Assembly: GCA_036172245.1 (NCBI GenBank) | Contig: JAYWIR010000030.1 | Span: forward strand, 1,364,001-1,428,000 | Length of the DNA stretch: 64,000 nucleotides | Direction of reading: 5' to 3' | DNA from: Raillietiella orientalis | Lineage: Eukaryota | In this document: in pieces, positions 1 through 64,000 of the stretch | Numbering within the stretch: position 1 is the first letter of the stretch | Layout: each line of letters opens with the position of its first letter | The notes under the pieces: model-generated | Told to the model about the DNA's origin: nothing | The model's database searches: none | The model's input: the letters and a program-made list of their open reading frames with translations, nothing else | Program-made: the position numbers and the translations under genes

Positions 1-104
1 GTCTGTCTCTCCTTTTCCTGTGCTGCCGAGCGAGCCACACTGGCCTACATGCCAGATTCCGGCAGGTTCCTTCTCGTATTCATAAGTAACGTGGCAGGAT
101 CAAA

Positions 105-347
105 CGTCCTGCCACAGACATATAGGTTTAGAAATAAAACGCCCCAGCGTGACCGGATGTCAACCAGTGCCACACACGAATGGACCAACCAGCATCATCT
201 TGCAAGGGGGACTCAAAATCCACAACGCCTCCCCCCCCTTCATCCCTCACCCCATCCTCTCTGACGTTAATCCTTCACATGAGGATTCGAACCCGCAACG
301 CCTGGTGGCACGCGCGAAGATCGCAGCTACGCGGCCGCCAACGCGAA
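105..347 (-). mobile_element. 5' part of another diverged copy of the tRNA-headed element
   Basis: Minus strand has gcgttggcggccgcgtag...gcgttgcgggttcgaatcc (B box). The + strand aataaaacgccccagcgtgaccggatgtcaaccagtgcc matches the reverse complement of 26672-26710. Confidence 0.7.
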
Positions 348-3300
348 CGGAGAGACGTCCTCAGGATGCACGGCCCTGCACTGGATCGCAGGAAATCCAG
401 ATATCCCTGATCCATCGTTTGCCAAATGAGTCCACGAGAGCCAACTCTGAGATGGTTCATCGTACGCAAGTTCAAGGAAACGATGAAAAAAAGTCCAAGA
501 GCAGAAAAGAACAAAAAGATGAACGTTTTTTCAAGTTTTGGCGAGGACATTTCTTCTTCCTCCGACGTTCTTTCATCGGTAAACAGCAGACACAGTATGC
601 AGAGATCGGAAGCCGCGACTATCAACCTCGCCTTTGAAGAAGAGGCTGAAAAGCTCAGCTTCCGATGGACCGTGAGCTGAGAGCCTGCTTCCGGGCTCGC
701 ACAAGGTGATCATCTCTCATGGGGATGAGAATCCAGATCTGCTAAGATCCCTTCGCTCTCGGAGCAATCTCCTTCTCCGCATATCTCTTCCCCATTTTCT
801 TTCCTTTTGCTCACAAGCTGTAGCGTCACAGGGGTGCTGTTTATCAAGGCTGCAGTTGCCGACTCTCTGGAAGATGTGTGCGGACATGCATACTCAGTGC
901 ACTTCACGTCTCCAAGACGTCACCAGACGGCTCCAATCTCCACTGAAGCTGACTTGCGAAAGTTGATTGAAATTGGCCGCGTCTCGCAGCATGATCTGAA
1001 TCAGTTGCTGCTCCGTCTGCAACTGCCCTTCAGGTCCCCTTCCGTTTGCCTCCGTTTGCGCTGCCTCTGGGTTGCAGGAGCATTTGCGCTCTGACAGACC
1101 TTCTCTGGCTCAAAACTCCTGACTGTAGGTGATATCTCGAAAATCGAGTCCCCCGATGCATCGACCACTTCTCAGACTCATCCACATCGGAAAAAGACTG
1201 ACGGAGGTGTGTGGAACGAAGATATTGGACTATCCAAGGAGTGAAGGGAATAGACGACAGCTCGCTTCAGAAGCAATCAACGAAACTGCTGAGGATGACA
1301 CGAGCTTCCAAATGAGGTCAGCTTGAAGGAAGTCAGAAAGGCATTCAGAAAGCTTGGATTTTCCCTGACTCGCTCTTCGGCAAAGGAAATTCATTTTTGC
1401 GGCATTAGCTATAGGACAATGAGGAGATCTGTGAGCTCAGCAGGATGGTAAAGAAGGGATAGACTTCCAGAATGGCCAACAAAACCACATCCCTACGAAA
1501 GTTTCTTTAGTCTCACTCAATGTCAGCATCTTTCAGTGCAGCGGATCTATCCTTTCTGAGAAGGAGACCTAAGAGTCCAAGATACTAAAGACTTTGCTTT
1601 CGTTTTTTTTTATTTAAGTGAAGTGGCACTGACCTCATGGCATTCGAGGTTTTCTTTCCCTTGCATTCCATTTCACAACCCTGAGGAATCGTATACCAGG
1701 AGAGAAGGCGAGGACAACTCCTGCTCACGATCTGCTGATGAGTATTTTTTTCGCCTTTCTTTCACCCAAATCGAAAGGAAGTCGAAACAAAACAGTCTTC
1801 TCTCGGTCTCGCAATCAAAACCAACTCAGCATCCGGGATCGGAACAGGAGCATTGTCCTTCTAAGGAACAGGGCTCTCCCATGAACTTTGCTCACTCCTC
1901 CCGAAGCCAGGCGAACCTTGAAATTATCCAGAAGGTCGTCAGATGTGCTGATCCCTGTTTTGACAGCAGCTTTCTCCTGGAATCAAATTCTCATTCACGA
2001 GATGAGCTAGAAGGGAACTCTTCAAATCCGTTTTCCTTTCAGAGAATCCATGGGCTTGCTCTGCCTACCCCCTGAGGTGATGAGCTATCCTTCAATGTCA
2101 CAGGTGCTTCCGTAACAAGACATATTGCCTTCGACCCTTATTTTCTTGATGCCCAGTGATCCCCCAGCCAGGCATATCTATGCAGCAGATGATCTGTAGT
2201 TTCAACTGTAAGTGGAACCACATGAATCCCACTCTCTCTGGAACATTTTCGCCAGAAGAAGCAAGCCAGCATTTGCGTTTGGTTGCCATTTCTTGAAGGC
2301 ATAACTCGAAGTGTTTTCAAAGCGCTGCCATCAAATAGGCACCTGCATTTCGTAAACCAAAGTAGCCACTCACATGCATTTTTTTGGAGGAGATTTTTCT
2401 GCCTGCTGTTGACCGAAGACCGTTTGAATCCTGTGCAAACCATGCGTTGTCTTCTTTCAGGACTTGGTTGTGTGGTAGGGAGTCCGTTGCGGAACGGCTG
2501 CTTGCAGACATTGCGCAACAAATCAATGGCTGAGCTGAGATTCCCAGCCTAACGGATCAGAACATCTTCCATGAGCTTCAAATGGAGACCGAAATAGCTC
2601 ACATCGTCTCACTAGCCAAAGCTGCTTACCTTAAAACTGTAAAAGGAGAAAACCTCTCTTTGCTTTCTTTAGCTGCAAAGGAGGCAACACTGGAGAGGTT
2701 CCGTTGCTTAATGGCTATTTTCTTTACTGCCATCCCTCATTTGATTGGCTTTCCTTGCAGTTTTCTGTTTGTGATTTCCTGGATCTAGGAAAACACTGAT
2801 ACTGAAAGCACCAGAAAGCAGCAGATGCCATGGTAGTGCAAACGGAGAAGAATGAACACATGATTCAGGAAATGCTTACCAGACTCTGCTGGTCGGTAGA
2901 AATAATCGCTGCAGGCTGGAAACCAAGGTCTCATGGTGTACCACAAAGGCAGAGGCTGCAGCTCGTGACACTGGTAAGAACATGGTAAGAACTGTAACAA
3001 CAACGGATAATTCATTCGTGTAGAATCTCCTTGACTTCCCATACCATCAAAGACCAACACTGCGACACATTCTGTAGTAACACATCCACGCGATCCCGCA
3101 TTTTGACGCGCTTGAATGTTCGTAGGTTCCTGGAAATTTTTCTTTTTCTTTTCTTTCTTTTTTGAAAGGTCAGCTGTTCATTTATTGGCAGTTCCTTGGA
3201 GTGTTGTGACTCCCTGGATAATCCACCAGAAGGGAGCTTGCGCTTGAGATTTTTGTCTGACGGGTCCAGCAACTAGAAAGTGGTCAGGTATTCGTCTCTG

Positions 3301-5298
3301 ACGATGCTGCTTGCATCTTTCGCGCAGTGCGTAAGGTCCTTCATCATGGAGTCGCTTCCCACGGTCTCGACGCAGACGGATTCCGAGCACTGGGAGAAAC
3401 TCTTTAGCAAGCTGCTGGTACGGCAGCTTGCTCGGTGGATCAGTCTTCTCGTCCACGCGGAAATGGACTCCAGGTGGACGATTGGTGGACGTTTCTTTGC
3501 CCTGCTAGTGCAGGCGGTGGTACCTGGTGACGGTGGGGGGAGCAGCCTTCGACCTCATGGTCTTTCCGTCAGCACACACCAGGACCGAGGTCATGAGCCT
3601 GATGGAACTGAATACCTGGGAAAATTTTGTTCAGAAGTCCAGTTTTCCATCCACATAACCGCCTCTCTTTCATGCACTTTTTCATTCAAACGATGGTGCT
3701 GCAAAGTAATTCTTGCTACTGCTGTGTTGGTACATAAAAGAATTTTTCAGTTCTATACACCTAATCTCTGCTACCATCTTCACCTTGAAGATGACATAAG
3801 GGCATTAGTGTGTCTTTGCGCTTGGATGATGGTGAACCACATCATCAACTTCTTGAAGATCTGATGAATGTAACACTGGCATTACCATCATGAGACCATG
3901 TTCCAGCATTCTGTTCCACTTCAAGTAAAGCTCTAGGTTCCGTCTTCCACGCCTTCTTCTAATGTGGGTTCATTTTCTCCAAGGAAAGTCCATCTTTTGA
4001 AGTGATGTAAGGGAGAATGTAATAAAGAAGTGATGATGATCATCATCACTGTTTTCGATCTGTTACCAGAATCGTACACTGTGGAGGGAAATTCCTTTCT
4101 CTAAAACTTTGTCACTGTTCTGTGAACTCCCAGTACCACCCTCAAGAGGGCCCAAAAGTTTGCAAGGAAGACTCGTGGAGACCTTCTTTAAAAGGCGAAT
4201 CTTCTCCAGGATCTGTCATTTACATTTCTCTCGTATAACCCTTGAAAAGCCACAGTCGGAGCGCCCATCAGATGCAAGAGCATGTAACCTGTCAAAAGGA
4301 CCTTGAGGTCTGATTTCATTCCTAAGTCTGAATGGGTGCGATCTTTAAAATCCTTGATGATCCAACATCCATCTACGGTGAGAGATGAAGGTATATCGGA
4401 AGATCTGGAAGAAGCGCCTCCCTTTTGCACATACCACATGACGAAAAAGGCCTGAGTTTTTATAGCAGTGGATACGAGCCTGAAATGCAGAGCCTTACTA
4501 ATTCTTCCTTTCTAAAATTTCCTCCTCTTAGATAGCTGAATCTTTCCTGATTGTTCTTGAATAATAGAAGAACGATTCCCTTCTCCTCTTGTCGTGCATG
4601 TACCAAAAAATGCCACTAGCATAGTGAACACCACCGATAAAATATGTTTGACGTAGAGGGATGGAAACTGAATAGAATGGCCAGCAGCTTCGATGCAAGT
4701 GCATCCCGAAAGAGCAAATGCCAAGTACATACGCATACGGAAATTTTTGAGCATTACGCCTACGTAGACTAATATGTACTAGTAGAGCCATCTCTCTGGA
4801 GTGAGCATACTGTACTGACATATTTGTTTCTTCAGTGTGAGAAGCATCAGAATTATGTTTGGAAATGGTGACAATCGTTCCATATGAAACTTGCTCTTAC
4901 AATAATTAGGAAAGCTAAATTTCCTATGAGGCTTCTTATTCGACAACGGTATTGAGAGCAAAAAAAAGCAGAGGATTCCATATCTGCCTTTTTGTATCTG
5001 AGAGTACAAACAAACATCCCAAGACGGTGCAAGTCCATCGTTTTAATTCTGGGTTCTTGATTGCACGTACGAAATATCCCAACGCCAAAGATGCAGATAT
5101 AATCCCAGCATGGACTGGATCATCCATGGATTGCAGCAATTTTTCTACATGAAGTACTTCGTGTCTGAGATTAGTCCGAAGCGAAATGTCATTTTTTCTT
5201 CCTTTCAACTCGTATTCGAGTAACAGAGAAGATCCATGAGTGTGTATTCTGAGGTTGTGGTTGTTGCTGGTGGTCGACGGAAGTGTGTTCTTGACAAA

Positions 5299-5716
5299 GC
5301 CCGACCGAGCGAGGAAAAGCCGATCTCCCGTTAGCTCCCGGCCACGGTGAGGAAACCACACTACCGTCTCCCGGCCAAGCCCGACCGGCCCGACCCTCGG
5401 GGCCAATCCTTCTCTCGAAGTTACGGATCGGGTTTGCCGACTTCCCTGACCTACATTATTCGATCGTCTAGAGGCTGTTCACCTTGGAGACCAGCTGCGG
5501 ATATGAATGCGATCCGGCACGAGATTCGTTCTACCTCACTTGGATTTTCAAGGGCCGAACGGAGCCTTCCGGACGCGCAAGAACCGCGTCGTTCTTCGGG
5601 AGCCCGACCCTCTCTCCCTACGAGCCGATTCCAGAATACGAGGCCATCCCTTATGCAGAAAAGAAAACTCTTCCCGGGGTTCCGAGTTCGACGTCTCCAG
5701 GCTCGTTCGCTTTGCA
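5299..5716 (-). rRNA. 28S: Isolated 28S (LSU) rRNA fragment, D7-D8 region; pseudogene
   Basis: The + strand matches the reverse complement of conserved LSU blocks: gccaatcct..cgaagttacggatc..ttgccgacttccct.acctacatt, agaggctgttcaccttggagacc.gctgcggatatg, ggattttcaagggcc, gaaaaga.aactcttccc. Flanks are not rDNA. Ends are approximate. Confidence 0.9.
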
Positions 5717-7300
5717 GCTTCCACCCAGGCTTCCATTGTCAACGGATGTCTTTGAAAATCATCTCCAAACGAGAAAAAACATTTCCCTTAAACTCCACTC
5801 AGTTACGCAAGCACGCATCTTCAGGGTTTGAGTATTGTGCAGCAATCCTCCGGTACAGCATCCGCGAAGAACGGAGACTATTGCAGACGGGCGTTCTGAA
5901 TCTTTATTGCTGGTCCACCAGTGAGTTTCTTTGGTCGGAGCTGTCCGAGACTGTTTCGGTGCTGAGGTCTACACGCAGCACCATCAGCTATGCAAAACGA
6001 TGCTTCACGTCTGTCAGTGCAACAGAAACCTGCTCGAGTTCTGCGTTGTCAACGATCCCACCAGGACTTATCCTTCAGTTCTTCTGAGGCTCCTAACTTT
6101 ACATTTTCTTCCAAACGCCCAATCCAGTTTTTTTTTTTTTTTTTTTTTTACAATCCAAATCAGATACAGCAGTGGGGTAAAACCTTTAACGCTCCTCTCC
6201 CCACGAAACTCTGCACATAAAATCTAAAGAGAATGATCAGTTCTGACGTGCTCGCAAGAAACTTTCTCAGTCGTCCCACATCTTAAGAACAAAAGCTTTC
6301 GTGAAATTGCCCGATCGTATCTGTGCTGCCAAATTCGTCTGTTCCACTCTTCCGTCAACAGGAAGAGAAGTGCACAAGCTGATTGCAGCAAACGATTGCG
6401 GGGAATGGCGTCTTCCCAAGAGGCTACCTCATAGGGATGGATGGGACGGTGAGAGTTGATGGCGCACCCTTCGAACGGTTCATGCAGGCCACTTGCAGCA
6501 ATTCGAGAAATTCCTCCTGAAATGAACGGAGTTGATCTCTGAATTCCAAATGATTTCCCAAGGGATAAAGCAAGTGCATTGGCCATTCGTCATAGGAAGG
6601 GAAAAAGAGGATTTGACTTCTTGTACGCGGTTAAACAGATCCCATCATCCTCATCCAATATATTTCCAACATCCGCTCGTTCAAAGGTAGAGTCGCCTGT
6701 TCTCAAGAAGCAGGTATAAGGCACAATCCTGGTGCCAATAACAGTCAGATGAGAGACAGCGTTTAAGGTCCTTTCTACTTCCTGGAATCTCACCTTTCCA
6801 GATTGATGAAGAACTTTCTAGTAAGGAATGCTACAATTTATCGATAAATTTCACAGATTTAACTGAACCGACACATCCACTTAAAAAAAAAAAAAAAAAA
6901 AAAAGCAACACCGAATAGAATGTTAAAAAAAAAAAAGAAATGAAAATACACCACAATCCAGCTTCTTTCAGGATTCTTTCAAAGATTCACACCAAACGCA
7001 TTTCTTAGACCCTTTAAGAACGGTTGCACTTTTCTTATGCAGATGACCTTCAAATGCGTCACCCCTTGAAAACTCAATACTTCTCAGGATGCTATTCTGC
7101 TTCGGAAGTCTCGTGCTCCCTAGATTTCCGCTCCTGTGTTTTCCCAAATATTCTTGGAGACTTGTGCTAAGATCTCGGTTTTCGTTTACTCCACTCCCAA
7201 ACGTCAAAAGGCGAGTTTCTTGGAGGTCGAAATTATTCAGGATCGATGCATTCTCGATTCTTACAGAATTCCATCCCACTTGGAGTCCTGAAGGAGTTTC

Positions 7301-8966
7301 CTTGGAAGAGCTCTGTTTATAGAACCGCCGAGAGGGAGTTTTCACCATAAAGGCAAACTGACCAACTTCCACGATGAAGAAAAACGGCACACTTGGGGGC
7401 GTTGTCCGAATCCCAGCACGCGCCTCATCTCGAAACTGCTGAAAGAACGCCTTCCGAACGGAGGAAGATCGCAGGCACAGGCAGAACGCAGGCACGTCGT
7501 GGCACGGAGAGACTTCAGCAGCTCGAGTGCGGACATCCAGCGCCAGCCCCTGCTCGTGGCTGACAGAACGCGTGGCTGCAACCGCGTTCCCAGCCGAGCG
7601 GCCCAGCAAAAAAAGAGGAAGAGAGCTCAGAAGAAGAAGCCGCCGTCCGTCTCACCAAGGTCGCACTTCTCCTCCCCGGAGCGCGACGCTCGCTCGCCCG
7701 CCTCGCCCGCAGCCTCGGGAGGCCCGAAGACGTCCTTTCCCTGGGTCGCCGCGCCCGCGATCCGTGCCGTGCCGCCGGTCCACGACCGCTCGCCACACTC
7801 TGTCATCGCTCACTCCGCATCCCCAGCGACGAACGTGGCGAAGAACGGAAAAGCTGAAGCGGCGGTCGCGAGGGCCGGGTGAACTGTCCACCCGTTCGGG
7901 CAACACCTTCTTCGTGATAAATGGGAATGTGTCCAGGCGGATACTCTGCAGCAGTTCCTGATTCCGATTTCTCTCTTCAGCGCTCCACGGGGGATGTGGT
8001 CAGAGCATCAATGTCTGCGACGACACGCTCCCTTCTTGTTTCGCCCTTCTTGTCGCGATGCTTGTGGCGAAGAGGGCGATCGATGGTGGTGCGGACCATG
8101 GGATGGCACCGCTCCCCTTCGAACCTTCCCGCCAAGGTGCTCGTTTTCGCCTGCGGGTTGGCCCACCGCCTCCGGCGTTGTCCACTCCTGGCTCAGCATC
8201 GGGAGACCGAGAACGCGAAGCTGGCTCCGCATGCCTTGCCGTCTTGGCCGTCACCCGTCCGATGCTTCAGTCTGGAGCCGCCGCTCGGCATTCCTGCACG
8301 CACATCAGCAGGTCATCCGGAGTGTCGCTCCTGCACATCGCCTGTGCCGACGGCTAGTTGGTTCGGCAGCGATTGGCAGCAGCCGTGTCGAGTGCGCCAC
8401 CCGTCGTCGCATCGCGCTTGTCAGCTCAGGCGCCTCGCATGGCTCGTATTGCTGTTCTTCCCATCCTCCCATCTCCTTTTCGTGATGCAGTCGCATTTTG
8501 TGACCGCTCATGGAGAACTGCCCGAGGTCGCGAACTTTTCGATCATCCACTTCCGTCGAAAAGCTCGCTTGTCCTCGCTTGTCTTTGCACCTTTGGAGCG
8601 GATGCTCTTCCTCTCTTCGCGACGCTTGCGGAAGCAATCCCAACGGAACCGAGGGACGGACTGCCGACCTGGAATGACCTGAAGCTCGCATCGATCCTGC
8701 CGACTCGGGCAAGGAGTGTTCGAAACCGCGGGGCCATTCCCGAAACCGCTGACGGTACTTGCAATGCCTTCAACAAGGCTGCTTGAAGGCAGCTGGTCAA
8801 CGGGGTGGAGAGCACAGGAATTCTGCGAGCAGATGAGAGTCTTTTGTCTGCAGACGACCTCGCGCGAGAGGCGAGCTACTTGAAATGTGCAGAAGGGTTG
8901 CTGCACGTGGGCAAAGAGAAGAAGGGAGCGTTGATGCTGCGGTGCGCGGAAACGGGAAGGAGGGAC
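7301..8966. repeat. 1,666-bp GC-rich segment, copy A of an inverted duplication (partner 32522-34187)
   Basis: Mirror-image ORF sets whose coordinates sum to 41488 throughout (no indels). Only about four substitutions are visible in the ORF translations. Confidence 0.97.
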
Positions 8967-11900
8967 GTGAGCCAGAGAGAAGAATCTATTTGCAATGCTT
9001 TTGCATGTCGGGAGTGCCATCGATGGTGCCGTTTGTTCAACGTTCCGCTTGGACACCGATTCCAACCATGCAGCCACGAAAGCCAATAGGATTCAATCTC
9101 TACAGAGCATCGTGGAAAATCGCAAACTTCAGGAATAGTTATCCAGCTGTCTAGAGCAAGACGGATACCATCGAAGCGTCGATGTGTGCACGTAAGCAAA
9201 AAGGACTCTCTGCTTTAACTTTTTATGGAGGAAGCGTACGTGGAGAGCTTTGTGCTGGATTGAGAAAAGTTTCGTTGATTAAGACTCTATTATGGAGAAG
9301 CTCCACGCAGTTTGGAGGCTGCGAGCAGTTCGCAGCATTCAGCCAAGGGAGTATTACTAAATGAAGCTGAGGCTTAGGTGTGATCTGACTCCACGAAAAC
9401 TGTTATTGCCTCCCTCCTGGAATCGTGATGAGGCATTTAGAATTTTCTTTAAGCGACTTGTTAATGAAGAGTAGTTGGAAAACATATGGATTTGAATATC
9501 CTCTTCCTTCTACGACTGCTGTGCATTTCTTTAATCTATTATGCTGATGGGCATGGATCCGAGAGGTAAGGAGTCGGTATAAAAATTTCTATCGTGCTCC
9601 CTCGCCCCTCAAAGAATACAGAAGCAACGAAAGCTGATGTGATTCCGAGATTTTTTTGTGGGGGGCTCTGCAAAGAGTCTTCAAGGGAGCAGTTCAATAT
9701 GTGAACGATTAGCGTGGATGGAGAATTCGAAGCTTCGAAAGTTTTAAACACAACAATTTGGTTTTTTCCGTCTCCAGAGTTCGTGTGCAATCAAAATGGT
9801 ACGTGTTCAGCACACCAAGAGTGTCGGGGAAATTTTCCCGCGTGAGAAGCCTCGCCCCATTGAAATAGATTTTTCTAAAGTGATCTGAAAGGAGGAGTCT
9901 GTCAGACATCGCAGGAGGCGTTTATTAATCATTTGAACACAAACTCGCTGGGAATGCTTCCAGGATGATTTAGCTGAGGTGATTCTCATTTTCTTGCCAT
10001 TCCTGCTCCAAGGTCAAAACAATTCTGTTCACTCCACGGATGTTCTCCTCGTTCACTCCGTTGATATTCAGCGTGCGAACCAACATACATCTTGGAAAGC
10101 CATTGCCTCCTGACAAGATCGAAGCGAACTATTAAAGAACAGGATATCTCAGGGGGGTGAGACGAAAATTTCATAAATAGGGCGGCGGACTCGAAAACTG
10201 GGGGTATCCCAAGAAATTCGACCACGGAGCAGGGAGGAAACGCAATGGAAAAGTAGCAGTATGGCGGACGAATTTTGCAATTTCGTACGCTAGCGACATC
10301 TATTCATCCGCGGATGCAGGATGTGCAAATATCCCTCGCGAGTTTGGTGAGTGACGTGGAAATCACTCCTTTCCCAGTTCTCTGAGCGGATTCGGAGGGA
10401 CGAACAGGAGCGAATGAGGTCGTGTGCGGTGAGCCTCTACCACTGCTCGGAGTGAGGCCTCCAAGTTCCGACGGAAGAGGCCACAGAAACCAGAGCTTAG
10501 AAGGGGGTAGAGAACGAACGAGTCGCAAAGCACCCGGACTAAGGGAGCCACGCCCTGCTGTGCTTGGGCAACTGTTCTGTTCAACGGAGAACGCCTCAGG
10601 CTCGCTGGTCATGGATTCGTTCACGCGGTGCTACTCAACTCTACTTCTGTCGATGCGCCAGCAGCGCCAAGCCATGATCGACCAAGGGCACATGACCAAG
10701 CGGCAACTGGAAGCCCTGGGCGAGGGAACTGCTGCAAAACATGGGAACGACCAATCAGCGTATTCCGGGATCAGATATAAAGCTGGTTCTTGGAGAAGGA
10801 AAAGGCACTTGTGCTGAACGCAATCTGCCCTGCGCATCTGAAGGAGGAGAGGTGACTAGTTCTATGTTTCGCCTCCAAAAGGGTTCCCGCAAAATCATAA
10901 GAACGTACTCCGGGATGTCAAGATTCGAGGAACGGCAAGGTACTGAGATGATTGGAGATTTCGTAGGACCAGGAGGACAGGAAATGGGATCTTTGGGGAT
11001 GCGCATCGGAAGCGTTGGATGGGTCGGCGTCGCGCCTAACAAGAGCAGTTGAGAGCAGGTGAGGAGTAGTCGCGGTCTCTTCTCGAGGACACCTTGAAGG
11101 GAATCAACAGGCAAGGAATGTGGAAGATGACCTTTATCTTATGCACCCTCCTTCTTCCACACGAGCGAAACCAACAAAACCGTGAATGAAGCGAAGGCGA
11201 ACTTCTTCTTTACGAGATGATGGCGACTCCCACCGTTTCCCGCCTCCCGAAAGGCGGTGGGCTGGCCACGCTGCGTCCCCAGCAGACACGGATCGCACCG
11301 TTTCACCTAATCCGCCTGCCCTTTCGATTGAAGGGCTGGAATTCGGGTCGTTGACCGAAGACCTTTTCTGGAAAGCAGAACGGCTCTGGAAAATGACTTG
11401 ACCTGCGCAACGTGGGAGCGATCTCCTCTTCCGCATAGGTACTCTTCGGGTGGTCAAGCATAGAAAATAGGAGTCAAAAACCGGGTTTCAGAAATTCATG
11501 AAGAAGCGAAGGAAACACAACCGTACGGTACTTGCAATAAAACTGTAGCAGTACATGGAAGCAAAATCGAGATTTACTCACTGTAGCATTAACATACGAG
11601 TAAAGAAGAAAAAAAAAAATCTGAAATGACTTGGATTTCTTGAACATCCCGTTCATCCGAAGAGATTAACTCTCTTCTATTTTTTCCTCTATTGTTCGCA
11701 TGCGTCTCCAAGCTTGAAAGAAACCCACATGTCAAAGTACGAAACTTGAGATGTACGTGCCCCATCCGTTGCTTCCTGTCCTTCACATCGCTCGAACAAG
11801 TGCCTTCGTCCTGGAAACATCTTGGATGTCTGTTAGGAGAGTGTTGCACCCATCGCAAAGACAGAAAAGTGCCTATGTGTGTGCGTGTATTGGATGGAAA

Positions 11901-14900
11901 AGAGCTCATGTCCAAAACCATAGACGAACTCACGATGAAGGATTTCATCTTTGCATGAAACGCTTTTTCATGGACGCATAAAGGCTGAAAGACCAACAGC
12001 TCGGGTGTGTAGAGAAAATATGCAAAGCCACGGCAACGCATCCTACGATAGACCATCACAGAGGAAATGAAAAGCATCCTCTACGCATCAACGGGAAGAG
12101 TGAATCTTAGTGTCTTTTGCAGCCGCCGACGGCGTTTGCCACATCTACTTTCAGATTCTCCTGGCATTCAAGATACACCATAAACAAAAGTGGGCGCGAT
12201 GGTGCCGCGGTCTGACGCACGTGAAACAGAATGTGCTGCCCAATGTTCACGACGCGTGGCCAAGAACCACACGCTTCGAAACACGATATTCATAATGAAC
12301 CACTGTGTTCAGGTGGTTCTTTTGTCGGAGGGCTGAAGAAACCTTTTTTTTGTTTTTTTTTTCTTCGACTAAAACTTGAGAACCTCCACAGCGAGATAAA
12401 CAAGCGTGGGAATGAAAACAACGTAAGGTAAAAGATTTTGAATGAGAAGCTGCAAGGAGGTTCGCAAGAAGCGTTGCTGCTCACCACGGGTAGGCACGCC
12501 GAAATCTTCAGTGCGGAAGGGCCGGCGGTCTCAACAAGGGGGGGGAGGATGGAGGAATCGAGAGAAGATCCGAACTAGAATTTTCCATTTGACTGCACAT
12601 GGAAACCGTCCTGCTCCCACTTCGAGAGATGAAAGGACAAAACGCAGCGTGTGCGTTTTGCGTTTGGTGCGAGGAAGTTGGGTTCCTCGTGCGAAAAGGT
12701 GAACACGTATCTCAGCTGCAAGCACGCAGATGAACGCTCATTGGACACCTGCACGCCGTGAAGCAAACTCTTTGAAGATCTGCTTGTGTGCAGCATTTCT
12801 CTCAGTGCGAGAGATCCTGAAATCCGTTTGACCTCGCAAAAATAAGGCAAACTCGAAATCCTTCCCCTTGCGAGAAAATCGCACCAGATTTCGAAACTTT
12901 TCATAACATTTGGGTCCAGGTTCTGAGGCCTTCTTTTGAAGGGCTGCAGATGACTTCCTTGGGGCAACCGGGTTCCCTGAGACATCATCTGTGAAGTCTC
13001 TGACACCAGGTTGCTTGACATCAATGAGCCTGTAGTTCTCTAGTGAGCAAAAGCAGAAAACCAAACACAGAAGTCGAACCTCGTTGTGTTTTGCAAGATA
13101 GCTGTTCGTGGGGCGCAGTTGCTTCCTGGTGTATCCTTTATTCTTCTTCAAAGTCTTCGGATCAAAGGGGAATGAAGTATCTGTCGCCTTCGAACCAATA
13201 TGTTCCGAGAATGGAACTCATATCGTTGAAACTATGAGCTGGGTGAATTCATGTGGTTACATGACTCACACTGTGGAGGACTTTGGTCTCCACGAGACGC
13301 AAAGAAACACTTTCATGGATCGATCGGTGCATGGAAGCAAAAAACATTTGGAAGGCGAAAAATCCTGACAAATAAGGAGTTATAACTTTCAGTTTGATGT
13401 TGGAAGTTCGTTGGAGCTTAATCATTGGTAATTTGAAATTTGAAGTCATTCAGTGACAAGGGTTATGTCGAAAGCATTTCCGGTTTCTGTCTATACACTA
13501 AGCCCACCGCAGGACGACTTGGATGCAGCAGCTGATGGTGCGCGAGTGCGCGAGGTAGAAGTAGAACGCCAATAGGGAGCATGAGGAGACACAGGGGCAA
13601 GCCCCTCAAGGACATCGCTTTCCAAACACCCCTTTGGATTTCCCTTCTTTTTTTTCCCCTTTCCGGCTCTGATCGTCTTCCATCCCTTGAAATCGATGAA
13701 CAGCAGTGTTTCTGCATTGTCTCCGGAAACTTCACTTCGCCTTCCTCGAAAGACGCATCAGATTGAACTGCCACATCAGGAGAGATTTCAAATTATCTCC
13801 TTAGCTGTGCTCTCGCCTTAGGGAAAGGAAAACGGCATCCCGTCTCTTGCGCCATGGATGGTTACGCTCACAAAAGAATTGCCATTTTCAGCATGCCTCG
13901 ACACGTCTGCTGGTGCTGCTCTAACGCGTTCCATGCCTTGCCCTGCATCCAGTATGCGCGAGGCGACAAATCGAATTACTTGAGAGGGAACGAAAGCACC
14001 GAGGGGTGATGCACTTGTGAAATTTGACTGCATTCGAAGCGATGGTTATTGACGAGATGAAATTTATCCTCGGGACTTTCGGCCTGCTCCTCCTCGCAAG
14101 AGCGAGGAAGAAACCTCAAGGAAATCCGAAACCACTGATATGAGTGCGTCGTTAGGAATCCATAACGGAAGCGCTTTGGGAGATGATTCATCCCGGTTCC
14201 TCTAGCAGAACGGATGGTTCTATCTCTTGTACATCGCAAAATTCGCCGTTATGCCGTCTCCGCCTTACTCCTCCAGAAGTTCACAATGCCTCAGGGAATC
14301 AGCGCGAAATAATCTGATTCGCATGTTTTACTGTCTTCTAAAACTTCCATAACTAGTCGGGTACGCAGCTGGAGTTGGAGAGGGTGTGCTGTCTTGGCGA
14401 GGAAATTCCGAAGCTCACATCCCGATAATTTGGTTTCTTGTTGGCGCACTTTCCTTGTCCCAGAGAAGGCGTGCAACTCCTCCATCTGCTCCGGATGACG
14501 TGTTTACATTTTACGAGGGGTCACCTAAGCTTTCGCGAGACGAGGCTTCGCTGCTCGGGGGTAAATTACAGGACCACGGGTACTCCCTCACGTGCGCGTC
14601 CGGAGAGGCCTTTTCGAAATACCGGCGGATTCTTGAGGAGTGGGGACGAGAATGTTTCCTCGAAGAAGGCCACCCCAGTCTTCTTCCACGGAGGTCCTCG
14701 CGAAAACTGCAAACCTGCGTGTGCCGTCGATCCTCGAAAGTATCCTCCGGAATCGTCACTTTGGACGCGAGCGACGTCTCCAAAAAGATTGGTTGTTTTT
14801 CAGGCCGAGTTCTTCTAAGAGGGCCCTATAAACCTTTCCCTTCGAGGTCCGTGCCAAGCAGGAACCATCAGGGAGAAAAAAAACAGTGATGCCCATCCAA

Positions 14901-17900
14901 AGTTCGGATCTCGAAGAAATGCAGAAAAACTTCTTTCTTTGGACGGCTTCCCGGAAGCTGGAGGCACAGTCCTGACGGTAAGAAAGCCAACTATGGAAAC
15001 TGCAAGTGCGGCTCAGTCCAGAGAGCACTGTACCAGCAGTGTTGAATACAAGAGAATCTGAAAAACAACATTCAGAGAGGAGAGGCTTGACAGAGAGCCA
15101 AGCTAGATGCCGCAAGCGCTCGCAGCATCCCTCCCCTGGTGGCGATTCTCATAGCAGCACGGCAAGGGATGTCGAACCTCAGGAAAAGGAGAATATTTCA
15201 AGGGGATAAGAACGGAGATGCTCCTGTCAAAGAATGGTAGAATCTGAGCCCGCTCTCTATGAATGACCGATGGAACCCACGAATGGCCGCAAATTTCCGA
15301 AGACACACATCTCGAAGATTTATGATGAGTTGTGCACACGGAATCCCGTTTCATCCACGATCTCCGTGTAAGGCCGCGCTGAACATTTCCAAGATGTGCT
15401 TCTTGTTTCGGTATTTCCACTCACGCATCGTTACGTTTCTTGGTGCGATGATTAAAGAAGTACGGATGTTGATTCCTTTATCCATTCTTTCGTGCTTATT
15501 TTTTTTTTTTTGTGCGTGTGTTTTTGGAGGGCCTTCATTTGGACTCCAAAGTGATCCTAGCTTTCTTTTTTTCTAATGGAGCAAAGGACGACAGTTGGGG
15601 GAAAAGGAACAGAACGAAAAAACAAAGACAAAACAAAAGCGAAGGAGAGAGGATTTGCAAAGGTTGCCAGAATCAATGAAATCGGAGACTTTCGAAGGAA
15701 AAGTATCTTCGAAGTGTCCTTCAGGCTCCGACCTATTTGCAGCCTTTCAACCCGTCCACTTTGATTTCTAATCCTTCTACGCTGCGAGCTCACGAAAGAG
15801 TGGTGACAGAGGGTAACCCGCTGATGTTCCCCTTTCGGAGAATGCTCCAAGTTGCAACGAGAGTCCTGGATTCTTGCTTCTGCCAGCAGGCGAGCGAAGT
15901 CACATCTTTCATCCCTCGAGGAGGACAACCGCTTTTATTTGACAGAAAACCATTTCCGGAAGGAAGCAGCATTTCTGGTGAAAAGACATGTGCAATATGA
16001 TCTGCTGATGTTTTCACGAACTGACGGAAAGGAAGAATTGGAAAACCATTCACCAAGAAAATTCAACCAGCCCCAGCCATCTGAGAGCGGAATTTGGAGA
16101 AGATTAATTCGTCGTCAATCTGTCTTTCGTCCCTACGAACCGGAGATTCTGTCCAGCATCGTTCTCACCAGAAGGTTTCGACTTGCAAAAAAATTTGCAT
16201 CATCAAACTGTGCTTAAGAAGAAGAGGTGGTCATGCGCATCAGGATGTTTCGAAGCTTCCACAAGGAATCCAACGACAACCTTAATAAAGAATCAGATGA
16301 AATTTCAGGCGAATGAAGACTGTGATGGTATGAGTCGCGCATGCATCTCCTGATAGCTGGGAGGAAAACAAGGAGCTGGTCTTTAATTCCATTGCATGAT
16401 CGAGTATCCTTGCAGGACCAGGATCCTGGAAGATGAGACGGATTCCAGTGGAGTGCACGTGACGTCCAGTTCTCGCCCCATTCGTATGCCAGCCATTCTT
16501 CTCGTGAAGACTCCTGGAGGAACTTCATCTTGTCGTCAGAGAGCCATGCTGCTGTGGCGACCGTACCGCGCAGCACACTCCCGACGCAAGAGCCTCTGAC
16601 CAGTAAGCACACGGTCCATCCCTTTCTTCACTCCATGGTTGTTTTTCTGCTCGAGGTAAATTGCCGTAAGAAATTGCAGGGTAGCGACAAATAAGGAAGG
16701 CCGAAACACTCCTTCTCTGCGGGGACGAACGCAGTAATGTTTGCTTGGATAAGCAGTTCTTGCAAACTAAGGCGCGATTATTTATTTGACTCGTTCGAGG
16801 TCCGGTCTGCGTCGAAACCAATCTTGTTTTGGGAAAACAGATCTATTCCATTCCTTACAGTGCAATGGGAAGGAATTCCTGGTGGAAAAGACCTCACGCC
16901 AGAAATCGATCTGCCTTCACGGCCAAGTTTTTTTTTTTCTTCTTCTTCGAAATCGCCTCTGAGCAAAGTCTCTTTATAGCTCTTTTCGTCTCTTGCAGCG
17001 CTCCTACTCTTGCACGGTGGCGTTCGTTGTCACCTGCCACATAAAGATCACAGCTCCCAACGAACTGTACCACAAGAGAGCGATCTGAATGTTTGCAGCG
17101 TTCTTTATCTTCCTGCTCCAACACTCTCTCCCAACAAGCGAACAATTAGTCAGAGCGCCTCCTCCAGACAGTGCTCTCTACCATAGGCACAGCTCCTTCT
17201 TCTTTCACTGCAAGGGAAGAAAAACTGTCACGGCCGTCTCTGCATAGACAGCAGATGACGACGTGCTGGACGCCATCTCTTAGACGGACAACTGAACCAG
17301 TGCAGCCGCCTCCGGAGAACTGCAAGGGAACTGTGAAATCTAGGATTTATAGAGCTCTGAATATGCAGATAGGGAAGAACAAAGCTCGAGTCGAAAGGGT
17401 TAGGAAACGGCAAGTCTGGCAAAAGCTCCATGCCATCTCTCTCTGCATAAAGACGCTCTATACATCGTTCTTACACCATTCTTCTTGAGACAGTCTTCGC
17501 ACCCTACTATACATCAGGACCCGCTCTTACGTGAAGCGCCCACGGCTGGCCGGGTAAATGCATCGTGGCCTGGTGTTCTGTTTTGTGTCCCTTGGTCTAT
17601 CAAGAAGGGTTGTAGAACGACGCACGTTAGCGGAACGCGTCCCGTTTTAGAAACCCTGTGTCCATCATCCGAAAAACAAGTGCATAAAATAAGAAATGGT
17701 TGTCCTGACAATGGAGCGAGGGAGCGTGGAAGCCGTGGCCGAATGCGGAGGAATGCTGGAAGAAATGAAATAAATTCGAATGAATCGAGGAGGAGAAGAG
17801 GAAGTCGGGGGGGGGGGGAGAAGTGAAAAGCAACAAAAATGGAAAAGGTTGCTGCGTTGTTAATTTCCATTACAGGCAAATTCAAATCCAAATTTATTCA

Positions 17901-20900
17901 TCCCAGCGAATCGCGGGAGTAACTCTTGATAGCGGAGGTTGCGACACAGCAACGTGTCTCCCAGAGGTCAACAAGGACCATCCGCGACTGCGGATAGTTT
18001 GCAACCAGTGGCAACATCCACGAGATGCGGCTGTTTCTCTACGCGCAAGGCGTGAGGGGGAGATACACCCGAAAGACCCGAGAGCTTTGGAAGCATCCGG
18101 CAGGCATCCAACGCCTGGATCCTGGCAACCAAAGTCAACATCCCCGAAGCCATGAAGTACAGCAACTCTGAAGAAGAAGACGCCCCCTTAATGGCTGCCG
18201 AACGCTACGGGACCCGGATAGTGAACCGGCAAACGGTTGGAACTGCAGTCAACCACCAGGCACGAGGACAACCACCTTCTGTTTTACTACGGACGCATCC
18301 TGAGTGGGAGCAGGACAGCACACTGTACTGGCAGCATCGAAGACGAGCTCTGCAAGGACGTGTAGCAGCAGGAAAATCCAGCTAGACATCTTCACCTGCC
18401 CGATGCTGTGCCAGGACTGGAGCACGCTGAAGGCGGTGATTGGTCTGCGGAGGACCACAAGAATGAAGATTTTAGCAGGAATGTTCGACAGGAACAATGC
18501 AAATGGTTCCCCGGTGCAATCCCATGGTTAAACCACCATCGCCCTCATCACCACGAGCGTCGCGATACGGACGCGATAAGGACAAAGATGAGGAACAAGG
18601 GGACTACATCAGCATAGCAAAGGGACTGACGAGACGAGAGATAGGGACCAAAAACTGAGGCAGGGTACCCTCCTGGACAAACCGCTACATTTTGAAGATA
18701 GTGGACATGGTCCGAGCGAGTGAACTGCCCTCCGGCCCCCCAGTGACTATATCCAAAGGAAACGACCACGATGGTGACATACCAAAGGACGCCGTGTGTA
18801 GAAAGAAAGCAGAGAACTGTGAGAATCCACAGATGGAAGATGACCGAATGAGTGCGACCTGTTGACCTTGTTGTAACCGTACCTTTCTTGTTCAATAAAG
18901 CCACTCCACCGCTTGTCAGACCTGGGGAAAAGAGCGAATTTCCCTCGAATTCCCAGGGGTCCTCCGTATGGGAGGCAAAGTGGGTCTTTGGAAATTTTTC
19001 CCGGAAGCTGCGGGATCAGCCAAAGATGGAAGGAAACTCCAGACTCTTGAAAAATTCCAGCAGGCTGCAGCAGAAGAACCGAAGAAGCCTCACGGGTCCA
19101 GATCTGCGGCTCACAGGGAAAGGCACTCAATCCAGCACGGAGGTCCCGAGAAAGTCATCCAGCTTTCGGGACACAGGCCATTGATCAAAAAAGAGTCGAG
19201 CACCGGCACTTATTGAGCGAGGAGGATTGAGGAACGTGAGATAGAAGGGTGATGCTGCAACAAATAGTCATGCCGAGCTGCACAACTTCTGGAATCAGCA
19301 AATTAGAATGTACCCATAAAGTCCAATTCATCAAGGGGGGAGGGGAGGAGCAGAGCGAATAAAAAGAATGCGCGATCAGGCAGACTTGCCAAAAAAAAAA
19401 AAAGAAAAGAAATCCTCTATCAGGATGGACTGGAAATTTCCAGGAGGCGCATGTAATTTATTCAGGACGATCTTCTAACAGAACAAGAGAGATTGCCGGA
19501 TCCGGCTTCAAGCGCTGCAGTAAGGTTATCTGTGTGCCGAGGACCGCGCGCAGAGATCACGGAGACAATTCGAATAGTAGTGAAAGCACGGTCCAAGCAG
19601 ATACGAGGACGCGACGGAGGATCGGAGCTAAGATGATATCATGACTTTCTAGGATGGGAAGAGCTCAAGCAAGTAGAGCGAAGGATGCGAAACGCCGATA
19701 GCGAAACTCCGAAAAGGAACAAAGCTTCCACTTAGCAAAGACAGAGATGGACGCTCATCAACGGAGCGACTGCTCCGTCGCCGAACGGCCACGGCAGCTC
19801 GGGAGGCAGGGCAAGCCGAGGAGGCCCTCTCTCCACGACGAACCCAATTCGTTCTGCTTCTTGAAGTGAAACGTGATTTGCACCAACGCGGGAGACACTT
19901 CCTCCTGCAGCTCAGGAAGAGTCCGTCCGTCGCCTTGAGAACGGCGAGCGGGAGATGCGTGAGGGCTCTGGAGCCGCCCGAATCTTCGCGCTCCGAGCAG
20001 CCTGCTCTCCATCGCGTGAGGACGAGCTGCAGAGCATCTCGTCGAAGAGTGGTGGTTCGAACTTTGAGACACGACTTTCCTCCTCCAGACGCCTCGTATC
20101 ACGAATCTCGCAGCAAGAAGGCGAGGGATGCCTCCGCTCTTCGCTAGATATGCTTTCCTCGCATCGTGCAGCTGCAGCCCCTCCCGGGAGCAGCGAACAT
20201 GCCTTCTCTGCCTGCGTTTCTGCCAAGGACTGTCCTTTGCTCGGGATTCGCCCTCGACGTTAAGGCCTCCAGCATTCCCGGCAGCTCGGCAACCTTGCCG
20301 ACTGCTTGTTCTTTGTCGGGGAGCATCCATGGATCCGCGCTGCCCGGAAACGACCCCATCCCAGTTGTTCTTCCTTCGTGCCCCTTTTTCAGCGCGCAGG
20401 TTGAGAATTTCTCTCCGGAATGTTCGAAATCTCAGTTTCGTGGCGCGCGTTTAGGAAACTTTGAGGAGACCACGGGAGATAAAGCGATGAGCGTCGAGTT
20501 ATTCTTAGGCAGCCAGGTTCCTTGAGGCGCATGGTATTATGGATGCTTTCTTCCCGAGTACAAGCAAATCAGATGCTCTTCTAGAGGCTGCTGAAATGTG
20601 GTAGCCGATACGATAATCCAAGTATGCGCGGAAGTTTCGGCAGAAGTTTCTGAAGAGAGATATTTGAACTGAACCCTGCAGCGGCGCACAGACGCAAATT
20701 AAGAGGAAGCTGATACGAGAACCAAATTACCGAAAAAACGAAAATAAAATACATTTCGAACTTATGTTCGTTAAAGATAAACACGACGTTTTTGCGCCAC
20801 TTCCGCGTTCTTTCCGTAGTTAATTGAGCAAATGAAACGCGAGCATTTTTCAGAACACGCAACCGAAAACGGAACACAAAACACCCCCTATCTTTTTCAT

Positions 20901-22759
20901 TATGATTTTTTGTTTTGAATTGGAAGGTTGCCTAATATGTATGTCGAAACAAAATGGAATCTGGTCCAGTCGTAATGATTGATAATCAGCTGCAGCAGCC
21001 AAGTGAAACGAAAACAGTGATACCAAAGTTTTTTTTTTTTTTTTTCTGAAAACTCCCTTCCCATAGTGATAAAAGGAAAAAGATTTATGTAGTTTTCGTT
21101 TTAAATGAATATATTAGACTTTCCTGTGGGCTTTTTGTGCTTGAGCGTTTTTTTTTTTTTTTTTTTTTTTCATTTTCCGATCATCCCGGAACTATTCCTG
21201 CGGAAGAAGATGCAATAATCATGCTATATTCAAAAGCAGGCGACAGTCAGAAAGGTTAAAGGGGAAGGTGTAATGACCTTATATAATCTCCAGAAGGCGA
21301 ATCGAATGTTTGAAAACGAGGAGCAGACTCCAGAATTTACTCGTACGTTTTAAATGGGCTTGCAATTTCACATTGTACTCCTGTCAGGGACAGCGGATGT
21401 CTGGATGAGAAGAATTTGCTCCTGCCTTTGTTTTTGATTTTTTTGTTTTTTTTTTTTGGCTTCCAGGTGGTCCAGTAGAAATTCGGAAAGTTCCAAAGAT
21501 CACACGCTGAAAGGTCAAAACCCATCAATGTCCCTCTGCGAGGTGCATTTCAAAAGTAAGGAGACCGATCGGATATAAGGAAAGAACAACGAATAAGAGG
21601 AGCAAAAATGTATCCGTGGTCCTAAACACAACACATCATCCCCCGTGTCATTTTTCTACGCACTCACCACTTTTTTTTCTAAACACCCTCCATGTCGTGG
21701 AACAGTGCTTTTTAAACCCTCTTCGTAACCGATCCCGCCAGATGTGAAGTCCGGCCAGTGATTCGATCTTTCAAAGCAAAAGATAACGTGATGCTGCTGA
21801 AATGCACCGCGAATCGTGTGAAATCCACGGGCCTACAGTAATGAGTGAAGGAGAAGAAGTAGGGCGATGGTGTCGCGAGTTTAGGGAAGGCCGTTCCCAT
21901 GCTCACGATGGAGAGAGGAGAGGCAGGCCGAGCGTTGGGACTCGAGATCTCGTTGAGCGTGTGGACGCGAAAGTGAGGGAAAGTCGATTCCCTCTACGGT
22001 TCGCGATCTTTCCATAGATCTTCCAGAAGTTTCAAAGACAGCGTGGTCCAGAATTCCGACTGACATACTTGGCTACCGTAAACTGTGTGCACGGCGGGTC
22101 CCGAAAATACGCTGACGGACGCTCTCACAAAAACCGGAGAGATTGACATCGACCTACCCACGTGAAATTCGAATGGGAACTTTTTGATCACCCAGTCCTG
22201 ACCTCGCGCCCAGTGGCCACCACGTCTTCCTTCCTGCACCTCAAGAAGTGGCTCAACGGTTCGAGGAAAGGGAGGAGGAGTTGGAAACTGCAGTGCTCAG
22301 CTCCCAGGCGGCGGAATTATACGCGGAGGGTTTCAAAAAGCTCTGTCCACAGTATCCAAAGTGTTGGAGAAAAAAAAAAATGGTGACTGCGTAGAGGAAT
22401 GATATAGGGATGTACTATTACCATTTTTGTTCTTCTTATTTGTTGCTCTTTCTTTATATCCGACCAGCCCTTAGTTTTGAAACGAGCTTCTTATTAATGC
22501 GGGAGGGTCCAAACGAAAGCATCTGGAGATGACCCTGCGTTTTGCGTTGGGAATCTTCACCTTCTAAAACTCCTCCGATAGAAAACCAATAGGCAGCAAG
22601 TCAAGGGGATAGGGGGGGGGGGGGGAATCGCTACCGTTATGACGTTCTTCACCATTCTGTTGTGGTTGCAGGCTTTCCAAAAGGCTTTCGTCATCATCGA
22701 GAAAGCTCCACAGAAAGCAAGGCAGATGAACTGAAAGGAAGTTGGATGCGAACGGCAAC

Positions 22760-23240
22760 AGGGAGGAGATCCAAAAATTATATGAAATGAGCCGCAGAAA
22801 AGCGATTCGCGCAATTTTCGGACAGCAGGATATTCGCAGTCCAGTGGCGTTAGAAGAAATTCCATCAGCAGCTGGAAATTCCCGAACCTGCTAATGTACA
22901 ACTGGCAGATATCACTCTTCTGAAGGGAACTACTGAAATGTCTCGACGGAGAAAGTGCGAGATGGCTCAGTAGAGAGACACACTCCAGCCGCAGGATCAC
23001 CTGTGGCGGATGGAGAATGGTGGACCCTGAAGCATCCGTACCAACTCCGATCTTCAACGCCCTGCCGAGGTTCCAAAAGAATTCTGCAACGATGGAGGTG
23101 TTCGAAAACGATCCTACTTTCAAAATCCGCAACACCTCCCAACGAGATCCACTAGTGGAGGTACACCTCAATCGGCGATAGTGTGTATTGACGATTGGCC
23201 AGGCGGCTGTCCACCATACTAATGGCCTGGCAGTATGCAC
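22760..23240 (+). mobile_element. Second degenerate Utopia/R2-superfamily RT N-terminal fragment
   Basis: Across frameshifts: EEIQKLYEMSRRKAIRAIFG, ITCGGWRMVDPEASVPTPIFNA, WRCSKTILLSK..WRYTSIGDSVY*RLARRL. These motifs parallel the 28.7-kb fragment. Confidence 0.7.
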
Positions 23241-23536
23241 ATTTGAAACTTGAGGCGACAAGGAAGTTTCGGTTGAGAAGAATGCAAAATGAACAAATGG
23301 AAGGAATAACAGATGTACGTCAAGTACAAAGACACTCAGGTTGCTGAACCATGCATACAAAATTCCTGCACTTGGAGAGCTCGTCAAAGACCCGGGGGAA
23401 GATCTCAACTGAGGACCCTTTCAAAGTTTTAATTATCGGATGCAAATCGATTAGCGGCGTATCCTTTTTGGATATTTTCCTCCAGGAAGCATAAAGGCGG
23501 CGTTGTCGTAAGAATGGAAAAGAAACGAATTTCGGG

Positions 23537-23833
23537 TGTGACCCCTCTTACAAGGGCGCACTGGTGTTCCGCACCTTCCAGTGACTCCCACAACAGCAGC
23601 GCGAGCGATCCGAACTGTCCGTCATCCATCGGGCAGCCAACGCGAGTGAAAGATGTGCACTTGAAATGTCTGAAATGGGAAACACGAAAGGGAAAAGGGG
23701 TGCTTTTTCGCTTGGAAGGCGAACGAGTGTCTGTTGACCCCTGTTGGCGAGGCACGAAATCTACCCAAGTCATTGCCGTGGTCTTGAGCCCGTCGTCTCC
23801 CCTGCTCACCCGGTTTTGCTCCGGGGCGTGACA
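23537..23833. mobile_element. Possible solo LTR
   Basis: TG...CA termini with imperfect inverted ends (tgtgacccc ... ggggcgtgaca) and flanks cggg/cggc (3 of 4 match). Single copy in the window. Confidence 0.3.
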
Positions 23834-26508
23834 CGGCCTTCTGAAACACGGCCACCGGATTTCCAGTTTTTGTTTGCTCTGAAGCACTCTTTGCTTAACT
23901 TTTCCGTGACGCGCAGGCCATGAATCAAGGAAGCTCCACTGAAATCAGGAAAGAAGTCATCCTGATTTCAGATGTCATCACTCTTGTTTGCAATTTTTCC
24001 GTGTCATTTATAATGCTACAAATACAAAAACTGCTTTCAGGAGCCTCGATTCCCTGTGCTTTTACGGTAATGAAGATTCATTTTTGTTTGTCCCTTTCTT
24101 TCATGTAATTATCCCATGTGAAAAATGATCTTCCATACTCTTCAGCCTATTTGCTCTTGCATTTTTATGAGCCGAACCTGCAGCAAGCCATCACTTACGG
24201 TTATTATTTGCAGCATGGAACCCGGGATCCTTGGCAACCCTATCGACTCCTCTGACCACGTCTTCGAAGAGAGCACGCGGAAGCCAAACGACGGAGCCAC
24301 AGCACACGAGCACAAGTCCGCAGATGCTTCGTTTCCGGAAACTCGCACTTGAAAGATGAGCGAGGCAGGGTCAGATCAAGGGTGAAGAGCGGATTTGCGA
24401 CCCGGAGGCACGCTCACTACAGAGCGCTTCCCACAGTGGTGTGTGCCTCCTCACAGTGGCTTGATGTGGTTAGTAGGGTTTGGGGAGGATGCTTACTTCG
24501 AGTTGATGAGGATTTGGTATGCATGGAGGACGGTGAAGACACCAAACGATTCTTCCAAACTTTCTGGCGCCTTTCGCAGAATAGGGAGCAAAGCGAAAGA
24601 GCCAACGGCGTTTCGAAGTCTGTGTTCACGGGAAAATCAGCGCGCAATCACTTTAGAGGTGGGATTAGTAAACGGAGAGTTGCCTCTCCGTGATCAGCAA
24701 GATGACATGATGTTTGGAAAATGCCAAATAAAACTGGAATGAAGAAAAAAGGAGGCTCCAGCTAAAAAGCTTTCGTTTGCTTAAAGCAACCAAACATTTC
24801 AGCTGTCGCCTTAAAAGTCGGAAGTCTTTCCGCCAAGACCGGACGCCCAGTTTAGCCCAGGAGCACAAGTCTCGTCTGTCCCGAGGGCACTGATTTGGAA
24901 GCACAAATCGAATCATCTGGAATATCAAATTAAACTGGCTGATGCGTGGGAAGAAGGTAGGGGTGTAAAGGTGAATGGGAACAAAACTCGAGGCGATGAA
25001 CGTACAGAATTCTGGAATAAGGTGTACGGGAAATTGTAAATTAGAAATTCATGGATGACCAGCCGTTCGCTGGTATGATGAGTTTTACGAGCGAGGCGAG
25101 GCGTGTCGAAGAGAGGAGGATGCTCCTCCAGAGGATCCTGACTGGTTCTAGTCCAAGGACTCATGGAGCCGATTAAAAGTACTCCTACAAGATGCCACTC
25201 CGTTGCCATCACGCGTTGAGAGCCAAACTTTGAAAAAATAAAAATGGAAAACTGCGAATTTTCATCCGTGGATTCTGAAAGTTCTCATTCGACTTCCGCG
25301 ATTCTCCGGTGCTCGAGCGCCTTCTTTGCATCACATCCACGGCGGAAGCGATCGTTTTTGTTTAGCAGTTGGCATCAGATTCGTTAGAAGTCGGGTGGAT
25401 GTGGTTCCAACCTCATTCGAGCTAAAGCTACTTAGAACGGAATGCCGGCATCTCCACCAACAGATCACCAGCAATAAATGCTCCATGGAAGGAAGCCTTC
25501 GGACTGCCGGACAAAGATCCGCCTCTGGATTACGTCGCTCTAATCCGCATCGTACATCTCCTGCTGAAGCTCTTTCTTTCTCGATGCTGATTCGCATCGT
25601 AGCAAGAGTTTGTCGCACTGGCTCCTCGCAGCATCGTGCAAAGCGCTTCTAAATCAGCCCGATGGGTAGCGATGAATGTCACATTTGACACACGGAAGCC
25701 AGATCGGAACTTGGAAGAGAACGCGGAAGCAGCTGCGTGGACGATCCTGCAGCAGCACCCAGCTGCAAGATCGGAGGAAACGAAAGCAAAATTTTTGCGC
25801 TCCCCAAACATAAAATCCACATCGAAGGGCTTTAACGATATCTATAAACTCCAAGCAGAGTCAGGAAGGTAACATCGGCGCAGGATCTCCGACGTCTCAT
25901 CTCTCTAAGACTGAGTTCTCAGGAGGGGAAATGATCAGAAATTCCGTCTTTCTCTCGTGAGAGCAATGCAGACACTTATAGAAGGAAGAGTAGAAGACAT
26001 GAATTTGCATTTTTCTATTGGTCCGCTCACTGAGACAGAGGCCCGCAGACCTCTTGGAAAGTTGAATCTAGGTACCGACAAAAGAGCACAATGGTCTTGG
26101 AATGGTGTCAATCCTCATGACTTTCTTTTACAGCTCACCTTGAAGAACAAAGAATAAAACGAATGTGAGGTACCAAATTAGTGGGATCAACAGCGATAGG
26201 AAACCTAATTGAGCTGTTCAGTGTCCAAGCGGTTTCTAATATTTGTCGAAAGACTCCTCCCACAAATGCTAGGAACCCATTTCGACAGCATCTCCAACGT
26301 TTGTGGGCGTCCTGATGCCAAACCGCACTCGCACAAAAACCTGCGAGCGCTGCTGGATGCCCGGCTCCTCTGCTGAGGATTCACATCAAGCGCAGCTGAC
26401 AGACTGACTACAGCGCTAAAGATGTAGATGACCTGCGGCATTCGAATCAGTCTGACTTTGCAGAAAGACCTCTTACAGAGAGAGATTTGCTCCGGAGACT
26501 GTCGAGTT

Positions 26509-27330
26509 GCCCGCGTCGGCGGCCGTGTGGCCGCTGTCTCCGAGCATGGCGCCGGACGTTGCGGGTTCGAATCTGTCCACGTGGAGGATCGACGCCGAGA
26601 AGGGGGGGTACGTCGTGAGTTCCGAGTTCCCCCGCAAGATGACTCTGGCTGGTCTGCAGGCTCCAGGTGCGGCACTAGTTGACATCCGGTAAGGCAGGGG
26701 CGTTTATTTATGCGGGTGTGGCACTGGTGGAAGTCGGATGCCCCCGTTGTCCGGCCGGAATTGGACGCTGACCCTCAGCAGTCCCTTCCGGAACTCAAGG
26801 GATCTGTTCCCTTCGAAGATCCCCTCCGGTTGTAAAAATGGAGACGTCACCCTCCGAGGGGATCGCCTCTCCCGAGTGTCGAGAAGCGCGCTGCTGCTTC
26901 CTTCAGAGAAATTTGGAAGCGTCCCCTCCGGATTCTCTCCAGAGGAGGAAACAAGGAGCGGCTCCCTCGAGGGTTGCCTCCGAAGAAGAAATTCCAGGAG
27001 GAGGAGCGAAGAGGAGGAGAAAGGGAAGAAGAGGAGAGGGAGAAGGAGGAGGTTGGGGAAGGAGGAGCGGATCCTTTCGAGGTTTCCTTCGGAGAAGAAA
27101 ACCTTCGAGAGTACCTCAGGAGATATGAAAAAGGAGATTCCCTCCGGGGCCTCCTATCAAGCGTAAGAGTAATGACTTTCTTTTTTCAGAGCCTTCCTGG
27201 ATTCATAGGGTTGGCCCCTCTCGGGGTGCCCTCTACCTTGAAGAGCTAAGACGCACCCTGGGGGGTGACGTGGGAACGGTCCTAAAGAGCTTCGTGAGCG
27301 AACGGTTCTTCAGCAGTCAGCAACCCAAAA
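26509..27330 (+). mobile_element. Older, diverged copy of the same tRNA-headed element
   Basis: Head gcccgcgtcggcggccgtgtgg...gcgggttcgaatc. Shares blocks gagttccgagtt, ccttc.gagaaattt.ggaagcgtccc, ggagcgg.tccct, ccttcggagaaga, ccttcctggattcataggg and ggtgacgtgg with the 60-62-kb copies. No convincing TSD. Confidence 0.75.
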
Positions 27331-28936
27331 CAAACGAGATTCCCGGAAAACAGGGACACCACCGGTTCATAGTAAAATGGCTACCACGTCCCCCTATTGG
27401 ATTCATCTTTGTGGACTTGCTGTTGCTATTCACTTATTTGGTACTGAGCTGCTTCTAGGCTCCTGTCTCGGCTGTTGGTACTCGCAGACTTCCGAGGAAT
27501 TCGAAGCAGCCTCCACCGCCCACCGAAACTCCTGAATCGCGTTGGAGCCGACAGCGTGCATGGACGCAGTGTTCTCCGACTGCAACTGCCTCCGAATCGT
27601 TTACTAAGTGCTCCCAGCCAAGCACCGGACGATTGCTCTGCGAGGTGTTGCTGCCGCATGCGCCGTGGTGCACGTGCTCTCCGGAATGAAGCGACAAAGC
27701 TGTAAGCATGAAACTCCTGTCTTGGAAGTACCAGATGCACAGGGGGAAGAAGAAAAAAGCCTCCAGATCAATAATTCAAATAAATCATGCTTCAGGAACA
27801 TCTCGATTTGCGCTTCTCGCAATCCGAAAAGCAGCGACTGGAAATGGACGAGGGAATTGAAGGCCTACTAAGGAAAATTTGGAGATTCCGAACTTGCAGG
27901 AAATCTTCCGACCGTGAAATCCTGTAGGAAAGTGTGATCCTCGCCGCGCGTCTCAATTTCAAAACAACGCATCCCCAGAAAGAAGGATCACTTGGAAAAT
28001 AATTCTTGCGTCTCCCTTTACACAAAATGCCTGGATAAAGAACCGATGGGTGTCGCAAGCCTTGGAATCATGAACAGATCAGCTTTTTGCGGGATAATGA
28101 GCGAATGCATGGGTGACTGTCTTTGCTCGATGGATCAGCCAATTGAGAGAAAACGCCCGAAGCGGTTATTGCATAGGACATCATGTAGTGCAGTGGATCT
28201 CCCGTGCAACACAGGGATGGGAAGCGCGTCATACGAGCCCTATGGGTGGTGATACACGCACAAGGCATTCATAAAAAAAGACATGCAATGCACCTTAAAC
28301 TATGCAGCAGTAGAAGACTTATGATTTCACTTTAAAGTGTTCATTCAATATTCAAACTGAAGAGAAAAAAATTTTTTTTAGAGTTTTGCTGATATTCGAT
28401 CGATCGTGCGCACAATTCTACTGGTAGTTCGACTCTTTCCGCTCTATCACTGACGTTGTTGAAACGAGCATCCCGTCGCTCCATTTCATTCATGGAAATG
28501 TCCGAGTATTCAACCCATCTAAATCATGTGTGTTTGCACGGTTTTTTTTTTTTTTTTTTTTTTAGAACCAACAGAACTGACTCTGTGCCACAAAATTGGA
28601 ATTTGTCCACAGCACGTTGTGCGGTCTGATTTACCGCGCTCAAGAACTGGGAAGAACACCCAGCATGCATCCACCCGAAATCACTCCCTTCACTCAAGAT
28701 GAAGTTTCAAGGCTACTAAAAGTTGCAGAAATCTTCTTCCCAGGTGATGAAGGAATCATCTACGCTGGAAGGAATATGGCGGATTCCGAGGGTCGTCTGA
28801 TCACACCCATCTTCAACGTATCAATGAAGAAGAAGAAAGTCTTCAGGCAGTGGAAGAACACCAAGGCCATCCTGCTGCCCAAGGTATTGGAATCTTCCAT
28901 GAATAGAATCGTCCATCGTCCATTGCGGACTGGAGA

Positions 28937-29026
28937 GGAGCAAACATCCCGTTCACTTCCAAAAAGTAGTCTAATATACTGGCCACCAGATAGGCGGTGT
29001 ATCAGATATTAAGCTGATGAGGACAG
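28937..29026 (-). ncRNA. U2: U2 snRNA fragment (from ~nt 40 through the Sm site), fused to a Utopia 3' end
   Basis: Minus strand reads ctgtcctcatcagcttaatatctgatacaccgcctatctggtggccagtatattagactactttttggaag...ttgctcc. This matches U2 CTGTTCTTATCAGTTTAATATCTGATACG...ATATATTAAATGGATTTTTGGA...TTGCTCC. The 5' U6-pairing and branch-pairing part is missing. Confidence 0.88.
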
Positions 29027-29566
29027 GTTCATTGAATTGGTTCCATAATACACCAAATTTACAATAATCGGTGGCTTATCCTAATCTTCCTGTTCTTCCA
29101 TTGTTCTTATCATTTCTAGGTCTGCCTCTTGCGGACTGGCTGGAAAGGTGTCATGTTTAAGCAAGTACTCCATGGTACCGTTTGCCTCATCTGGTAGATG
29201 TCCCAGTCGATGTGTCCAGTAGATATCTCTAACGGCCCTCATATAAGAGGGCACTGCCAATTTCCTCATTTTGTTTGCATAGTTCCTGGGAATTCGTAGA
29301 GTTCGTAGCACGCCATCATTCTTGGTATCCCAAGATCCCAACACACCCACCAGGAACGCATGTAACTGTAGCCGTTCAGGCTGTCTGGTTAATCTTGTGG
29401 AGAACGTCTTGGTATTTATCCTCCTTCTCTTTGCGTGCCCTTGTGAACGCATCTTCCTCGTTTTCAAACGGATAAGTGATGTCCGCTATCATCTTCTTCC
29501 CTCGCTTTTCCGAATTCAGGTCTTAATGTTGAATCTACTCCAGGGACCTTGTGGTTCGCAGATGCT
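29027..29566 (-). mobile_element. 5'-truncated Utopia-type non-LTR retrotransposon: restriction-like endonuclease, C-terminus and short 3' UTR (frameshifted)
   Basis: Across frameshifts: NHKVPGVDSTLRPE...IADITYPFENEEDAFTRARKEKEDKY...HAFLVGVLGSWDTKNDGVLRTLRIPRNYANKMRKLAV...RDIYWTHRLGH. It is followed directly by U2 sequence at the known Utopia target position. Confidence 0.88.
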
Positions 29567-30178
29567 TCCATCGTTCATTGCTGACTGGAGACCGATGTCC
29601 ATCTGCAGCAGAATCCACCGCCTATACGCCAAATGTCTGTCAGCAAGACTAAGCGAATGGATACCGGATGATGAAGCGATCTTTCCCCAGCAAAAAGGTT
29701 TCCTACCTTTGGATGGGGTACTAGATCAGAACAAGACACAGCAAGATATCGTGCTAAGGATCTTGCCATAGTTTTGCGTGGACTCTGCGGATGCGTTTGG
29801 CATCAATGGCTGTTAAGGACGTTAAGAAGGAAAGGCCCGGGCAGGAAGAAATCACCGAGGAGCTGTACACAACAGCACTACGTATATTCAGTTTCGAAAC
29901 CAAACAACAAGCCCATCCCTTCTGCGGAGAGGACTAAAACAAGGGTGTCCTCTGAGTTCACTCCCCGTCATTACAGCAATGAGGTACGAGAGCTGCCTCC
30001 GTTTTTTTTTTTTTTTTTTTTTCTTTGCGTCACACGAACCCGAGGCATACAGCAGCGTACCGTACACGGAATCGTCCCTAGCACGCAGCTGCTGTAGTGC
30101 TGAGGGGAATGGAATCTGCGGCAGGACAACCAGGAAAGAAAGGGAAATGAAATTTAAGAAGGCATGAAACTTTTTATT

Positions 30179-30495
30179 GAAACCATTTTATTGAAAGCAA
30201 CCAATAATTTAAATGCGCTCATCTGCATCCTCGCTAAGGTGTGTCCCTACGTCGCGTGATGAAGGACCTTCAAAGACAGACGGTACATCACCGATCCCAT
30301 CGTTCGAGAGCATTCAGGAAAACGTGAAAATGGTGTGCGGTGGCACGGCTGGGTGTGCATCGAAACTCCAGGAGTGCCGTGTGGATGAAAAAACATCTGT
30401 TGGATAGGATGTGCTCATCTGACTCGCTTCTACAGAAGGCACCCAACGGAGTGACCACCAGCAAGGAGGGACGATTCTTGCATCCACGCAGGCAA
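30179..30495. repeat. Direct duplication of 37178-37704, lacking 210 internal nt
   Basis: Near-identical text (one substitution seen). The deletion joins the two tcgct sites at 37230-37234 and 37440-37444. Confidence 0.93.
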
Positions 30496-32521
30496 GGTTC
30501 CTCGTGGGTTCAGAAAACACGAGCGCACACGTTTCTAGCAACATCCGCATTTCGTACAGGAAAGCTGATCATCGAGTTGTTTTGCTGGTCTCCACACCAA
30601 CGTTGGGTCTCCATCTTCGAAAGCGCAGTGCGAAGGCAATAGCTATCGGAATGCGACTTCAAATTTGCCACCGTGACCCGCATGCAGTTCCGAGGTGTGA
30701 CGAAAGGACTGCTTGGCATTGCTGCGAGATTACTACTCAGCCGGAAGTGGAGATTAATGAGGATCTGAGAGGAACACACGACTTTACGAAAATAGTCAAA
30801 CTTCTCCTGCTTTGAAACTATAAAGCGGATCTGTGAAGACTCGGCCAGCTGGGCCTACGAAACTGAGAGGGTACAGGAGACGGAAGCTTTTTCTAGAGAT
30901 AGAGGGAAGCTTCTTCTCTGCTTTATTCAGATAGCGGGTCCTCCATTTCCTCAGGAATGGAATCATCAGCCAGTTAATGGGGAGTCATGAAGCAGCAGCA
31001 TTTCGCCACACTGTAGGACACTATTCAAAAACTCTTCTGATCTTGAGATCGAAGCTCGCTTCTGATGGTCAGCAAGAAGAAAATGTCGGATGCTCCTCTT
31101 GGTCAGAAAAAAAAAAAAGTATTCCTTCAGAGGGGAACGAGGCACAAGTCCCACGCAACCACTCCAAAGGCAGCTCAGACGGACGGATCCAACTGTTCCA
31201 CTCTTCAGGAGGAACAGTCCTTCAAAGTAATCACTCCGCGCTGAAATGAGTTTTACTCAGTGTCGGTCACTTCTCACGCAAATGTCCATATTGAACAAAG
31301 AAAAGGGCACTCGTGATTCAATCTGTACAGAACCGACAGACGACCGACATAGGAACAGGGAGGAAAAAGCAACTTTCGATTGAAACCCAGGAAAAAGACC
31401 TACCATGTACCTGAGGGACGGATGCTTCATTATTTGCTTTGCATCGGGGTTGTGGAGTTTATTAGAAGGTCAAGAATTGTCCCAGTGCGAACGTACGAAT
31501 AGCCACATTGCGCTGGGATGCCACATCCACGGCCCACTGTACGAGTAAGGACACTCGGTGAAAGTCCTAGCGACTCGGTGTGGAGTCATCCACTAGAGCT
31601 GCGGTCGACCCACATTCGCAGGTGAAAACGAAGAAAGTTTGCCTGGAGGAGGATTCCACGCAACCTGGCCGAATAGAAAAGTGATGACCAACTAGAAAGA
31701 GAAAAGGGCTCAAGGCAAAAACGCCCTTTTTAATCCAGGATTTTACAAATGCACCCTGCATTTTTCGTTGGACATCGCCATCGAGGGAAAGCAAACTGGA
31801 AAATTCTAAACGGATGTGAAAATGAGAATCATTAAATTTTCAGATGAGCGCGCATTCCCCGGAATTCATGCAGCCGCAGCGAGAGATTTCCAGCTCTCCG
31901 TTAAAGCACCGCAGGAGATTAGATGCCACCCCTTCGGTAATGTATTCGTCAATTACTCTGGATGCAGACCATGGTCCCGTGAGCTCCTAAACGAATTCAT
32001 AACTCCCATTTTAAAGCTCTGCGAAATTCTATTTTCTCCATTTAAGGTATTCAAGGGGAAACATATACATCTGGAAATAGATTATGACCTGCTAGAGAAC
32101 AAAAGCCGTTGCCTGAACAATAGACAGGGATCGAGTTTTTCATTAGCCTCACTTAATCTTTGACTTTCAAAAATTGCTCACATGCGATGCTTTCATGGGT
32201 TGTACACAAGTTGCCGATCATAGGACGCCGAAAGTGTACGGAGCTCTTCCCGAAAATGAGACACGGAAAGTCATTCTATATGAGGTTGGGGAAAAAATAA
32301 CCACAAGCACTCAAAACTATCCCAAACAGAAGATGCGAGCGAAATAAACGGACATTTTGTTTGCACTCGAAACCAAGGAGTTGATGCAGTACTACTAAAC
32401 TAACCACTGATGACGAACAATTCATCACCATGATAGCTATTTTGGAGCAGACTGAAACTCTGCATTTTCTCTCCGCGCTGCCCTAGTTTGCAACTTCTTT
32501 TCTCAGGAAGGAGGGACGTGA

Positions 32522-34187
32522 GTCCCTCCTTCCCGTTTCCGCGCACCGCAGCATCAACGCTCCCTTCTTCTCTTTGCCCACGTGCAGCAACCCTTCTGCA
32601 CATTTCAAGTAGCTCGCCTCTCGCGCGAGGTCGTCTGCAGACAAAAGACTCTCATCTGCTCGCAGAATTCCTGTGCTCTCCACCCCGTTGACCAGCTGCC
32701 TTCAAGCAGCCTTGTTGAAGGCATTGCAAGTACCGTCAGCGGTTTCGGGAATGGCCCCGCGGTTTCGAACACTCCTTGCCCGAGTCGGCAGGATCGATGC
32801 GAGCTTCAGGTCATTCCAGGTCGGCACTCCGTCCCTCGGTTCCGTTGGGATTGCTTCCGCAAGCGTCGCGAAGAGAGGAAGAGCATCCGCTCCAAAGGTG
32901 CAAAGACAAGCGAGGACAAGCGAGCTTTTCGACGGAAGTGGATGATCGAAAAGTTCGCGACCTCGGGCAGTTCTCCATGAGCAGTCACAAAATGCGACTG
33001 CATCACGAAAAGGAGATGGGAGGATGGGAAGAACAGCAATACGAGCCATGCGAGGCGCCTGAGCTGACAAGCGCGATGCGACGACGGGTGGCGCACTCGA
33101 CACGGCTGCTGCCAATCGCTGCCGAACCAACTAGCCGTCGGCACAGGCGATGTGCAGGAGCGACACTCCGGATGATCTGCTGATGTGCGTGCAGGAATGC
33201 CGAGCGGCGGCTCCAGACTGAAGCATCGGACGGGTGACGGCCAAGACGGCAAGGCATGCGGAGCCAGCTTCGCGTTCTCGGTCTCCCGATGCTGAGCCAG
33301 GAGTGGACAACGCCGGAGGCGGTGGGCCAACCCGCAGGCGAAAACGAGCACCTTGGCGGGAAGGTTCGAAGGGGAGCGGTGCCATCCCATGGTCCGCACC
33401 ACCATCGATCGCCCTCTTCGCCACAAGCATCGCGACAAGAAGGGCGAAACAAGAAGGGAGCGTGTCGTCGCAGACATTGATGCTCTGACCACATCCCCCG
33501 TGGAGCGCTGAAGAGAGAAATCGGAATCAGGAACTGCTGCAGAGTATCCGCCTGGACACATTCCCATTTATCACGAAGAAGGTGTTGCCCGAACGGGTGG
33601 ACAGTTCACCCGGCCCTCGCGACCGCCGCTTCAGCTTTTCCGTTCTTCGCCACGTTCGCCGCTGGGGATGCGGAGTGAGCGATGACAGAGTGTGGCGAGC
33701 GGTCGTGGACCGGCGGCACGGCACGGATCGCGGGCGCGGCGACCCAGGGAAAGGACGTCTTCGGGCCTCCCGAGGCTGCGGGCGAGGCGGGCGAGCGAGC
33801 GTCGCGCTCCGGGGAGGAGAAGTGCGACCTTGGTGAGACGGACGGCGGCTTCTTCTTCTGAGCTCTCTTCCTCTTTTTTTGCTGGGCCGCTCGGCTGGGA
33901 ACGCGGTTGCAGCCACGCGTTCTGTCAGCCACGAGCAGGGGCTGGCGCTGGATGTCCGCACTCGAGCTGCTGAAGTCTCTCCGTGCCACGACGTGCCTGC
34001 GTTCTGCCTGTGCCTGCGATCTTCCTCCGTTCGGAAGGCGTTCTTTCAGCAGTTTCGAGATGAGGCGCGTGCTGGGATTCGGACAACGCCCCCAAGTGTG
34101 CCGTTTTTCTTCATCGTGGAAGTTGGTCAGTTTGCCTTTATGGTGAAAACTCCCTCTCGGCGGTTCTATAAACAGAGCTCTTCCAAG
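32522..34187. repeat. 1,666-bp GC-rich segment, copy B (reverse complement of 7301-8966)
   Basis: Same evidence as copy A. Its left end forms the palindrome ggaaggagggac-gtga-gtccctccttcc (32506-32533). Confidence 0.97.
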
Positions 34188-36419
34188 AAGACTCGTTGAG
34201 GCTGCTGATGTCTCGGTGCCACGACGTGCCAGACTTTCTGAAAGCACGTCACACTCTGGAATGCATCTGTGAGAGTATGCTAAGTGCGGTCTCCACTCTC
34301 CCGTGTCTGGAAAAGACGGCCGTGGGGGGATTTTCAAGTTTACGACGTGAACCAACGATCTCCGTTTTCGGGTGTTTCCTTGCAGCTCTTGCAGTGAACG
34401 TGGCTGTCACATTCACGCATTTCACGCTTGGGTGAATGTCCCTTTTCCGCTGTTTCCTGACAGCAGCCGCTGATTGAACGGAGTAGGCGGTTTCTTCCCG
34501 GATCTTCTCACCTGAAGGAACGGTTCGTCAGTTTACTTCCACAGTAATTCGACAAGACATCCCGTGCCCTTCAAAGTATCCGCATGCAAATTCCTGATCC
34601 TTGAGACTGTGAACTGAGGGTGAAACGCAGACATCTGGTAACTGCAGTGCAGATTCCAGAGCTCTGGTTGCTACGGGCTGTTTCAAGAGCTCTCTACCGA
34701 AGGCCGGCCTTTGACGCTTGCTTCATTTATGATTTCCCTCGATTTTCCGTGCTGCATCACGAATTTGTGGAGTTTCGAAGAGGAATCGCACGGAGCAGAT
34801 CGCGTATCCTTCAAGCACGAACTGTGTGTGCAACGTAGGAAGCAGGGCGAGAGTAAAAAAAAACCCCGAAGCAGTGTCCTATGTCCTTCGAGTGGCACAT
34901 GTTTCACAGCTGTGATGAGATTAAGAGTTATAAAATGAACCGTGGCGCATCTCATTTTTCTCACCGAATTTCGTCACTGCGAAGGCGGAACAGAACGGAA
35001 TCGAATGCTTACAGACAGAAGCATCTGTGCTCCCATTCTTGGCTCGTGTTTTACCTCATAGCTTGTCTTCTGCGGCTCATCTCGCAGACGTCATTTTCTT
35101 CACCTGCACAAAGCACAGCACCCTCTCTGCGTAACGAAAAGCCTTCCTAGATGATCTGGAACTGGATGCTTCTCTTCCTTTTTTTTTGACGATCCTGGAA
35201 ACCAGTGGATTCGAGGATGCGAACGATAACTTCTGCAAGTCTTCTCACTTCGTGGATCTCTTTTTTTGCTAAGCCCAGACAACGCTAGACACAGACGGGA
35301 ATGAAAGATTCCCTATTCCGGTGTTCTTAACTCGAACGTGGTCTGGCGATTCCACGAAGCGGAAAAGAAAATCTATGATTCTGAATATCTATGAATGGCA
35401 ACCCCGGGATCCTCTGAGATAGCCTTACGTTGCAGGATGCCTTTTGCTTTATGCACAGGCAGTTCTGGAATCGGGGAAGCCATTCCTCCTCTTTTGTCGA
35501 GTGATCGATACTCCACGAAGTATTTTCCCAGTACAAAGCAATGTCATGTCAACTTTTGCATCCGTTTTCAGCACTTTGTAGGTACCACTATCTCTAGAGA
35601 GTGTTTACTTTATTTGTTAGCCGTAAATCAGGACTCCAGAGCCCATCGATCCGAGAAGAGAGATACCACAATTGGCGATTTCTCGCACAGAAAATAGGGA
35701 TCACTTCCCCGACTGTAATGTCTTGAAAGACTCAGTGTACATGAAACCCCATGTGTCGCATGTTGTGTTTCGATTTCCTGCTTCCTGAAGCACTGTATCA
35801 TGGGAAGGAAACGCACGCTCCAAGAGCAGATCCATAAATAAAGCTTCTCCGGGGACGTTGCATTCATCTCGAAGAAACAATCCTTGAGTGAGCTTCCGCA
35901 AGTTTCCAGAAGACGATGAAATCATTTCTCAATAAACTGAGATTGCAACGGATGTAATCTTATCCATTTTGACAAATGATGCATGTATCGATCAGCAGAA
36001 CGTTTATCGGGAAGGAGAAAATCCATTAAACACTGGGATGAGAGACTTTATGAGGAAAGTTCCCTAAATGAATGCCTCGATTTCCAGCAACGTTCCAGAA
36101 ACCTGGAGGAACATTCATTAAACACTCGGAAATATTCTAGAAGATCAGCGAATACTTCAGTAACGACGCTTTCACTTGAAAACCGACTGATGGAAACACT
36201 GTGGTGTATGAGGATCGACGTGACTTCGTTCAGCACCCATTTCTCAAGTTGTGGTTGCATGGAATCCTCATGTTGGCAAAACTCTAAATGGTGGAACCGA
36301 AACATCGAACCGCAAGAGCTCTTTCCCTGATTTCGAAACCGTGGTTCCGCCATCCGTCATCCCAGATGCAAGATCTGCCCAGGAATTCCAGACGAGAAAA
36401 AAAGTCAACGTGGTTTGAC

Positions 36420-36715
36420 CAGCGTTGGCGCCCGTGTGGCTGAAGTCTCCGCGCGTGGCACCAAGGGTTGCGGACTCGAACTCCCACGTGGAGGACGATC
36501 GACGCCGAGAAATGGGGGCGCGTCGCGGGTTTCTAGTCCTCCCGCTAGATGACGCCAAGCGCGGCACTAAGGGAAGCCGAAAGCCGGGTGCCCCTGTTCA
36601 TCGGCCGGGATTGGAAGTCGACCCTCCGGGATCCTTCCAGGAATCAAGGAGGCGGTTCCCTTTTGCGAGGGAACGGACTCGTTTTTCCGGAACCTTCCCG
36701 GATTGATCTTCCTGG
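36420..36715 (+). mobile_element. Internally deleted copy of the tRNA-headed element
   Basis: Head gcgttggcgcccgtgtggctgaag..gcgcgtggcacc..gcggactcgaa, then gtcgaccctccgggatccttccaggaatcaagga, joined almost directly to the 3' block gaacggactc..gaaccttcccggatt. Confidence 0.7.
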
Positions 36716-37177
36716 GAAGACGAATCCAGGAAGCTGGAACAGAAGACTTGCAGAGTTATCGCTCTCATCCTCGAGTCCACTAGTTTCCAGCTATAAGGTA
36801 ACACATGAGCCACAAATGGAAACAGAGACGTCCTTAACTGAAATTACACGCATCAGCGTGTGACTTCAGCTATAAAGTGAGGACAGCTTCTGTGACTCCT
36901 TGTGGTTTTCCTTAAGTCCTTTGAACGGTCCCAGCCGTATTTAGGCGTTCGAGGCTACCACCTACTAATCACCATGTCTTTTCGAAAGCATGTATACTGT
37001 ATACACGCATATTCTGTATTGATGGAATCAAAGAGGAACCGTCACAGGCGTCTTCGTGAGTGCGTTTATCTGTCTTCCTCTTTGCATTCCAGTCTTGCAA
37101 GTGTTGTATCGCTACTCTCATTAAGCAATAAAATAATAGTCAGATGACATCTCCATGGCAAGGTTCCAAAAGTTTCG

Positions 37178-37252
37178 GAAACCATTTTATTGAAAGCAAC
37201 CAATAATTTAAATGCGCTCATCTGCATCCTCGCTGCAAATCGTTCTTTGTGT

Positions 37253-37290
<38 letters not shown>

Positions 37291-37704
37291 CGCTGAACGG
37301 AGCAACTTCTTTTGTACGGGCAGTAAAGAGTCAATCGTTACTGACATGAGCGCAGAATCGGAATCATCTCAGGGCACAAACTTTAATTTCGTTGTAATCA
37401 GAAGCGCAGCTGAGATTTTTTGTCGATCCATCCTTCACGTCGCTAAGGTGTGTCCCTACGTCGCGTGATGAAGGACCTTCAAAGACAGACGGTACATCAC
37501 CGATCCCATCATTCGAGAGCATTCAGGAAAACGTGAAAATGGTGTGCGGTGGCACGGCTGGGTGTGCATCGAAACTCCAGGAGTGCCGTGTGGATGAAAA
37601 AACATCTGTTGGATAGGATGTGCTCATCTGACTCGCTTCTACAGAAGGCACCCAACGGAGTGACCACCAGCAAGGAGGGACGATTCTTGCATCCACGCAG
37701 GCAA
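37178..37704. repeat. Longer copy of the 30179-30495 duplication; contains a (TG)n microsatellite at ~37248-37288
   Basis: Direct sequence comparison; ~20 TG units with one interruption. Confidence 0.93.
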
Positions 37705-37949
37705 CACGCAGGCAATCGCGCGCATACTTACAGAAATTTGATAGATGGGGAACGAAAAGTCGAAAGCAGAGAAAAGCGATAGACGTCACCCCAAATCCCT
37801 AAATCCCTTTTGTCTTGTTGGCCACTCAGACAACTCAGCCACTCTTAAAATTAGGAGGAGAAATTATTCGTGTGACCACTGTTCCTATCAGTGAGATGAC
37901 TTTTAATTGATGAATCAACGAATGAAGACTGTTTCCCACCCAGGTGCGC

Positions 37950-38990
37950 CGGGTCGTTTATTTATAAATCATCTGGGAACGGGGTTCCCGGACAAAGGAC
38001 ACAGGAAAACGAAGGTCGGGAAAAATGAAAGTCCTGAACGGGAAGGAGGGGACCACAAATACACGTGTAAAAAAATACAAATAAAAATATGGGGAGGGTA
38101 GGGGACAGAGGTCTTTGGCTTCGGCCGTTCCTTCTTTTCAAAACCGGGGCTGGGTGTCGGAGATTTCGTTCCCTGCGTCTTTCGGAAGATGAAACCAACC
38201 GGCAGCCGACGTCATGTTCTCGTCGGTTATTCCGTTGACCTGTCGACGAATCGCCTGCGTATCCAGCTCTCGGTGGGCCTTGTCGATGGCGCGGGTGCAA
38301 CAGACCGTTGCGACCATCGCACCTAACGACAGGCCGACTGGCGTGAAGAAGCGGCGCATCAAATCCCTTGCGGTGTCCCCCTGGAGCAGGAGAGCTGAGG
38401 CCAGCCTCCGCCACAGTCCTTGGAGGACACGGCAGTCCAAGAGCAGGTGCGGGAGCGTTTCTACTTCTCCGCACCTTTTACAGTTCGGGGAGACAAATCC
38501 CCCGGAAACACGGTTCGTCCGCTGGTTGGAATGGTAGCCCCAATGCACCAGCATGATGAAGTCCTGCTTCCAAGAAAGGGGGAACACTGAAGTGTTCAAG
38601 CAGGAGGGAAGGACCACAAGTTCTTCTGGGGGCACACTCAAGAGTTCGCTTCACCGAAGGAGTCCCTTCGCCATGCTACGAGGCGTGGCGGCATCTGCCA
38701 GCTCTCCTCCAGCCGCCCATGGGTCGGGTTGCTCCTGTGATGGTGCAGGCGACCTCCCACCTCGCCGGTAGGCAGCTGTCATCACCGGCCCTGAGGGCAG
38801 ACAGCGCTTCGGCGAGAGGTGTGACGGCCAGGCGAGTCCACTTCTCCTGGTTCTGCATAACCTCCTCCACTGTAAAGCAAGGAGAAAGGTTCGCGCAACG
38901 GAGTTCCAAGCGGGACACATCCTGTTGCCTTGCCCAGGCATTCATGAAGAGCTCGGGCTCCTGCTCTATGCGAGTATTTCTTTCTCCTTG
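37950..38990 (-). mobile_element. 5'-truncated L1/Tx1-like LINE 3' end with CCHC zinc knuckle and 3' UTR
   Basis: CKRCGEVETLPHLLLDC (C-x2-C-x7-H-x4-C) followed by LW in ORF 38138-38641. Upstream frame is broken by a stop and a frameshift. Pyrimidine-rich 3' UTR with AATAAA near 37960. Confidence 0.75.
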
Positions 38991-39885
38991 TTCATGAAGA
39001 CTATTGTGACGGCCCTCTAACCATGATATGACCCGGGGTGAAACGCATGTGATTCAAAATCGTGTGTGAGTCTTCGCTCTACGGTGTTATCATGAATGTT
39101 GGGCGCCTCGGGCTCGATATTTATATGAACGATTTTTAAAGCCGCAGTCTGAGTATGGAGATGGCATTTGGTTAACCAAGATGGATCGACCACTAGCTGA
39201 AGAATGATTGTTCTCATATTCGACGGAGGGGTCTCTCCAATTCCTGCCTGCTAGCCAAGGGACGACGAACATTCCCGCGTTCGACTCCTTAACCTCAGTT
39301 TGTTCAAATCGAGAAAGGTCATTGTCAAAGTTATTTGAATTCTTCCTCCTGTCGACAGAGCCTTCAAAATCGCGCGTGTTTCCCTGAGTTGTCGTTATCT
39401 ACTCAGCGGTTTTCCTGAATTTTGGCAAAGGTCGTCTGTTTCGATGCTTTACGGTGGGACTGTCTTATTCCTTTCATTATGTGACCGTTATCTTAAACTG
39501 CTCCAATATTCCTTGAGCCTTCTCCGTATCTGCAGTATTAATGAGACTGCTAGTAGCGCATAACAAGGGCAAGGGTGCTGCTCATTTAAGATCGAAAATG
39601 AATGCACAGAGGGTAAGGTTAATGGGCTTGGTGTGAGAAGAATTGCAGACGCTCCGGAAAGGATGCAGATATAATTAAGAAAACAAGCGCCGATTCGAAT
39701 GCAGTCAAATCCAATGTCTGCCTTGTCTGCGTGCACTTACAGCCCTGGAAGCTTAGAAGAGTTTGTGGCAGAGGAGAAGGATGCAGAATATTCTGGAATG
39801 AAGAATATTCTGCTGTATCTTCTTCCTTAAAGAACTCGGAAAACATCTGTCTTTAAGTAAAAAATGAATTTTTTTTTCTCTCTGA

Positions 39886-40050
39886 CTTATGAAGGATTCG
39901 TTCGTGCATCCAGAAGAGAACAGGAAGGGGGAGGGGGAAACTCTGAAAAACAGAACCCCCAGGAAGGATACGAAATGCCAATTTATTTAATCTTCCGTCC
40001 TTTCGGGTAGACAACACTTGTGAATTCCATTCTAAAAAATGGGGAAGGAA
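39886..40050. repeat. Short diverged interspersed repeat (partner ~46514-46667)
   Basis: Shared blocks catccaga, aaactctgaa, ggatacgaaat, atttaatcttc.gtc.tttcg.gt.gacaa.a.ttgt, aatggggaagg, in the same orientation. Confidence 0.7.
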
Positions 40051-42449
40051 CAGAGGAATGCAACTTCGAGCTTTAATGGACTGAGCTTTTTTTTTTTTTA
40101 AAAAAAAAAGCAACATCTGAGGTATCCTGCATAAAAGGCTCTTTGCATCTCCATCTATTTCCTACCGTTTTATTTTCGTCCGCTTACTTCTATTGCTTTG
40201 TTTTCATCTACCTCTAATCCTTCGTGCATGGACTACATCGTCTAATTAAGCCGTTTTCGAAATACTAGCTATCCCTCCTCCTTTTCGGAAGTCCTTGATA
40301 GTCTTCTAAAGAACTATTGGCCCCATAAACACATCAGGCAAGCTCCCAGAAACTACACTTTCCCATAAACTCATCGAGCGTTCCTGATGTGCTTCGGTTA
40401 ACAAGAAGCAGTGCTACGTACCGAACCGTTACTCTTCCCGGGGTCTTTCTTACCTTTCCTTGAAACCCAAAGGATGCTGATCATTCTTTCGAAACTCCAC
40501 AGTATGGATCATTTCCATCTCCGCCTTCGAAGCCTCGATGTATTATCCGACGGCCTCATCTTCAAAAAACATAATATAGTGCGGTTTGTCCCAATGGAGT
40601 TCTGGGAAAGAATGAGGAGAAAGGAAAAGGAAGCTGAATTCCAGAAAGCTACGAAGAAGGTCAGACTGATGACGTGGTCAACGTCATTGTCCGCCAGAGA
40701 TAATTGGAATTCACAGATCTTGTGTAGGGAGGAACTCATCGAACAGATTCATGCTGGCCCAGGAAAAACTTGTTCAAAGCTAAACCAAGTTCTTATATAA
40801 CTGGTGCCTCTTCCAGGTCACTTCCGTGCCTCAGGGTTCCGCGCCAGTATCACTTTCTGGCTCGACATGATGGATTTTCCTAGCGAGCAGCGTCCATTGC
40901 GCTGAATTCCTTTACCTTCTCAGAAAGTTGCCGGCACTCAATCTGAAAAATAGTGGATATGTATCAAGGAATTCCGTCTTCTAAAGCCACTTAACCTCTC
41001 AATCCAAACTTCTTTTAGTTCTACGCTGCAAATCAACTCTAAGATTAAACTTTTAACGCCTTCCTCAACGAGGCTGGTGCGAGCACGTCCAATCTCAGCT
41101 GAAGTCGAGGCAACCGTGCTATTCGATAATTGATCTGCCTCTCTCTTTCGAAGCTCAGCCCAGCTCATTCGATTTTATCTTCGAATCCGTCGGAAGCTAA
41201 GGTTTGCGTAGCCGCTTCTGAAGAGAAGGAAGAATGCCTTAGTCAGTTCTCCAGTGGACAGCATCCATTTGTTTACTTCATTTTCTGTGTAAGGAATCCC
41301 GAAGGAATGCCACGAGGAAAGTGCATAGGAAATCTCGAGACCAAAGGATATCTTTTCAGGGGAGGAACAACCTGTGAGGCGCACAATTTAAAACCGGTCC
41401 GTCTCACAGAAGACCATTACGTCGAAACGGAGAGACTCCAGTCGGGTCGGATTAAAGTCGCTCTCTCCGTATTCGCCTGAGCTCATGATGAAAGAGAAAC
41501 CCGTGCTCCAGTTATCAACAATTCGTAATATACAGGAAAGAAGGATTGCAGAACACTCCACGTTTGAAGACCAGAGGTTAGGCGCCTCCGAAGAGTCACC
41601 GAAGACGCCGAAAAGTATTTTAGTAACTTACCGTGATCTATCGGCAAGCAGTGTGCTCCGTGGGTAGATGACTTTAAAATCACTGCTTCTTGCCTTCTTC
41701 CCATATGCTGCACTCACGCAAATTCATAAAACTAAACAGCGGCAGCAGTTCTGACCGAAGACTGACGTGTCCTTACTCTGCCCCCCTCTGTACACTCGGA
41801 AAATACCACTGCTTTCCCTGCGTCAGCTGTCACTTGGACGTACTGAACTTGCCGGACCTTATCCGAGCGAACGCCGCCTTCCCATCAGTTTTGCTGCTGA
41901 CACATTGGCCGTGGTAATGGAAAGGTCATCCCAACACCAGTGTCAGAATCTACGTGTTGCCCCACAAGCACACACAGCAGCAGCTCGGAGAACTCAAGCA
42001 GGCGGACTGTGGCGGCCTCAGCCCACACTTGTCTCAAACAGCTCCATCTCCATGAAAACTTTCCGCTCAACAGACTCGTCTCAAGAGAAGAAACCCTCCC
42101 ACCGACTGCGTACAAGAGCCTTATTCTATTGAAAGAAGTTTGCCCGCGCACCAGAAGCTGTGATCTCAGGGATGTTTTAAGCACGTCCGCAAGAGGAGAA
42201 CCCCACTATGAGGTCATAATAGATGCAACGGACGTTCGGATTCAGCCAGCCCCTTCCAGGTCCCCGTTCACAAGACATCGGTTATTGGGAAAGTTGCAGG
42301 GATCAATCTTCTCCGATAAGGCTGAAGTGACTCTCCATTTCAAGCACATGGACTGGAAAAAAATCACCATTTCCGTCATTGTCATTCCGCGAGAGGATTG
42401 CAATTGCAAGGTGCGAACAAGAGGATTCCTCTTGGCTTTCCACCTTCTT

Positions 42450-43480
42450 CCAATTCTGCTTCGTATGTGCCCGGCTGGAGGCAATCAAGGAACACACTAT
42501 GGATGAAGCGTGGTTCCTTTTACCGTATCTTCATGATGCATGTTTCTTCTTCCCTGGTCCATGAGACTTGGCCATCAGAGAGGCACTCGTGCCAAGCAGT
42601 TTCTCGATTTTTGCAAGGTCATTACGATTGCACCCTGTGCCGAGAATGCACTCGAATGCCTGAGGATGCATCTCATTACATGAAGAGGTCTCAACTTGGA
42701 GTGGCCGGAGGTTCCAGAATCGGATCGGATCAAACGTCTCTGGTTTATTGGTGCAGTGTTGTGTGCAAAGCGGATCTCGTGTTCTCATCACCGGGTGAAG
42801 AAAGCTCTTTCATGCCTCTGACCTCACAAGACACCTGTACTCGGCTCCAGACTCGAGGAATAATTCTCCGAATGAAGGTAGCAGGCGAAAAGGACAACCT
42901 CTTCCTCATCTTCCTGTTTCCTGTTCGGATAAAATCAGCTCGATTTTCCTTCTGTCGACAGCCTCCTTTTCAATTTTTCCAAAGATGAGCGATTCGCTCC
43001 ATCTCTTCTCGTCTCTCGCATGCTCCATCCCTCACAGTTCTCGTTCTTTGCCTCGAGTGCTCGTCCCTTCGGATGAGGCTCATGCTTTCGTTGCCGTGGA
43101 GACCACATTTTCGAACACCAGGCAGGAGATTGAGGAAGATTGATCTCAAGAACGTTGTGGGTGAAGCAGACTAAGCATCCGACCTGGCAGCCGTCGACGA
43201 TGGACGTCTCGTCGATATTCGTCCGGGACGATTCTCTGAGTTTTTGAGGTTTCCATCCTGGTACCACTATGATCTCCAGCCTTGTCGATTTCCTCCAGGA
43301 TAACGAACCAGTCTCTTTGTTTTCTCTACGAAGGTGACCATTTGGATACACAAGAGTGGAACTACTCAGGTATGAAGCCTCTTTAAGTCCCGGACCTCGG
43401 TCCTTCCCCTGAAGTGGCAGGAGTTGACTCTTCCCTTGCTGCAATGAGAAATTTGAAGAAAAGCGCGCCTGCTCCACTAG
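42450..43480 (-). mobile_element. Possible highly decayed L1/Tx1-like ORF2 segment (end of RT, thumb, zinc knuckle)
   Basis: Weak motifs in the expected order: GKSQLL..SYL, GWKPQKL..SR, ANRSSLEKL, and ~0.5 kb further TCIM...KE....HSVFLDC. No YADD motif seen. Confidence 0.35.
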
Positions 43481-46400
43481 ATTAGGGGGAGTGTGGATTC
43501 GAACTGCCGGGGAAAGTGAAAGTGGAACCCTGCTCGTGGGTTTGTGCTGCCCTTTGACCTGTCTGGAGACTTTTAGACACGGTTCTCAGGAACAATCCCA
43601 GGGACGTTTTGAATCACCTCTTCGTGCACGATGCGCTGCCGCCAGCTGCGTCGCTAGCAGCTCTTTGCTGCCTCCGCTGGTTCGGTACCGGCACAAAATG
43701 CCAACGATCTCTGGGGCGACCTCCTCCTCCCAGGTGAGGTCACCTCGCAGCCGTCCTCACGTAGGCGGCGGCCGTACGGCTGACGCCCCATTCGCAGCTC
43801 CCGAGACTCGGGCACGTGGCGGGCGCTGCGACGACGGCGCGGATGCAGCGTTGTCGCTGCAGTCACAGCGCCCGCCGCACGCGAAGAATCGCCGTATCGA
43901 GACCTGGAGGTGGCCTCCCGATCCTAGGGGTTCCAGGGATTTTTCTAGGAAGTGCTCGTTTCAACAAGACCTTTGGGAAAGACAGAAAGATGCAAGGAGT
44001 GGGAGAAGAACGCTGGAGCTCTCGAACTGGGAGCACAAAGACCGCTCGGGAAAACAGCGGCGGCAGGATGGGATTATCGGGTTTCTGAGCCACGTATGCG
44101 GGGCGGATGGACTAGGGCGTGCCTTGCAGCCAGAGGCCTCTCTTTATTTCTGCTTTCTTCTTTTGTCTTCATGTTCCCTCTGTTGGCTTCTCGTTGGCTC
44201 CAAAGCGATCATTGCACGTCCCGAGCAGTTTCGTTTCTCGTTCCTTTCCCTTTCCCGAATCCTGCGCTCTCGAAGGCATGTTTGCATTAGAGCTTTTTCA
44301 TGGCAATGGTGCGTTCGGCTCCTCGAAGTGCATCTTTTGACACTCCGCATCCTCTTTCCTCCTTGTTTCCCTGATTCCACGTGTGTACGTCCACTTGGCC
44401 CATCCAGAGATCTCCGTCACGCGCTGCTATGGAAATTCCAGGATTGCTGATAGTGGACCTCATTGCAGATAGCTTCTCGGACGCGTCCAGATTGCGCCCG
44501 GCTCACTTTTGTTCTGGATGCCTCTTCTGCTCTGTCCTTCATGGCAATTCCAGCGCTGCCCTCTTATTCGCCTTCTCTGGCTGGGCTCTGGCTGTTGTGC
44601 CTCCACGATCGCAATTTTTTTTTTTTTTTTGTATCTCCTCTCCCGACAAATTGGAGCGAATAGGGGATGATGATCTTGAAACAGCTCTGCTAAAAACCTT
44701 CCCGAGGAAACAAGTGTGAGTTCGCTTGCGGGAGTTCCGAGGGACGCGGAAATACAAGAAATGCGCGTTCCGCTCCTTCTGATAAATTGCGCGGGACCAG
44801 CGAAAAGTGTCCTTCTCGGGAGATCTATGGTTTGGTGAAGCGAACATCCAACAGCAAGCAGTAATCCCTTCGCGTACATTTGATCTCCCTCAATCCGATG
44901 ACCGAAAGCGCCCCAAAATCCATGCTCCATTTACACACATTGCACCATTGGCCGGACGCTTGATGTTTGATTGTGGAAACTTCCATTGGCACAAGAGGAA
45001 TTGTACTCTTATTAAATTGCAAACCGTACATTTTTTTTTTTTTTTTTGTATGTACTCTTCGAAGGGATTTTCCTGTTGCTCGAAAACGCGGCATCGGAAA
45101 CCTTATGTCGTTAGATCTTTTTCAAATGAGTTTCCAAGAACTTCCTACACCCTACCACACTTCAAAGAAGCTCAATACCGTGAGAAAATTCGAACTTGAA
45201 GGCATCTGGGAACTTTGGAACACCGAACACGTTCTGACTTGCAATTTTTCTTTGAAGAGGAGATGCTATTAAATTTTCTCCTTTGCCTCTGAAACGCCCT
45301 AGATTTCATTTATAGGACCAAAATTTTCTCTTTGATGGCTATCTTTCCACAAGACGGGAAGAAGTCTTCAGAGATGATAACAGATGGTTTCATAGAGTCC
45401 TAAGCAGCAGCACATTTTATTCCGTCGTTCCTTTCGATGAAGGAAATTTCCTTGCTTTCGGATGAGTCACATACACCGAACGCTTCCCCAAAGAATGATT
45501 CTACCCATTTCTGGAAAAAGAATCCCTCACTCCCTGTTACTTTCTCTTTTTCTTTTTTTCCTTCCTTTTTGCCCTCGCATACGTTCATTTTCTTTAGGAA
45601 TCTGCTTGTTACTTTGTTTTCCTGTCATCAAGAGTGATTCATCCGTCATCATTAGAACTTTGGCATGTTTTTCCTTAAGATATATCTAATTATCCTTCGA
45701 TCTCCAAACAAATTTCCTTGGATTCACAGGGACTGAATTCACTCCTCTTGCTGTACCACCATTTGACCACGAAAAACTTCATGTTCTCTTTTGTCGATTT
45801 TTCTAATCAAAGAGTTTCTCTTCTTGGTGATTCCTAATTGCCCTATTAATGTACTTATTTGTCATTTGCTTCTTGATACAGAAATGAAGTTCGTTGCTCC
45901 ACTTTGATGTCTCATAGAGAATGCAATATGACGTTACTAACTCTGTTCTTTGAAAGCCTCGTACTCCACTCACGCCCTCTAATCACCGTACCTTTTTTCT
46001 TTCTCCTCCTTGTTCGCTCCAACCATGCTTGCCATGGCAACTCAAAAGCATCCATAAAATAGAACCGAGAATCGTCAGATTAAAATAATTTTATTGGAGT
46101 TAGTGATTGCATATATGTATTCATGCTTGGTCGGATTTTTTGGAGAAAACATCCTTACGGAAATCGTTGTTCCCCAGAGTCATTGGAAGCCACATCTTCG
46201 AATTTATGTTCTCGACACTAAACTTCAATGCCTTCCTTTTTTTTCCAAGAGCACTAAACAGAACCGGTTGACTTCGTAAGTTCTGCAAACATCAGCCACC
46301 CTCAACGCTCTGTGCAACTGACTTCTGAACAAGTCGTTCCGTCCGTCGTTAGATGCAAGCGAAGCACCTTGATAACCTCTGACAAAGGCAGTGCTGAAAC

Positions 46401-46513
46401 TGGGAATGCAGCAGAGTATGAGATACACATCTTTACACATTCCTCAGCAGGCTTTTTTTTTTTAAAAAAAAAAAAAGGGAAGGGGACTTTCTGCAAAAAG
46501 AAAAAGAAAGAAT

Positions 46514-46667
46514 CTTATAAAAGTGAATGTTTAGCCATCCAGAGAGGAACGGATGAAAACTCTGAAGAACTGAATCCTCAAGATGGATACGAAATAGCAA
46601 TGCATTTAATCTTCTGTCTTTTCGTGTGGACAATATTTGTAAATCCATGCTGAATAATGGGGAAGGC
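46514..46667. repeat. Short diverged interspersed repeat (partner ~39886-40050)
   Basis: Same shared blocks as the partner copy. Confidence 0.7.
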
Positions 46668-49239
46668 TCACATGAATTGAATGCTAAACTTAAAGTTTTG
46701 CATTCCTCTGTGTAATATGGCTTTATTAGAAATTGAACTTATCGCTGCTTTTGAAAAGTGCTGAATTGAGTTCAAGTTTCAAGAGAATGCCCTTAATAAT
46801 CAAAGAATAGATGTATTCTTACTGATGTGCATAAGAAACTGTCATTCTTGTGATTATTGACTTTAATGTTCCCTAGAGTAAAGTGATAAGTCAGCATAAT
46901 GCCACAATCAGAATTCTAAAGTACTACGTATGCACCAAATGCAGCAGCAATGGTGATTTTCCATGCTTCCAAAGATATCAGGACTGCTTTTTGTGATTCC
47001 ATTTCTTCACGATCGTTTGCTATGCTTACAATATTAGATGGAAGCCTGCACAATTATTTCCTATTGCCTCTTTAAACGAAAGTACCGAAGTTAAAGGGAT
47101 GAATTTTATTAATTGCAATTCTCTCGAAACATCCAACGAGAAAGTCTACTAATCGTTTAGAAACAGCAGCAGATAGAAATGAAACCAATACTGGAATGGC
47201 AGTTGATAGGATACCAATTGATCAAAGGAATTGGCAATTTCTTTATGGAGCTACGGATATTTCGGTATTCGTATTATATTAATTCGTATTATGTATGTGT
47301 AATACATGATGATGAGATGATGGCACATTGGCTTCACTTCATGGATTAATCGCTTGAAAATAGAGATAAACTACGCATTTGAGTGTGCAGTCACAATGAG
47401 CTGATTAGCATCAACCTTGATGAGCTCTGAATGTATTCATCTCAACTTGAGATGAAATATACTCTTATTACACTAGTTAAATACACTGGTTTCTGACAAT
47501 ATGACACTGCCAGGATCCAGTGTTTTCAAAGTAAGATAACATAAGCAGTTTAACAGATATTCCATGATCTGTATTAAACAACTTTGTAATAGTTAAGAGT
47601 AATTGTTGTTATGAATCATTCGATAAACTGCAACAATCTCACATTTCATTAAAGCATTTAATTTATACTATGATCCACAACTCTAAAATGATATATTGAA
47701 CAAAAAACTCATTTCTACCTAATCCTAGATCTATTCATAAAGCAGCGATTATTCTCCAACCTGAAAATTTTGATTTGGACTAAAATGCTAACGATGAAAT
47801 ATTGTCTTGGAAGAGAGGGAACAGTGAGCTCTTGGATTGGTGTTTGCAATCGTTATTTCCCTTCATCATGGAACACTTCACGTTCGCATGATTTACCATT
47901 ACAGTCTACACTTGGAATTTACCGACTCCAAACAACAGACTTAAAAATCACGAACCCATCCAAATTCGTGTTTGTTATAGAGTGATTCTACAAAATAGCA
48001 TTTCTTCTTCTTCTTTCTCCCTTCTGTCTGCTTCAGCTATGTCCTGGTGTCGGTTCACTTTTGTTTCGGCAGTATTTCGAAATACACGTCCTGTTTGAAA
48101 TAGATTCGAAACCACAAACTTCAATGAGGGACCTCCGGGTTCCTTCCTTCCCGTTCTCGGGATCGTCGGTGCACCCCTGCGCTGCTGCGTAGAAGTGAAT
48201 GTCGGAGGGAAGCTCTACAGCCCACGGATATAGGTAACGGTGATAAAAGGCCTCTTTTCGAAGGAAGCAGTGAACTCGGGGCCTGTGTTTCTGGTTTTAC
48301 AAGAACTCGTGAAGGACTTGTAGTATTCATTTTGAAAAATCATTCGGGTGGAGTGCCGGGTTTTCAGTTTACTTTGTCTGGTGTGCAGGTGTACGCGTTT
48401 GCAGTCACTTTCACCCTCTTTGTGTGTTTACAATGCAAAAATTAATCGAATCAATTTAAGTACGTAGATATGAAAGTTCAGAACACTGAGATCTTGTTGC
48501 TTGACGTTTTGACCCCAGAACAGCATCAGCCCAGAAAGTAATGCATTATCGGAGCATCGCAGGTAGTCGCTACTCTTAAGGTTCTTTGAATACCTTTTAT
48601 CAACCAAAATTTCCAATATGCATCGATTAAATTTCTATTCAAAGCGCAGCCCTTGAGGGTCTGAATGGCCTTCATGTCGAGTTTTTATTCATTTTTAATC
48701 AGCTGCTCCATGTCAAGAAGTCAGGATTACAAATCTGGTGCGTTGTTTTTGAAAATTCGTCATCGCTAATGGTTTCCTTGCCTATTATGATTAATATTGC
48801 TGCTGTGCACCGTATTTGTCGAGCTGAGGAAGAAAACAAGAGTGATTGTGCGGAAGACCAAAATTGTATCCGATCATGTATATGTAATTGTATGACAATC
48901 TTTTATAACTTGAAATCGTAAATATAAAATTGGTTAAGAAACCAGGTAGTCAGCAAGATAAATTGAACAATTGCATGCCTGCAAGTGCGTTGCTTTGGAT
49001 AAAATCAGACGTGCTTCCGGATGACAAACTGTCGGAAACGATTTCATTTTTACTGTCAAATGCATCCTATTAACATTATTCATGTAAAAATTGCAATGGA
49101 ATAAAATTTTAAACCACTTTCTAAAGCATGGAAAATGAAGTGGTTGTTCATTTTGAATCTTCATAAAATAGTCTTATTCTCACTGAGATTCACTGCTATT
49201 TCAGGAGTGCACAAAAGATATTTATGAAATCTTTGATTC

Positions 49240-50832
49240 ATGTCTATCGATGATATCAAGTTCTTTAGAGGTATAAAAGCTTGTATTCTGCCATGTGGCA
49301 TAGGAAAAAGGAGGTTAAAACTTTTAAAAGATCAAATGGAACATTATGGAGCTACATGTATTCAACGAGATAATATTTCTGAACACAGTGATCTTACACA
49401 CTTAATAGTGGATGAAAGCTATGATGCTTGTCGACTTTCCAAACTCTTATCAACTCTTAACATCCATAATAATACAGCAATTGTCTCAACTAGATGGGTG
49501 AGCCAGTGTTTGAAATGGAAAGAATTGAAAGAAGAAGACGATTACAAGATACTAGTCACAACACAGGCAGATACTGTTTCCACACAAGTTCCTGATATTC
49601 CATTTTCAGAAACTATTAATGCTAATGACCAACACAAAAATCCAGTCTTTGAATCAAAGAGTCTTCTTGCAAGAAATGACCCTATTGAATCACTTCATAG
49701 TATTTCTGAAAGTCAGAACATTAATGAACATGTCATTGGTGAATTAGAAAAGCTAGCACAGACTCATCGCTCATTGGGTGATACCTGGAGAGCAGTGAGC
49801 TATCAGAGAGCTGCCAGTGCCATCAGAAACTTGGGTACACCAATAACAGGTAAACAAATTGATAGGAGAAAAACGAAGTAAAGATTATTTAGGGATAGAT
49901 GATATTCAGAGTATACCAGGAATTGGTTCTCGACTAGCTGCCAGGATCTGGGAAATAATACAAACAGGACATTTGCGCAAAGCTGAACAGCTTTGTAGTG
50001 CTGAACACCAAAAAGTGCTAGATTTATTTAGTTCTGTTTGGGGTGTGGGACCAACAACTGCTTGGCAATGGTATAATCTTGGCTTTCGTACATTGAAAGA
50101 TGTGGCCACCAACTTTTCACAACTGACAAAACAGCAAAAATTAGGGTTACAGTACCATGAAGATCTGCAATGTCGTATCCCTCGTGATGAAGTGGAGAAG
50201 ATCTGTAAATTTGTAAAATACCATTTTGGAATTCCACTTCTCTAATGTTATTACAGGTTGAACATAGAGCTGAACACTTGCTTCAAGATGTGCAGATCAT
50301 AGCTTGTGGATCATACCGTCGTGGAAAACAGTTTTGTGGAGATGTAGACTTAGTGTTTTGCCATGCAGATTCTGAGAAACTGGATGATCTGTTTCCTAAA
50401 TTGTATGCTATTCTCCATAGGGAAAGTGAGTTCTGAAGGTTTAAGCTTATTACAGTTGCATTCAGATTTCCTCACAGATGATCTCTTGGTATCCAATGAA
50501 AAAGGAGGGCATTGGAGATACCTAGGCATTTGCCAGCTAACCAGTCAAAAAGTAAGCTTGAAATAGCCAAACAAGTAGTGTGCTGTCAGCATCGTCGCTT
50601 GGATATGTTTGGTGTTCCTGAAGATTGTTTAGCTCCTGCCCTTCTCCATTATACAGGATCAGCACTTTACAACCAAAAGCTCCGTCTCCATGCTAAGAAA
50701 AATGGTATGAAATTGACAGACCAAGGCCTCTGGAAAGCAGGAATACCTGAAAAATTGCCAACACCAACAGAAGAGGCCATCTTTCAGTTGTTGGGTGTTC
50801 CTTTTTGTTCTCCAGATCAAAGAAATATCTAA
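49240..50832 (+). CDS. POLL: DNA polymerase lambda (family X; BRCT + 8-kDa + nucleotidyltransferase), 5 exons: 49240-49849, 49893-50212, 50257-50425, 50466-50551, 50590-50832 (475 aa)
   Basis: Motifs: N-terminal BRCT-like segment (LTHLIVDE...IVSTRWVSQCLK), GDTWRAVSYQRA, HhH motifs IPGIG and VWGVGPTTA, GSYRRGKQFCGDVDLV, HRRLD, TGS..YN, PTEEAIFQLLG. Four GT-AG introns of 43, 44, 40 and 38 nt join the ORF pieces in frame (1428 nt including stop). An in-frame TGA lies just upstream of the ATG. Confidence 0.95.
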
Positions 50833-52095
50833 CTTTATAGCAGAAGGATACCACAGAAAGTCAGTTCCCAGTAATGTTTTCATGATATTAAAAAATAATT
50901 GCATGTTATGTATTAGTCATCTTATAATTCATTCTTTAAAGAAAGTGTTAACTAACATTAACACATTTCATTTCAGTGTAAGATTTATTGGGCTAATATT
51001 ACAAATGGATTTTGGAAGCAAAACTTGACTAGGTACACAAAACATGCATGTATCAGGATATCGTTGTTACTTGCTGGAAATTGTTTCTTGAAGCCAAGTG
51101 AAAAAAGTCTTACTTTATGTTCAACAGTTTAAAAGAATTGACGTTTTTCTACATCATGTACAAATCTTATAAACACATCTGAGGGTCAAGAGGATGCATG
51201 CTTTGGTTATACCACATTTTCTTCTTATTCATCCAGAAAATCAGGATTGTGATGCAGGTACTTTTTGCTTATGAAGAGTATAAAATAAGCCTTTGTGAGT
51301 AATGCTTCCATTGGTTGAAATGTAATTTACTGGTTTATAAAGGTCTTTACAGCAAAGTTTATTTCATACTTTACTTGTACTTAATTTCAAGCCACACACA
51401 GTGCAGTTGTGACCTCAAGGAGAATAAATTTTTTATGAGCCAACTTTCATTTAGCTACCTTTCATTGAACAAAACTTAGGAAAACTTGAATAATAAACTG
51501 AAATATTAACTTTAAATTCAAATGCAATTAAATAAAACATTTATTTAAGGTTTATGCAAAAGTGCTTAATTTTTTTATTTAATTACGATCGTTGAGTGAT
51601 TGCAATCATCATTATACTACACTTTTATCTAATAGTTTTACAAGATTCATTGGCCAACAATTGTTAATTAACAACAGTTTGCATTTTCTATGACAAGCAA
51701 ACTTTACTTTTTCCATTTGGTTTTAGGAAACCAACTTCATTTTACATCTGCCAGAATTTTTATTTCTTTCCACTCAGTATTACTTCCATGTGATAAATGA
51801 CTTCAACAAAATTCTGTTCAAGTGATATCTTGAAATAAACAGAATATCAAAGAATAACAGTTTCAAAACATGGATTTGATTCATGTAAGAATTAATAACA
51901 TTCAAAAACCAGCATGAGGTACCAGTATAGGGTTTGAGGCTTGAGTGTACAAAATGCTGCTTATCAACAAAACCAAAAACGAACTACAAACACGGAGACT
52001 GTAGTTCCTGAGAAACTGGATCAAGATTTTATTTCTGTTCACTAGCTGTCAGAGAAATGGCAAAGTACAACTGAAATGTATAACATCATCTACAG

Positions 52096-55000
52096 TTACA
52101 ATGTCTCAGATTTTATCTCAGGATGTTTTTCCATCCATTCATCTAACTGAGACCGAAAGTTGTCTGTCCAAAATATTCTCTTCTTTGCTTCTTCCAAGAC
52201 TTCTTCAGAAAAATGCAAAAATGTAGGACTTTTCTTCTCAAGGAATGCTTCAAGCTATCAAAAAAGACAGAAATGTAATGAGCACACTAGATGCTTACAC
52301 AAAACTTGACTTGTGATTTTTTTTTTTGACTTAGTGCTCCTGGTAATATCACTAAGTCCTTATGATAATAATCCTATTTAGAGTACAAAAAACTAATGAA
52401 GGAATTCAGTAATTTATGAAAAAATGTTCTGCGGAAATTGTGGTCAAAGGTTATTCAAAAACAAAATTTGCTAGTATAATCATAAAATAAAAAACTTGAA
52501 ATTGTGCTTTCCTAATCCAACACAAAAAACTTGATTATTTTCAGAGGCCAAGCAGTAATTGTTATTTCCATTATAAGAAACGTAAAAAAAAAGGGGGGGG
52601 CATAAAAGATATAAAAATTGTGACATCAGCCCACATGACATGTTAAAAATGACTAATTATGTACATCATTACTAATTGCTCCACCGTTTCGTTGAATTTT
52701 AAATCGTTTTATCACCTTAATTCTTGTTTTCCTTTGAATGAACACATATACAAACATCTCATTTTTATACCCACTAATTTAAGAGGTCACAATGTCCGTG
52801 CGTTACTAAAGGAGTTTCAACAAAACTAGCTTATCATAATATACGTATTTTTGATAATTGTACGTTCCCTGTAGTGATAGAGTTTTGGCCTAATTAGCAT
52901 AGAATTCCAAACCAGCGTTTCAATAATTTCTAAGAATGCATGATGGAGGCAAACCTGATACAAGTGACAGCATAAAACAAAATTACAGAAGGACGCTTGA
53001 ATAGAGGATTTTGAGGGGAACCATAGCTGTGTCATTAACTGTAAAGAGGATGTAATTTAAAATACTCCTCTCTAAAAATGCACAAAAACACTGACTGACT
53101 CATTCTCCTCGGGAAAGAATGAAACTCATAGATCAAATTTCATAAACGGGTTAGTTAACGTGAATGAAAATGAATAAAAGGGAGACATTATAGACAAAAA
53201 AAAAAATCCTCCATAGCCCAAAAGGATTGCCAAACTGGACTAAGATGACCGACATTGAATATTAATCAAGAATGATAAAAAGCTTAAAAATATTTTTGAT
53301 GGAAGATTCATTAATGAAAACAAAAAACATGCTCGGAAGATATCTGAAGTATTGAAGAAGAAGGAAAAAAACAGCGAAGCGATGGTATCTTCCCTACTTC
53401 AAATTAAGTTGTCCTGATTGCCTATTTGGGGAAAATCTGTTCATGAAAGTGAACACGTTTTCCCAAATAAATTTACTAATCTCACAGACTAGCTCTACAC
53501 CAGAGGTATGCAATAAATACGCCCTAATGCTAATCAGAACAATAAATAATCAGGATGATTAGTCTTTGACTCATGAGTTTTGATCCACCTAAAGATGCAA
53601 GTCTTGTGCATAACAACAGATATGATGAAGAGTAATTCATAACTTCTAATAGTGCAAAGTAACCAATGTTCTTCCATAAAATTAATACATCGACTTGTGC
53701 TTTCGCTTCATATACGAAATTCACACCCTTTCTATATTCTTTTGATATTCACCCATATATACCCCTTTGCATGCAAATAGTTTCATTTGATAAACATCAC
53801 TATTCAATGACTAACCAACTGGTTAGCTCTTTCGAAACATAAAGTGAAATGGAGCAACTGGAAATAGTTGCAAATATACTAAATATTCCCTTCGTTTTAT
53901 CCAGAAGACCTATCTTGTAGACTGAAGTTTGAATTATTTTTATCGAAATTTGCATTTAAAAAAAAAACACACACACACATCAGAATGTTTCTTCATAATA
54001 CTATTCAAAATTTGACTATCAGATGTACATATCTTCTAATCTAAAAAAAGGCTAGTCAAAATAATGATATAAAAATATACTTTTCTCTCTAAAGACGTAT
54101 AAACCGTTAACTAGGAAGCACATTGAGGGAGCTGAAAATTTCTGGCTGGTAATTGATCACTTTCTTGAAGTTATCAATTTTTTTTAACTATGCAGTGGAT
54201 TCAGGCAAATGTGAAATGGATAAATACGAAATGCGCCGTTTGGCTAAGCGTAAACTTTGGAAGCTTTAATCCTTAGAAAAGGAAGGAAGAGCACAACTGT
54301 TGTCTACAAGAATTAGCAGAAAGGATAGAATTTATTTTGAAATGGTTTTCCCGTTGCAAGTTGAAATCTCTTTATTACTGCATTTATCAAATCGTTGTTT
54401 ATTTGATTGCGTTTATAATTAGGCTAATGACTACAAGTAGCAACGATTTATTACTTGCACTCCGATACTTACTTCTGTAATTTCCATCTGTAGGTTCATG
54501 GTGTTAATGATTGCCCGTATTAAAAAATGTAGCGCCGTGGTTGGCAGGATATTTTGATAATCTTCAAACTTCAACCGTAGATCTCGCCAGATGAGAAATT
54601 TTCCAGAAGGATCTTGGCTCAATCTGTCAAAAATTGCAAGGAGGCTATCTGGAGAAACTCTTGCCTTCTGTGATGACCACTCCAGAAGACTAATTTGAAG
54701 CAAAAAAAAATCATTTCTGTTGAACAAGATTTTCTAAAAGAATAAAAATACTAATTTACATGCAAAGACCACAAAAGATCAACGTTATCATGGAAAAGAG
54801 GAATAACTGTCATAAGCAGTGCCGGTGGAACAAAGATGCATGTCTCATCACATCAGCATTGTACTATACAGTTCGTTCGATTAACATTGGCGTTGTGAAT
54901 TCTGTTTGGGGGCAGAAAATATAAACCCAATTCACTGAAAAAACAATTTTTTTTCTAGAGAGCGTTGTGCCCACTTGAAAGTGCTCGGATGCTCTGTGCA

Positions 55001-57338
55001 ACACTCAGCAAGGATCGACTCAGTATCGAAACAGTAAAAACAAAAGCACAAGTGAAACAAATCTTACACTTCATGAAAACTATCGGCAGAAGTATTAAGA
55101 GTAGATTACAGCAGAAAGCCTATAATAAGTGTACTCTACTGATTTCTTGATAGCAGAAAGCGTTCCATATTAGATTTATGCATACGTAATATTCCTCAGA
55201 TGAAGCGTATGCATTTTGAGATTATTCTGCACTTGAGATTTTGTCGAGTATCCGATTACTGATGTCTTTAACGAAAAGGTTTACTCGTTCTTCGAATGAC
55301 CCATCTCACGTGACAAACGGATTCTTCACTTTGCCAAAGATCTGAGACAGAGACTATCTCGGTTTCGAGCACCATCCTCTGATTTCTGCTTCTTAGCTTA
55401 AATGAATCTTCTAAAGATCCTCTCGTCAAGTTATCATCCTGAACGAAGAGAGCCACGTTGCTTATTCCCAAAGGAAAACAGTTTTGGCTCCGATGAGAAG
55501 GAGCAGGTTCTTGAGCTCTGGTAATATCCATTTCATTAAGAACAGATATGACCTTTCACTCGACTCCTGACAGCACTTAATAAGTCAAAGCAAAGTGGTC
55601 TTTGTCAAGTGGACCGTTCCTCTCGAGATTTCCTCTGACGTTCTCTGAAAATGAGTTTGAATTATTTGGATGAAGAATGATTCCTCAACATGGAAGCATT
55701 GAGTGTTTGCTTGTAGTGTCTTCTTCTCGAGAGGAGGCTTCACAATCTGTAAACTGTAAGAAAAGAGTAGGACTTACATAAAAGAGTAAATGTCAGGGAT
55801 AGAGTCAAGAACAACGCTAGTGGGAAAGGATTTCACAAACTGGAACAGCGTCCCATGGGATCGAAATCTAAACTGTTTAGCGCAAGGTCGATTAGCAGAT
55901 TTCCACTCTTGGTATGCGGCGCCATCACTTTCATACTTTTGCGTGCAAACAAACATTGATAAATTCGGGTTACAAAGAAAACTTCGGGAGTTCGCTCCGC
56001 CAGTCGGATATCTCTTTAGAGGGAACTCACTCCTATCCTCCTTGATATCCTTTCGTGCATTCTTGTTCTTTTGGAAAGCTCTCACGTGAGCTCTCCGGAA
56101 GAACCGTTCGAATTCTGAGAGCGGAAGAAAAAAAAACATTATACTTTTACTTGTTGCTGATGCAAAATCGCTACGGAACCACCCGAGTTTCTAGTTCTTT
56201 GAAAACAGTTAGCTTGTAAAAGAGGAAAAGAGAGAAGGCTAATGGCTCGGGGTACAAATACAATCAAAGGGAGGAAGCAGCATATCTACAAAAGCAAAAC
56301 GAGTACATACTACTGCAAGAGATCGAAATCACTGGAATATGAAATGGCATTCAGGATGATGGTTCTGTCTTCTGATTTGAGTTTTTCCCAGGATTCAAAG
56401 AACTCTTGGGATCCTCCCCATTTAATGCCTGCTATATATGTCGCTGGTAACAAATTAGCATGTACAATGTCTCCTTTTTCCACCATATTTTTGTACATTT
56501 CCCTTCCAGCCTCAATGGAGTTCTCTAATCCTATCTCCAGAGTCAGTGGCAGTATCAGTGATCTCAGCATTCTACCAACGCATTAGTCGCTTTCTATCAC
56601 TAGACGGGAGCTGACCTGGTGAGGTGATCTCCCGTATTGTTCCAGCCTAATGATTGGTAAATGGGAAGGATCAGGTACTTGGTAAAAACTTTCATATGAT
56701 TCGAAGTAGGTTGCAGAAGAGATGTGGCGAGCGCCAGATTCCTCAAGTGCCTGATGGCTACGACCCAGACAGAGTAATCGTTTTGATATCTGAGCTGCAT
56801 CAGAAAATCCATCAGCACGTGTGCGCTTAGGTGTCCTGACCTGGAAGAATCATCGCTGCTCTTCCCGATCTCTTTGTTTAGACCAGAACTCACATGCAAA
56901 GCGTATGAGCATCGTTCAGCAATCCGATTCTATCAGCGCTGGACAAGGCACTACTGTTGAACGCATCACTCAGGAGTTTCCAGTTCCTCCTGCTGTAAGT
57001 TGTCCTGAAGAAACCAGTGTGATCCTTGTTGCACTTTATCCAAGAGGAAGACGACCCCGAACTTATAGTCTGGACTAAACAAACTGACTCTTTTCCATGA
57101 GGTTACCAAAGACCTGACTTGGTTTCGTCCCCATGATCAAAGAGAAGGTTTCGTTGGCATCAGTGAAGCAGACGAGAGAAATCACCCAGTTATAGCGGTA
57201 ACGATGCTGTGAATGTTTGGATTCTTGGAAGCCAGACTCATAGTGATTTTGCTCCACACTCGCAATCTTCTTTGCATAATCTACTCTGATGGTTATTACA
57301 GGAAATCCTTCTAGTTTGGACCATGATTCCATAATGTG
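52096..57338 (-). CDS. M1-family aminopeptidase, 3' part (post-catalytic beta domain and ERAP1_C-like domain); exons 57338-57107, 57074-56894, 56840-56616, 56571-56311, 54689-54473, 52254-52096
   Basis: The spliced translation is continuous and phase-consistent: HIMESWSKLEGFPVITI...WIKCNKDHTGFFRTTY...DRIGLLNDA...YQNDYSVW...YQSLGW...DFDLLQYLLEW...DPSGKFLIW...EITE/LEAFL...IFWTDNFRSQLDEWM*. Introns are GT-AG, 32, 53, 44, 1621 and 2218 nt. AATAAA (minus strand) at 52028-52033. GAMEN/HEXXH exons not found in the window. Confidence 0.88.
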
Positions 57339-58447
57339 CTGTAAGATATAAGAGAGCAATGCTATTAAAAAAAAAAAAAAAAAAATACAATGGCATTCGT
57401 TTCTCTTTAGAGCATGCTTTGTGCACAAAGAATGGAATTTCGCGAACAGAGTTTGCGTTTGTATTCGCATGAGCGAGAACTCTTCAGCAAGAAGAATCAT
57501 AGTGATGAATCAGCATTGCTGCTGCAGAATTACAAAGCTGGATCCAAGCGCTTCTTCAATTCAATTCTGAGTGACCAAGTACATGGAGAGATAAAGTCTT
57601 TATGTACTCTTTAATGTATCCAATGGGAAGCGCAACATCAGATGGAATCCGCACAGGAATTTTCGGTTTTGAAACTCGAATTACCTAGGAAGCTCAACAG
57701 TAGAGAAATAGAAACAGATGTTCACTTTGAGGAACCAGGCCTCTCTGGACCAATACATCCAAGCATCCTGCCTCGGCTTTCTTCCCAGCCTCATTTTCAG
57801 TTTCTTCTAATATGTGGTTCTGAGATCCGTACTGATGAACACAGCCATCAGGACCGAAAATCTTGCAAGAGAAGAAAGAAAAAAAAGAAAATGGAACGGT
57901 TGCTTGGAATGGAGCATTTGGATGCTTCCAAAACAAATCCTTTCAATATAAAAGGATAGTTCCTGTGAAATGGCGGGAAGGAAAAAGTCACCAGGAGCCC
58001 CACTGATAAGACAGCTCTACATAAAATAAGACAGGCAGAAGTGGACCATGTGATCCTTTTCGCGGATCAAAGAGCTCCATATCCAAGGCAGCAGCTCACC
58101 AAATGCATTACACGGGTTCTAACGCTCTGGGACACTCAAAGTTCCAGAGAATTCTCAAAGTGGCATGCAGATAACTGTTAGAAAAAGTTGGACACCAAAT
58201 GGCGTGAAGGAATTTTCACCCCAAACATCAGCAAAGAATGCTTATCTCTAATGGGTTTGCGAGTTTGGATGAGTGCGATCTTGGAAAAAATTTACGAGGT
58301 TTCGATTTACAGAATGCTTTCTTATAGGTTTTTGACTTCATTGGGTTTTTGAAATTTCTTGCCGTTCGGGGAGTCTAGATGAGACACGAAAAGATGGTAT
58401 TCGGATGGGGAAATGCCAGGAAGGTGAAGAAGAGCGGATGCAGATCT

Positions 58448-58549
58448 GAGCATCGTTCAGTAAACCGATGATTCTATCAGTGCTGGACAAGGAAATACTG
58501 TTGAACGCAACCGGTGTGATCTCTGTTGCATTTCATCCAAGAGGAAGAC
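58448..58549 (-). pseudogene. Decayed partial duplicate of aminopeptidase exon 56894-57074
   Basis: gagcatcgttcag..attctatcagtgctggacaagg..tactgttgaacgca..gtgtgatc..tgttgca..tccaagaggaagac aligns by eye to 56907-57051, with an internal deletion of ~45-50 nt and small indels. Confidence 0.75.
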
Positions 58550-60438
58550 CGTCTTTATCCATTCACCATGTGAGAAAGAGCTGTCCTCATGTTGCACGTC
58601 CCTTGTGCCTTTGGTGAATCCTAGGTGTTCTCTGGACTGCCTCTTATGGAAGTCAAGGAAGCGAAAGAGATGGAACTGCAATGCTGTTTGAACTTTGAGG
58701 ATGAAGGGTAGGATGATTCGGCGCGAATCCTACGACAAGTAGGTAGGGGTTCTGTTTAGGAGGGAAAGAGGGAGAGCACTGGAATGAAAGAGCCTGTGGA
58801 AGTGAACTGAAAAAGAAGGAACACCATGCGGAATTTGGCGGGCTTAGTTAAGAGAGAAAGGCCTCAACGTTGACCATTTAATCATCTATTGGAATTATTT
58901 AGTTTGTGTACGTTACAAAAACTATTAAATAAAAAAACCCATTGGTTTAGTAATATAAAACTGAGAAAATTTCTGAAATGAACTCCTAAGAACGGAAGCA
59001 TGCTGAAGTGAAAGCATTCAAGGAGAAAAACAGGGAACGGACCCTACATTCATCTGGGGGTCATCGATCAGGAGTTTTTTTCTCTCTCTCTCATAAACAG
59101 TCCATTTTTTCTGATTGGATGGTTTTGTTTTTACTAGATTCTTTTCCCTCTTTTGTCTTCGGCGGAAACATGAAAGATGAACGAAAGTGCAAAATTGTCT
59201 GAAGATGACCCACCTCGCAGTTTTTTCAACCCGGCACGGTGCACGTGAACGAACCCGCTTGACAGTTGCCATGCAAAAAGTCAGAGGGGTGCGAGGAAGG
59301 AATGAGGAATGTTCCTCCGAGATTGCAGACTGCATCGAAGGAAGGTGGTTCCCACAGCTGGCGAAGACACGTGCTGCGTCGGGAGAAGCCAAAGGGGACT
59401 CTGTATCAGACACAACACGAGCTCTATCCCACGAGCGCATAGAATGATTTTTCTGCCTCTCAGGTGCTATGAGCGGATCGAGATGCATTGGGAGAGAGAA
59501 GTCTGGAGCCAGCGTAAGAACTGCGACGCGATTCTCATGGTGCACGTGAAACTTCAAGCACCACCTCGCGACGGATTCGAAGCTGACCGGCGCCAAAACG
59601 CCGGTTTGAAACCTGACCGTTCTGCCTATAGCAACCTTTAATCTCCACGGGCGGATTCAAAGAGACTGGACTCTGTGAAGCACTCTCGTTGTGCGCACAC
59701 AGAACTCAAGACAGAAAAGGCGACCGACTTTCCTGACTTTCAGAGCACCACGGGATGATAGGAGGTTGCATCAGCGTTGCATACTTACTCACGTATAGAT
59801 ACGGATCCATGTCTATAAATGCACTGCGTTAGGTAGTACTGTCAAGATGTTAGCCATGGTGTCGTGTACGCAATGATCTCCTTGAAGAACTGAGTTTTCG
59901 TAAGACGGAGGGAAGCAGAGCACCTAAAAATGTTTGTACATTGACACAAGACTCAGAGTTCCATCACATTCATCATGAGGATCCTTTTAAACCCTTCATA
60001 ACCCTATGATTGTGAGCGGCTTTTGGAAGCAAAGAGAGGAAAAATTGCGAGTTTCTCCGCGGTCGTGCCTAGTGTGTAAAAGGCAGTAAAAGGATGAAGT
60101 TTTCTGAGATGTGTGTCTACAGTGAGCTCCGCCATCCTCTCAGTCAAAGAGATAGAACCTGAAGCTGTCAGGAGAAAACCCCCAGAGGCTCTACATAAAA
60201 TAAGAAAAAGTTGAAGATACCATCCTTTAAAATGCCTCACCAGCTCGTGAAATGATGCATAGACAAGGGGGGGAGGGAAAGCAAAGTTGCAAAATGGGGG
60301 CGTGGGGTGGTCTCACAATTCGGTGGGAGCCCGCCCAAGGTCTATTCTGAGAGTTGTCCACAGCAAGGTTCAGTTTACAAAAAGGGGCGCTTGCTTTGAG
60401 ATGACAAGACAGCAGGTCAGTCCCAAAGGGTAGAAATT

Positions 60439-61284
60439 TCCCGCATCGGAGGCTTTGTAGTTAAGGCTTCCGCGCGTGGCACCATGCAACGCGGATTCGA
60501 ATACTGCGGCAGAAACTGACGCCACTGCGTCGTTGAGTTCCGAGTTTCTCCTGCAATGGCGCTGGTTGGCCGAGACTTTCGGACGTTGCAACGGTGCTCG
60601 TTTAAGCCGGAACAATGGGAATCGACCTCCGGGTACTCCCAGGAATCAAGGAGTGGGGAGTTCCCCCTCCGGTCGAACAACGGAGAGCGGACACCCCACA
60701 CCAGGGGAACCCCTCCGGTTTCAAGATGCGGCAGGAGCCTTCACAGACACCTCTCCAGTTGTTTAAAGGAGCAGACTCCCCCCTGTTGTGGGGGGGACTT
60801 TCCGAGTCGCTGCCTCTCCAGAGAGTGCAAGGAAGCAAGCAACAGCGATCACCCTGTGGGAAGCTGCAGCGCCCCTTCTGAGAAATTTCGGAAGCGTCCC
60901 TTGGGGGTTCTCTTCATAGGATTGGACAGGAGCGGTTCCCTTGCGGGCTCCCTCCGGAGAAGAAATTCCTACTAGCGGACCCTTTCCGGGTTCCCTTCGG
61001 AGAAGATGAAATGGAGAGGACCACCCCCTCCCAGGGGATGTTCCTCCGGAGAGAATGAGGAAGGAGATTCCCTTTGGAGACAACCAGGGGGGGGGGGGGT
61101 GCGATCCCCCCTCCCCAAGCGTGAGAGAAACGGACTCCGAACCTTCCTGGATTCATAGGGCGGACCCCCTTCCGGGGTGCCCTCCTGTCTTGAAGAACAC
61201 GTACCCCCCGCGGGTGACGTGGAGCAGTGTTAAGAGCCACGTGCGTCGCGAGGCACGTGACCGGCTCTTGAGGTGCTTAGAGAA
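60439..61284 (+). mobile_element. tRNA-headed long SINE-like element, full-length copy with 16-bp TSD
   Basis: Head cccgcatcggaggctttgtagttaagg...gtggc...gcggattcgaata (A- and B-box-like). Perfect direct repeat ccaaagggtagaaatt at 60423-60438 and 61285-61300. No TTTT on + strand. Hairpin-array body. Confidence 0.85.
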
Positions 61285-61719
61285 CCAAAGGGTAGAAATT
61301 GCTTTGGCTTTGTCGGCGCTTCCTTTGAAGAACTGTCCACATGAATGAGAATGGGTCCACTGATTCGAAAAAAGCTCTTTGCGGGAAGCTGCAAGACTTC
61401 AGATGAAGGGAAGAGATCGAACGACTTTTCTCCTAGGAGGCAAGCGGCAGTTTATCGGCATTCAGTTATCAAGTTTAGCACGAAGTCAACTGCGTAATAT
61501 AGAGGATGTGTATATATCTTGTATGGAAGATGAAGATATGGATTCTACATGATGGATTTGATGCTAATATGAGCACTTGAAAACACGCAGCAGATTGTGG
61601 AAGTTGCAAAAGTCAGTGTTTACTCCAAAGATAAACATAGGATACGGTCATGTTTGCTTGGACCAAAAAGGATGGCGATTCGGAGAATGAGCTGAAGACG
61701 ATCATCAAAAGTGCCCATG

Positions 61720-62805
61720 TCGGAGGCTTTGTGGTTAAGGCTTCCGCGCGTGGCACCATGCATCGCGGGTTCGAATACTTCGGCAGATAACTTGACGCCA
61801 TTGCGTCGTTTGGGTTCCGAGTTTCTCCTGCAACGGCGCTGGTTGGCCGAGACATTCGGGCGTGGCCCCGGCTGTGGATAAAGCCGGCGGCCTCCCGATG
61901 AAGGCCGGAACAAGGGGAGTCGACCTTCGGGTCCTCCCAGGAATAAAGGAGTGGGGAGTTCCCCCTCCTGTGTGCAAAGGAGAGTGGACCCCCGTCACCG
62001 GGGGACCGCCTCCGGTTTCAAGATGGAGCAGGAGCCCTCACGGGCACCTCTCCAGTTGCTCAAAGGAGCGGACCCCCCCCTGTTGGGGGGTCCCTCCGAG
62101 TCGTCGCCTCTTCACAGAGTGTGTACAAAGGAAAGAAGGAAGAGAGAGCGATTCCCTGAGGGAAGCTGCAGCGCCCCTTCTGAGTTTCGGAAGCATCCCT
62201 TCGGGGGTTGTCTTCAGAGGAGCGAATAAAGGAGCGGTTCCCTTGTGGGTTCCCTCCGGAGAAGAAATTCCTAGAAGCGGATTCTTTCCGGGTTCCCTTC
62301 GGAGAAGTTGAAATGGAGAGGACCACCCCCCATTGCGGGGGGTGTCCCTCCGGAGAGAATGAGGAAGGAGAGATTCCCTTCGGGGTTCCCCTTCGGAGAC
62401 AATCAGGGTGGGAGGTGAGATCCCCCCCGGACGGGGGATCCCTCCCCAAGCGTGAGAGGAACGGACTCCGAGCCCTTCCTGGATTCAATAGGGCGGACCC
62501 CATCCCGGGGTGCCCCCTATCCTAAAGAATATTACACTGAAGAATTACACGCCCCCCCCTGCGGGTTGCCGCGGACAGGCATGGAAACAAAAGTGTGTTA
62601 ATGTTTAAAAAGAGCCACGCGCGCCGCGAGGCACGCGACCGGCTCTGAGGTACTTCGCGAACCAAAAAAAAGAAAACTCTTAAAAAAAAGAAAGCTGGAA
62701 GGAAAACAGCGAAGACAAAAGAAAAAGAACCCAGGATTTCCATCGTCCTAGGCCAATAGTAACGATCTCCTCGTGGGGTCGCTACTGGCTTTAAAAAAAA
62801 AAAAA
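61720..62805 (+). mobile_element. tRNA-headed long SINE-like element, copy with extended 3' end, poly(A) and 13-bp TSD
   Basis: Head tcggaggctttgtggttaagg...gcgggttcgaata. Collinear with 60439-61284. A-tract at 62793-62809. Direct repeat aaaagtgcccatg at 61707-61719 and 62806-62818. No TTTT on + strand. Confidence 0.85.
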
Positions 62806-64000
62806 AAAAGTGCCCATGCTTTCCAAAGCATTTTAGCGGAATTTCAAAAAAGAACTTCTCGACCACAAATGAGACCTCAAGGTGTTGCAACACTCCCGAA
62901 AAGCTGAATCAGACAGTTGCCCCAACACTAGCGAATAGAGAAATTTTCCACTCCAGCCACCATATCCAGAGGAAATCGAAGGAAGAAAACTCGGATGTGC
63001 GTCCACTCTTCTTCACTTTCCTGGTATTTCTATGTCCGAATGCCATCTTTTGGGTCTCATCGAAACTCCCTGAACGGCAAGGAATTTCAACAACCAAAAA
63101 GGACGTCAAAAAACTATGGGAAAGCATTCTGTAAATCGAAACCGCCTAATTTTTTTCCATGATCGCACCAAACCGCTGCTTCGTAGTTGTGAAAGAGACT
63201 GTGGGCGACTAGGCAAGGAGTAAGCCATATGGAAATGTTCGAAATAGGGATTTCACTTTCGGGAAGAAACAAAGCAAAGGTTGTGACCGATGTCATCTTG
63301 TCGGTACAGGGATAACTGCTATTGGTCGGGTTTCTAGATTGAGAGTAACGAGGAAGCTGCTCCGAGATGTGTCCGTAACTAATCCGTGTGTCACCAAATG
63401 TGACGACGTGAGCCATCCAAATGCGACGTGTGATAGTGTGCTTCTAGCTGACGCTTCTCAACGTAAGTTCCTCGGGAACGAAAGGGAAAGCAGACGTCTT
63501 TTAATGCTTTCCGATTGAAAATGAACACAAAATCGGTTTCGGAATGAAAACAAGCGAGCCTACGGGGTTTACTTCTAGAATTTTCTAGAAAGAAAAAGAA
63601 TGCAATGAAATATCCGTCTAGATCCTTTCTCCTCTTTTTCCTTTAGAACATTTTTGTTCCGAGAGCACTGATGGGTGCACAATTTCCTTCTTTTTCTTGT
63701 ATCTTAACCTTGCCTGTTGGCAAGGTCCACTTCCGTTGCACAAATACCATCACCCGTCAACCCTTAGTCATCAACAGATAGCACCTACATCATTTCTTTC
63801 TCCCGATACAACCTTACTACGACATCAAGGACTAGTAACTACGAGATTCCGATTTTTTTTTTTTTACTCTTATTTTTTTTTTCTTTCCAAAGATACGTTT
63901 GCTAAACTATGGAACCCATGACATCTCGCTTTAACTGTTCATATTACGACATGCCCCTCTATAGAAAAAGAGCATGTGTGGATCAGGAGATTCGGGTCAG

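Follow-up and report, generated by a model that had tools for sequence, protein, structure and literature searches.

An unusually long SINE-like retroposon family with a body of GC-rich hairpins

Results

The window, by which we mean the whole 64-kb stretch of DNA analysed, contains five relatives of one repeat family identified by nhmmer, and these represent at least three subfamilies (Table 1). Two of them, c60 and c62, are neighbouring insertions on the same strand (+). The 3′ end of c60 reads GAGAACC and overlaps the TSD into which it merges, so that its end can be placed anywhere from 61284 to 61289; the whole c62 insertion lies between its TSDs at 61720-62805. c26 is colinear with c62 from head to tail at 58% identity and carries a low-complexity purine-rich insert and TTTTTT. 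The ~300-nt c36 has a head, the core and only 2-3 hairpin units, followed by a AACGGACTC...CCTTCC.GGATT block and without the long array, and c0 runs toward the window start.

The family is interspersed in many copies, with five in 64 kb and further matches in two public data sets, X1 and X2, whose sequences are contigs of DNA or of unrecorded kind and are uninformative on transcript ends. X2 holds 89 contigs that match at 85-99% identity, and X1 holds a single 955-nt contig whose entire length matches c62 at 61728-62671, its borders being those of the element. Seed-word searches of viral contigs returned no family copy; in a metagenome search a 19-mer seed found one contig, and in prokaryote genomes a 23-mer found none and the 19-mer one chance match (a bacterial MAG), with nhmmer confining the similarity to the seed word in both. 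At 847-957 nt, the range that we quote for the family (846-847 nt in c60, 949 nt in the family part of c62 and 955 nt in the X1 contig), the element is unlike tRNA-derived SINEs, which are typically ~100-600 nt long (the range quoted in the original prediction) and which all three of these sequences exceed. Including its 3′ extension, c62 comes to 1099 nt.

Table 1. Positions of family members and their parts in the window
Feature	Position	Strand	Evidence
c0, head and core of a c26-like relative	139..345	-	nhmmer E 2.5e-19
c26, divergent subfamily	26505..27325	+	nhmmer E 2.6e-214; alignments
c36, ~300-nt relative	36419..36720	+	nhmmer E 1.2e-19, model positions 17-300
c60 5′ TSD CCAAAGGGTAGAAATT, 16 nt	60423..60438	+	exact repeat at 61285-61300
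c60, full-length member	60439..61284	+	nhmmer E 9e-280; 85% identity to c62 over aligned columns
c60 B-box-like motif GGATTCGAATAC	60493..60504	+	5-copy head alignment
c60 3′ stem-loop counterpart	61234-61271	+	z -1.95
c60 3′ TSD CCAAAGGGTAGAAATT	61285..61300	+	exact repeat of 5′ TSD
c62 5′ TSD AAAAGTGCCCATG, 13 nt	61707..61719	+	exact repeat at 62806-62818
c62 family-homologous part (head, core, hairpin array, 3′ stem-loop, GAACC, start of A run)	61720..62668	+	nhmmer E 1e-279
c62 B-box-like motif GGGTTCGAATAC	61767..61778	+	5-copy head alignment
c62 hairpin array, modules M1-M13	61915..62519	+	local folds; per-module shuffles
c62 3′ terminal stem-loop (AGAGCC...GGCTCT)	62611..62646	+	z -2.33; 4/200 shuffles as good
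c62 A-rich run and ~95 nt of unrelated sequence	62669..62792	+	outside family model; X1 contig stops at 62671
c62 A17 tail	62793..62809	+	TRF; final 4 A shared with TSD
c62 3′ TSD AAAAGTGCCCATG	62806..62818	+	exact repeat of 5′ TSD

TSDs had been predicted for the two neighbouring copies, and both c60 and c62 have perfect ones that start with AAA after a pyrimidine. Their lengths of 16 and 13 nt give the variable-length TSDs expected of a SINE, and a search at c26 and c36 returned none (TSDs in two of the four copies searched, which were c60, c62, c26 and c36). The perfect 16-nt and 13-nt TSDs and the A17 tail speak for a mobile element. The copies are shown to insert via target-primed reverse transcription, which leaves an A tail and, at sites of the form YC|AAA(A)G, TSDs of 13-16 nt.

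At the 3′ end the order is stem-loop, GAACC and A run, the stem-loop of c62 being followed by GAGGTACTTCGCGAACC and then the A run. The stem-loop is present in both c60 and c62, and a CGCG to CGTG change on both of its arms results in G.U pairs. No long A tail is present at the end of c60. In c62, ~124 nt separate the family end from the A17 tail, and this segment, which has no second copy within the 64-kb window, came either from read-through at the 3′ end (transduction) or from another small retrocopy that landed within the tail; it suits a polyadenylated Pol II-like read-through transcript as well as a nested insertion. A partner LINE would supply the enzymes for insertion, and the feature that it recognises may be the 3′ stem-loop, the A tail or both. 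No LINE with a matching 3′ end is found in the 64-kb window, where a Pfam search for LINEs among 296 ORFs gave only a weak zf-RVT match (38141-38650); the 3′ UTR of this sole LINE trace is unrelated to the family.

The element is non-coding, as is usual for a SINE, since none of the 12 ORFs of ≥104 aa inside the copies matched Pfam and 13 of the 21 indels that separate c60 from c62 have lengths not divisible by 3, in agreement with the original prediction that indels break the reading frames.

The head spans ~70 nt and includes, around +50-60, a B-box-like GGGTTCGAAT block. The head alignment places this block among the best-conserved columns, near-identical in four of five copies, and its spacing from the 5′ end is constant; the c36 version is degraded (GGACTCGAACTC). 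By eye, the block resembles the Pol III B-box consensus, to which the motif of c0, GGGTTCGAATCC, comes nearest of all heads; the A-box match in the heads is poor. ARAGORN at its default called a tRNA in none of the five heads, and Rfam searches of 100-nt slices yielded no tRNA at a cut-off as lax as E≤10. Relaxed ARAGORN calls were Leu(aag), Arg(gcg) or Ala(agc), with two of five heads called at the 80% threshold vs 16 of 200 (8%) shuffled heads, and four of five at another relaxed threshold vs 38% of shuffled heads, so that the calling rates are close to those of shuffled sequence. His was never among them, and the tRNA-His head that had been proposed is not upheld; of the proposed A/B-box-like head the B-box-like block is the one part well conserved, in four of five heads, and no cloverleaf is recognised. 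The comparison with Rfam that had been suggested likewise returned no family for head, body or tail. Judged from its sequence, the head resembles a tRNA-related Pol III promoter of type 2 that has degenerated, and the B-box-like motif is our one ground for suggesting that the element is probably transcribed by Pol III, which would start from this internal promoter.

The run of T residues that stops Pol III offers no further help. TTTT is absent from c60 (847 nt) and from c62 with its extension (1099 nt), as had been noted for 850-1085 nt, but 37% of composition shuffles likewise lack it, so that the absence is within chance and T4 avoidance adds no support to Pol III transcription. c60 also lacks AAAA, and c26 and c36 contain T4-6 runs. 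No AATAAA lies near the 3′ ends of c60 and c62.

Downstream of the head, the conserved core consists of a GACGCC...GCGTCG hairpin followed by GAGTTCCGAGTT...GCAAGATG.CGCTGGTTGG. The body is then made of roughly ten degenerate units of 34-52 nt, each a GC-rich hairpin (GGAG-N-GGAyCCCC / loop / GGGGrTCC-CTCC) and a purine-rich linker. Local folding of the c62 body gives 13 candidate stem-loops, 10 of them with a GGAG/CTCC-type base and separated by purine-rich linkers, which bears out the predicted run of GGAG/CTCC stem-loops; the four hairpins quoted as examples were located at 61915-61938, 62065-62097, 62231-62257 and 62315-62351. Nine of the 13 modules beat >95% of their own shuffles (p≤0.05) and eight do so at p≤0.005. 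GGAG occurs 17 times and CTCC 11 times in c62 vs 6.4 and 4.1 in shuffles. We conclude that the hairpins are real in c62.

Folded whole, the + strand of c62 reaches z -7.32, with none of 20 shuffles as good, and the - strand reaches z -5.25. c62 contains 10 and c60 contains 7 instances of the loop motif cUNCGg (CT.CGG) vs ~1.3 expected, and its reverse complement is found only twice in each; CTTCGG is found 6 times and CCGAAG not at all, counts that are not independent because several copies derive from one duplicated motif. With these strand-asymmetric loops, hairpins in the sense-strand RNA seem to be favoured, if mildly, and the stable cUNCGg loops may serve RNA stability or compactness. The hairpin signal is strong in the young c62 and much weaker in c60, whose 16-nt TSD is equally perfect: c60 has lost M4, others of its modules are weakened and its global fold gives z -2.57. 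The hairpins therefore seem not to be individually required. c26 folds as a whole no better than its shuffles (z -0.48).

Our covariation tests rest on three full aligned copies (c60, c62 and c26), and a MAFFT alignment of the hairpin modules was not structure-consistent, so no covariance model was built from it. c26 retains 62% of the c62 pairs vs 36-44% in slid controls, and 5 of the 13 modules are still significant hairpins there, with M3 and M4 formed by different stem sequences. However, pairs that have changed are still paired only at the chance rate, in 48 of 129 cases from c62 to c26 and in 26 of 61 from c62 to c60. The original prediction of largely persistent pairing is thus at most partly confirmed for c26. 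Across the three sequences, 16 pairs have changed on both sides, whereas shuffles give 8.6 ± 2.2, with 2 of 500 reaching that count, and slid controls give 5-13. Covariation across the three aligned copies is thus mixed and at most weakly positive.

Comparing c62 with the X1 contig, 21 of 31 differences fall at unpaired positions, which are 37% of all positions (p 0.0006). The folding energies of c26 and c60 lie within 1-2 sd of neutral simulations started from c62, so that neutral decay is not rejected, and substitutions that distinguish c60 from c62 have a rate of 0.143 in stems and 0.132 in linkers, with loops at 0.212 (p 0.10).

The long body may have arisen by repeated, minisatellite-like internal duplication of one palindromic unit. 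A GGG(N)TCCCTYCGGAGA motif recurs every 45-52 nt, a motif comprising a 3′ arm and its linker recurs at 34-52-nt spacing, and 62202-62262 is similar to 62336-62399 (74% over 65 nt, E 2.6e-6); TRF reported no tandem array in the hairpin body. These observations lend weak support to growth of the body by duplication of a 34-52-nt hairpin unit.

Discussion

We think it likely that c60 and c62 are members of a multi-copy, non-coding, LINE-dependent SINE-like retroposon family of 0.85-0.95 kb with a hairpin-array body. The diverged copies, perfect TSDs, A tail, non-coding sequence, 5′ B-box-like block, conserved core and 3′ stem-loop fit the unusually long SINE family of the original prediction. The family would be an unusually long, in other respects ordinary, SINE-type mobile element. 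If this reading is right, an abundant SINE-type parasite helps account for the GC-rich gene-free 45 kb next to AT-rich genes. That would be normal genome ecology which opens no long-standing question, and the family is worth masking in annotation. It is mildly instructive in that its length is far over that of typical SINEs and its body was apparently enlarged via hairpin-unit duplication. The short form, the weak array and the strong array make a natural series on hairpin load versus Pol III transcript length, RNA stability and LINE-mediated mobilisation.

The hairpins could be without a role at the RNA level, being DNA palindromes spread by minisatellite-like duplication and homopolymer slippage and carried passively in an ordinary SINE, which we regard as possible if somewhat unlikely. 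Both strands beat their shuffles (z -7.3 and -5.3), the upper stems are slippage-tolerant C-run/G-run pairs and hairpin strength differs greatly among copies with perfect TSDs; moreover, c60 and c26 are both compatible with simulated neutral decay, divergence is similar in stems and linkers, and the short relative c36 is without the array. Passive palindromes do not readily explain the asymmetry of cUNCGg over its complement (10 vs 2 in c62, 7 vs 2 in c60), although the derivation of part of the CTTCGG copies from one duplicated motif weakens these counts, nor the greater stability of the + strand, each strand being measured against its own shuffles, nor the bias of the c62-X1 differences to loops. 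The same strand-biased signal, strong in the youngest copy c62, could instead mean that the copies are retropseudogenes of a functional ~0.9-kb Pol III RNA, with ~10 UNCG-capped hairpins selected as repeated protein-binding sites. Between c62 and the X1 contig loops vary and stems are kept (21 of 31 changes unpaired), there is a modest excess of double changes (16 vs 8.6 ± 2.2), M3 and M4 are rebuilt from other sequence in c26, and the X1 contig, from a run of unrecorded kind, spans exactly the element and could be a transcript. We nevertheless hold a functional RNA of this kind to be very doubtful: the presence of at least three subfamilies, diverged and all with insertions, is more typical of a self-propagating SINE than of one conserved master gene, c60, which has a perfect TSD, lacks M4, has weaker versions of others and reaches no better than z -2.6, changed pairs keep pairing at the chance rate only and no Rfam family matches. 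It is also quite improbable that the family stands as a class of its own among Pol III-type retroposon RNAs, ~0.9 kb long, with a selected array of ~ten cUNCGg-capped GC hairpins and hypervariable loops that forms a putative multivalent platform, to which, for example, an RNA chaperone of the host or the RNA-binding protein of the partner LINE may bind. Were it so, the RNA would be structurally specialised and the element no passive SINE.

Transcription by Pol II has also to be weighed, with the family as a polyadenylated non-autonomous retroposon (LINE-derived, 'LINE-promoter' or Eg-R1-type) and the B-box-like block as a relic or a coincidence. Its 0.85-0.95 kb exceeds the usual Pol III SINEs, the head is not recognisable as a tRNA, T4 avoidance is not significant with T runs present in c26 and c36, and c62 has extra 3′ sequence ahead of a pure A17, as in 3′ transduction. 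Long Pol II-transcribed SINE-like elements exist, as described for Eg-R1 (PMC6022598) and the mollusc LP-SINEs (PMC4758252). However, the GGGTTCGAAT block is near-identical in four of five diverged copies at the distance expected of a B box, neither 3′ end has AATAAA nearby, c60 is without a long A tail and the family has no similarity to the window's one LINE fragment, and on balance we judge a Pol II element to be unlikely.

tRNA-derived SINEs have a head-body-tail build and a 3′ stem-loop recognised by a LINE (PMC4758252; see also the abstract of PMC5135761). The family resembles them in being interspersed and non-coding, with variable-length TSDs and several subfamilies, and in having an internal B-box-like block near +55, a conserved centre and a 3′ stem-loop followed by an A-rich end. 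Besides its length, it differs in a head not called a tRNA by ARAGORN or Rfam and in a body of ~10 apparently related hairpin units. SVA (SINE-VNTR-Alu) elements occur in hominids only, are transcribed by Pol II and have VNTR units that are exact. The family would share with them a non-autonomous, LINE-mobilised way of life, a length of ~1 kb or more, possible 3′ transduction and an internal GC-rich tandem-unit array with a unit number that varies among copies, whereas the units of the family are too diverged for TRF to report and a B-box-like motif lies at its 5′ end.

The mollusc LP-SINEs and V-domain SINEs are about 300-520 bp long, carry a single conserved hairpin subdomain and have short tandem repeats at their 3′ ends (PMC4758252). 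The family has in common with them a stably folding conserved stem-loop in the body and a modular exchange of head, body and tail, but by their description it is longer, with many hairpins. Eg-R1/Egh24 of cereal powdery mildew is, like the family, an abundant, SINE-classified non-LTR element, longer than classical SINEs and gene-adjacent in a repeat-rich genome. Eg-R1 is described as being without A and B boxes and as Pol II-transcribed, with internal T runs and an AAUAAA signal (PMC6022598). We dropped an identity with Eg-R1/Egh24 on these differing features as described, and nothing links the window with fungi.

The window is not indicated as fungal, given that the best and sole named homologue found for its PolX gene is a Pol lambda-like protein of a sea cucumber (50% identity). 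The host is probably an invertebrate animal. By HMMER, the PolX protein has an identity of ~35% or less among the strongest matches listed. The introns of the gene, read by eye, are 40-52 nt long, which suggests a small-intron invertebrate.

Organization of the repeat family

The interval 60439-62805 contains two separate insertions of one repeat family on the same strand, c60 and c62 (copies are named by their kb position in the window), and the target-site duplications (TSDs) originally noted for these neighbouring copies are present as exact repeats. The two copies share 85% identity in aligned columns and are 21 indels apart; 13 of these are not multiples of three, which bears out the original observation that indels break reading frames, and the 12 ORFs of 104 aa or more within the copies are all without a Pfam match. 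Using a search profile built from three copies, we found 5 family members in the 64-kb window.

Coordinates of family copies and neighbouring genes in the window
Feature	Position	Strand	Remarks
Copy c60	60439-61284	+	Exact 16-nt duplication CCAAAGGGTAGAAATT on both sides
Copy c62	61720-62805	+	Exact 13-nt duplication AAAAGTGCCCATG on both sides; A17 at end
c62 3′ extension	62669-62792	+	A-rich plus unique sequence; no second copy in window; fold z -0.43, no better than shuffles
Copy c26	about 26505-27325	+	Divergent; colinear head to tail; 58% identity to c62
Copy c36	36419-36720	+	Relative of about 300 nt
Copy c0	345-139	-	Fragment, head plus core
DNA polymerase X (lambda-like) gene	49237-50829	+	BRCT, HHH_8, fingers and thumb domains
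M1-family aminopeptidase exons	about 54431-57509 and 58338-58729	-	ERAP1_C match at 56600-56929

The family also occurs in two other public contig data sets, X1 and X2. X2 contributes 89 matching contigs (85-99% identity), and a single 955-nt contig in X1 corresponds from its first to its last base to 61728-62671. Because of this end-to-end match, the family unit must end at GAACC plus an A run, and c62 carries 124 extra nt between this end and its A17 tract. The family is a genuine long SINE-like retroposon, present in multiple copies, whose body is built of hairpin units. A non-exhaustive full-text literature search returned no description of it, and it is possibly in repeat catalogues already. 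Mollusc SINE architecture and LP-SINEs are among the topics described in PMC4758252.

The original description of a tRNA-His-like head did not hold as stated. ARAGORN called no tRNAs across the whole window, and Rfam gave no tRNA at gathering scores, in the 2.6-kb region at E≤10, or in slices of 100 nt taken around two of the heads. Relaxing the ARAGORN thresholds to 80% gave calls for 2 of 5 heads versus 16 of 200 shuffled heads (4 of 5 versus 76 of 200 at 70%), and the anticodons were discordant across heads: Leu, Arg and Ala, never His. In the five-copy head alignment, the block (G)GGTTCGAAT(A/C)C holds a constant position about 50-60 nt from the 5′ end; four copies carry it almost unchanged, c36 has a degraded version, and it is among the best-conserved columns of subfamilies otherwise 40% diverged. 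By consensus this block resembles a B box of Pol III promoters or the T-arm of a tRNA; the A-box match is poor. The head is followed by a conserved core comprising a GACGCC...GCGTCG hairpin and then GAGTTCCGAGTT...GCAAGATG.CGCTGGTTGG.

The hairpin array and its conservation

Local folding of the c62 body yields 13 stem-loops (M1-M13) at 61915-62519, 10 of them with a GGAG/CTCC-type base, and the hairpins originally quoted lie exactly where they had been placed. Compared with their own shuffles, 9 of the 13 modules beat 95% and 8 beat 99.5%. The folding energy is -450.5 kcal/mol (z -7.32) for the whole of c62 and -423.7 (z -5.25) for its complement, and GGAG and CTCC are enriched 2.7-fold. The array appears to consist of degenerate tandem units of 34-52 nt, with the motif GGG(N)TCCCTYCGGAGA repeating at this spacing; TRF did not detect the units, which are too diverged, and there is one internal self-match (65 nt, E 2.6e-6). 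In the short relative c36, head, core and distal block are present together with two or three units, and the absence of the long array there suggests that the long form arose by unit duplication. Within c26, a purine-rich low-complexity (GGAGGAG-like) expansion at 26985-27060 (+) takes the place of the M9-M10 region. A perfect 12-bp hairpin resembling family modules, GGAAGGAGGGAC-GTGA-GTCCCTCCTTCC, was observed outside any detected copy at 32506-32533 (+), on the margin of the 32-34 kb stretch, which is 56% GC and lacks Pfam matches.

Evidence on conservation of the fold, from only three copies, is mixed, and the original observation that pairing is largely kept across copies stands in part. 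Five of the 13 homologous segments in c26 are still significant hairpins, with M3 and M4 stems of different sequence, and 16 pairs in the three-sequence alignment are changed on both sides, versus 8.6 ± 2.2 in shuffles (a count matched by 2 of 500) and 5-13 in slid controls. The X1 contig differs from c62 at 31 bases, 21 of them at unpaired positions, which make up 37% of all positions (binomial p 0.0006), and the differences cluster in hairpin loops. There are 10 copies of the stable-loop motif cUNCGg (CT.CGG) in c62 and 7 in c60, about 1.3 being expected, and two of its reverse complement in each, a sense-strand bias; CTTCGG occurs 6 times and CCGAAG 0, these counts not being independent because three CTTCGG copies stem from a duplicated motif. 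Against conservation, changed pairs remain paired no more often than background, both between c62 and c26 (48 of 129, 37%; slid controls 36-44%) and between c62 and c60 (26 of 61), and the global fold z falls from -7.3 in c62 to -2.6 in c60 and -0.5 in c26, where 6 of 20 shuffles are as good. Neutral simulations started from c62 came within 1-2 sd of the folding energies seen in c26 and c60, and c60/c62 divergence is similar in stems (0.143) and linkers (0.132) and stands at 0.212 in loops (p 0.10). Since its 16-nt TSD is perfect, c60 is probably a recent insertion, and the weakness of its array is an argument that mobilisation does not depend on individual hairpins.

Transcription and mobilisation

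The duplicated part of the insertion sites begins with AAA after a pyrimidine, and the TSDs and A tail at such sites are the signature of LINE-type target-primed reverse transcription. Copy c62 begins 7 nt inside the family 5′ end, and its TSD closes with GCCCATG, similar to the GCCCGCG that the copy lacks, a likeness suggesting that 5′ joining was of the microhomology-assisted type. The 3′ stem-loop (fold z -2.3 in c62, -1.95 in c60) may be recognised by a partner LINE; none was found within the window. The sole LINE trace there is an ORF at 38141-38650 (-) that weakly matches zf-RVT (E 6e-4), the zinc knuckle at the C-terminus of LINE ORF2; no RT domain was detected upstream, and the 3′ UTR of this ORF shows no relation to the family tail.

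Transcription would be driven by Pol III from the B-box-like block. The reported absence of TTTT is correct for c60 and c62 but adds little to this argument, since 37% of composition shuffles also lack TTTT, c60 lacks AAAA as well, and c26 and c36 contain T4-T6 runs. Alternatively, the family could be a Pol II-transcribed, polyadenylated retroposon, with the block a relic or coincidence; PMC6022598 describes Pol II transcription for Eg-R1, a SINE-like element without A and B boxes. The 124-nt extension of c62 could be read-through (3′ transduction) or a nested small retrocopy, and read-through with polyadenylation would favour Pol II.

Genomic surroundings

The window is eukaryotic DNA, with an AT-rich gene island at 46-58 kb (33-38% GC) holding the PolX and aminopeptidase genes between repeat-rich flanks of about 50% GC without Pfam domains. 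The PolX gene has four GT-AG introns of about 40-52 nt (by eye), and the only named homologue obtained was a sea-cucumber Pol lambda-like protein (50% identity). Upstream of the aminopeptidase exons lie ORFs in which the motif 'DRI(I)GLLNDA' is repeated; they may represent one exon in duplicated, degenerate form. Two T-run/A-run palindromes of the GC T10-13 A10 GC type lie at 40085-40111 and 46452-46477, one of them at a GC-rich/AT-rich border. At 5468-5858 (-), amid sequence that is not rDNA, an isolated fragment aligns to positions 1491-1886 of the eukaryotic LSU rRNA model (102.5 bits, E 2.6e-23) and resembles a fragment of an rRNA pseudogene or retrocopy, and a (TG)n microsatellite lies at about 37248-37290, about 0.5 kb downstream of c36.
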